DNA from: Rhizophagus irregularis
Lineage: Eukaryota
Assembly: GCF_026210795.1 (NCBI RefSeq)
Contig: NC_089431.1
Span: 3,100,001-3,164,000 of the forward strand
DNA length: 64,000 nucleotides
Direction of reading: 5' to 3'
Of this stretch, positions 1 to 64,000 are shown piece after piece (positions within the stretch are counted from its first letter, which is position 1; every line of letters starts with the position of its first letter). Made by a program: the position numbers and the translations under genes. The notes below the pieces were generated by a model. That model saw nothing but the letters and a program-made list of their open reading frames with translations, was not told where the DNA came from and did not search any database.

Positions 1-3000
1 TGAAAAAAAGCGAGCGAAAAAAAATTCAACCGATAATTCCGGTAATTTCTTGAGTAATTGTTTATAATCATATAATCGTAAATATCATTAAATATTAATA
101 AATTTAGAAAATCATTTTTCTGTTAAATTCCATAAAAAATAGTTGATAAACCTGTAATTGTCAACTTTTAAAGTTTATTTGTGATGCTTATCTTGAAAAT
201 TCATCGTTTGTCATGAGTCATTTCACCGATGATCTGATTATCTATGATCGATAACTGAAAAAGATACCGATATGATACCGTATTTTGTATGTGTGTTTGT
301 GTTTCATACGTAATTTCAACTAAATGTTTAAATGGTTATTATATTATAATTTTTTATTTTAATGTAAATTGCAACTTGGTTGATCTTTTTTTAATTTTTA
401 ATTTTCGTCCCTGATATTCTCTTTTGACCAGCCTTTTTTTTTCTCTCACCAACATCTAGATTACTATTAATCTTTTTTGGGTTTAACCGGGGACATCGGA
501 TTTTCTTTTTTGTTATATCATTTGTCGTTTGTTTTGTAAATATTACCCCATAATATATATAATTAACACATGTCGATCCAGGAAAACACCCCTTATATTA
601 CTTAACGTCAAATATACAATAGTATAATGAGTCAAAAAAAAGTAATAGAAATCATGGAATTTGGGGAAAAAATCATGCGAAAGTTGTAGACAAATGGATC
701 ATGAGAACAAAAAAAAAATCCTTTTAAAGAACAACGGTGATATAATATACGAAAATTTTCCGTGTTACATTCCCAAGTTTGGTTTAGTTGATTTTTAATC
801 AGAAAAAATCATTTTTCTCATACAACCATTTCCTATATAGATTCAATAAAGATTATCATTATTATATTCATTTTTAAAATAGTGTCAATCACTTTTTTTT
901 TTTGACATTGGCGATTCTTTTTATAGTGAGTAAAGGTGAGAATTTTTTTTTATCTTTGAATATGATTGATAGATAAAAAAACAATCATTATAGAAGTATT
1001 TATATATTTAAATTTAACCTTATTTATATGTTATTATTTATATTTTAAGTTTAGTTTAAAGCAAATAAATAACATCATAACTGAAATAAGTTTTTTTGTA
1101 AATATTATTTATATGTAAATAGGAAATGTAATATAAGTAATAAAGAATCAAATATTGTAATTTTAGTCTAATTTGGTAATTGGGTTTATATTAACTATAA
1201 TTAATCAAATGATATTTAAATCAGAATAATATTATAAAATTATATTTTAAAAATATTACTTATTGTTATTACATATGAATGATAATTGGTTTTTACATAA
1301 TATAACAGATAGATATTAACTAATCTTTACTAAAATTTAGCAACTAAATTAATTTTTTTGCAATATACTTTTATTTTACAATTTACATCATTTATATACT
1401 TTGAAAATAATTACATTTTATAAAATTTTATAAAACTAAAATTAAGTTAATTTTAACCTTTAATCTTGATTTTTCAAATATTAAAATAGTTAAATTAGAT
1501 GTTAAATGATCATCTATAATTATTAAAAAAATAATAAAAAGTATTTTGAAAATATTTTAATATTCAATAATTAGAATTTAATAATTTATAATTCATTTAA
1601 AAGTTTTAATTAAAATAGATCAAATAATAATAAAATTATATCAATGGTATCAATATTGTATTTTACTTTAAATTTTAGATATTTTTTTTATTTAGATTTC
1701 AATATTTTTTATATTATTAAATTGAATTTTTCTAATTATTATCAAAGGTAATGATCACTAATAACTTGAAATTATGATAATTGGCCAGTATTAAAAAAAT
1801 ATAGTGCTGGTAAAAATTGATAATTTTAGCCAATAGTGATGATCATTCCTGGCAATTTAAAATAAAAATCTACTAAATTTGATTTATTAAAAAGAATTTA
1901 AAATATTTAAATTTTTATAATTTAATATTATATTATCAAATATATTCTAGTAATATTTAAACAATAAAAATGTAATTTAACTAAATATCATATCCCTTAA
2001 ACTGTAGAAACTAAAATTAATTTTAAAAATTTTTGAATTTTTAAAATATCTTAAGATCTAGTAATCATAGAAAGATGAAATTATATTTATTAGATTCCTC
2101 TTATTAAGGCGCATTTAATGGTAATAAAATCATAACTCTAAAATTGATAAATAAAAAGTTATATTAATTTATAAATTTTTAGTTTAGATTTTATAAGTTA
2201 TCTTGTCATATAATATTTGTAGAAAGATAATTTTATTTCTATCAGATTCTTCTCATTAAGGCACATTAAATAGTGGTAATTTTATATTTCTAAGGTTAAT
2301 GGATAAAAAAATATTTCAATTTAAAAATTTAACTACTATTTGTTATAATTTGTTGATCATTTACTTTTAAAAAATCATTAATCAAATTGAACTTCTTTTT
2401 GATTTTTACTTAGAAAATACTATAGAATTTATTACAAAAATATTGGTTTACATAATAAAATATTTTAAGGTATTTAAAAGTGTCTTTAATTAAAAAATAA
2501 AATTGCAGGCAAATTTGGTTGCAAAATAGTTTAAGGGATAATTGACTAATTTTAATATTAGTAATATTATTTTACAATTATTTAAATATATATATATTGT
2601 TAAATTTAATAAAATTTGAAATTTGGAATTGGGATTTAGAATTTGGAATTTAAATTAATTAAAATTTGAAATTTGGAATTTAGTACTATATAAAAATTTG
2701 TAATTTATTAAAATTTGAAATTGGCAATTTTCAATTTAGATGACAAGAATCCCAAATATTTAATATATATTGTAAGTTATAATGGATTTTTAATCAAAAT
2801 CATCTTTTTTTACTAAAATTCAAAAAAACATTTTTTACAAATATTTTGATATTTAGTAATACAATTTTAATGAATATTTTTTTTAATTCAATAAAAATTA
2901 CAAAAAAAAATTTGACTATTAAATGCTAAAATATTTGCAAAAAATAATTTTTTAAGTTTCAAAAAATAGGCTAATTTACTAAAAATATGATTTATGATTT

Positions 3001-3430
3001 TAAAAGATATTCAGAATTCTGAATAATATATATATATTTGAAATTAATAATTTTAATTTTATATATAGCATTATTTATTAAGAAATAAAAATCAAATATT
3101 AAATAATAATTAATACAAATTTGCATATATAAATTTTTTATAAATTATATTATATGTTATAATAAAATTATATAATTTATTTATAAATATTATAATTTGA
3201 TTGATTATTAAATTTGATAAGAGAAAGTAAAGTAAATTTATATTAAACTGAATATTATATAATATATGTAATTCTCTTAATATAAAAATAAATTTTTAAA
3301 TAATTACTAATCATTACAAAATAATTACTAACTATTATAAAACAAATAAAACAATTACTAATCATTATAAAAATAATTACTAATCATTATAAAATGATTA
3401 CCAATCATTATAAAAAATAAATACCAATTA

Positions 3431-4386
3431 TGGTCCGGTGCAAAAAGATTTGTACATCACTAAAAAAGGACAAGATTTACGCCAAAGAAAAATTTTGTAA
3501 AACTAAACATAACGGGCTGAGATTTACATATTTATTAGTAAATAATTGCCCGAATTTGCTGATAAAAATTTTTTTTATTGTATGATACTTCCTTCTTCCT
3601 TAAAATGAAGTGGCATACCACTAACAGACAACGAAAAACTAATGATAATAAAGTATGCATAATTATCTTCCAAAGGCTAATTTTACAAAAGAAAGTCATC
3701 TGAAGCTTAAATTACGCAAGTAAGTTGCTGAAACACTAATTGTACCAAGGGTACAGTTGGGAGCATTGCATTAGACTGGAATAAGTACAGTGATTGCACA
3801 TTTACACCACATAAAACACTTTGGATGGCCTAATCCAACTTCAAGCATGAAAAACTGGAAGTCAATATTGTTTTTCAAATGAATTACAAAAACTAGAACT
3901 ATTGGAACTGGTTTAAATGCACAAGAAAATGGTACTATTTTCTTGCATTAAAATAGCAAAACAATATGATCATGAAGTTTTTATATGTCACCTATTATTA
4001 TGAACTACAGCCAATTGAAAGTGTTTAAGCAGTTGTAAAAGGTGAAATTGTAAGATCCTAAATTATTTCCTGTTTGAAATACACTTTTAAATGCATTAAA
4101 AAATGAAGTCAACTTAAAGATTATAATGAATTTTAGAAAAAAGTGCTTAAAATACCAAGGCATATTTTAGTATATTTTGAGGCTAACGAAAATGTCCAAT
4201 TAATTAATAAAGAATCTAATAATTATAGTGAATCCAATGGTGATGCACAATTTGGTGTAATAATGATATTATAATATTTCTGAATATATACTAATAAGAT
4301 TTATATTAAAAAAAATGAAATTTAATTTATTAAAAAATTTTTTATTGACATTTATTTTGATGTACAAATCTTTTTGCACCGGACCA
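3431..4386. mobile_element. Decayed Tc1/mariner (IS630-Tc1) DNA transposon
   Basis: Perfect 29-bp TIR TGGTCCGGTGCAAAAAGATTTGTACATCA (3431-3459 / 4358-4386) flanked by TA on both sides. A + strand relic near 3970-4050 reads HEV..(frameshift)SP...ELQPIESV*AVVKGE, resembling the P-Y-x-P-E-L-N-P-I-E-x-x-W motif of DD34E transposases. Multiple stops. Confidence 0.85.
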
Positions 4387-4483
4387 TATTATAAAATGAT
4401 TATCAATAGCCATTTATAACTAAATAATATAATTATATTATTTAATTATAAATAGTTTAAATTATAATAAAATAACCTAAATA

Positions 4484-4911
4484 CAGTTAAACCTTTATAT
4501 AATCACACTCCATATAGTCATATCATATAAAATTCCTCTATATAATTACTAAGGGTGCAAACTTAATGACGTAATGTAATTCTTAATTAAGTCACATCAT
4601 AGACGTAACTAGGACGTAACTTTAAGAAAAGCATAAGTTTGCATCAAAGTGATTTAATTACTAATTATTTTATAATAAAATGTATAGACGTAATATTATA
4701 TGACGTAACTTAAGTTAAGTTACGTCATAGACGTAATTAGGATGTAACCCTAAGGAAGAGTTAAGTTTGTATCTCTAATAATTACACCTTTGGGAAGTAC
4801 CAATATATATAATTAGTATATAAAAAAACCTTTATATAATCACATCATAGTAAAACCTTTAGTCACTAATTTTTGCAGAACTGATTAGGTAACTATATAA
4901 AGGTCTGATTG
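4484..4911. mobile_element. CAGT-ended non-autonomous Tc1/pogo-type MITE (related to 49242-56375)
   Basis: Imperfect TIR CAGTTAAACCTTTATATAATCAC vs reverse complement of GTAACTATATAAAGGTCTGATTG; TA flanks; internal 'tataatcacac' repeats. Confidence 0.6.
4550..4777. mobile_element. hAT-type MITE nested in the 4484-4911 MITE
   Basis: 8-bp TSD ATAATTAC (4542-4549 and 4778-4785); termini TAAGGGTGCAAACTTAA / TTAAGTTTGTATCTCTA; internal GACGTAA repeats. Confidence 0.75.
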
Positions 4912-5936
4912 TATAATTAAATAACCTAAATATAATTAAATAAATTAGATATAACTAAATAAACTAAATATAACTAAATAATTTAAATATAATTAAATAA
5001 TCTAAAGTAATAACCTAAATGTAATTAAATAATCTAATTAAATAATTTAAGTATGCCAATTTTTATACTTTTTTTATTTTTTTTACTAGTATATTTCTTA
5101 CCTTTGAAATTGCTTTTCTTTACCTTTTCATATTTATTATTTATAATTATGTAATTAGATAACCTAAATACATCTATGACAAATATATCTGTTTTTATTA
5201 TATATTATACATTAATAAATATTTTCAATTATAGTTTGTGCTAATAAATGCTTATATTTATTCATTTATTAAATAAATATCCGCTTATTGGTAATTATCT
5301 GTAGCCATTAAAGTTTCAGATTGTTAAACACTATTAACCTTTCTTTATATCCTTTTTTATTGCTAAAAAGTTAATTGTATTATCACATAAAAAAAATATT
5401 GGTATAATAATTTGATGTAAATTTACATTTAAATTTAATTAGTATTATGATATAATTCAGGCTGATTTTTAAAACATATAATTTAAGAAATTAAATTAAC
5501 ATAATAATAACCTGACAATACTTAATACTCTCCTGCCTAATATTATCATAATACTAATAGATCATAGTATTTTTTTTTATTTATATTGTATTTTTTATAT
5601 AGATTTTTTATTGTCTTTTTAAATATTCTACTAATAATATATTTTTCACTTTTTTAAATGTTTCAAAAAATGAAGTATTTAATCTCTTAAATTTATTATA
5701 TATACTATATATTGTTTTATTTTATTCTTATTTAATTCAGTTATTTTATCTTTTATTTTTATAATAAAAAGATATATAATACTATATCATTCATATGGGC
5801 TGATTTGTCTACCTTTAATTAAAATATTAATTTTATTACATTTTTATTATATAAAATACTATATAATATACAGTAAATTGGAAATGAGTATTAAAAAATT
5901 TTTATTTAATGTTATTATACCATAATTTGGTAAATA

Positions 5937-7134
5937 TAAAGCTCCTAACGGTTCGGGCTAAACCGGGGAACCGATCCGAAACTGGCTTAAAATTCGGTTC
6001 GGTTCGGTTCGGGTATTAGAACCGAAAAACCGGCAATTCGGTTCAGTTTAATCTGATTTTTATAAAAATGCGAAAAATCGAATAGCCATCCATCTAGTGA
6101 TCGTACAAAGTTGAGCCATATATCATTGGATTCGTCTCGACGAGACGCGTCGAATGGTGGTAAGATCATGTCTCTAGCATCGATAGATCACACGTTAACC
6201 CACGCTAAATGATTTATCAATAATTGGAATTATCAAGCTATCTATCAATGCTAGAGACATGATCTTAGCGTCATTCGACGCGTCTCAGTGAGACGAATCC
6301 AATGAATATAAATTCGTCCGTGTACGACCACTGGATGGCGAATAATGTCAAGTTTCGCATTTTTTTAAAATTTTCGAGCGTTAAAAATTAAAAATTCCAA
6401 TACATGAATTTATTCGCCGTCCAATGGTCGTACAAATATGAATTAGGACTTATTGGATTCGTCTCAATGAGACGAGTCGAATGGTGGTAAGAATACGTCT
6501 CTAGCATCGATAGATAGCTTAATAATACCAATTTTTTATAAATTACTTAGCATGAATTAACTTACGATCTATTGATGCTAGAGACATGATCACACCACCA
6601 TTCGACTCATCTCATCGAGACGAATCCAATGAGTCCTAATTCATATTTGTATGACCATTGGACGGTGAATAAATTCATGTATCAGAATTTTTAATTTTTA
6701 ACGCTCAAAAATTTTAAAAAAATGCGAAACTTGACATTATTCGCCATCCAGTGGTCGTACACGGACGAATTTATATTCATTGGATTCGTCTCACTGAGAC
6801 GCGTCGAATGACGCTAAGATCATGTCTCTAGAATCGATAGATAGCTTGATAATTCCAATTATTGATAAATCATTTAGAGCGGGTTAACGTGTGATCTATC
6901 GATGCTAGAGACATGATCTTACCACCATTCGACGCGTCTCGTCGAGACGAATCCAATGATATATGGCTCGACTTTGTACGATCACTACATGGACGGCTAT
7001 TCGATTTTTCGCATTTTTATAAAAATCAGATTAAACTGAACTGAACCGCCGGTTTTTCGGTTCGGTTCTTACGGATTTCGGCTCTAATCCGAACCGTCTA
7101 TAATCCAGACCAAACCGACCCATTCGGAGCTTTA
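5937..7134. mobile_element. hAT-type foldback MITE (almost entirely one long inverted repeat)
   Basis: 8-bp TSD GGTAAATA (5929-5936 and 7135-7142); termini TAAAGCTCC / GGAGCTTTA; subterminal CGGTT/AACCG repeats. About 6025-6540 is the reverse complement of about 6550-7060. Built from modules around GATTCGTCTC-N3-GAGACG. Confidence 0.85.
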
Positions 7135-7182
7135 GGTAAATATTTCTTTTAAATTAATATAATTCTTAGCACTTACTATATA

Positions 7183-7530
7183 TGTTAAAAATTTGTATCT
7201 CAACTTAAAACGTAAATATCTCCAGATCTAGTGATCCAATTGGCAAGCTCTTTTTTCGTTCATATAGACCAGATCAAAGGCTTTCCAATGAGCCTAAATT
7301 TATAAAAAATGGATCAGTAGATCCCAAGATATTTGCATTTAAGCATGTTAAAAAAGTTCATACCTCAACTTTAAACGCAAATATCTCTGGATCTAATGAT
7401 TCAATCGGCAAGCTCTTTTTTCGCCTATAAAGTCCAGAACAAGGGCTTTCCAACGAGCCTAAAATTATAGAAAACGGATCAGTGAATCTTGATATATTTG
7501 CGTTTAAAGATGGTAATACAAATTCTGACA
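7183..7530. mobile_element. Small TA-flanked MITE with an internal ~165-bp tandem duplication
   Basis: Termini TGTTAAAAATTTGTAT / ATACAAATTCTGACA with TA flanks; 7183-7345 is repeated at about 7346-7510. Confidence 0.55.
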
Positions 7531-8819
7531 TAAAATAATTATTTTTATTGTTTGAAAATATTTATTATGATACCATCTTTTATATGATATTTTTATTATA
7601 CTTTTATAAACATTTATAGCTACTAAGGCTATATAAATTTTTATTTTACTTTATATTTTATTAAAATATACTTACTTTTTAATAATATATGTTAAAAATT
7701 CCATATATATGAGAAATGGGTTTTTTATTAGTGAAATGGGTTTTTTCACAGCTCTTTTACATTTAATAATTTAAGCTTCGCAAATGTAAATTTTTGTTCA
7801 ACTTATTATTTAGTCAAATGATCATCAATCAGATGATTTTTTGGTATTACAAAACAATTTTAAGTAACAAAAATTGTGAAAATCAATCAATAATTCTTTT
7901 TAATGCAAAGTAGACAAATCAGCCCATATGTTAATTTGGAATTATATAAGTACAAAATTTTTCACCAAAAATATAATACTTTAGCATATTTCTACATAAT
8001 GATAGTCATATATGTTAGCAATTTTAATTTTAAGAGAATTTCTTAAAAGATTTTGCATTAATGAGAAGATTTGTTATAAAATAATCTTATTCTATATATA
8101 AGTTTAATATAAATATAGTATACTATAATATAAAAGCTTTTATTTATACTTACTCTTGACTTCTACTTAATAATCTAATACTTACTTCCTCATTATATCT
8201 TTCATATAATTTAATAATTATTACAGTTATAGTTGAAATTTATATACTTTTATAATTATATTACCTATATAACTATAGTTGGATATCATATTTTTTATAA
8301 TATTTTTATATTCCTTTTATGTTATTTTAAATTTCAACCATAATTTATATACTAATGCAATTTATTTTTTTTGCAATTATTCCAGTTTATTAAATATAGT
8401 GAAATTGTTTGAAACTATACAAATTTATAATTTATTTGTTTATTTGAAATAATTGATTTAACAAATTTAGTCTTGTTTACTATTTATAGTAATAAGCATA
8501 TTAGGCATTAATAATGTGATTGATAGACTTATTGAGCTACTAAAATAATACATAGCAATTGAACTCTTTACTTGAAATAATGTAGCAAACAACCCTAAAA
8601 ATTAAGTAAAAGTTTAATCTTTTTAATAAATATATAAACAAAAAAAATTTACCAAGTAAATAAATATATAAAAAAATAAAAAATGGTATATAGAAGAATT
8701 TGGTAAATATACAAATGAAGGAAGAGTTTAAATTTTTAACAAATATACAAATAAAAAAAAATTATCAAGTAAAATAAGGGCACTGTCAGATATTCTTTGC
8801 TGAAACTTGGAGTTTACAA

Positions 8820-9835
8820 TCGATATTGATTAGATATTGCAATGATATCATTACGATATCATTACGATATTTTGATAAAAAATAGATTCGACGTCGTTAA
8901 GTTAGTCGTAACTATATTTATTCGACATTGATTAGTTCGATATCTCTGCGATATCGCAGCGATCATTATGCGATGTAAATATTATCACGTAATCACATCG
9001 TAGTGATGTCGTATTAACATTGAATTAATATTACAAAAATATTTGACATTTATTTGATATCGTAACCATGTCGTATTAACATTGAATTAATATTACAAAA
9101 ATATTTGACATTTATTTGATATCGTAACCATGTCGTATTAACATTGAATTAATATTACAAAATATTTGACATTTTATTTGATATCGTAACCACATCGTAG
9201 TGATATCATATTAACATCGAATTAATATTGCAAAAATATTTTACATCTATTTGATATCGTAACCACATCGTAGTGATGTCGTATTAACATTGAATTAATA
9301 TTACAAAATATTTGACATTTTATTTGATATCGTAATCACATCGTATTGATATCATATTAACATCGAATTAATATTCAAAAATATTTTATCTATTTGATAT
9401 CGTAACCACATCGTAGTGATGTCGTATTAATATTGAATTAATATTACAAAATATTTGACATTTTATTTGATATCGTAACCACATCGTAGTGATATCATAT
9501 TAACATCGAATTAATATTGCAAAATATTTGACATTTTATTTGATATCGTAACCACATCGTAGCCATATCGTAGTGATATCATATTAACATCGAATTAATA
9601 TTGCAAAAATATTAAAAATATTTTACATCTATTTGATATCGTAGCCACATCGTAGTGATGTCGTATTAACATTGAATTAATATTACAATTTTATTTGATA
9701 TCGTAACTACATCATAATAATATCATATTAATATCGAATTAATATTACAAAAAATGTTTTACATTTATTTAATATCGTAACTACATCGTAATGATATTAT
9801 ATTAACACCGAATTAACATCACAAAAATATTTTTA
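8820..9835. repeat. Left subterminal tandem repeat array (~60-70-bp unit)
   Basis: Repeated TTTATTTGATATCGTAACCACATCGTAGTGATRTCRTATTAACATYGAATTAATATT. Confidence 0.9.
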
Positions 9836-11131
9836 TTGTAATATATGTTTATTATTTATTATACATTAATAATAATAATTTTTTATTAGTGGATTATTAT
9901 GGGTGAGTGGAGTACGTTTCTTTTCTTCCTTTTTTTTTATTCTTTTCTTCTCTTTTTTATTCTTTTCTTCTCGTATGTGAGTGGATGGATACGTCATTTT
10001 CAATTTTAAAATATATATATATATATATATAAAAAATAAAAAAAACAATCATGATTAATAAAATGTACTCTTTGTAAAATATATTTAAAATTTAATACAT
10101 AACCTTGGGATAATAGTTAGAGCAGGTAATTCCGGGATTTTGTAAAGAATAATAAAAATGATAATATTTTTAAGTTAGTTCTTTCTTTAAATTTTTTTGA
10201 AAGTGTTTTGTTTCTTAAAATCATAATATTGTAAAAAAATGCTGGTTGCTACGACTGACGGACAACGACAAATTGTCAGGCTACCCCCGGACAAAGTAAT
10301 TGGAAGGCGGAAAATGCCATAAATATCCAGCCCTATTTTACAACATTTTCTTCCAGGCTAAAGCAAATATTACAAAAGAAATTGCAAATATATTTAACAA
10401 GCAATAGATACATGGCCGTTGAAAAATATATTCACACTTCATATTGTAATACCACAGTCTAACAAAGAAATTGCAAATATATTTAACAAGCAATAGATAC
10501 ATGGCCGTTGAAAAATATATTCACATTTATACCACAGTCTAACAAAAAAATACTCAAACCACAACATATTGTAAAAAAAATATGAAAAATACGCGTATAT
10601 CCTATTTTCATACCTTGCTTAACAGCTCCACTATTTATTTAAAAAACGGCTTTTTTCTCTTTTGTATGTGGGTAGGTGGGTACATTTTTCCTTTCTTTTA
10701 TTCTTTTCTTTCGTATGTGAGTGGCGGGTACATTTTCTTTTCTTTATTCTTACTTTTATTCTTGCTTTTCGTATGTGGGTGTCTTACTATGTTGAATATA
10801 TAAACTAAAGTGTCCCAAAGTATTGTTAATATTGTAAAAAGATAATTAAAGTATACTTTAAAAAGAGACGAACTAAAATACCGTAAAGTATTAATATAAA
10901 AGACAAGAGAAAAGCGTATTTTTGAAAATAAACAAAAAAAATCTCATTAATAAACGCGAATTTTAGCTATTTTTAGATATCACATGCATGATATCACATG
11001 CATGTAATTAAAGTGATTTTAATTGGTTAATTTTAATTTATTATTACATCATGCATATGATTTTATTGGTTAAAATTTTATACGATACAAATTAAAATAA
11101 TTATTTTATTATATTTATATAATTAATATAA

Positions 11132-14100
11132 TTATATGGCTGTAAAATAAAAATTATTTTTTATCCAAATTCTATTTGTAGTATCAATGATTTGGTAGTT
11201 GCACCTTTTACGAGATTACGATTATGAATAAAATGTACTTTTTGAACGTTATCTATTACAGTAATTGGAAAAATACGTCTCCATTTATCTCCTGTTCTTG
11301 GAGACGGTAAAGTGGACATTTTAATACTGAATGTTCAACCATAGTATCTTCAAACCAATCTACAACAATAAATGCATAATATTTGTTATTGTTACCCTTA
11401 TTCGTTGAAAGATACCTTTCGATTATTGCATAAGATTCTTCGCTGATCTTCTTCATAAATTGTGATAAAATCATCGAGATGTAGGTGAACTTTTGAAAGG
11501 ATACCATTTTCTTCTTCAATCATATATGATGCAAATTTGTACCAACTAATTGAAGAGTTTATAAGTGCCGCCGCCAAACTTCATATCCACATAAGATAAA
11601 AACAATTCAGTTTTAAAATTATGTAAAGTTAAAAGAAGTTTATCACGTTCCTGCTTTGGCATTCTTTTTTTTAATGAAATATTGGAAATAAAGTTTACTG
11701 GAGATATAACTAAATTAAAAGATTAGTAAATATAAATATCAAACATGTACTATTATATGCAATAAAATACTTACTTTTTGTGTATCATCATCGTAAAATG
11801 CCTAAGAAGCTTGTTCTAGTTAAACGGTTCAAAGAATATTTATCTTCTGTAAACATACCAATTTAAAAATAATTGTCCAAAATTTGAATTTGTAAATCCA
11901 GTACAAGATCTATTAAATCTTGGATCAATACCACCATCTGCTAAATGTCGAATTGCAAATAAAGTATTGTAACGCTTTAATAAATCTAAATCTATGTTTT
12001 TGCAATTAGTTTTTGGTACCATCCCCTTAAAAATACGATGGACCATTTCTTTTATACCAACTTGGGTATTAATAAGTGTTCCAAAGGTTTTACGTACATC
12101 AAAAGATGCATATTAACGTGTATGTTTCGTAAATTAACAAAATTTACAAAAACCTATAAAAAGTAAAATATTGTTAATTATTTGAAATTATTCCACATTT
12201 CAATATCAAATTTGTAACTATACCTTTCGAAGGATTGAAAACTCTTCTTCAAGACATTGTTGCAATTCCTCATAGCTATCTGATGTAAATTTCTTGTTAA
12301 AAACCGCTTTCATAGTTTTTGCAACATGTATCCAACAAGATATAATAATTTTTGGAACTGAACTAACTCGAAATGCATCAATTCTTTATTAATTGCACGG
12401 CTGTTTCATTACGTTTCGATACTTCGATTCTTTTAAAAACTGGTTTAACAAAAATGGCATAATCATAGCTAATCTAAGTAAATCCGACATCATAAAACTA
12501 TTGTAGTGAGTAATCGGATTTGTAAGCGACTATCTTTTTGGAATTTCAAAATTTTTCCAAATTTCGATAAAATTATCTTCTCCCTTCGTGAAAATAATTC
12601 ACAAGTTAATTTTAGTAGCGTATCTTTTCCTGCACAGTACGTGATAAACATCCGCGGCGTCTGTAAATGTCTTTCCTTTTTAATTTATCTAAAATACTAG
12701 GTAATGATCGTAAACCATATTCCGTACGAAAGTTGATCTCTTCTTGGCATTATAGTCTCATGAAATTTTTAAGATTTCTTCGTCTGTAATATGATGATAA
12801 CGTAATGTTGTTACGATATCCTGATTGTGAGCACTCAATGATTCTTTAGTAGTTTTACAAGTACGACAACCCTTATTTGCATTACGTCTAAATTTATTTT
12901 TTAAACAATTTTAATATTGTCATAAAATTATATTATTATATTATTAACTAAGTTGAAAAAATACCTTAGTTACTCCTGTCATATCGTTACCTTGAGGTAA
13001 ATCTGCCGTAACAATGCCTAAACCAGCAATTATCCATGCATCTTGTCCTTGGACAGTCATCACCTTTCCTTTCTCTAATTCCTTCATTTCTGAAATGAAT
13101 GGTATCATAAATTCGTCAAATTTTCCTCCAAATGGGATAAACCCAATAACAAAATGGTTCTTTATTAGCTTTCTTTGATGTGCTGGCATATTTCCAAACT
13201 GTACATAAACACCACCTAGAGAATGGTATACATTTCTAAATGTACCAAAATCATCGTAATAAAGATCTAAAAACAGCTTATAGATTGGCATAGATGATGA
13301 TGGTGGATTTCTAATAGAAATGTAATCAGATGGATGTAGGTATGAAAGCTTTACATTACGAACGTGCCAACGGTCATTACATTTATAAATTATTTCACTA
13401 ATCCGCAATGAACCATCAGGAATATTTTGATGTTCGAAACATCATCAATATAGTTACTTTTTCTAAAATTTGAGAAGTCATTATAATTAAAAATGGTTCG
13501 TCTTGTAACCATACTTCACGGTAATAGAATGACGTTGTCTTGGTAACCCTTTTAAATTTCCGGGTAAATCACTATATTCCAAAATTTTTTGAATTCGTAA
13601 AATCGATAATATCCATCATGATTTTTTAAAATTGATCTTAATCTTCCAAGTTTTTTTTGACCATTATCATCATGATAGTAAACAAAATCACCAGATCGGT
13701 ACAATACTATTTATTAAAAATAAATAACTTTAATAAATATTATCAATGATAATAAATTATAATTGTATCAAAGTGTATTAATTTATAACCTTCTGATATT
13801 AATATTTCGTGTTGTCCAAAAAGTGGGGATTCCCCCCATAAATTTCCATGCCAAAATTCTGATTTTTCTTCAGAATTAATGCCGGGTCCAAAATACATAT
13901 GCTTCATTAGCATCGGATTATTAAGAACACGCCATATAATTTCACTAATTGAGAGTTGATACGAAAGTTTTGATCCTCGTGAGGTTGATGGAGTTTTTTT
14001 GGTGAAATTTTAATAGACTTTGTTATTATTGGTAGGAGAGGAAGACGTTTTCTCCATGATTGGAATCTTCGGATATTTTTTACCAGCATGGGTAGGTTCA

Positions 14101-14824
14101 AATTGAGAATTGTGAATGATATCGACAAGATCTTCATATGCTTTCGTAGAAACATTATGTTTCTGAAGCCAGCAAAATAATGCCGTAGTTGTATAATTAT
14201 CAAAGTACGGTGCAAATTGACCATTGCGAACGGTATCTTGTCTTCATCTAACGCTTCAACGATTTGATGTATTTCTTCCTCTTCGTTATTACGTTCCTCT
14301 TCATCGTTATTACGTTCCTCTTCATCGTTATTACGTTCCTCTTCATCGTTATTACGTTCCTCTTCATCGTAATTACGTTCCTCTTCATCGTTATTACGTT
14401 CCTCTTCCACTTGATTATTATTATCATCATTATTACCTTCATCCTCCTCCTCTTCGTCATTGTTTTCATTATTATCTTCCTCCTCTTCCTCCTCTTCATA
14501 ATTGTATTCGTTATCACTTTCTTCTTCCTTTTCAGTATCAGATGAATTGACATTATCTTGCGAAAATATCATCTCATCATTGTAGTCTTGAGGATTAATT
14601 GATCCATATGCATTATCGTCATCATTAATGTCTTGAAAACTTAAATCATCTTTATGATTATACTGAAAGTCCATGTCATCGTTATCATTATCAGGTGAAC
14701 GTACAGGCGAACGAATTGCCACTCTCTCGTCAGAATCTGTTGTCTCATTAGGTTTGCTGTAAGAAAACCGATTTCGAATTCGAATTGGCTCTATTGGCTT
14801 GTTGTGACTATATCGTCTTCTCAT
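11132..14824 (-). pseudogene. CMC/EnSpm (Plavaka-like) transposase, intron-containing, with many frameshifts
   Basis: Acidic N-terminus (ORF 13907-14824); ...FWHGNLWGESPLFG; BAH-like YRSGDFVYY...KLGRLRSI; core LFLDLYYDDFGTFRNVYHSLGGVYVQFGN...TADLPQGND (ORF 12944-13408); EMVHRIFK (11840-12046); C-terminus VQKVHFIH...NNFYFTAI* ending at 11132. Frames are broken by indels (decay or assembly error). Confidence 0.7.
14280..14407 (-). repeat. 21-bp coding minisatellite (EEERNND, about 6 copies) in the transposase N-terminus
   Basis: Tandem TTCCTCTTCATCGTTATTACG. Confidence 0.9.
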
Positions 14825-15300
14825 TTTTATAACAATTTAAAATAATTCAAATTTAATTAGAACATAATTACCAGTGGTACCACTACCACAGTATCTGTTA
14901 TAAATTCAATTAGAACTAAATTTATTAAATACTATTAGTGTGTCGGCAAAAAAAAAATGCAATTAAGTAATCAATTCGGTTAAATTACTGCCGATTTGGC
15001 TACACAAAATTTAGGGTCAATTATACCGGTTAATGACAATTGGTATGACAAATAATATTATCGAAAATAGTCATTTATTGAATCAGAAAATAAAATAAAA
15101 TATATAATAATATAAAACATAATAATAAAATAAAATAAAACATATAATAATATAAACATAATAATAATTAAATAAAATAAAACATATAATAAAATAAAAC
15201 ATATAATAATAAAATAAAATAAAACATAATATTAAAATAAAATAAAACATAATAATAAAATAAAATAAAATATATTAAAATAATAAAATAAAAAATAAAA

Positions 15301-15921
15301 AATCAATGACGTCGGTGAGCAGCGCGCTCGGTGAGTAGGGGAGATCGAGAACGAGAGCGCCTCCTGCTCTCGGTGAGAGATCGAGAACGAGAGCGCCTGC
15401 GCTCTCGGTGGTAGTAGGGGATCGGGAGCGAGAGCGCCTGCGCTCTCTATACTCGTATGTCCTACGATCCATCCTATTTCTCCGGGCGGCCCGACTAATG
15501 CTTAAAACAAAGCAAGTATTAATATAAATGCAATGAATTAATGAAAAAATCAGTTAAATAATAAATACTTACGCTCCACTCTCCAAAACTCGTCAGAGAG
15601 TTCCTGGTGGAATCTCTCGTCATGCAAAGTCGGGGTACGAGTGGGATATCCTTCAGGATTTCTGTTTATTAATCTCTCTAAATTCTCGTACCCCGACTTT
15701 AGCGCATTCCATTTCTCTCTACATTGTTTTTTAGTTGGCCTGAATATGTGGTTGTTTCGTATATCACGAGCAATTCCACGCCATAATTGGTTTTGGTTAT
15801 GTAACCTCGTTGTGGTGAATAAGGGCTGATAGGCCCGACGACGCTGAATTAAGGTCAAAGCAGCGTCATCGGGCCATTGAATGTATACTGGAAGATTTGC
15901 GTTTAAGTTTAATGCTGCCAT
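15301..15921 (-). CDS. Myb/SANT-like (trihelix) DNA-binding protein; probable second exon rich in RS
   Basis: ORF 15550-15921 shows W-x4-(A)-x2-LI...LWRGIA...PTKKQCREKWNALKSGY, the Myb/SANT trihelix pattern. GTAAG donor after ..VE; downstream segment encodes RRRSRSRSP, but the splice frame and the 3' end are uncertain. Confidence 0.75.
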
Positions 15922-15986
15922 TATTAAATATTATTAGTTTGATGGGGAAAATGTCAAGAAAAGGCTCTATATTTATAATAAATTTA

Positions 15987-16400
15987 TTATGATTTCTTTG
16001 AGTTTATTTTTACGATCTTGTCTAAATTTTTTAGTTCTAATGCAATCATCCTTAATTAATTTATTTAACATTGAATACACACATAATTTTTTTTTGATTT
16101 CTTTGAGTTTATTTTTACGATCTTGTCTAAATTTTTTAGTTCTAATGCAATCATCCTTAATTAATTTATTTAACAATGAATACACACATAATTTTTTTTT
16201 GATTTCTTTGAGTTTATTTTTACGATCTTGTATCAGTTCTAATGCAATCATCTTTAATTAATTTATTTAACATTGAATACACACATATTTTTTTGATTTC
16301 TTTGAGTTTATTTTTACGATCTTGCCTAAATTTTTTAGTTCTAATGCAATCATCTTTAATTAATTTATTTAACATTGAATACACTCAATTTTTTGATTTA
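15987..16400. repeat. ~106-bp tandem repeat, about 4 copies, upstream of the Myb/SANT gene
   Basis: Repeated TTGATTTCTTTGAGTTTATTTTTACGATCTTG...AACATTGAATACACAC. Confidence 0.9.
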
Positions 16401-17060
16401 TCAATTTATTTTAAAAATATAATTATAGTAATACTGCATTAATTAATATATATAAATAAAAATAAATAAACAAATTCTATTAATAAAAAATGAGTTAAAA
16501 TGTTATCTTTATACTTTATAATTATAAAATATAATATTTTAAATCACGCATGTCCTTCCTTGATTATATTTCATATTACACTGCGATGATATATTACAAT
16601 TATACTGAATTTTAAGCTAACCTTAATTTACACCGTAACGAACTTAATTCGATCTTAATTTACTCCGTTTTAGGAATATTATCGAACAATTAAACAAATG
16701 ATTAGTTGCACATGACTTGTATTATTTGAATAGTTGATACTTTATATACCGATATTTGATTACACCAATATGTATTAAAACTCTTTCCTATCAGTAATTT
16801 CACAATTTCAATCAATATATCAGTATTTTTCAAATATCGTTGTAAGTCTACTACTGTAGATCCCATCTATTTTTTATGTAATCAATCCAGAGGCTTACAC
16901 TAAATAGATATGGCTTAGTTAGATAGGATCATCACATGGTTCATTGGCTCAGTTATTTTTCCGTCAAGCATCCAGGATCTTATAAATTTTTTTTTCTTTT
17001 TTTTCGCACGTCATCGTATCACACATAAAAATGGAAATTCAAAACGTAATATTCCATTAA

Positions 17061-17236
17061 TTTCTTCTCACTCCTTTTCTTCTACCGATCATTTTTCTTC
17101 TCACTCCTTTTCTTCTACCGATCATTTTTCTTCTCACTCCTTTTCTTCTACCGATCATTTTTCTTCTCACTCCTTTTCTTCTACCGATCATTTTTCTTCT
17201 CACTCCTTTTCTTCTACCGATCATTTTTCTTCTCAC
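17061..17236. repeat. 33-bp tandem repeat, about 5 copies
   Basis: TTCTTCTCACTCCTTTTCTTCTACCGATCATTT repeated. Confidence 0.9.
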
Positions 17237-17720
17237 CTTTCCATTATTTTTCTTCTCATTCCACGTATAGCCTGAAAAATATAATAAATTTGAAACCGTA
17301 AAATCGATTTGAGGTAATCTTCCATGTAAAAAAAAATTTCACTGAATGAAATTCGATATTGTAATAATTTATTTATATTAATTAAATTTAATTTTCGATC
17401 TTCTAGAAATCATAATTTTTAGTTTTCCCATCTCCTGATATTTTTAACTGATCCTGCATTCTACACGATACACAATGATATTAAGATCACGTATATTTTC
17501 CAATTAAATACTACAATCATAATTACAATAGCTAAAATCTCAAAATTATATCATGATAACCTCGCCCTTTTTTTTGTTCATTCAATATTTATCATCTACT
17601 TTTTTGAGCAAGAAAGTTGCTCTACATTTTTTATTCATTCATATTTTCTCGATAAATATCACCTACTTTTAAACAAAAAGGTTGTTCCACTTTTTTTTCG
17701 CTCATATTTTTTTTTATATT

Positions 17721-18033
17721 ATGACGACTAAACGTAAATTACCTAATAAATCGTCTGATGATAATCAAGAAATGGAAGTTGAAGGAGGTATGTAGATATA
17801 ACTCTTTTGTAAATTTATAGTAAGTTTTGCTTATATAGTTATATGTAAGAAGAATAATTAATAAATACCAAAAATATGTATAATAGGATCGAAAAGAAAA
17901 CAAATTACGAAAAAAAGAAGAGATATTGACATTGAGAAAGCCAATCAGTTGATGAAAAAAAGTAAAAATAGTAATAAAGAAGCTGCCGAATCTGCTGATA
18001 AAGAAGTTATAGTAGTAAATGAAAAAAGAAGTA

Positions 18034-18071
<38 letters not shown>

Positions 18072-18969
18072 AATGATGATGATGAGAGTAAGACGGAAGA
18101 TCATAAAAAACCCGAAGTATTTCAATCAAAGTCAAATTTAGAAATAGTTGCTTGGCTCGTCGACCATCCGGAAATTTTAAGATTGGCACTAGAAATGAAC
18201 AATACGGATGTTGCTATCTCATCATCCAGTAAAATTACGGACGTAAGTATTAAATTAACATGATTTTATTATGTCTAAATCTTTTAAATAATGTATTTTT
18301 AATATTTTAGGATAAAATTCGTCTATGGGACGAAAGTGTCAAGTGTCTTTTTTTACGTGCAAGAAGTCCGCGTGGTGAAGTTTTTGATGAGTTGATAACA
18401 AAAATTTTCAAAATAAAAATACATTCGAACGAAGCTAAAAGCTACCTCGAAAAAACCCGAAAATTTTTTATCAATTTCAGAAATAAGTTTAACCAAATTA
18501 TTTTAACTTCTGTAGAAGAATTTAAAGAAATAAGAAAAAACAGGTATTTATTTAATTGTTTCGTAGCTAACCAAATAGTGCTGTTTGTATTAATTATTAA
18601 TTTAATTATAGAGCATCTACTGGAAGTTTATCTCAAAAGGAACTTATAGATTACGTTGATGAAGAATTTGTCCAAAAGATTTTAAGCCGACAGCTTGTAG
18701 CTGTTAATATTTCAGAATTAACAAGAAATGGAGGATTCAATACCTTGGTTGATTTCGTAAGAGAAACCTTTAAGGTTTCATGGAACGGAAAAAATTTGTC
18801 CGCCGTTAAAGAATTAGATAATATGACCAAAAAATTAACGATCCCTTCTAGGAGCGGAAATAAGATCGTTGATTCTTTATCGGTAAGTTATTTTATTTAT
18901 ACTGTACTGATACTTCATATCCTTTAATCATAGTTATTAATAATAATATTAAATTATACATAGTTATAA
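17721..18969 (+). CDS. Intact 5-exon hypothetical protein (~310 aa) carried in the transposon; basic N-terminus, poly-Asp tract, helical C-terminal domain
   Basis: Approximate exons 17721-17787, 17887-18242, 18311-18543, 18612-18882 and 18964-18969, joined by GT-AG introns, give an open frame MTTKRKLPNK...DKIRLWDESVKCLFLRARSP...KLTIPSRSGNKIVDSLSL*. Confidence 0.75.
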
Positions 18970-20859
18970 ATCTTAGCAAACGCTCTAATTTTTTTATAAA
19001 ATTATGCATTTTATAACGATATTACATTGAATAAATTTAGTAAATTTTACAAGCAAATGATAATATGAAACATCATTATTCTAAACATTATACCATAATG
19101 TCGAGTGATAATAATATAAAATAAAATGGATGTATAAAACTATAAAATGTTTGTCTAAGATATAACATTTTCAAGTTTAAAAAGTAATTGTTGTTTTGTT
19201 AAAAATGGAATGGTTATTATATGACGTTTCTTCTTTAGTATATACGGCCTAAATATCTCTATATATTTGACGTTCTTATACAGATCAAAAAGAATACATT
19301 TGCGTAACATTTGCGTAAAGTAAGAACTTTAAAGTTTAAGCCAATTCTGACTGGTAATTTACAAAATAACAAACACATTTCTTAAAAAAAAATTCTGAAT
19401 CAGAATACTTTTCCGGTTTCCATCTTCGATTCTGCAAAAAATTGAAAAGTTCAGGTGATAATTTAAGAAATATCCACCTATAAAGAGACTAAACAATTAT
19501 CAGGTTGATCAAGTTCGTGTAATACCAAATTTAATAAATTGTCTGATTAAATGATCGCGTATATTAAATGATCGCGTATATTATAAGGCTATAAGGCCTA
19601 TTAATTCCTAAAAAGTCAATTTAACCACTATTTTATTTAACCGCTATTTATTTGTACGTTTTTTTTTTTTGAAAAAAAAAAACTTTCTTTCTGAAAGTAG
19701 AGTCTTCCTCCTATACCGTTTGCCGTCGTGCATAGTGTGTTATAGGAAAAGGCGGACTTGAATTATATAGGTGTAAGCTTATGTTATATAGGCGTAAAGC
19801 TTATATAATTAACGCAACGAAAATCCTTTAATCGAAAGGTTAAAATAGGCATGATGGGATATTCTCATATATCAGGAGCTCTGTCTGTTCGAAGTGTCGT
19901 TTTATATATAATTAAGTAGGCTTAAGTCGTAAGTAACTTTTTTATAACATTGATTATTGGAGAATTAAGTGGCAAAAATAATTTTTAGTTTGTAAGACTT
20001 TTAACTCCATACCAACTTGTGTGTGTTTGGCGTGTAATTAATTCCCTAACCCTTAGACCCACTCGTGGGTTAGGTAGGTTGCTTTGCACTTCTTGCAGCC
20101 TACCTTATAATGGGTTTTAGGTCCACGTTTGCCCATTTAAAATTTATTAAACAGGATGTCATTCGTCCAAACACATTGCAACGTTTGTTGATGAAGCTAT
20201 AGTTGTCTAATAAAAGTTCGCTTTGCCAGGCAATTTATGGTGGATTCAATGGATCAAATTACAAACAACAATAATGCAGTCATATGAGAATTCCAGGCCA
20301 AAGAATAAGGGTGAATTGTCAAAGTTGAGAATATATTTGTATTTTTTTTTTAAAGCCGTCATTCTCATGAACTTTTTCATTGTATCCCTAAATTCAATGA
20401 TTTTGGTAATGATGAAACTGCAGTTGTTTATAGGGGTTTCCCGCCAAACTTCTGAGGTGAATTTATGTCTGGTGTTTTCGAATATACTTATCCTTTTTGC
20501 AATAGAGTCGTAGCGAGTCTTCTTAAAGCGTACCTGTGACACCCCATCCAACTTGGGCAGTGTCGCTGAATCTAAAGCAAGGTACCCGGTTAATCCTCAA
20601 CTTTGGGTTGATGAGTTATGATTCTGGAGTATTAAGGCATAATGTTTTGACTTACATCACCAATTTAACTCATAATTCTAATTTATTGAATTAGTTTATT
20701 ATAGATTTATTGATATTTTTTTTATCTGTTATATAATATTTAAACTAATGTATACTTTATCTGTAATTAAAATTGTTATTGTAATAAATAACCGGTAACT
20801 TAAATCTATTGAAATTAACTTTTAAATTAGATTACAAATTATTAAAATATTATAAAACG

Positions 20860-21660
20860 ATATTTGATTGATTTGATATTTTTATAGATAATATCATTTT
20901 GATATTATTTTGATACTGAATTAATATTAAAATAATATTATATTGATATTGCATTTATTAAAAAAAATCATTATTGTTATAACAATATCAAAATGATATC
21001 GTTTCGTTATTTGTCAATATCGATTAGATAATTATAAAGTGATATCTTTACGATATCATATTGATATTGAATTAATGTTAGAACGATATCATATTAATAT
21101 CGTATTTACTTTCTATTTTTCATTATTGTTATAACAATATCGAAATATCGATATGATATCGATTTGATGTTTCGTCAATATCGTTATGATGTCGATTAGA
21201 TAATTATAAAGTGATATCTTTACGATATCATATTGATATTGAATTAATGTTGGAACGATATCATATTAATATCGTATTTACTTTCTATTTTTCATTATTG
21301 TTATAACAATATCGAAATATCGATATGATATCGATTTGATGTTTCGTCAATATCGTTATGATGTCGATTAGATAATTATAAAGTGATATCTTTACGATAT
21401 CATATTGATATTGAATTAATGTTGGAACGATATCATATTTATATCGTATTTACTTCCCATTTTTCAAAAAATTCATTGTTGTTATAACAATATCGAAATG
21501 ATATCGATCTGATATTTTTTCAAACAAATATCTTTACGATATCATTTCGATATATTGAATTAATATTGAAATGATATCATTGCGATATCATAATGATATC
21601 ATTTGCAAATCGATATCGCCACGATATTTATTTAACATCATTATTATATCAATTCGGTAT
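20860..21660. repeat. Right subterminal repeats (~180-bp unit, about 3 copies plus degenerate ones)
   Basis: Repeated GATAATTATAAAGTGATATCTTTACGATATCATATTGATATTGAATTAATGTT. Confidence 0.9.
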
Positions 21661-22418
21661 TGTTTAAAAATTCAAGGTTTCTGTAAAGTTACCTAATATC
21701 ACTTTAATATAAAAGCTTACCTCCCCTCCCCTAGGTAAAATATGTTATATATAATTCCTTATATAATATTATATGTAACCTAAGATCTTTATTTACCCCC
21801 TTCTCCCTAAAATATTAAGTAATATCTGACAGCACCCTAAATATACAAAAAAATAAAATGGTTATATTTTAAGAAGATTATATTAATAATAATGAGTCAT
21901 AATGAGTTATAATATAATTAATTATACTATGGATTAGATTTATTATTAATAATTATAAATAATTATTAGTAAAAAGAATTTTTTAAAAGTTTTTAATGTA
22001 TAAAAGGATTCCAAAGTTTTCGATAAACACACAAATGAAAAAAATCATCAAACAGAATAAATATTTCAAATATTAAAAGTATTATTATATTGGCATTAAT
22101 AAATATTTTAAATATCAAACATATTATTAGAAACCTTTTAAAATCTAAAAATTATTATGGCATTTTTAGAAATTTACACTATTTATGATTATATTATGTG
22201 GCAAGTTCATAAAAAGTATCATACTGTTATTTACATTATACGCATTATTTTTTGTCTAGTTCAAAAAAATGATAAAGAAATGTTGAATAATTCTGGTAAA
22301 ATATTTAAAAGAAATTATATTATTATTCATTTTAGTTGAATTATTTGTATGAAAATGATTATAAATTATTTCAAAATTTTTATTACTTATATTAATTTAT
22401 TTTCATTCTTCATCAAAG

Positions 22419-22642
22419 CAAAAATTGATGAAAATTCTAACCCTAATAATCCAGCCTCGACGTTGGATGATGATAATCTTGAAGATCTTTCACCTACATT
22501 AATATATGATCCTAATATAGATTACGAAAGACTTGTGTGTGATTCTATTTATGAGGAGCTCAAAGGTGATCCATATATTGAAGAAATGATGAAGATAATT
22601 AGACAACAAGAAGATTATGAAGAAGATTATGAAGAATCGTAG
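22419..22642 (+). CDS. Possible terminal exon or fragment of a small acidic protein
   Basis: Protein-like stretch AKIDENSNPNN...YERLVCDSIYEELKGDPYIEEMMKII after a candidate AAG acceptor; upstream exons not found. Confidence 0.3.
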
Positions 22643-24856
22643 TCAAGTAGGTGAGAGAGTAATAAAAAGAAATTTTTCAACAACATGCATATAAACTTCA
22701 AAATAATTTAACAATAATATATCTATATTAATACTTAACGCTTCACATAAAAAAAAACAGATTAGTTAAAAAACTTATATATTAAAAAATTTAAGGGGCA
22801 ATTTGTAAATGATATATAGTAAAATGTAAATCTAAAAATAACTATTATTATATAAAAATATATTACAATATATATAGTAATAACAACCAGTGTTTATTTT
22901 TCACTGTGCGGCATATGCGCAGCGCACATGATCAGAATTTTGTGCACACTTTTTTTAGAAAGAATATGTGGTATGTGCACAAAAAAATTTGAAATATACT
23001 TATATAATTGGGTGTATATATGTATTACAGTACCTATTATAGTAGTATAGCTATACCACTTTGCCACATAGTAAGACTCAATAAATTGTGTGCCATCTGC
23101 ACAATAACTTTTTATCAAAAAATTAATACTGATAACAACTATATATGATAATAGTATTTTTTAGTAACACCTGATATTATAGAATGTAAATAGATTGCTT
23201 CTTAAAAAGTAAGATATTTTAATTTAATAAAATAAAATTAGTGCTATTTGAAAGTTCAAAAGTTATACTTTTAATATATCATAAAAAAATTATATTTTCT
23301 CAAAATCTTTAAATTAATAACAAATTGTGAACAAATTTGAAACATATTAAAAATTTTTATTTAATGCTAATTTTTAGTAGTACAAGATTTGTAATTAGTA
23401 ATTGATGATACTGATAACTATTATGATTTATATATAATATATATAATAACTATTATATATTAAATATATAAAATTTTGATAATACAGAATTTAAACACTC
23501 TGAATTAGTCCCAATTTTTGTAGCTATTTTAATATGCTTAAGAGTCTTTCTTTGTATTATTATTTTTTTTTTTTGATTTCCATTTTTTTTGTAAACCATC
23601 TTATTCTGACTTTTTTTGTAAATTGTTATAATTTGTAATTCATAATATTTGATATTTTTAAGTTCTATCTTTTTAAGGTTATTTTTCATTTTATTATTAC
23701 TCTTTTTAATATATGATTTCACATCAAAGAGAAGATAATGGAATTCACTATAACTACTTTTAAATTTTTCATTATATCTGTTTATAACTCTTTCTTGCCA
23801 CTTTTCAATAATCTCATAAATATCATTAATAATATTTCATGTGGATTCTTCAAGACATTTTTCTACTTTATCTTTATTGATATTTAAAGTTAAGTTCAGC
23901 AAAAATAATTGATTTAATACAAATAGAAAGAACTTGCATTTTAATATTCTGCCATCAATTTCAGTTTCACCTTTATCTTCACTTCTGTTTCAATCACCAC
24001 CACACTTACCTATTGTTTTATTCTTCTCTAAAGCAATAAAAACAATTATTAATATTTTATATATTTATGAAAAAAGTTACTTTTTATCAAGTTGTATCTT
24101 TTTTCTAATCCTTCTTTAAAAAATAAAGATTTATAAGCATGGGTAAAAAAGCAGTTCCTATTTGTATACTACTTTCTTTATAGAATTAAAACAAGTTTGA
24201 TAATAATGTAAAAAGAGAATTAACAATATATTTGAATAAACTATTTCAATAAGAGAATTCCAACAAGCTATTAATTATCTTTTTACAATTACTGAATGGT
24301 AAATTATTGTACAAAACAGATTTTGATCAATTAGAAAAAAACTGAAAAATGGAATTAAACTGAACCATTTGGAACATTAAATATTACATGAAAAAATATG
24401 AAAAAAAGACCATGCCTTATTTGTGAATTTTCTACTGCTTCTACTACAGGATGCTATTCCAAACATTTTGCTAAATTCTACTATGTACTGAATTATTGGA
24501 TAAGGCAGAAGTATGGGGTGATGTAGTTTACTTTAGTAAATATCTGGTTAAGACCCTTCATCCCAAAAGACTACTGAATTATTTGCCAAGGAGTGAGCAA
24601 AAAATATTATTCCATTTATTAGTTGATTATTATATAAAATTTTGGCAGACACAAGGATAGAAATATTTTTTAATAATATATACTGATAAATGAAACCTTC
24701 TGCAAAATTATATACAGTAAAAGGCTTCACCTACCTGATTTATAATCAAATAGTATTAGTACATATCAAATAAGTCCTGAATATCTTCTATGATTTGCAT
24801 GATATTCACTAGTAAGATTATCTAATATTAATTCATGAGAGTTTACTGTAACCATA

Positions 24857-25990
24857 TCAAATATCTTCATCATTTTTCCAATAAGTTTCTTCACCCATTT
24901 GATATGAAGGTAATCTAGGAGTATCTTTACTATCAAATGAACCTACTAGGTGATAATATCTATGATTCTTGTCTATAGTCTTAAATTTCAATCCATAGGT
25001 TACATGTAGTGTTGAGTTCAGTAAACCAAGTTTTGCCTGATTTGTTTTCAATCCTGATTTTTTAGCTCTGCACAATGCATCTGTATTATCAAATACCTGA
25101 GCCATTTTGAAACTAAATTCTAGAAATGTGATATCGATTCAGGAAGATTCAGGAGAATTTAAATGCATCTTAATATCCTTAGGTTTATATCTAGCTCTAT
25201 CATCAATTTCTTTAGCTGGTGTGCAAATCCTTAAAAATTCTAGGCAAATTCGATGCCTCTCAAGTAGAGTTCCACAACAGATAATCACATTTTGACAGTT
25301 GTACGCTCATTTAATTAATATAAAAGAGCATTTTTTTTTAGGGATATCCTAAGAGCATAATACAGTATATAATTTAATAAATAAACTTTCTCTTCAAAAA
25401 TGAAAGTGAGGAGAAATTAGGAACAGATTAAAATATCATCCAACAGATGAAAATTTCAATCCATCTAAGATTTCACCCCATTTATTTTATGTTCAATTAA
25501 TTAAATATTGCATAGTCTGATCACCTTACATTGAATGCAGTTCCTAAATTATAAATTATGAAATATAAATGTTTCTTTCCAAAAATAAATGAGAAGAGAT
25601 TGATCATCCGTCGGATGTCAGATTGGAACTCTACTCTCAAGTCTCAGCTCAGGTTGCAGTTGTAAGCTTATTCTTTCTGTAATCTTTATGGGAAATAGCC
25701 TCAACAGCTGTTTCATTATTAGTACCGCATCCCGTAATTGCTTATAAGCTCTGAACCATTTCATATGATTATAATTCCCATATTTTAAGATGAAATCTTC
25801 GGTCAATGGTGAAATCTCATACTGAGCAATTTGTAATGTGATGTCGGTCTATAGACTGTATCTCTTCTAAAGTCTTCTTTGGCTTATTCTTCAATAATTC
25901 AGCAGTCTCATGATTGATTATAGAAGCATTAAATATATCTGGTATCTCCTCTGCTTTAACGATAGAGGAATTTACTTTCACCATTAAATT
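24857..25990 (-). pseudogene. Fragment of a Glomeromycotina repeat-borne protein family (C-terminal region of 'replication origin-binding protein'-like helicases)
   Basis: Collinear pieces VKVNSSIVKAEE...KPKKTLEE..IDRHHI, FILKYGNYNHMKWFRAY, ERHRICLEFLRICTP and FDNTDALCRAKKSGLKT...YYHLVGSFD, with stops and a MITE insertion. The family assignment is from recollection, not a search. Confidence 0.5.
25265..25633. mobile_element. hAT-type MITE inserted in the pseudogene
   Basis: TIR TAGAGTTCCA / TGGAACTCTA; 8-bp TSD CTCTCAAG (25257-25264, 25634-25641). Confidence 0.8.
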
Positions 25991-26625
25991 ATTGTGCCAA
26001 TTTTTCATTTGTTTTGTAACTTCTCCAGCCCAACGCAAAATATTGCATTACCGTAATTCCCATTTTCCAATTCATCTATAACCCCTTCTTATGTAACCTT
26101 CCTTTTTATAATCAACTCTTCCATATCTTCTCCTTTACTGAGTCAACAATTTTTGGAACAAGCCAAAGTTTAATCTTAAGTGTGATATACTAACGGGTTA
26201 ATGATTACAATTTGTTTTAATAAATTGTAGAATTTAAAAAATCACAGCAATAAGTAAAATACATGAAATCTAGCTATTAAACTTGACAAGAAGTGCGCAT
26301 CCCACAATGCACATCCCACAATGGGGACCCATCCTTCGACTTAAAAAGCTTTATAAACTGATGAGAAAAAAATTCATTTGATATTGATATTATCAGATAC
26401 AAATATTCTATCATTACACGTCAATTGTATAATTCAGCGCATTATGAAGTTGATATGTTCGAATGATGAAATTGTCAAAAATATACTCGCGTTTTATTTG
26501 AAAAAAATAAAATAAAATAAACCATAAAAAAAAAGATGAATTCAAATAAGGTTCATCTTATTGTTCACGGTAAAAAAACAATTGCGAAATTTAGATACCT
26601 CCCCTATTAAACGATCATTTCCTAG

Positions 26626-27363
26626 TTATTCTAAATTCAACGAGTATCTACTCCCTTCTACTGAAACATGATCAGCTCCATAGGTACTTTCTAAGTATCT
26701 ACGTAAAGAATTTGAACCATCAATACATTCTTCAATAACTTGAAATTCGAATCGTTTAGTATTAGTGATCCTTCGAGCTGAATCAAACCCTCTACAAAAT
26801 GAATTTAATGCTCCCTCATTTGTAAGAAGCGGAGGTTTCACATTGAAAATGACAATTCCAGAATTATTAGCAGTAATAGAAACAAAATTTTCTAATTCTG
26901 CTAATATTTCTTCAGATTCCAAAGTTTTACGTAATGCTTTAGCAATTGCGCCAGCGAATAAACCAGCGAATAAACTACCTCCTACGCCAGAAGCAATAAT
27001 CCCTCCAATACCCAAACCAGCAGCGCCAACTGATTGTAAAATCGCTACAAGGCTACCAGCAGCAACAGTTCCGCGATGTAAGGACATCATCCATGCTGCG
27101 ATAGATCCAGCTGCAATACCAGCTTCACCGAATCCTATTGCACCTACTATTCCGCCAACTATTGCTGGACCTGCCAAAAGACCAGCTAGTGCAAAACCTC
27201 CCGTCAACAAAGCAGTCTTGTGTTCAGAAAAAAATTTCTTGGCCTTATCTCCAAAGTCTTGTTGTGGTTGATTAGCCTGAGCTATAAAGTTATCTTTCTT
27301 TAGGGAGTCGATAATAACTCCTTTGCATTTATCAACGTCAGAAATATCTGATAGTCTTGTCAT
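26626..27363 (-). CDS. IFI6/IFI27 (ISG12, Ifi-6-16 family)-like membrane protein, copy 1 (245 aa)
   Basis: Family motif GF.EAGIAAGSIAAWMMS...VAAGSLVAILQSVGAAG plus a ~100-aa C-terminal extension; single exon. Confidence 0.85.
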   Translation of the reverse strand: MTRLSDISDVDKCKGVIIDSLKKDNFIAQANQPQQDFGDKAKKFFSEHKTALLTGGFALAGLLAGPAIVGGIVGAIGFGEAGIAAGSIAAWMMSLHRGTVAAGSLVAILQSVGAAGLGIGGIIASGVGGSLFAGLFAGAIAKALRKTLESEEILAELENFVSITANNSGIVIFNVKPPLLTNEGALNSFCRGFDSARRITNTKRFEFQVIEECIDGSNSLRRYLESTYGADHVSVEGSRYSLNLE

Positions 27364-27763
27364 TTTCTTTATAAACCTTTAACGAAAGAGATATGAATAG
27401 CAAAAGTAGTACTCAAAAGTATGTAGATATAAAAGGATTGTTTAATACCTATAGTGAATAAATTGTAAAAAAATTTCGATGCAAAATCTTATTTCTCGAA
27501 TATAGATTCTGTTTCACATCCTATAAATTGAGATGATTTTCTTATTCTGGAAATTTCTGTTTTCCTGAAATCTATGTAGTACAATCAACGTTTGATTGAT
27601 AAACCCGTACCGTGTACGCCACGTACTACCGGACTCGCGGAATTATATCTTTATATAATCAAAGCTAATAAGTTCAACTAGACTTTTTATGTACAAAGCA
27701 GAGTTGTTTTACGTATATACAAAAAAGCTTTCAATGTGGCTGGCATTAGAAGTTTAGCCACTC

Positions 27764-27907
27764 TAGTGTTTCGAGCGAAACTAGTTTTGCCTAAATAATC
27801 TACAAAAATCATTTCCAAATTTTGGTTTCGGAAGTTTCGGATAGTTTTTGGCTTATATTAACTTGGGACGAAACGGATTTTGAAAAATAGTTTCGCCCGA
27901 AACTATA
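27764..27907. mobile_element. hAT-type MITE (copy in unit 1)
   Basis: TIR TAGTGTTTCGAGCGAAACTA / TAGTTTCGCCCGAAACTATA; TSD AGCCACTC / AACCACTT; present in all three units. Confidence 0.7.
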
Positions 27908-28630
27908 AACCACTTTAATACTTAAAAACGTAAAATTATTTTGGGGAAAAAAAATTTCGATCAGAACAAAATTCTGATTTGAATTGATTATGATTAAAAA
28001 ATTCACAATAAAGGGATTTGTCATATGGAAAACGCCCAATGTTTTTAAGCGTGTGCAACATCAATTAATCAACGAAGTCCATTTATAAGTCTATATTTTT
28101 TTTTGATTTTTTCAACATTGCAAATGGTAAATTAAAATAATTAACAACCGAATTTCGCAATCTATCTCAGGAACTTCAAAGAGTTCAAAGTTCAAACCTT
28201 ACCACCATAAATTTTGCAAAATCTTCAGAACAATGTATTCAAAGATATCAAACTTCGTAAATAGAATTCGTAAATATATATGATTTTAATCAGTTATTAG
28301 ATAATTATTATCTTATTCATTTAAGGATACATGAGTTATTTATTGTACGACTATTTAATTCTAATCAAAATGTGAATCTAGAACCTCTCTCAATTGGTTC
28401 CGACATATTCAGAGCATTCTGTATATTTTTTTATAATCAACAAATTGACGTTCTCTTGAACTTTTACTGTATGCTAATAAACGGAAATGTTGAAACCATC
28501 GAGAACGATTGGAAAGATACTTTAGAGTTATATTAATATATACTATGAATCAAAGTCTGGTTGAAATTTTGTCACTTGTGTCAGTTCTTCTCGTTCTTTA
28601 TTTATTCTGGGGACATTTAGTGCTGGTATA

Positions 28631-28822
28631 CATTCAAACCTTTATATAACGATATGTCGGGATATATAAGAAATTTTTAATTTAGGAAATATCGTTATAT
28701 CAAAGTTATACCGATAATATGTCCTCATATATAGAGTGGGAAAATAAAATTTTATCGGTATATCAAGTTTTTAATAGTATATCAGTACATATATCGAATA
28801 TCGGTATATCGAGGTTAGACTG
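28631..28822. mobile_element. TA-flanked CAGT-type MITE present only in unit 1
   Basis: Termini CATTCAAACC...GGTTAGACTG with TA flanks; empty site in unit 2 (GTGCTGGTATATG near 32510). Relatives near 37497-37625 and 44908-45072. Confidence 0.75.
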
Positions 28823-30353
28823 TATGTTACATTTGTCACATTTGAGAAAACACCACTGGTGATAAATAGTATACAAGGTCTATATGACCCTCTTACTCAG
28901 TCCCAGGTATATAAAAAACATAAGATTTCTCTCTCTAAATGCACACCTTCTCTAAATGCATATTTTTCAAATTTTCATTATGGTCCTAAGGGGGTGCATT
29001 TAGAGAGTGTTGACTGTAAAATAATTATTAATCATTACTAATTAAAAATAAATTTTTTTTATTAAAATATATTAAATGGTAATATACTGTATAGTTTTAT
29101 AAATTGTATTTATAAGCAGATCCAATTTTTAATTCTAAAAATAAGTCAAAAATAATATTTAAAATCATTTTTGGTGTTTTAATTAATTTGTAAAGTAGAT
29201 AAAATTACACATTGTACATTTTTAAAAAATTTTATATATTAAAAATTTCTTTTTTACAAATTTTTATTACAGGATACAAGATTTAAGCATCATACAGGAT
29301 GGTGAAATATACATTTACTCTAAAAATATATTATTTAAAATATCTTAATAAGATGAATTTAATATTAAAGTTACAATTCATTTCTTTAGTTATTTTAAAT
29401 ATTCTTGAAATTTCAATATTTGTTATATGGAATGAGATGGGATTCAATATGGCAAAAGTAATATATATATATATATTGTAACCAACTTTTACAATAACCA
29501 TCTAGATTTATTAGCAGGCTAAATAAAATGATCAAATCATTTCTACCAATAATAATATTTTACCTACCAAAAGACATTAGATCAGTTTTGTAACTTTTCC
29601 GGCGTCATGCAAAATATTGCATTACCGTAATTCCATTTTCCAATTCATCTATAATCTCTTCTTATGTAACCTTCCTTTTTATATCAACTCTTCCATATCT
29701 TCTCCTCTACTGAGTCAATAATTTCTGGAACAAGCCAAAATTTAACCTTAAGTGTGATGTACTAACGGGTCAATGATAAAATTTTGTTTTAATAAATTGT
29801 AAAATTTAAAAAACTGTTTTTTTTTTGTTTTTTTTTTACTTTAGAAAGACAGTCACAACGGTTAAATTAAATAAATCACAGCGGTAAGTAAAATACATGA
29901 ATCTATCTATTTAAACTTGACAAGAAGTGCGCATCCCACAATGCACATCCCACAATGGGAACCCATCCTTCGAACTTGAAAAACTTTATAAACTGACGAG
30001 AAAAAAATTCATTTGATATTAATAGTACGTGATATTATCAGCAGATATAAATATACTATCGTTACACGTCAATTGTATAATTCAGCGCATTATGAAGTTG
30101 ATATGTTCGATTTATGAAATTGTTAAAAATATTCTCGCGTTTTTGAAAAAAATGAAATAAATAAATAAATCATAAAATCTCGCGTTTTATTTGAAAAAAA
30201 TAAAATAAATCATAAAATCTCGAGTTTTATTTGAAAAAGAATAAAATAAAATAAATCATAAAAAAAAAGATGCGATCTTATTGTTCACGGTAAAAAAAAA
30301 AACAATTGCAGAGTTTAGATATCTCCCCTATTAAATAATCATTTCCTAGTTAT

Positions 30354-31082
30354 TTATTCTAAATTCAACGAGTATCTACTCCCTTCTACTGAAACATGAT
30401 CAGTTCCATAGGTACTTTCTAAGTATCTACGTAAAGAATTTGAACCATCAATACATTCTTCAACAACTTGAAATTCGAATCGTTTAGTATTAGTGATCCT
30501 TCGAGCTGAATCAAACCCTCTACAAAATGAATTTAATGCTCCATTATTTGTAAGAAGCGGAGATTTCACATTGAAAATGACAATTCCAAAATTAGTAGCA
30601 GTAATAGAAACAAAATTTTCTAATTCTGCTAATGTTTCTTCAGATTCTAAAGTTTTAAGTAATGCTTTAGCAATTGCGCCAGCGAATAAACTACCACCTA
30701 CGCCAGAAGCAATAATCCCTCCAATACCCAAACCAGCAGCGCCAACTGATTGTAAAATCGCTACAAGGCTACCAGCAGCAACAGTTCCGCGATGTAAGGA
30801 CATCATCCATGCTGCGATAGATCCAGCTGCAATACCAACTTCACCGAATCCTATTACACCTACTATTCCGCCAACTATTGCTGGACCTGCCAAAAGACCA
30901 GCTAGCGCAAAACCTCCCGTCAACAAAGCAGTCTTGTGTTCAGAAAAAAAATTCTTGGCCTTATCTCCAAAGTCTTGTTGTTGCGGTTGATTAGCCTGAG
31001 CTATAAATTTATCTTTCTTTAGAGAGTCGATAATAACTCCTTTGCATTTATTAACGTCAGAAATATCTGATAGTCCTGTCAT
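30354..31082 (-). CDS. IFI6/IFI27-like protein, copy 2 (242 aa)
   Basis: Same motif; start placed at MTGLSD (31082) by alignment with copies 1 and 3. Confidence 0.85.
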   Translation of the reverse strand: MTGLSDISDVNKCKGVIIDSLKKDKFIAQANQPQQQDFGDKAKNFFSEHKTALLTGGFALAGLLAGPAIVGGIVGVIGFGEVGIAAGSIAAWMMSLHRGTVAAGSLVAILQSVGAAGLGIGGIIASGVGGSLFAGAIAKALLKTLESEETLAELENFVSITATNFGIVIFNVKSPLLTNNGALNSFCRGFDSARRITNTKRFEFQVVEECIDGSNSLRRYLESTYGTDHVSVEGSRYSLNLE

Positions 31083-31594
31083 TTTCTTTATAAAAGTTTT
31101 ATGAAAGAGATATGAATAGCAAAAGTAGTACTCAAAAGTATGTAGATATAAAGGATTTTTAACGAAAGTGATATGAATAGCAAAAGTAGTACTCAAAAGT
31201 ATGTAGTTGTAAAAGGATTGTTTTAATACCTAAAAAACAATGATAGTGAATAAATTGTAAAAAGAAAAAACTTGACAAATTTATAATTTTGATATTTCTT
31301 GTATATAGATTAGCTCATTGCTGTTTCACATCCTATAAATTGAGAAATGAAACTGATGATTTTCTTATTCTGGAAATTTCTGTTTTCCCGAAATCTATGT
31401 AGTACGATCAACGTTTGATTCGGCTGTCTTGATATAGCAGAACTCATGTTTCATACGCCACGTACTACCGGACTCGCGTAGTTATATCTTTATATAATCA
31501 AAGCTACTAGACTTTTTATGTACAAAACAGAGTTGTTCTACGTATAAATACAAAAAAGCTTTCAATGTGGATGACATTAGAAGTTTAGCCACTC

Positions 31595-31733
31595 TAATGT
31601 TTCGGGCGAAACTAAATAATCTACAAAAGTCATTTCCAAATTTTGGTTTCGGAAGTTTTGGATAGTTTTCGGCTTATATTGGGAGAAACTTGGGCGAAAC
31701 GGATTTTGAAAAATAGTTTCGCCCGAAACTATA
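31595..31733. mobile_element. hAT-type MITE (copy in unit 2)
   Basis: Perfect 8-bp TSD AGCCACTC; TIR containing GTTTCGGGCGAAACTA. Confidence 0.75.
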
Positions 31734-34057
31734 AGCCACTCTAATAAGAGGGTAAAATTATTTTGGGGAAAAAAATTTTCTATCCGATCAAAATTCTGAT
31801 TTTGGATTGGTTACGATCAAAAAATTCTGAACAAAGGGAGTAAATTAGCTTTAGTTTTTAGTACAGAAATATAGATGATGTAATCAATTAAAATTAATTA
31901 ATTGCATGTATATAAATCTGATATAATAAATTAAGTAGCAATTTGGTACAATAAATAGGGATTTGTCATGTGGAAAACGCTTAAGCGTGTACGTGCAACA
32001 TCAATTAATCAATGAAGTCAAGTCTAGTCTTAAGTCTTAATAACCGAATTTCGCAAATCTATCTCAGGAACTTCAAATAGTTCAAACCTTACCACCATGA
32101 AATTCGCGACTCAGTTTCAAAATCTTCAGAACAATGTATTCGAAGATATCAAAATTCGTAAATATAATTCGTAATATATTTATTCATGTTATATGATTTT
32201 AATCAGTTATTAGATAATTATTATCTTATTCTTTTAGGGATACATGGGCTATTGTACGACTATTTAACTCTAATCAAAATGTGAAACTCGACATATTCTC
32301 AGAACATTAGAGCATTCTGTATATTTTTTAAGTTTATAATCAACAAATTGACGTTCTCTTGAACTTTTACAGTATGCTAATAAACGGAAATGTTGAAACC
32401 CATCGGGAACGATTGGAAAGATACTTTAGAGTTATATTAACATATATGAATCAAAGTCTGGTTGAAAAATTTGTCACTTGTGTCACATAATCTCGTTCTT
32501 TATTTAGTGCTGGTATATGTCATATTTGAGAAAACACTCTGGTGATAAATAGTATACAAGACCCTCATAGTTCCAGGTATATAGAAAACACTAAATGCAC
32601 ACCCTCTCTAAATGCATATTTTCAAATTTTCATTATGTGCATTTAGAGATAGTTGACTGTAAAATAATTATTAATCATTATAAAATAATTACTAATTAAT
32701 AAAATTTACTAATTTATCTAAATTTTTTTTATTAAAATATATTAAATGGTAATATAGTTTTATAAATTGTATTTATAAGATCCAATTTTTGATTCTAAAA
32801 TAAGGTAAATTTATGTTACATAATTTAACAATAAGTCAAAAATAATATTAAAAACCATTTTTGATGTTTTAATTAATTTGTAAAGTAGATAAAATTACAC
32901 ATATTGTACATTTTTTAAAAAATTTTATATATTAAACTTTTCTTTCTTACAAATTTTTATTACAGAATATAAGATTTAAGCATCATACAGGATGGTAAAA
33001 TATACATTTAATCTAAAAATATATTATTAAAATATCTTAATAAGATGAATTTAATAAGTTACAATTCATTTCTTTAGGTTATTTTAAATATTCTTGAAAT
33101 CTCAATATTTGTTAAATGGAATGAGATGGAATTCAATATGGCAAATGTAATATATATATACATTGTAACCAACTTTTACAATAACATCAAGATTTATTAG
33201 CAGAAAATTAGGAAATCATATATATCCTGCAGGAGTGCAGGCATCAAATCATTTCTACCAATAATAATTCATTTGTTTTGTAACTTCTCCAGCATCATGC
33301 AAAATATTGCATTACCATAATTCCATTTTCCCGATTCATCTATAATCTCTTCTTATGTAACCTTCCTTTTTATAATTAACTCTTCCATTTCTTCTCCTTT
33401 ACTGAGTCAACAATTTCTGGAACACGCCAAAATTTAATCTTAAGTGTAACGTACTAACGGGTTAATGACTACATTTTGTTTTAATAAATTGTAAAATTTA
33501 AAAAACTGTTTTTTTTTTTTTTTTACTTTAGAAAGACAGTCACAACGGTTAAATTAAATAAATCACAGCGGTAAGTAAAATACATGAATCTATCTATTTA
33601 AACTTGACAAGAAGTGTGCATCCCACAATGCACATCCCACAATGGGGAGTTGAGGACCCATCCTTCACTTTATAAACTGACGAGAAAAAAAAATTCATTT
33701 GATATTAATAGCACGTGATATTATCAGATACAAATATACTATCGTCACACGTCAATTGTATAATTCAACGCATTATGAGGTTGATAATTATGTTCAATTT
33801 ATGAAATTGTCAAGGAATAAACCTACTAGTTTAGGACAAAATATTCTCGCGTTTTATTTGATCGCGTTTTATTTGAAAAAATAATAAAATAAATTATAAA
33901 ATCTCGCGCTTTATTTGAAAAAAAATGAAATAAAATAAATCATAAAAAAAAGATGCGATCTTATTGTTCACGGTAAAAAAAAAAACAATTGCAGAGTTTA
34001 GATATCTCCCCTATTAAACGATCATTTCCTAGTTATTTATTCTAAATTCAACGAGTA

Positions 34058-34732
34058 TCAACTACTCCCTTCTACTGAAACATGATCAGCTTCATAGGTG
34101 CTTTTTAAGTAACTACGTAAAGAATTTGAACCATAAATACATTTTTCAACAACTTGAAATTCGAATCGTTTAGTATTAGTGATCTTTCGAGCTGAATCAA
34201 ACCACCCTCTACAAAATGAATTTAATGCTCCATTATTTGTAAGAAGCGGATTGAAAATGACAATTCCAGGATTAGAAACAAAATTTTCTAATTTCGCTAA
34301 TGCTTCTTTAGATTCCAAAGTTTTAAGTAATGCTCCAGCGAATAAACCAGTGAATAAACTACTACCTACGCTAGAAACAATAATCCCTCCAGTACCCAAA
34401 CCAGCAGCGCCAACTGATTGTAAAATCGCTACAAGGCTACCAGCAGCAACAGTCCCGTGATGTAAGGACATCATCCATGCTGCGGTAGATCCAGCTGTAA
34501 TACCAGTTCCACCAAATCCTATTGCATATACTATACCGCCAACTATTGCTGGACCTGCCAAAAAACCAGCTAGTGTACCTCCTCCCGTCAACAAAGCAGT
34601 CTTGTGTTCAGAAAAAAAATTCTTGGCAAAGTCTTGTTGTTGTGCCTGAGCTATAAATTTATCTTTCTTTAGGGAGTCGATAATAACTCCTTTGCATTTA
34701 TCAACGTCAAAAATATCTGATAGTCCTGTCAT
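34058..34732 (-). CDS. IFI6/IFI27-like protein, copy 3 (224 aa; in-frame deletions, slightly early stop)
   Basis: Motif GFGGTGITAGSTAAWMMS...VAAGSLVAILQSVGAAG; a 3-nt insertion near 34060 creates a stop and removes RYSLNLE. Confidence 0.8.
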   Translation of the reverse strand: MTGLSDIFDVDKCKGVIIDSLKKDKFIAQAQQQDFAKNFFSEHKTALLTGGGTLAGFLAGPAIVGGIVYAIGFGGTGITAGSTAAWMMSLHHGTVAAGSLVAILQSVGAAGLGTGGIIVSSVGSSLFTGLFAGALLKTLESKEALAKLENFVSNPGIVIFNPLLTNNGALNSFCRGWFDSARKITNTKRFEFQVVEKCIYGSNSLRSYLKSTYEADHVSVEGSS

Positions 34733-35324
34733 TTTCTTTATATAAGTTTAATTAAAGAGATATGAATAGCAAAAGTAGTATGTAGATATAAAGGATTTTT
34801 ATAAAAGTTTAATGAAAGAGATATGAATAGCAAAAGTAGTACTCAAAAGTATGTAGATATAAAGGATTTTTATAAAAAGTTTAACGAAAGTGATATGAAT
34901 AGCAAAAGTAGTACTCAAAAGTACAGTATGTAGATGTAAAAGGATTGGTTTAATACCTAAAAAACAATGATAGTGAATAAATTGTAAAAAGAAAAAACCT
35001 GACAAATTTATAATTTTGATGCAAAACTTTGTTTCTCGTATATAGATTAGCTTATTGCTGTTTCACATCCTATAAATTGAGAAATGAAACTGATGATTTT
35101 CTTATTCTGGAATTCCTGAAATCTATATATGTAGTACGATCAACGTTTGATTCGGCTGTCTTTGATGAAAATCTCTCATGTTTTCATACTCACGTACTAC
35201 CGAACTCGCGGAGTTATATCTTTACAATCAAAGCTACTAGACTTTTTATGTATAAAACAGAGTTGTTCTACGTATAAATGCAAAAAAGCTTTCAATGTGG
35301 ATGACATTAGAAGTTTGGCCACTC

Positions 35325-35441
35325 TAGCGTTTCGTGCGAAACTAAATAATCTACAAAAGTCAAGTTTCGGATAGTTTTCGGCTTATATTGGGAGAAACTT
35401 AGGCGAAACAGATTTTAAAAATAGTTTCACCCGAAACTATA
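35325..35441. mobile_element. hAT-type MITE (copy in unit 3)
   Basis: Same TIR; degenerate TSD GGCCACTC / AGCCATTC. Confidence 0.65.
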
Positions 35442-37496
35442 AGCCATTCTAATAAGAACGTAAAATTATTTTGAGTAAAAAAATTTTCGATCTGATCAAA
35501 ATTCTGACTTGATTAAAAAATTCTGAACAAAGGTACAATAAATAGGGATTTGTCATGTGGAAAACGCTTAAACGTGTACGTGCAGCATCAATTAATCAAC
35601 GAAGTCCATTTATAATTCTATATTTTTTTTTTTAATTTTTTCAGCACTGCAAGTGATAAATTAAAATAAAGTCTAGTTTTAACAACCGAATTTCGCAAAT
35701 CTATCTCAGGAACTTCAAGTAGTTCAAACCTTACCAGTTACTACCATGAATTTCGCGACTCAGTTTCAAAATCTTCAGAACAATGTATTCGAAGATATCA
35801 AATTCGTAAATAGAATTCGTAAATATATTTATTCATGTTATATGATTTTAATCAGTTATTAGATTATTCATTTAGGTTATCTTATTCATTAGGGATACAT
35901 GGGCTATTGTACGACTATTTAACTCTAATCAAAACGTGAAACTCGACATATTCTCAGAACATTAGAGCATTCTGTATATTTTTTAAGTTTATAATCAACA
36001 AATTGACGTTCTCTTGAATTTTTACGGTATGCTAATAAACGAAAATGTTGAAACCCATCGGGAACGATTGGAAAGATACTTTAGAGTTATATTAATATAT
36101 ATAAATCAAAGTCTGGTTGAAAATTTGTCTATTCTGGGGACAAAATTTAGTGCTGGTATTTGTCAAATTTGAGAAAACATCACTGGTGATAAATAGTATA
36201 CAAGGTCAATGAGATATTGAATGACCCTCTTACTCAGTCCCAGGTATATGTAGAACATATAAGATTTCTCTCTCTAAATGCACATTCTCTCTAAATGCAC
36301 ATTTTTCAAATTTTCATTTGGTCCCGGGGGGCATTCCCTATAAAAAATTTTTCAAAAAAATGATCACGTGTCTGAGTTTCTTCGGAATAAAAATAGAAAA
36401 ATGATATTTATCGGAGTTTTTTCCAGAAATTTTTTTTATAGGTTGACTGCATATTTCATATTATATACATAGTAATAAAACTTGTAATTTCGATCGATTT
36501 TTAGATGTGTGAAACAAGCAGTACAATACTGTAATTTATTCGATTGTATAGGTTTTACATTTAGAGAAAAATATATAATGCGTGCACTTAAAGAGAGTGC
36601 ACTTAGAGAGAATTAACTGTATCAGAAAGAAGCTGGTCGGGCAGGTCAGCCAATAAAATAAAATGAATATGTAGGATCATATACAGTAAATTTCATAAGT
36701 TACGCGACACTCGGCAAATTTTGATGCGTGATAAAATATATCATAACAAAAGATATAAGATTATACTTAGTCAATTACTTTATTTAAAAAAAAATTATTT
36801 AAATAATTTATAATTTCTATAATTTGTGATTGGTTTAATCAAAAAGAATTAATATGTTAAAATTTAAATAGAATTCTGAATAAAAAATAGTTGAGATAGA
36901 TTAGATAGATTCTAATAAAAAGTTAAAGATTTTTTTAATAGATTATTTTGAAAAATAATAACTTTTTACTACTTTAGATATAATAAACTAAAATTTTGAA
37001 AAGGTTCTAATTTTCCTTCTTAAATATAAAAAAAACAAAGAAACTTATTGAATATTTTATAGTGTTTAGGGAAGTGATAATAATAAGTTTTTTTATCCTA
37101 AAGAATATTCAATAGATTGCTTTATAATAAGTTTTGATATAAAAAAATTACACCACACTGAATTGGTTTAATAAGGAAAATAGAGAAACATTATCTTACA
37201 AGGCTTTCTATGTAAGAAGATCTGACCATTAAGAAAGATATGACAAACATTTGAACAGGATTTAAAATACATAAAGGATACCTTAAATATGATAGTAGTG
37301 AAGCATTTTGGAATTTCAAAAGAATAGTTATTTGCAATATTTGCAGTGTAAAAGTTATTTGCGGTATTTATCTCGTTGAATAGCAAATTTGAGCGTTTTT
37401 ATAAGCCTTGTAGTGAATGATTGATGACAATTTTTGTAATAGTTTTACGTGTTCTACTTGACACAATACCAATGTGGTAAAACATAGAACCTAATA

Positions 37497-37625
37497 CAGT
37501 CAGATCTCGATATACCGATATTCGATATACCAATATATATATTATAAACTCGATATAACGATAAAATTTACTTTCCCACAATTTTCATAATGGGACCCAA
37601 CATATCGTTATATCGGAGTTTGAAT
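37497..37625. mobile_element. CAGT-type MITE related to 28631-28822, inverted
   Basis: CAGTCAGATCTCGATATACCGATATTCG ... CGTTATATCGGAGTTTGAAT. Confidence 0.6.
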
Positions 37626-37989
37626 AATTCGATACCTTAATATTAATCTGACTACTACGTAATAATTAGGTACAGTATCTCTTTTTAGATCTCTTTAACC
37701 AAATTCCTTGATTACACGGGAAGAAAGTAGTTAATCCAAAATCTGTTACAAGTGTAACTTCTTATGACTATGGGTTTCATTAATTGACATGAATGAATGT
37801 AATATGTAATAATGTTACGCGCTCAATAGATAGAAAAAGTAATAAGTAATACCTTTGCCGTTTAATCGTTTAAATTTATTTAATTTACAAATGGACTAAA
37901 TGGACTAAATGGACTAAACGACTAAAAAAAAAGAAAGAAATACGTATATACTGTGTATATATATATATATATTATATACAAACTAAATA

Positions 37990-39037
37990 TTATTTGGGAT
38001 AATTTTGATGATTATTATTAACATTATCAGAACATTCATGACTGGATCTTGGTACTTGAGCTTGATTCGCCTCCACATAATATTGCTGTTCCCCGTATAT
38101 TGCATTATTAAAATTATAAGAATTATGTTGATTCTGATCCATCGATTGTTGCTGTTGTTTTTGCTGCTGCTGCTGTTGTTGTTGTTCATTTTGTTGAGGT
38201 TGATGAGCTAATGGTGGTGGCATTGGAACTGAAGGGGAATATAATTCCTTTTCATCATTTTCATTAACGACATTTCTTCCACTAATGTTAATTCCTCTTC
38301 CTTTTGATGCATAATAATCTGATTTCAATTTTGCATAAGCACGGGACTTTATCTTTTTTCTTCTGATGACACACAAACAAAAGGCCAAACTCGCTAATAA
38401 TGTTACCAATGCGCTAACGCCGAGAGCAATTAAAAGTTTATTTGGACCTCTCGCTCCTGATGCTTCTGATGGTGTTTTTGTTAAAGAACTTGATTGTCTA
38501 TAAATAAAAAAATTCAATTAAAATTTTTTTTTTTATTAAAAAAAAATAAGAAATAATTTTTATACTTTGGTTCTTTGAATTCTGTTCCATATTTTTTACA
38601 ATCATTTTTATAATCATCCAATGGAGATACGGTCGCATTAACGGTTGGGCTAGACAAACATGTCGTACAATTTAATAATAAATCATAAAATTCTTTATTA
38701 CACCAACATTTCGCTTCATCAGAGTCTATATAAAAGATTATATTATGTATTAAATATGTTATTGCACAAAAAAAAAAGAAATTCAAGAACTTTCATTTCA
38801 CTTACTTCCAACAAAATAACTAACGTTTTGAATTGTATCAGTATCATTTAATTTGGGAGGCATAGGTAATGTCTCACCACAAGGTTTTAATAAATCATTA
38901 ATTTTGATACAAGGATTAGCAGAAGAATGACAAATTGCGGCATTATTTGTTTGAGCCATGATCAAATTATTTGAGGGGAGGATTATCGTTAGAATTAAAA
39001 TTAAGAAAATTGCAAACTTTTCTAATAAAAGAGACAT
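37990..39037 (-). CDS. Type I membrane protein: signal peptide, 8-Cys extracellular domain, TM helix, Gln/Asn-rich tail
   Basis: Exons 39037-38806, 38725-38566 and 38497-37990 splice in frame. Domain CHSSANPC..LKPC...AKCWCN..CTTC..DYKNDC; TM LLIALGVSALVTLLASLAFCLCVI followed by RRKK. Confidence 0.85.
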
Positions 39038-39921
39038 TTTGTGATAATAATTTCATTAAAAGTAATTTTAAAATTATTATTATTATATATATGTAATATA
39101 TATAATGAACAAAGAAAGAGAAAGAGATTCTCTTTAAAAAGAATTCAAAAAAAAAAAATTTCAAATGAAATAACTTTTATATACTGTATAATCAATCTAG
39201 TTAAATCTAGTTTATTGAATAATTGTTTGATAACAATAGTAACGCAAAATTTTTTTATTTAGTAATTTATACTAAAAATAAACTTGATTTCCTCAAGATT
39301 GCCTTTAAGATTTTACTATCAGCAATTTCACAATGACATAATTATCATGAAAGTTCTAAATTTGGTAAAATCATTACAAATTTATAAATGAGATGACCAT
39401 AATTAATAGATACCATAACTTGTTATGGTTTGACCAAAAATGAAAACTTGTTCAACTTCTGTTAGTAAATACACTGAAATCGTTCTTTTTTAATGCATTC
39501 AATAGTCATTTAGTATTCATCCATTACCGCATGGTAAAATTTTTAAAACAATGATGTTTTAAAATATTGTAACACTGTTTGTATGTAAAAAAAAAAAAAA
39601 AGGAGACTCCGACACTCATTGTTAAGGATAAGCTTTTAAAAAATTCTTTCTGATTGGTCATTTTTGTAAATAACTAAAATAAACGCCAAATTAACTTGAT
39701 TCAGAAATGACTGACGCGATAGTGTGTAAATTTATTATTTTCTAAAATTAATTTTCTAACAGATAAAGTTGATCATAAAATTTAAACTAACTTGAATAGT
39801 TAGTTACATTGGCCCGGGGAATATAGTTAGTTACATTGGCGGGGAATATATAAGAGTATTGAAATGTTAATACTATTTAAAATTTCTATTTAAACTATAG
39901 ATGACTTCATATTTATAAAAG

Positions 39922-40927
39922 TTAAACCAAATATATTACAAAAGTTATTAATGAACTAAGCAAAATAATTGAATTTCCTAACCGATCAGGATCAGGATGA
40001 ATTAATGATATTCCATTACCAATTTTACCAAACAGTGGTGGTCTAATAATGGGAAAAGTAAAGTATTTAATGAAAATTCTAAATTTTATTTAAAGAGTTT
40101 AAGAAAATTTTACTTACGGTTTTGTACCAAATGGAACTCCTAATTGTTGACAAGTTTGTTCATATTTGGAAAGTGGCTCAACAAAAATTTTATTCTTTGG
40201 AGAAGAATAACATTCTATACACTCTTTTAAGTCATTATAATATTCAATATTACATTGACACGGTGCTAGCTTAGGATCTAAGTTTATTAAGGAATAATAT
40301 AAATTAATTAATTATTAAATTTAAAAGTAAATTAATTAATTAATTAATTAATTATATTTGTACTTACCATCAATTTTAAACGTTCTAGGATAAGTACCAC
40401 TCAATACGTGATCAGGTTCGTCAATTCGACCATCACAAGAAATCAGTGAATAATTGGCATTAAAACAATTACATAAGAAAGGTTGATTCGGTATTGGTTT
40501 TTGTGTTTCTGTTGGTTTTGGTGGTGGTGATGGTAATGGAGGTAGTGGCTGTCCTTGTGGCGGAATTGGTGGTAATGGTGGCGGTGGAAGTGGTGATGAT
40601 GTTTGTGAAGGTAGTGTTGATGTTGTTGATATCGGTCTATAGAGTTTAAATATTAGAATTAATTTTGATTATTAAAATTTTGATTATTAAAAATTATATG
40701 TCACTTACGGTGGAGCTTTACCAAAATATTTTCCACAAGTTACTTTAAAACTATCAAGGGATTCTACTGTAATACTAGTTCCGAGACCTTCAAAACATGT
40801 CGTACATCTTGCGAGTAAATTATAAAATGGAACATTACATGCACAATCAAATAAATAACCATCTACATTATTATTTTTTTTTTTAACCATAAAATAATTA
40901 ATTATATTATGCATAAAATGTAAATAA

Positions 40928-40958
<31 letters not shown>

Positions 40959-41208
40959 AGAAAAAAAAAGAGTTAAACCATTTTAAAAATGATTAATGAC
41001 CATAAATTTGATATTGAAAATCAATTGTGCCATCTAATGCTTCAGGAGGTACTGAAATGATGGATCCATGACATGGTTTTAACGTAGAATTTGCAAGTAA
41101 ACATGGATCATTTGCACTTCCGCATGCTGAATCTTTTATACTATAAACATTATTCGTAAGGAATTGTATCACAAAAAATAATAAAATTGATATATTTAAT
41201 AATTTCAT
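39922..41208 (-). CDS. Secreted, probably GPI-anchored protein with two 8-Cys domains and a Pro-rich linker
   Basis: Exons 41208-41001, 40862-40709, 40636-40368, 40277-40118 and 40042-39922 splice in frame. Ends ...GNGISLIHPDPDRLGNSIILLSSLITFVIYLV* (hydrophobic C-terminus, no cytoplasmic tail). Confidence 0.85.
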
Positions 41209-42632
41209 ATCCTTAAAAAAAAAACAAATTCTTTAAAATAATTTTAAGAGAGATTTCATATATATATATAAATAATAAAGAATTTAAAGAAAAAAAAATA
41301 AAAAAAAACGTGCAAGTAAAATGTGATATATATGTAAAAAAAAAATTTCATGTTTCAGAATTGTTAAAGGTACTATACCAAAAAAATGAATACAAAGATT
41401 TCCTGTATATCAATCCAAATAACGACAAATTTGTGGTTTTGGTAATTTTTATTGAAATTATAATTTAATTATTATTTACTTTGTACGAATGCAAATCAAG
41501 ATTTATGTCGGAAATGTTTCCAATTATAATTTTCCAAATTTAATAAAAATTAAAACAACATTGTTATTATTATGACTGATCGGGGAATATTTAAGTAGCA
41601 CGAAAAAAAAGGAGTGCTTCAGATTTTTATAATTACTGCGCTTTTATTGTTTTTATTCGAATAATTAGGTTTGAAAGGTTTGAAAGGTTTGAATAAAAAA
41701 TGTCAAAAAAAAAAAATGAAATTCTACTTATGGAAAATAAAAACTTTATTTCATTTAATTTGACAATTACGTAAAATAGGCGATCCAAATTTAATATATG
41801 TATTGTGGATTGTGGATTTCTTTTTTTTACTTTTAACGGAAATATCGTAATGTGAAAAGAATTTAAGGTCATCTATTGTTAGATTAAAATGTCAAGCACT
41901 TATCTTTGACGGTTACATTAATAATATAATTATTATACGATAAATTAGAGAAATCCCTTATGCTCTCGGATTTTACCAAAATTTATAAATTTTAGTAATT
42001 TGATTAATTTGATCATATTCTCCAAATATTTGCACAATAAAAGTAATAAGTAACCATGTGAAAGTTTTCTACCGGGATAAAAGTGGAACTTTCTTCCGGT
42101 TTTTCGATTACTTGGTAGCCGGGTATGCCCGCCGGACAAGTCCGTGACTTCGTGTACAAACATTTTTTGTGTATGCAAAAATGGAAAAATGTTTGGATGA
42201 AGAAATCCTCGTTTTATTACGGTTTTCATGTGATTAAAACTTGGATTTACGTAGGAATATTTTACTCAATTATTTTGTCTAAGTCATATTATTACTTATT
42301 GTTTTTTTTTAAAGAGTTTTTGTTATAATAAAAGAATAAATTTTCTACAAACTCCCCAATAAAAATAACTCCTACCCACTCAACACTGCGCAAAGTATTG
42401 TCCATTCTAAAGAAATGTGAAATGAGGAGGATATTTTTATACAATTATCGATTATGATCGCAAGATGAATCATATTCTCGATAATAAAAAATGAGGTAAA
42501 TCTCATTTTTATAATTAATTAATTAAAAATAATAATAATATAATAATATGTATATATATTCAAGTATATTTTATAACTATTCGAAAATTCTATAATGAAA
42601 AAAAGTTTTTTTTTTCTATGAAAAAATCTTTT

Positions 42633-43484
42633 TTAATAATTCTTTCTAAAATTATATTGTTGTTGCATTTCATTATTATTAACTCTACCATTTTCAATTG
42701 AAATTTCAGTTAAATCATCATTTTCAATTGATTGAGTCGGAGATTGAGTCTGAGATTGAGTCTGAGAATGTTGTTGTTGATATACTTGTAATCGAGATAT
42801 TATACTCGAATCATCAGTTAAATCAACTTGTGAAGCTGATCTATCAGAAACATTTTTAATTTTAAGTGATTGTCTTCTTTTAAAGCAACATTTATACATA
42901 AAAATGCCCAATATAATTAACGCAGGTATACCAAGAACTACACCCAATATTATATAAGATGACAAGCTAGTTGAACTATTAGAATAATTTGGTATATTAA
43001 TATTTATTTGAGGGTCGTTTGATGCATCTGTAGGATTATTTGTTGGAGTTGTTGGTTGTTCTTTTCCTGGAGAACCTCCTGTGAATGGAACCCCAAAAGT
43101 GGCACATACATCTTTATATCTTCCCAAGTCATCTACTTTTATATTTCCGTTATTACAAGCTGAACAGGCTCCTAATTGATCATATGTTGCTTGGTTACAA
43201 TAACATTTGGCTTCGAGGGCTAAATATTAAATTATCATCATTTTTTTAAAAAATAAATCTTTTAATGAAAAAAAAAAAACATTTAAAAAATTGTTTAAAT
43301 TCTTACCACCAAACTGAACAATAACGGTTTCTCCCGGATTAGGCCGTTTGAGGGAAGTATTACATGGTGATAATGAAGCATCTACTTGTAAACATGCTTG
43401 ACAATCCGCTTGTGCGGAAACGTTTAAAGAATGTATTGATAACAGTACAAGTAATATTATTATTATTCCTCGGGCTGACCACAT
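42633..43484 (-). CDS. Type I membrane protein: signal peptide, 8-Cys domain, Ser/Thr/Pro stalk, TM helix, cytoplasmic tail
   Basis: Exons 43484-43307 and 43219-42633 splice in frame. Domain CQAC..LSPC...AKCYCN..CSAC..RYKDVC; TM YIILGVVLGIPALIILGIFMY followed by KCCFKRR. Confidence 0.85.
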
Positions 43485-45589
43485 TTTTTTTTTTCGATAG
43501 TTAATGTATCGATATAATAATACTTCGAAAATTGCACACTTTATATATATTTATAATTTTTTTTTTTTTTTTTTAGTTGTTACTTTTTTTAGATCAGATA
43601 TTCATTCACACCGAGATTGTTTCAATAAAATGTCTCTCAAATTTCAATACCAATAAATTAATGAAATCATTATTTATTATTGTTGCGGTTTGTGTTTGTA
43701 TTCATGCAGTGGTACGAAATTCACTATGATCCTTTTGGTCTTGAAATACATGTTAATACATCATGCATAGCATCTTATTATCCAAATAGCTTTATAACGA
43801 ATTAAATAACCAATATTAATTTATAATCTATAATCATGAATTCTAATTCGCATGAACTGATTATAAAACTGAAAGTCAAAAATAAAAATTATCCGGAAAA
43901 GATATTTAATAATACTTAATAAAATTTTTACCGTAAAGTTTCATCAGGATTTTTTATAGTTAGGCTAAAAATAACATTTTGTATTTTAATATCCATGTAA
44001 GGCAAGGGTATACCTTAATAAACTTGCATATCAGTTGTTTTACTACATTCTTGAAATCGATTTAAACATCATATTATACAAAATATTTTTTTTTTTTTTT
44101 AATTATAATGCTAGTTATTAACAAATTGAAAAAAATACAATAAATTTTCTTGGTTTACTATTTTTATACGGATTTATAATATTAAATAATAAAAATTAAT
44201 TATTAATGTTTTATTGGTTTATTAAATAGTTATTATATAAAATAACAATTAGGAAAAAAAAAATTATGAATTTAATCTTAAAAATTAAATTTAATTTTTT
44301 TTTTCTATTTTGAGATATTCTAGAAAGAGTATTTTTAAATCTAAAAACTTTAAATATGATTAAGGTAAAATTGTATCAATATGTAGTTTAGTTATACATA
44401 TATTAATAAGGAACCATTCAACATCACTTAAAAAAAAAAGATTAAAGAAATTATATTTAAAAATACAAAAAAAAATATTACTAAATTTCACTATTTTAAA
44501 ATTTTTTTTTAATAAATCATATTACAGTTAATTTTTTAATAAATAATGTTGAATTTCAAAAAAATTTAGTGAAAAAGATTCTTTTAAAAATATAAATATT
44601 GTGTATATTTATTTAATATTTATAAATTATAATTAATATTACAATTATTAACCAATGCTAGTAAATGCCATATTTTTCCAATATTAAGCATTCCCTTTTT
44701 GCAAAGATTTTGTGTGAAAAGTTTGGAAAATACTTAATTTTGACAGTTTTAGAAAATTGTCTTTAAATATCTTTAAATCAATTTAAAATTTGTTTAAAAA
44801 ATTTTGTAAAAAATAAGTTTTGGTAGTTAAATTCTTTTATTTGTATATTTTTTCAATAATAATGTAATTTAATAAGTAGTTAAAGAGGTGCTTATTTTCA
44901 GTTTATACACTCTAACCTTGATATACCAATATTTAATATACTGATATACTAATAAAATTTTATTTTTCCACTATATGTGAAGACATATAAATATTAGTAT
45001 AACTTTAATATAATGATATTTTCTAAAAATTTTATATATGTCCTGACATATCATTATATAAAGGTTTGACTGTACTTGATATTGTATAAAAAAGGGATGC
45101 TAAATTTTGGAAGGTGTTTAATATTAGAAGTCATATAGTAGCCAATTCTATCTAATAATTGTATACTAAGGGTGATTTTAATGCTAATCGGCAGTAAAAT
45201 TCATCACATTATGTGATACGGTAAATTTTACCATATTTTTAATTTATTGAAAAATTCTGTAATTTTAGTATTATAAAATTTTACAATAAATACAATTATT
45301 TTATTAAACATGTGTAAAACCTTTTTTTTGAAATTTTATTATAAATAAATAAAATTGCATTTAAATTGATAAAACCTTATATTTACTACATTTTTTTCAT
45401 GTATTAAAAACCTATATTCATTACATTATTTTTGTATTTACTACAATTACCCTACTGATTACTATAATAAACTAATTATACCAAAATATATATATTAATC
45501 AATATTGATTTAGACATTTTTTTGATAATACTTAGGTCTCTCACATAATAAATACTTGTATTGTTGTCTTAATATTTCATTTGTATCCT

Positions 45590-46050
45590 ATACATTATTA
45601 TTGATTTTACTTGTAATTTCATGCATAACCCTTTTATCATTTAATATCTCTATAGCACTTTTGATTCTTTTTTACATGAAGCACCTCAAGTTTTAGTAAC
45701 ATGAAGTTCTATAATTTCATCAATTAAACATTATTGTAAAGGAATTATATTATCTTGATCATTACTTCTTATTTTTAAATTATTATTATTTTGATTATTA
45801 CTTTTCATTTTTAAATTATTATTATAGCTTTTTTTAGACGAAATAAAATTTTTCAACAATTGAATCAACTCATTATCACTTTTAGTTTTTAAAGCAACTT
45901 TAATTGCTATTTTAGCAGTTAAAAATACTATTTCAAATCAGTTTCTTTGAGGAATTATTTACTAAGAATTTTTCTTATGACTAGATTTTTAAATATGTTT
46001 TAAACTTTAAAGAGTGAAATTCACTTTATAAGGTATTGTATTATTGATAG
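45590..46050 (-). pseudogene. Relic of a MULE/FAR1-like transposase C-terminus
   Basis: Broken frames ..PQRN*FEIVFLTAKIAIKVALKTKSDNELIQLLKNFI..VTKT*GASCKKRIKSA; family recalled, not searched. Confidence 0.45.
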
Positions 46051-46069
46051 GTGATATGTGATATTTCTA

Positions 46070-46830
46070 AATTAAGCATATCTGCAGACAATTGTTACTG
46101 TGAAGGAAGTGAATATGCTAGGCATAATATATTAATAAAATCTACAAAGAATAGATATTGTATTAAATAAAATGGTATTCTGCAACAAACAAATAATTTT
46201 ATAAGAGCCTGATTGGCCATTTGTACTTTTGAATTAGCTATTTTAAGTGAATCATAATGTTTGTCAATTCATTGTTAATTATCATGATTGCTCTTTATTT
46301 TTTTTGAGGATCTTTCATTATCATTGATTAAATTATTTAAATGACCCAAATTTCCTCGATTTTGAATAATGTTTATATATTTTTTTTGATTTGATAATCA
46401 ACTTTAATACACCGAAGACCAATATAAGTCTCAAGTATACTTCTCAGTAGAATTAAAAAGTCAATGTCAAAATATTACGGCATAGCCAAAAACAATTACA
46501 TCAGTACAAATATTTACTAATAAAACATATAATTACGGCGAATTATGGTATTTTAATTACGTCTGTCATAATTTAAAAATTCAATTCTGCTAATAAGTAT
46601 AGTCTTAAGTTCATCTATTTTTACATTAGCCTTCTTTTTCCAATCATATACTTTACACTTAGCATCACAATGACCTTGAACTCATGCGCCAATTACTATA
46701 AAAAAGGTCCAAACATCATTTTTCAGTCTTTTTAGCTTCCTTTTTTTTTAGATATCTCTGCATTATTTGTATCATCTTTATTATCAGTATTTGGCACTAA
46801 AAGTTCTGCTGCTGCCTGTTTAGCTATCAT
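46070..46830 (-). pseudogene. Relic of a hAT transposase N-terminus (BED finger and following region)
   Basis: DVWTFF...HCDAKCK (BED-like) and ANQALIKLFVCCRIPF...FFVDFINILC.AY.LP, with stops. Confidence 0.55.
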
Positions 46831-47119
46831 TTTACCTTTTAAAATGGTTTAAATGGTTATTCACAAAATTTATTCATTGTATTCTTTATTCATAAAATAT
46901 GTATTTATGGTAAGACGAATTTTTATTGGTGTTAATAAATGTCTTGATTTAGATATTAATATTTAATGCCATTTTTGAATTAGCGTAATCAGGTGATTAT
47001 CAATCAATTATAAAAAAAAACTACATGAAAATAACTGAAACAATACCAAAACTTATTAAAATAAATAAGAAATAATCTTATACAATAATATAATTAGGTT
47101 TTATTTAATTTAAGTATCT

Positions 47120-48275
47120 TTTATTTGCTCAAATATCCTGAAGTACTGATCATTTACAAAAAAAAAAACTGAAATAATTGGTAATTGTTTCATTAGCCAG
47201 ATAATACTGATGTTTTGATATTTTATTCACAAACGTTCAATTCAGTTTGCGATTGGTTAAAATGGGGTGGTTCAATACAATACATTGATATTTTCTAAAA
47301 AGTCAGAATAATAGGATGGGAAGAGTATTTGAAATTGTTAACAGCTTTATAAAGGAAGGAGCGAAGTTTGAAAAAGAAATAATAATTCAAATTAAGTCCA
47401 AGAATCTATATCGGTACTCCGGTAATGAAAGTATTCTATAATTTATCAAATATATTGATCTCAAATAAATGAATATTTAATTTGGATCTCAGTTATAATA
47501 TCTTAAAAATCCCTTACCCATCTAAATATCGCGAATACCAGTTGTCTACAAAAAACATAAAATAATTAGTAATCATTTCGTTAATAAAGAAATGAATCAA
47601 AAAAAATGAACTTTACTTGCTCAAATATTCTGAATACCGATCGTCTATAAAGATAAAAAAAAAAACAATTAGTATTAAATTATTTCATTAAAGAATATTC
47701 AAAGAAATCCCCTCATCAATTACCATAAAATTAAGTATCTCAAAGTACCGATTGCCTACAAAAAAAAAAAAAATAAACAAAACAATTAGTAATTGTTTTG
47801 TTAACAAAAGAAATATAAATTATTTTAAAAAAAAATCCTTATCTAGTCAAGTATCCTGAAATATTAATCGTCTACAAAAAAGAAAATAAATGAAACAATT
47901 AATAATTATTTCGTTAACAAAGAATTTTTTAAAAAGAACTCACATCTGTTCAAATATCCTTGTCCAAAGACTTGAAAATTCAGCCGTCTAAAAAAAGAAA
48001 TATCAGAACTTAGTAAATGTTCTATTAAAATAAACAACTAAGATAAAATAATAAATACCTTACTGAAATTTCTACATGCTTGTTCAGACTGTCTAAAAAA
48101 TGGAAGGAAACGAATGTTAGTAACCTTTACTAAAAAAAACAAATTAAATTAAAAAAATACTTACAAAGGAGTTTGAAGAAACCAACTAAAAAAAAATGAA
48201 ACATCAATAAACGTTTTATTAATGTTTCGTTAAAAATTATAAAAAATTCAAAGTTTTACCTTCAAAAACCTATAT
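47120..48275 (-). repeat. Ladder of ~27-45-nt repeated micro-exon-like modules spaced about 100 bp apart
   Basis: On the - strand: T-rich tract + TAG | ACGATCGGTATTCAGAATATTTGAGCAA-like segment | GTAA, repeated near 47125, 47515, 47615, 47722, 47840, 47940, 48060 and 48162. Confidence 0.55.
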
Positions 48276-48416
48276 AACTGGCCTGAAACTTGTATAACAA
48301 AATTTTTGAAATTTAAAACAGGTTCTAGGCTTGTTTTAAAAGCTGTGATAATGGAGGTTCAGAAATTTGTTAATAGGAAGAATATTATGTGATTTTAATC
48401 AATAAATAGATTTATA

Positions 48417-49185
48417 CAGTGCAGAACCTCTATAATAGGAACTTAAAAAAATTTAAATAAAATTTGATTTTATAGTTGGATTTTAATTTTATAAAAAAAT
48501 TAAACTCTATTTATTAAAAGGAATTGATTTATAAAATAAAAAAAAGTCTCAATTTTTTCAGAATATGTAAGCATCACATGATACATATATTAACCAATCA
48601 GAAATTAGGATTTTATAAATTATATAATATAAAATTTATATAATATATTTATTTATTGTATTTCATTATAAACTGATGAATTAGGTATACGATGATGAGA
48701 TTTGTATTTTATTATATGTATTTTTTGATCAAATTAAAGTAAAATTACTTAGTTTTTAAATTTTTTCATTTATAAATTCATCTGAACTGTCTTTTAAATA
48801 TTTACTTGATGGTATATAATTATCATTTATAACATTAAATTGACCTATATTTAAATAACCTTATTCATTAAATTTTTTTTTGCAGTTTTAGAATTTTTTT
48901 TCTTCTTGACATATTTAAAAAAAAATCTGTACATTAAATGTGGCTAAAAAAACCTGTAATACAAAAATTTAAACTAGTCACAATTTTGACTAAATTTAAT
49001 CAATATATTTAAATTACAGATTTTTAAATAGCTAAAACTTAACCAAAATTTAATTTAGAAAAAAAATAACCAATAATTTTTAAAGCTAATGGTCATATCT
49101 ATAAAAATTATCGGTTAAATTTTTTACTTTAATATAAAAAAATTTTTTTTTTAGAAATTTATAATCAATCAATGGTTCTGCACTA
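48417..49185. mobile_element. Degenerate TA-flanked MITE
   Basis: CAGTGCAGAACC ... GGTTCTGCACTA with TA flanks. Confidence 0.45.
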
Positions 49186-49537
49186 TAGTAAAATCAGTTG
49201 ATTTTCAGATGCAGTATTGTAGTTATTTGTGCTTCTAATTACAGTCAACTCCCTCTATAGTTACTCCCGTTATAGTCACATTCTACTATATAGTCACACC
49301 AGTTGAATGTTCAAAACACTTTATTATTAAAATCTATCCTATATAGTCACAATCTATCTATAGTCATTATCACACCTATCCTCAAAAATCTTATATTAAA
49401 AAAAACCGTTTATAATCACAGTTATATAAAGAATATATTAAATAACTTGGCATCTAATAATTGTACAAAGATGTATCATAGCTTGTTAGAATTGTCTCAC
49501 TGAGACGAATCGAATGATGGTAGTTTTATCCTTTTCC

Positions 49538-50511
49538 TTTGCTAGTGTTTACGGCCAGACCACCCATTGCCTCTTATGAGACTAATCTCGGGTCGTGTCC
49601 TATCATCTTCAATGGGCAACCATTATACCGAGTACTTAATTCCTCAGGTAACAGCATCACTATAGAAGACATCCCCCATCGGGCCATTATAGGCTGATCT
49701 GAAGCTAGGTACACGCCGCCTACTCATCCTATACCCATTGCACTGATACCGATACTCAATTTATTTAACGACCTTTAGAGAAGCATCTACTTTCATGGAG
49801 GACTTTCGACAGGTAACATCAACCATCTAGTACCCTTCCATACCACCATTTTAGGTACTAAGTCTCACTCAAAGGCCACTACAGCCCGCGATTACCTAGT
49901 ACCGATAGTACAGTTGTTTACCCCAAGTGGTATACTTTGTAGCGACCACTCGGACAGGAAATGCAGGCTTCTGTCCAGGATCACCCCTTATGGTGGGTAT
50001 CAACCACTAGGGATCACCAACGGACCCCAAGAAGTGGGGAATCGAACCCCATAACCATGCTACCTGTTCTGCGCACGAACACCTTGGTTGGCTTAAGACC
50101 TAACAGAAGGTCAAACTACTACTAAGACATTGCACCCTCAGCTTTACCATCTAGGACGACCATCTAGCCATTACTGACCCCAAGTGGTATCGTGAGCCGA
50201 CCACCTAAACATGCCCCCAGCTCATGAGTAGCTGACCTCAGGACAGGACTGCGCACATACCAATGGCCTCATAGTGAACGTTATAAGGACACCATAACCC
50301 TTAGTTGAAATGTGCGGCCTAACCGTACACACTAATTCACCATGATGCAGTCCAACTACACTAATCCCTGTACCTTCACGCTATTGGTTGTAGCATCCGC
50401 AGTAAAATTCTTTTTATTTCCGTGGTCATGGGAATCGAACCTGCGACCTCACCATACTCAGGCTTAATGAGGGTCTCAGCGACTAACCTACCGAGATAGG
50501 GTGATCAACCC
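49538..50511 (-). mobile_element. ~1-kb non-coding SINE-like unit 1
   Basis: Bounded by TAGTTTTATCCTTTTCC (49521-49537, 50512-50528); GC-richer than the flanks, no long ORF. On the - strand it starts GGGTTG..TATCTCGG..GG and has a B-box GGTTCGATTCC (50431-50441) plus a second T-arm (50035-50051). Confidence 0.65.
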
Positions 50512-50528
50512 TAGTTTTATCCTTTTCC

Positions 50529-51500
50529 TTTGGTAGTATTTATGGCAGCACCACCCATCAGCTTCTTATGGACTAATCTCTATCGTGTCCCCTATCATCT
50601 TCACTGGGCAACCATTATACCGAGTGAATTCCTCAGGTAACAGCACCACTTTAAGGACATCCCCCATCGGGCCATTTTAGGCTGATCTGGAAGCAGACAC
50701 GCCGCCTACTCATCCTATATCCATTGCATGATACTGATACTCAATTTATTTTACGACCTTTAGAGAGCATCTACTTTCATGGAGGACTTTCGACAGGTAA
50801 CATCAACTATCTAGTACCATTCCATACCACCATTTTAGGTACTAAGTCTCACTCAAAGGCCACTACAGCCCGCGATTACCTAGCACCGATAGTCCAGTTG
50901 TTTACCCCAAGTGGTATACTTTCGTAATGACCTATTCTGGATATAAGGAGTATTACTGTTCGAATCAGCCCCCATGCGGTATCAACCACCTTGAGGATTA
51001 CCAACCAGGATACAAGAAGTGGGGAATCGAACCCCATAACCATGCTACCTGTTCTGTGCACGAACACCTTGGTTGGCCTAAGACCTAACAGAAGGTCTAA
51101 CTACCACTAAGACATTGCACCCTCAGTTTTACCATCTAGGACGACTATCTAGCCATTACTGACCCTAAGTGGTATCGTGGAGTGACCACCCAGACAGGAA
51201 GTCCCCCCAAGGTATAGTAGTGACCTCAAGGACAGGACTGCGCACATGCCAATGGCCTCATAGAGAACGTTAGAAGGACACCATGACCCTTAGTTGAAAT
51301 GTGCGGCCTAACCGTACACACTAATTCACTATGATGCAGTCCAACTACACTAATCCCTGTATCTTCACGCTATTGGTTGTAGCGTCCGCAGTAAAATTCT
51401 TTTTATTTCTGTGGTCATGGGAATCGAACCTGCGACCTCACCATACTCAGGCTTAATGAGGGTCTCAGTGACTAACCACCGAGATAGGGTGACCAACCCT
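50529..51500 (-). mobile_element. ~1-kb non-coding SINE-like unit 2
   Basis: Diverged copy of unit 1 bounded by the same 17-mer (51501-51517); B-boxes at 51420-51430 and within 51020-51036. Confidence 0.65.
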
Positions 51501-51517
51501 TAGTTTTATCCTTTTCC

Positions 51518-52508
51518 TTTGCTAGTGTTTACGGCCAAACCACCCATTCACTTCTTATGAAGGCTTAATCTCGGGCTACCGTTGTCCTTATCATCTTCAC
51601 CTAAGGCAACTATTATACCGCAGTCTTAATTCCTCAGGTAACAGCACCACTATGCGGGAAGACATCCTCTATCGGGCCATTATAGGCTGATCTGAAGCTA
51701 GGTACACGCCGCCTACTCATCCTATACCCATTGCACGATACTGATACTCAATTTATTTTTTAACGACCTTTAGAGAGCATCTACTTTCATGGATGGACTT
51801 TCGATAAAAACAACATCAACCATCTAAGCACTTTCCATACCACCATTTTAAGTACTAAGTCTCACTCAAAGGCCACTACAGCCCGCGATTACCCAGCACC
51901 GATAGTACAGTTGTTTACCCCAAGTGGTATGCTTTGTAATGACCAACTCGGACAGGAAGTAGCAGCTTCTGTCCAGGATCGCCCCTTATGGTGGGTATCA
52001 CACCAGGGGATTACCAATAGGGGACCGAAGTGGGGAATTGACCTATAACCATGCTTCCTGTTCTGTGCGCGAACATCTTGGTTGGTCAAGGCCTATGAAG
52101 GTCAATGCAAGCTAAAACGTTGCACCTCCGCTTTACCATCGAGGACGACCATCTAGCCATTACTGACCCCAAGTGGTATCGTGGAGTGACCACCCAGACA
52201 GGAAGTCCCCACAAGGTATAGTAGTGACCTCAAGGACAGGACTGCGCACATCCAATGGCCTCATGAGAACGCAAGGACACCACTTGACCCCTAATTAAAT
52301 GTGCGGCCTAACCGTACATACTAATTCACCATGATGCAAAAAGGTTCCCAACTACACTAATCCCCTGTACCTTCACGCTATTGGTTGTAGCGTCCGCAGT
52401 AAAATTCTTTTTATTTCCGTGGTCATGGGAATCGAACCTGCGACCTCACCATACTCGAGGCTTAATGAGGGTCTCAGTGACTAACCACCGAGATAGGGTG
52501 ACCAACCC
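51518..52508 (-). mobile_element. ~1-kb non-coding SINE-like unit 3
   Basis: Diverged copy bounded by the 17-mer (52509-52525); B-box at 52428-52438; internal T-arm degenerate. Confidence 0.65.
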
Positions 52509-52525
52509 TAGTTTTATCCTTTTCC

Positions 52526-55500
52526 TGTGCAAACAGTCTTATGACTTTATCTTTTATTTATATTTCAACATCGAAAAATAATCAAACATTATTATAAAAA
52601 TAAGAAAATAAACTAATAAAAAATAAAAAGAGTAGCTTCACAACTCATACAAGTAAAGAAATCTAAACTAAAATAAATTAAAGCAAAGAGAAACTAAACT
52701 ATTACAGAATCGCATACCCCAACTTTACCCGAAGGCAAATCAGTGCGAATCAACTATCCAACATCCAAAATATCAGTCCGTTACCAGAAAGAGATCCTAA
52801 GAGGTTGAACTGTTAAGCGGCGCAGAAAATCCAAGTGCGAGATCCATGATCCACTCCGACTATGTAAGAGGAGGACCAAGCAGATCCAGGAATCCCGGTA
52901 ACTGTCGCTGTTAAGAGTTGCGATTTGGTGGGAGAAGTAGCAATAGGAGAAGAATTTATAGATTTTACTACTCAGCAAGCTAGTCGAATTAATCTTTAAC
53001 CGAAGTTTTATGTGTAAATTCTGGCTGACATAAAATGTTGTAAAAGTTTGTAATTCAATAGAGTAAATTCATCAATCGCTAAAGCGCTGTATATAAATTT
53101 CCGATACAGAATAATAAAATTTGTATTCATAAAAAAGTAGGAAGAGAAAATAGAAAAGCTTAAAATAAGCGTAAAAGAAGTGAGAAGAAGAATGATTAAA
53201 AGTAAATATTAAAAAAAAAAAAATCAGCGCAATTAGCGCATTAAAAAAACAGGGTGAAGCAAAATCGGCGGGTAGAACAGGTGTTCGAAAATTAGAAGGA
53301 GCAGGGTAAGGATGTGAATCAAACCAAGGTGCACAAACATCCAATAACATTAAGATATCACAAGGTTTAACACGACCTAGTTTGAAAGAAAACCGTGTAT
53401 CACTATTCCAAAGATGTGAAAATGTCGAAGAGGAAGCCGATTTGGTGATAATAGATTGGATGGCATCTCGAAGATACTTCTTCGATACCGAGGAAGTGTT
53501 GTGCTTGGAAATTAATAACCAGAGGAAATTGTGAGAAGGTACATAAATGGAAGCACTATACGAGAGTATCCTTCGGACCATATCAATAATGGAACGACTA
53601 AAGCCAAGAGTTTTAAAATCTTGATAATCAATAACAGGGCAGTTCAGACCAACAAAAGGACCAGAGGTGGGTTTGTCAGTAATAAAATGACTTCCAACTA
53701 CAGAAGAGGGATTCAAAACCACTTTTTGGATAGAACCTGTAAATTTAGAAGATACAAACGCAACTGAAGAGTGATGTGAACGTTCGTTCAAACAGAAGGA
53801 AACATCAGGGCGCGAAGATACGAGATTACGTATATTCTGGACAATTGAGTAATCAGTAGTAGACATAGTCAAATGATAGGAGGTAGGAGGAATGACTATA
53901 GCATGATCCTTAGTGGCCATCTACATGGAAGAGTCAAGAAGATCGGGCTGAATAACATGTCGTGAAAATTTGCTCCGGTCTGATAAAAGGTCTTTGTGGC
54001 GTTCTTGACGGGCAAGTTGTTTCTTCGAAGGGTGGGAAATGGATTTGTGAGCAGAGTATGAGATAAGAGTTCGTGCAGAAAGTGTACCACTGTCATCCTT
54101 AAGAACATGATGAAAAGCATAAGATTTGCGGTAGGAAAAGTCCTAGGCGTCGGGAAGTTACATCTTTATAAAAACCATCAGCGTGTCTTTTGCAGACACT
54201 ACATAGCAGTAAAGTGAAAAAAAGGAGAAGGAGGAGGAGGAGGAGTGTGAACAAGTTTTTTGTCATGAATATGACAAGCATGACGAAAGCGAGACATAAC
54301 ATAGGCGGCAGGAGTCTTGCAAAACGGTCAACCAAAATAAAGGCCAAGGTAAAAGCAAGATTGATGATATCGAAATTGAATAAAGGTACGAGTACGTCTA
54401 TTATTACGATGAGAAGATGACCAACGGGCAAGAGAGGTAACACGTTGTGTTAATAAAAGCTGGCGTAATCTATTAAAATATTTACGTCGAGCATGCGAGG
54501 GAATACGGTTTTGTCGGTAAAAGAAAAAGGTTAAAAATTTTGATAAAATAAATTTCAAATTAGGAGAAGGACGATCAGATGTAAATTGAAATGGCTCAGT
54601 AGTTGAAAGGAGAGGAGAATTGGTATGAATCGAATAACAATTATCCGAATCAGGAGTGGGGTCCAAAAGGAAGTAACAGTTGCCTCGTCGAATAGAATAT
54701 AAACGATTAGAGCCAATATTTCGAGCAGGACGTATCCATCCATCCAGGATGGTACGTATTGTGAAAGTGTAAGATAAACACTGTACATTATCATGAAGGG
54801 GGGCTGAAGCAGAAGTTGCAGATGAAGATCCCGCAGGTATACTATTTAGAGAAAGGACCGGAGGAGGAACGTTATTGTCATTATCAGCGGTATCTACTAG
54901 AGCTGAAATATGGGGAGTTATGAGAGAGGAGTCTAGGAATTCATTTTGAAAGGGACTTTTAGGTTGGGAAGGACGTGATAAAGGTGGAACCAATAAACGT
55001 ATTGTAGAAGAGGATAAAACCAAACGCGCAAAAGACAATTTTGTCTTAATTTTCTGTGCGCGTTTAAAGGATGCAGGGGAAATCATAGAGGATACGCGTT
55101 TACAAAGAAATTTAGGAGTACACCGTGGAGGGCGTAAACTATTAGTGCATCGCATAGAAGGGGTACATAAATCTAAGATGAAATTAGGATCAGCCTCGTG
55201 TTTAGAAGCCCAAATAGCTAATGGAAGAGGAGGTAGATCATCATTCATTGGATCATCATGTGATGGATGATCGTCAACAGGGGGGATAGCGAAATCCTTT
55301 TTTGAATCCGCAGTAGACGAAAGAGAGGTCAAACGTAAGTGTAAAAGGCGTTTTTGTTCAGAAAGAGAGTCGTCTAGTAGGCGAAGGGGGCCAAAAGCGA
55401 GGTAAGCACGTGACTTGGCAGAAGAGTTGTCAGGAAGAGAGTTGAAACGAGCAAAAAGAACTTCTTGTTTAAGGGCGCACTTAGCGCAAAGGTCCTCAAC

Positions 55501-55675
55501 TTCGCGAAGTTTAGAAAGAACTTCATCCCAACTCAAAGTTGAGAAGTCGTGAGAAGAGGCCATAGGCCTAGATAAAAATAGGAAGGATAAAAATAAAAGA
55601 AAAGGTAATAAAAAACTTTAGAAAAAATTATTTTTATTATATGTAAATAATGTCGTGAGGGCAACGGGAGAGAGT
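52526..55675 (-). mobile_element. 3.15-kb coding unit, probably an internally deleted non-LTR retrotransposon
   Basis: Bounded by the same target sequence (52509-52525; 55676-55691 and 55692-55707); contains a frameshifted long ORF and a short distal ORF fragment; no RT motif visible. Confidence 0.5.
53072..55563 (-). pseudogene. Frameshifted ORF (~750 codons) of unknown function in the 3.15-kb unit
   Basis: ORFs 54328-55563 and 53072-53920 are linked by frameshifted pieces (..FIQFRYHQSCFYLGLYF.., CSVCKRH..SRRLGL.., KKQLARQERH); Ser/Pro-rich, basic, with Cys/His clusters. Confidence 0.55.
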
Positions 55676-58600
55676 TAGTTTTATCCTTTTCAGTTTTATC
55701 CTTTTCCGATCACTGGCTGACGAGTTATTCAACAAAATGTTAAACATCAGCATTATAATATTTCTTGATTTACGTTTACTGCGCCATTTAACATTTTGCT
55801 AGATTTCTCGGTACCTAGTGATTGTAAAAAGACGATTTATAGCTCGTTGGAATCGCCTCATCGAGACGAATCGAATAATGGTAAGCTCATCTCTCTGTGA
55901 TCAATATTAACGGAGTTATTACTTAAAAACCATTTAATATTTTTTAATTTCAGAAATTGATCTAGTGATTGGATTTCAATGTATCTTATACCATTAGATT
56001 CGTCTCATCAAGACGAATCGAATGGTAGTAGTAAGATCGTCTTTCTAGGATCAATATTGACAGAGTTATTACACAAAAACCATTAATATTTTTTTAATTT
56101 CGGAAATTAATCTAGTGATTGGATTTCGACGTATTTTATACCATTAGAACCGTCTTATCAAGACGAATCGAATGGCGGTAAGATCATCTCTCTATGATTA
56201 ATATTGGCGAAGTTACGATACAATAAAGTTTTAAGTATAATTCTGGCTAAAATTATGTTAATTTTTGGCCGGAATTATGGTATACAAATATAAGAAATTT
56301 TTTATATAGTCACATCTCTTTATAATCACCAAATATGGACTGTTCCAAATGTGTGACTATAAAGAGAGTTGACTGTATCAATTTTGTAGTATCATGCAAG
56401 TTAACTATTGGTTTATCTGTGTAATATGCAAAATTTATAATTAATTACATATTTTTTGTAATTATTTACGCATTTCTGTAATTAATTACGTATTTCATAA
56501 AATTGGACAAATATTTTGAAATATTTACAGCAATTAAGAAATACATAATTCCTTATTATGAAATTAATTTCAGCTACAACTATAATAGTTCTATGTAATC
56601 AGTATAATGTATGATCAACTACTTTTTAAGTTTCATAACAACTATTTGATGAGCATTTGGGGTCTTTGCAATAGAAAAGTACAAAACTCAAAAAATATCA
56701 AAAATTGAATTAATATTAAATTTGCATTTATTTCAGTAAAAAAAAACATAATTAGCATATAAAGTAAAATTAAAATTTTTTTTTGAGTTTCATACCTTTC
56801 TATTGCAAAGACCCCATTTATATGATTTATGCCAAATGGTAAAGTTATTTGGATCTCTATCTTTATCATAAGTTCCATCTACTATTAAGATATATTACTG
56901 GTAGAAATTTCACTTTTATATGAAACTTTACCTTAAGATTTGCTTAAATTTTATTGGTTAATTAATTAAAATGGAAAAAAACATAATAATATAACATAAA
57001 ATTTTCTTTTATAGTAGGATCTTTAAAGAGTTTTATATATAAACCTTACCTTAGATTATAGTATAACCTATTTTAATAGTAAATGGAATCCTATTGCAAG
57101 TAATAAAAAAAAATATAAAATTTAAAAAGCTATTACCAAATTATTTAGCAAATAAAATTATAAAATAAAATATAAATTTTAAAATAATTTTAAAAGTAAT
57201 TTAATTTTTTTTATTATTAAAAAATATTAAAATTTAAAAATAAATTTAAAAATAATAATTATAATTAAGATTATTTTAATGCTTACTGAAAATGATTTTT
57301 ATTGTATGATTGTATCACATAATTTATAATTATTTTATTAAATTCATTTTTGAAAAAAATACAATTTTTAACATATCATTATGTAATCAAAAAAATTAAA
57401 AAATAATAAAAAGTACAATATATTTATATAAAAACATGTAAAATTTCTTCTTTTTCTAATATATATATGTTATTTAAATTATTTTAGAATGCCATAATTA
57501 TAATTTGAGATGTCATAATTCATTTAATTTACTATATATAATTTACTATGTAAAGTGCTAAAATAATTTGAGATGCTGTAATTGAATTTGGGATTTTACT
57601 TATAATTACAGCAGCCTAAAATAATTTGAACAATATATATATTCTAATGATAAATATTTTATTATGATTATTGAATAAAAAATAATCAACAAATCAAGTT
57701 TCATTAGAAGTAATAAATTACAAGAAAAATGTTTAGAAAAGACTTTCACTCACCATAGTACAATAGTTTTTATATAGATTTTTTAAAACCCTTTAATACT
57801 ATACATGTATAAAAATAAATTTTGAATTAAAAAATTAATTTTAATTTAATTGTATTAGATTTAAAATTTATACTTTATCTTATATATATTATATAATTTT
57901 AAATTTTTCTAATTATTATAAGTGATAATTACTAGTATTACTGAAATTATAATAATTGACTAGCATTAAAAAATATAGTACCAGTAAAATTTAATAATTC
58001 TAGTCGATGGTGATGATCACTTCTGATGATTTAAAGTAAAAATCTTTTAAAATTACACTAATTTTCTTTTAAAAAAAGTAATTTTTTAATTATTTATAAT
58101 TTTAAAAAATAAATAATTCTTAATAAATATAATAGAAAAATATTTAATATTATTAAATTAATTTTAAATATTTTTATAAAGAAAATAACAAGTTGTAAAA
58201 ATATGAAAACAAGTTAATATTCAAAGTTTACTGATAGCAATAATTACTATATCAGTATTATGATATACTTTCAACTAGAATTAAAAATCTAATAAAAAAC
58301 TGGTTAGTATTATATTATAATTTTACTACTAATGATCATCACTATTGGTGATTTCAATTTATAATTTTATAATTAAAATATTTAATAAAAAATCAATTTT
58401 ATAATAAAAAATTGTTTAATTTTAAAACTATATAATATGTAAATATTTTTTAAATAATATAATAATTACCAATTTGTAATATTTATAAAGTATTATTAAA
58501 TTTACTGTATCAGTTTTGATAAAATAATAATTATTAGTATTAATAGTCTAATTTATAATAATAAATTTCTATTAATTAAAAAAACTTGATAAAAAAAAGG

Positions 58601-60181
58601 ATTATAGTTATTTTTTATTTTTTATTTTTTTTATTAATCGCTACATATTTATTAAGTAAAGTAAAGAAAGTATAATTGTAAATATAAAAGCAACTAAACT
58701 AAACTTTTAGGACAAAATAAATTACTTATTATTCTATTTGAAACCTTATATATATATATAAGACTATAATAAATTACCAGATTTCTTTAAAATGCTTAGT
58801 AATTTTCATATTGCATGAAAGTTTATAAATTTCTGATAAAATCATTCAAAAAATTTTTTTTATTTAAAAGCTAGTTTATTGTAGAATGACTCATCTAATT
58901 CCAAGTAGATATACCAGATCCAATCATTTATGCTTTTAAATTATCTAATATTTTTTTGATGATTTTTCTATTAATTAATTTAAATTAATAAAAATTAAAA
59001 ATTAAAATCCATTAATCCTATTAGTTTCTTTAATAGACCAATTTATATAAATCCAAAAAAATTAGGTAATATAAATAATATTAAATTTTCAGCTTAGATA
59101 ATCAACATTTCAGTATTCCAGTTCTTTTAAAAAAAAAACTAAGAGTAAAAACACCAAAATTTTAGGAAAAAAAAACTAAAAAATAAAAAGAAAAGTTATA
59201 ATCCTTAGAAAATCTAAAGGAAAAAATCAAGTAAAAAAAAGAAAGAAATCCCAAATTGCCATTTATTATTACTACCTTTTAAATATCAACTGATAATAAA
59301 GAAGAAGCCTACTTTCCAAATGATTATTCCTACTTTAACTGGTACTTCATAAAAAGATTTTTGTAACGCTTTCAAAAATAAAGAAACTAATGGAAAACTT
59401 TACACTAGTGTAGAATTCAAAGTCCAGCCATCCAGTATGTAATTATTACAACTTTTAGAAATTCAGTGAAAGAAAAGTTTCACAGAAGTAAAAATATTTT
59501 TAATAAGAACTGTTTCAAATTAAGTAACTTTACCAAAATTAAGAGAGTTTAAGGTTTATTTAAATTTTAAAAGAATTCTCTTGAAGTCTTTAAAAACTAC
59601 TAAAAGCACTTTACAACTATTTGAATAAAAAAAGTTAAACTTTTTCTTTAGTAACTTCTACTGGAAAATGGCCAAATAATTGGCTGTTATTTTTTAATTT
59701 AAAAGATAAATATATATTATATTTATAATTAACTTATATTTTTATGCATTTTTTTATTATAAATAAGTAAATACATTATATTATAATATAAGTTGTAAAA
59801 ACTATTTGAAATTTAAAATTATAATAGTTTGTTACTATAAAATATAGTTTAATATAAAATTTATTAAGCTTTATTGATAATATAATAGTAATAATACAAT
59901 ATATTATTTATTTTAAATTATTTATAATAATAATTTAAATGCATTTTTATAATTTTACATATTATAGATAAACCATTTTCCAATTTTACAAAAAAAAGAA
60001 ACAAAAATAATTTTATTTCTTAATTGACATAATTAATTTAGCAAAATGTTGGAATTTTACATCAAAGGTATTAAAGGGTACTTTATTAAGCTTTTGAGTT
60101 TAATAATAACTTTTAAACTAGAATCTAAATACAATATAAAATTCATAAGAAAATATCCATGTAATTCATACAATCAATATT

Positions 60182-63100
60182 TCATTTATTAACTAAAGAT
60201 TTTAATTCTGGTACAATATCTTCATGTATTAATAAAGCATCAATAAATCCTTTTGCGGGTCCATTGATTAATTTAGGTTCACTCTCATTTTTTACCTTAT
60301 CATCAATCTTTTTTGATCCATTCTGAATTACTTTACTATCAATATTATCACTATCAGCATTATCCCTATCTTGTTTAAATATAGATAAAACAAATTTGGT
60401 AAAGTCTTCAATTTCAACTTTTGTTCCACCTACTCCTTCCATACCCCCTATTCTCTCTTCCGAAATGATAGCATCCATCATAAGAATATCATTAGTGCCA
60501 TCAACATTATTATTGATGCCAACAATTTCATCAATACTAACATCAACTCCACCTACATTCTGAGTATCTTTTTTAATCATCATTAAAATGGATAAAGTCA
60601 TAATGCCTATAGAATAACTTTGTGTGTACATATCAATCTTTTTTTCTAATATTGACGGTAAAAAATCCATAAAAAATATTTTTATAAGTGTTTTAGGATG
60701 TAAATATTCATTCCAAGTATAATATATTGGTAATGTTAACAAAGATGCCCCTAACTCGGCTAAAAAAAATGGAAAGGTTATCGTTTTAAGTTAATGCGAT
60801 CAGAAGAAAAATTAGCAATAATATGAAAGCAAGATTTTGTAATTACCCGCACGTATTCCCATTCCTTTCTTACCGGCAGACAACACCTCCTGTAGAATTA
60901 TATATATATAATAATATTAATTTAAGATCATTTTTTATTTGATTAAAATAAAAACTTAAAATTCTTCACACACCTCAACAATAAGATCAACAAAGGTCCT
61001 AGGGCCGTTAATTTCTAAACAATTCCTAAATAACTCAATATCTAAATGATGTGGTCCCAACCAAGAAGATGGATTTATAATAAATTCATCAAACAAATTA
61101 TTAGCCGCTCCACCATTTCCTGTGATATATTCATACTCTGTATTAATATCATTATTAAAATAATTTTCTGATAAAAATATTTCATAAATTAAAGAAGGTT
61201 TATGTCTTCCTCCGTATATTATCGATTTAAACATCATTTTAAATCTATAATATAACTTTTCTGCTGGATGTTTTGTATTTCTCCAATCTAAAATTACAAA
61301 AAAAGAGGAATTAGAAAATAAAACACAATATAGAGTATAAAAAAAAAATAAAAAGAATTATTACTTGGAACCATCATTATTTTTGCTATCTTATTACGTA
61401 TAATATTTTCCGTATCTTCTATACTTGGTAAGCTGCCATTTTCTGATATAATATCAAATATTGATAATAATTTATTTCCAATCAATTTTATAATTGAATT
61501 TGGAAATGCTTCTTCTAGTATTAATCTGTTTAATACTTTAAATGAAATTGAAGATTTTCTAAAAAAAAAAAATCTCACTTTTCACTTTTTTTTTTAAAAA
61601 AAAACAGGTCCTTAATAAAATTAAACTTATATTTACCCTTTAAACAAAATATCATCACATAGCGATTGACATACACCAATTAAGGCATATGACATGTGTG
61701 GTTTAACAAAATGTGTGAATAATGGTTCAAGATTTATCATTGCAATTTCTATGTCTTCCGTTACTACTTTTTTTAATGCTTCTTTAAATATTGTTGGTGA
61801 TAATTCTATCAAACTTCTTGGACTAATCCTAATTAGGAAAATAATATATTAAAATTATAAATAACAATAATAGTAATAAAATTGAAATGAAATCGAATGT
61901 AAAAAAAAAATTTTTTATTACCGAATCAAATCTTCGGGGATTTCTTGACTTGCATCAGATAATGTCGAAACCAATCTTGTTATTATGCTTTTTTCCTGAT
62001 CAAGTGAATCTATATCATATGTACTTCCTGATTGTATAAGCCATTTATAACAAAATCCTTCATCATCATGAAGAACATCTTTAATATTTTTATGAAACTA
62101 TAAAATGAAAAAGAAAAAAATTTCTTTTTAATAAAATTTTGTAAATCAAATTGAAAATTCAAAGTTTTTGATTTTTTTACCTCATATCTATCAATCACAC
62201 TAATTAGAAATAAGAATATTGTCCCGAAATTTTCATAATCATGAAGGAGGGACTCTAAAAAAGTAAAAGATTAATAAATAAATATATGAAAAATCTATAA
62301 TGAATTATTTATACATACCCTTTGAATCTGCCTTGCTTACCCATGTATTACATAATCTTTCTAAAGATGAAATAAATTCTGAAGGATGCCGATATAAATG
62401 AATAATATCAAGCAATGTAGGAACATCCATAAGAGATCGACAAAGTGTAGCTAATGGAGCCACTTCTAGTTTTGTACTCCATTCACTCATTAACTATAAA
62501 AAAATAAGTCGAATTAAGAAAATATATGTTTTTTTAAAACCTTTTAATCTTTTAATAATATCGTACCTTAAATATCGTCTCAACTCGAGATTCTTGATGT
62601 AAAAAACTTGTTGTGGCGGTTGATACTAAATGATCAATAATTTGTCTACTTGGATCATCTAATATATTTCCTGCTGTTAATCCAACTGTATCTCCCCCAT
62701 CTATTTCATATTCAAGTTCTAAAAACCTATTAACAAATTCTTTTCTTACTAACTTTCTATTTAAACATACTCTCAATATATCAACTGTTATATCTGCAGC
62801 TCTAAATTAAACAAATACGATAAAATAACAATTAATGCATACATATATATATAATTTATTTGAAGATATTAAATTCTTACTGGAATATGTCATCTTCCAC
62901 AAGTTGATTACATGCATTAATTAAACCTTTAAACCCAAATAATTGATTTATAACACATTCATGACAATCATACTACAAAAATTCATTTCTCATTATTATT
63001 GAATAAAGACAAAATTTTTTTGAGAAGCCACATTTTACTACTTTACCTTATTTTCTTCAGAATATAATAAATTACCATTTTTAAATTTATTAGATTTTTT

Positions 63101-63620
63101 TAATTCTAACTTTTCAATTAATGAAGGTAATTTAACTAATACAAAACTTTTCCATAATAATGTGTGTTGTACCCTTCCTGTTGATGTTTTATCACATTCT
63201 TCAGCTAATCCTGTTAATGCTGACATCCATAATTCTACATAAAATTCATGATCACAAGAAACCTATGTTTAGTATTAATTTTTCGAATTATGTTAAAAAG
63301 TTGAATTATTATATTGATTGAAAAATAACTTTTTTTTAATAAAGAAGAAATGTAGATACCTGAATATGTTGCAATTTCTCTAAATATTCGACTGCCATAT
63401 CATCTGTCATAACGGGTCTAGTTTGTACCTTTAAAAAAAATATACTTTTTTTTTTAAAAAAAACATTCACATTCTCAATATGAATAACTAACATAATTTG
63501 AAAATAAAAGTCTATAAAAATTCATCAAAAAAAATTTACCAAATTATATGCAAAAAACATTATAGATATTGATGGTATAGCAGGTGAATTTATCACTCCA
63601 TTTGATTGATTATACTTCAT
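60182..63620 (-). CDS. MED5: Mediator complex subunit Med5 (Nut1)-like, multi-exon
   Basis: About 13 GT-AG exons. Motifs LLWKSFVLVKLPSLI, LATLCRSLMDVPTLLDIIHLY.HPSEFISSL..LC..W and DYENFGTIFLFL...IDRY match my recollection of fungal Med5 (LDV.LLF..P...L..L...W...YDEFG.ILL). Start at 63620 (MKYNQSN) is tentative. Confidence 0.7.
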
Positions 63621-64000
63621 CTTTTTTACTTTGCACGAAAAAGATAAATTGAATTCATCAATATTTTTTGTTTAAATAATAATTTACTTCCGTGACACAA
63701 AATGTAGATCAAACTGTATTGGGAAAAATAAGTTGTACAAAAAAGTAATATATAATAAAAGGATTAGGATTTAGGACTGATAATTCTCTATATTTACAAA
63801 CATATTAAGTATTTTATTTTATTTCTTTTAATTAAAAATCAATACGTAATGACTGTGTCAGGTCACTTCAGTTAATTAAAGAATTATGATATTAATTCAA
63901 GGATCATAATTTAAAATTTTGTTTTTTGAGAACCTTTTCATATTTAAAGAGAATAGAGAGAGGGATGGGATCTCTCCGTCTCTCGTATGTAATAACACTA

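Follow-up and report, generated by a model that had tools for sequence, protein, structure and literature searches.

Stacking of LINEs and SINEs inside a DNA transposon has already been described in crocodilians, where Tx1-Mar and SINEU-3 target Mariner-N4_AMi and frequently form tandem insertions that flank a 16-bp target-site duplication (TSD) (Kojima 2015, PMC4494074). That report took as its criterion of target specificity that more than 20% of copies be flanked by the same target repeat, and 313 of 347 crocodilian copies showed the specificity. According to its account of SINEU-1, no LINE with the SINEU-1 3' end was found and the partner was inferred from the common target; the tail of a SINE is usually common to its partner LINE, with exceptions (PMC4494074). 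Target-specific LINE/SINE pairs stacked in a DNA transposon have so far been described from animals, and a full-text literature search found no description of such pairs from fungi. A curated transposable element library of Rhizophagus irregularis lists SINE and LINE/L1-Tx1 families (Oliveira 2024, PMC11075540), and the available portions of the text and supplement of that paper mention neither target preference nor nesting. The SINE and LINE families described below may already be in that library (GitHub).

Within a 64,000-nucleotide stretch of R. irregularis DNA (the window), four mobile elements lie head to tail at one 17-base site within a fungal DNA transposon. Three SINE-like units of about 975 bp each (U1-U3) and one LINE-tailed element of 3,150 bp (U4) make up this array at one locus, and all four read on the minus strand. 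A preliminary description had reported three related units of about 1 kb and an unrelated one of 3.15 kb in one orientation, separated by a 17-mer at 49521, 50512, 51501 and 52509, with 16-bp versions at 55676 and 55692. All four exact copies were present, as were the two shorter versions, and the layout was confirmed.

The array and its host transposon

The features of the locus, in order along the window, are as follows.

49242-49264, plus strand: left TIR of the host, starting CAGTCAACTC; 20 of 23 bases equal the right TIR; TA at 49240-49241
49242-49520, no strand: left portion of the host, whose end is a GAGACGAATCGAAT module; 77% identity across 75 nt to the module at 55807-55881 of the same host
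49521-49537, plus strand: target copy 1, exact 17-mer (sequence match)
49538-50511, minus strand: U1, SINE-like, 974 bp
50431-50441 and 50038-50048, minus strand: B boxes of U1 (pattern)
50512-50528, plus strand: target copy 2, exact 17-mer (sequence match)
50529-51500, minus strand: U2, SINE-like, 972 bp
51420-51430 and 51023-51033, minus strand: B boxes of U2 (pattern)
51501-51517, plus strand: target copy 3, exact 17-mer (sequence match)
51518-52508, minus strand: U3, SINE-like, 991 bp
52428-52438, minus strand: B box of U3 (pattern)
52509-52525, plus strand: target copy 4, exact 17-mer (sequence match)
52526-55675, minus strand: U4, putative coding non-autonomous LINE-tailed element, 3,150 bp
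52526-52780, minus strand: LINE-type 3' UTR of U4, weakly matching LINE 3' UTR read-through models
52781-52964, minus strand: last ~60 codons of a LINE ORF2, frameshifted; the final 18 residues equal those of P0183
53233-55563, minus strand: ORF-X, a broken copy of a 779-aa multicopy gene of a DUF8211-labelled family
55676-55707, plus strand: two overlapping target copies at the 5' junction of U4, each matching 16 of 17 bases (55676-55692 and 55691-55707; 16-base matches start at 55676 and 55692), as a 15-bp tandem duplication
55699-55832, no strand: inverted repeat of the host, arms 55699-55744 and 55787-55832, the first starting within the 17-mer
55708-56375, no strand: right portion of the host, containing three more unoccupied modules (near 55863, 56010 and 56160; sequence)
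56353-56375: right TIR of the host; TA at 56376-56377

Exact copies of the 17-mer are expected at 3e-5 per window. Allowing up to three mismatches, the window held seven matches, compared with a mean of 0.89 and a largest value of 4 in 100 shuffles; the match at 55006 (three mismatches), counted among the seven, is unrelated. Two unrelated element types meet the same 17 nt at the identical base and in the same direction. The GC content is 46-48% in U1-U3, 38% in U4 and 17-19% in the flanks.

Tc1/Mariner-like elements have TIRs starting with CAGT and flanking TA dinucleotides. Excluding the inserts, the host is a TIR element of about 0.96 kb with these features of a non-autonomous Tc1/Mariner-like element, namely CAGT-type TIRs (20 of 23 bases) and TA on both sides. 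The preliminary description held that removal of the inserts restores the host module, and with regard to spacing this was borne out: deletion leaves 17 nt between the host ATGG and GATCA, as in two of the three downstream paralogous modules. The paralogues themselves, however, do not carry this 17-mer. All nine paralogous modules in the window share only 6-11 of its 17 positions, and their left flanks are better kept than the 17-mer position (41-50 of 64), so that the window showed no exact empty target. When the empty module was modelled and folded as DNA, no single long hairpin formed (-6.1 kcal/mol). Since one copy restores the host spacing, and since its 3' half lies within the host inverted repeat (14 of 18 complementary across the junction), the 17-mer is likely, judging by sequence, to be a TSD. 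At this one locus, elements are inserted into a non-autonomous DNA transposon together with a likely TSD, and tandem copies lie on either side of that TSD.

The 17-mer might instead travel with the elements, if read-through transcripts or end-to-end template jumps by the reverse transcriptase copied part of the stack at one stroke, or if the element ends bear the 17-mer and pair with a host site that resembles it. All units lack poly(A) and end in two or three A-rich bases followed by the 17-mer, the extra 15-bp duplication at the 5' end of U4 resembles a copied target, and the absence of the exact 17-mer from the window paralogues is also in keeping with this origin. Against it, the 17-mer fits the register of the host exactly, lies within the host inverted repeat, and resembles the module arms (7-10 of 17 bases alike over nine host arms, compared with a window mean of 5.0). 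We consider an element-borne 17-mer quite improbable. No translation of the 17-mer junction was found among the proteins searched.

The inserted units

The units U1-U3 align over their full length and have the same ends. From their sequence they are SINE-like, with a tRNA-type B box (GGTTCGATTCC) at position 71 in each of the three, and the five exact B boxes of the 64-kb window all fall within them on the minus strand. An A box was not found in U1-U3 by pattern, nor a tRNA gene by ARAGORN, and the head of U2 (51411-51498) gave a weak, non-significant match to the tRNA clan (15.2 bits, E 1.1). A Yersinia sRNA match from Rfam was dropped, being sub-threshold and on the opposite strand. The units are non-coding, their longest stop-to-stop frames being 80-94 aa. 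The window contained no SINE copies beyond U1-U3, and a protein search that used an open frame across the SINE head, aimed at gene models crossing the junctions, gave no candidate.

Pairwise substitutions among U1-U3 amounted to 112/963, 129/956 and 135/953 (12-14%), while the four exact targets are identical. The differences fall in blocks between which the odd-one-out unit switches (71 runs compared with 144 +/- 7, 0 of 2000 shuffles), a contrast that is inflated by indel runs. The heads differ by just 0-2 substitutions per 50 columns, and 99 of 998 17-column windows (about 10%) are invariant across the three units, so identical targets are compatible with DNA duplication. An alternative is that only two aimed insertions took place, one of a SINE and one of U4. 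Unequal crossing-over among the target copies would then have given rise to U1-U3, with other SINE copies patching them through gene conversion. The full length and like ends of the units, their conserved heads and the invariant windows all favor this, but the divergence and block switching are as expected of different family members, U2 has one private extra A at its 5' junction, and the site would still have to have received two different elements; we think it unlikely. That each of U1-U3 inserted separately is a proposal, with local duplication as its rival.

U4 consists of a single ORF without RT followed by a LINE 3' end. As had been noted for the fourth unit, it is not homologous to the others: no tail common to U4 and the 3' 60-260 nt of U1-U3 was found, with p values of 0.097-0.95 in nine of nine comparisons. 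Two models that run through a LINE 3' UTR, P0216 and P0218, match 52763-52631 weakly (E 0.006-0.009). The copy of ORF-X in U4 has two premature stops and at least three frameshifts. All named members of its family are glomeromycotan and a CxxC-x14-CxxH motif is conserved; the protein is predicted to be basic and zinc-binding. ORF-X had no match among 93 LINE models and no likeness to the RRM-type ORF1 of the partner LINE (P0003 blastp versus 19 ORF2/ORF1 models), and U4 is therefore not a plain LINE derivative. Searches with ORF-X gave no Pfam family, no PDB sequence match and, using Foldseek on PDB and BFVD, no match at E 0.001. The best VIA Z scores were 3.9 (rmsd 4.2, 87 aligned) and 4.1 (rmsd 3.9, 86 aligned) to 9hq8_B, and the best Atlas value was 0.82. 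On the predicted model the fold is thus unrecognised by searches, which does not prove a new fold; ORF-X offers a confidently predicted domain without a PDB match. We infer that U4 is a coding passenger element composed of ORF-X and a LINE tail.

The preliminary description favored a SINE paired with a LINE derivative. The B boxes, the ORF2 tail and 3' UTR of U4, the host register and the host inverted repeat support that reading by anatomy; the gene of U4, which is unrelated to LINE ORF1, does not fit it. The other possibility raised there was a recombinase cassette array, in which a tyrosine-recombinase system of the Crypton, DIRS or Ngaro type would integrate circles at a 17-bp core. Direct repeats do separate the units, and Glomeromycota are described as rich in CryptonA elements with short direct repeats at their flanks (PMC13465315). 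However, the 3' end of U4 is that of a LINE (ORF2 tail and 3' UTR), neither the U4 frames nor the ORF-X relatives gave a recombinase family, and U1-U3 contain Pol III B boxes, which leaves the cassette array highly improbable.

The probable partner LINE and proposed growth of the array

The tail of U4 belongs to an R. irregularis ORF2 family (P0183) that encodes Exo_endo_phos, RVT_1 and RNase_H domains; its catalytic motifs can be recognised. ORF2 P0183 is the candidate autonomous APE- and RT-encoding partner of U4 and lies outside the window. Its nearest solved relative is human L1 ORF2p (E 7.5e-21); the clade of the RT is not fixed by its best PDB matches, which are human L1 (76.6 bits) and an R2 (66.9 bits). 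Of 179 gene models other than ORF2, five have ORF-X joined with an ORF2 tail, and in these the subfamily of the tail tracks ORF-X divergence: ORF-X at 98% goes with a P0179-type tail at 98-99%, and ORF-X at 69% with a P0191-type tail at 97.5%. Gene models also point to stacking at other loci. In 4 of 93 ORF2 models (two loci), ORF2 continues into the ORF1 of a following copy, an adjacency that, as in all these gene models, rests on splice predictions with no target sequence visible. Model P0025 passes from ORF-X into another frame of a LINE ORF1 (score 155 versus 56.5 +/- 9.9, largest 81, 30 shuffles). On one 161-kb contig an ORF-X-plus-tail model lies three accessions from a different full ORF2. 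As a point against the targeting reading, one ORF2 model of the closest family, P0204, has a splice that leads into a Ty3-type integrase, which makes an LTR element the visible neighbor of that copy. Consecutive accessions on one contig were counted as isoforms of one locus, and P0256 and P0194 (12 mismatches), possibly isoforms, were not counted as two copies.

P0144 matched ORF1 at 25%, which was discounted as noise. A metagenome scan with the ORF2 tail left 1 of 412 loci passing (L001, GC 52%), which was dropped as it matched neither the window nor ORF2. Viral sequence scans gave 0 loci, and 14 pattern matches in prokaryote genomes, none extending beyond 20-39 nt, were taken as chance.

We believe that the array probably grew by repeated target-primed reverse transcription at a preferred site in the host module. 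An L1/Tx1-like LINE of Rhizophagus would supply the APE endonuclease that nicks this site in one Mariner-like host module, the nick being expected beside the CCTTTTCC end, and the site would be rebuilt at every insertion through a duplication of 15-17 bp. An ORF2 of the P0183 type may have made the insertions, presumably in sequential order, carrying in trans both the ~975-nt Pol III SINE and the coding passenger U4. Since no tail is common to the SINE and the LINE, their partnership is drawn solely from the common site. The putative role of ORF-X would most simply be that of an ORF1-like binding protein for the passenger's own RNA. Should the preference hold up in genome-wide counts, this ORF2 would provide a fungal APE endonuclease that has a defined 17-bp site and is open to direct assay.

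It is tempting to speculate on a site-specific LINE ecosystem in glomeromycotan fungi, although we regard the whole, taken jointly, as doubtful. An RNase H-bearing LINE would cut one hairpin-module arm common to DNA-transposon derivatives and serve two passenger classes, a 1-kb double-B-box SINE and a new coding passenger retroelement. The latter would have replaced the LINE ORFs with a zinc-binding DUF8211 protein of unrecognised fold, which might package or aim the passenger RNA, and would retain its partner's tail lineage by lineage; the large DUF8211 "orphan gene" family would then be the product of coding passengers. If the passenger reading is true, multicopy mycorrhizal "hypothetical proteins" would be explained as mobile-element cargo.

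Comparison with described systems

The closest likeness is to Tx1-Mar and SINEU-3 of crocodilians, in that a SINE and a LINE occupy a fixed site in a non-autonomous Mariner, with a TSD of about 16 bp, tandem insertions around a TSD and a partner inferred from the target. Unlike that system, the array has a fungal host, its SINE has a tRNA-type B-box head rather than a U1/U2 one, is about 975 nt long and lacks poly(A), and the partner ORF2 has an RNase H; the fungal array is seen at one locus, compared with the many specific copies in crocodilians. As with Xenopus Tx1L in Tx1D (PMC4494074), an APE-type LINE appears to be aimed at a non-autonomous DNA transposon, which is of the piggyBac type in Xenopus and Mariner-like here. 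HAL1 (half-L1; PMC5753468) keeps the ORF1p of L1, whereas ORF-X bears no likeness to the partner's RRM-type ORF1; like HAL1, U4 appears to be a non-autonomous LINE relative with a single ORF.

Layout of the array and its host transposon

A scan of the window placed exact copies of the 17-bp target (17-mer) at 49521, 50512, 51501 and 52509, with one-mismatch copies at 55676 and 55691. The final two overlap, forming a tandem duplication of 15 bp, and this extra 15-bp copy at the 5' end of unit U4 may be an empty insertion or copied target. At up to three mismatches, seven matches were found in the window versus a shuffle mean of 0.89. The array of four units at one 17-mer, as given in the preliminary description, is real, and the elements meet the 17-mer in a common direction. 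The three related units measure 974 (U1), 972 (U2) and 991 bp (U3) and U4, which is unlike them, 3,150 bp. All four are GC-rich islands between flanks of 17-19% GC, and no further copy of U1 or U4 was found within the 64 kb.

The array is enclosed by a non-autonomous DNA transposon, read from the sequence as follows.

49242-56375: host element, TA on either side, 23-bp terminal inverted repeats with 20 positions matching

Its TA/CAGT ends are presumably those of a Tc1/Mariner-like element. Without the inserts the host is approximately 0.96 kb and non-coding. It consists of ~150-bp modules with GAGACGAATCGAAT at their centre, and the module occurs also at 6019-7063, in a palindromic repeat unrelated to the host. 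When a single 17-mer is kept, its distance to the next GATCA is that of the host modules at 55863 and 56160 (the spacing of a third module is longer by 3 bases), and in this respect removal of the inserts restores a host module, as had been noted. The final 9 bases of the 17-mer open an inverted repeat whose partner is the following host module (14/18 complementary), and the 17-mer is alike at 7-10 of 17 positions to nine host module arms, a tenth row inside U1 being left out (window mean 5.0). Host modules lacking an insertion had been expected to carry the 17-mer; it was absent in exact form from all nine paralogous modules in the window, which match it at 6-11 of 17 positions. This absence speaks against a host origin, but the 17-mer is likely a host variant.

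Several other repeats were observed in the window.

6019-7063: near-perfect palindrome of ~1 kb whose 497-nt arms are 95% complementary; six copies of the host's GAGACG...CGAAT module, every one insertion-free
4482, 24850, 28629-29018, 32661, 36621, 37495, 44906-45074: further TA-CAGT-type terminal repeats, suggesting additional small non-autonomous elements
8965-9833 and 20872-21532: two degenerate tandem arrays (73-bp and 172-bp) whose GATATC-rich units are related; an inverted match links the regions
12944-14836, minus strand: two ORFs (165 and 309 aa), candidate DNA-transposon gene fragments with an acidic 21-bp repeat
~26000-35400: a ~3.7-kb repeat in three tandem copies; every copy contains a minus-strand glycine/alanine-rich ORF of 229-291 aa (26626-27378, 30354-31229, 34058-34747)

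The SINE-like units and the mode of insertion

On the minus strand, position 71 of U1, U2 and U3 alike holds an exact B box, and a further one lies near 465 in U1 and U2; together these are all five exact B boxes of the whole window. No A box was found in U1-U3 by pattern search and no tRNA by ARAGORN, and an Rfam tRNA-clan match over the head was not significant. The units lack a long ORF and poly(A), and nine of nine comparisons detected no similarity to the U4 3' end. These features make the units SINE-like, short of proof that they are SINEs. Of the SINE plus LINE-derivative pair proposed earlier, the LINE member is supported by a LINE tail in U4, although U4 is no plain LINE derivative, and the SINE member stands only in this looser form. 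The CpG observed/expected ratio was 0.53-0.66 in U1-U3 (49538-52508) versus 1.03 in U4, hinting at differing methylation histories.

Because two unrelated types of element, one of them LINE-tailed, join the identical 17 bases at one and the same point and share one direction, we consider the probable origin of the array to be target-primed reverse transcription with a site preference; each insertion would rebuild the target for the next. Two aimed insertions followed by local duplication of U1-U3 appear unlikely, since pairwise substitutions among these units amount to 11.6-14.2% and the odd-one-out unit switches in blocks (71 runs versus 144 +/- 7 in shuffles, with indel runs inflating the clustering), a pattern that fits different family members. 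However, 99 of 998 17-column windows are invariant across U1-U3, so that duplication with later conversion is possible, and the earlier dismissal of simple tandem duplication holds for the divergence but not as an exclusion. Read-through or template jumping, by which the target was co-transferred with its neighbours, seems a little less probable again, and the recombinase cassettes named earlier as an alternative are very improbable, being rated lowest of all.

ORF-X and the probable partner LINE

U4 carries ORF-X, a 779-aa multicopy gene, in a copy disrupted by 2 stops and at least 3 frameshifts. ORF-X here is ~90% identical to R. irregularis models, and intact models lie on at least four contigs of a single assembly; the window therefore derives from R. 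irregularis or a near relative. There are 182 relatives at the 50% level; among ten looked up, six were named as from Rhizophagus or Glomus (two of these labelled DUF8211) and four were unnamed, and the term DUF8211 was absent from the full-text literature searched. The predicted fold of the core is confident (pLDDT 90.0 and 92.5) and gave no match in structure comparison; a CxxC-x14-CxxH motif is conserved (85/90, 86/89, 77/78 and 73/76). Small inverted-repeat elements are found at 57461-57642 and 56658-56816, and the former matches the C-terminal exon of an ORF-X relative, P0079 (79% over 29 aa), indicating that P0079 adjoins such a repeat.

Two of the R. irregularis ORF-X models are spliced to an extra peptide that ends in a match to U4 at 52897-52784, and a search with this peptide retrieved long RT proteins only, 19 of 148 candidates. 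For the full-length APE/RT element sought, a candidate ORF2 is P0183 (143 members), whose tail U4 shares; P0183 combines an endonuclease, an RT and an RNase H domain with recognisable catalytic motifs, and its best solved relative is human L1 ORF2p. U4 retains ~60 codons of a P0183-type ORF2, the last 18 identical, and its 3' UTR resembles that of related LINEs.

Evidence from other loci is indirect and consists of gene models, with the target sequence outside their view. ORF-X is joined to an ORF2 tail in 5 of 179 non-ORF2 models, and the tail on a 69%-diverged ORF-X comes from another LINE subfamily, which makes the pairing a recurring architecture. This diverged model and a full ORF2 are three accessions apart on one contig; the model's tail matches that ORF2 at only 92.5% identity, so the two are separate neighbours. 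Four of 93 ORF2 models (2 loci) run into the ORF1 of the next copy, one passing through the 3' UTR, and distinct ORF2 copies occur as neighbours in another two pairs, 4 and 8 accessions apart; as far as gene models indicate, the LINE family therefore stacks elsewhere too. In P0025, ORF-X continues into another frame of LINE ORF1, and it is possible that ORF-X is part of a three-ORF LINE with internal deletions. P0204 is spliced into a Ty3-type integrase instead and may be an off-target copy.

Comparison with known systems

PMC11075540 catalogues SINE and L1-Tx1 families of R. irregularis, and its available main and supplement text, as distinct from its sequence library, mentions no targets for them. 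Such targeting is likewise not described in the available portions of PMC11952901, PMC3747384, PMC5203782 and PMC13465315, and neither a fungal case nor the 17-mer was found in the literature searched, a scope outside which lay subscription papers, bioRxiv supplements and Repbase. HAL1, according to the available part of PMC5753468, encodes only the ORF1p of L1, whereas by sequence comparison the ORF-X of U4 is distinct from the RRM-type ORF1 of its partner LINE. Crocodilian SINEU-3 and Tx1-Mar, in the part of the source available, occupy Mariner-N4_AMi with a 16-bp target-site duplication (TSD) and tandem insertions sandwiching it (Kojima 2015, PMC4494074, which also cites Tx1 in Tx1D), as the array units are arranged around the 17-mer. 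Stacking itself is thus already known and not new; what is new is its setting in a fungus, the length of the SINE-like unit and a coding passenger whose zinc-motif domain is unrecognised. The likeliest reading of the array is a known kind of target-preferring LINE/SINE system in a fungal form.
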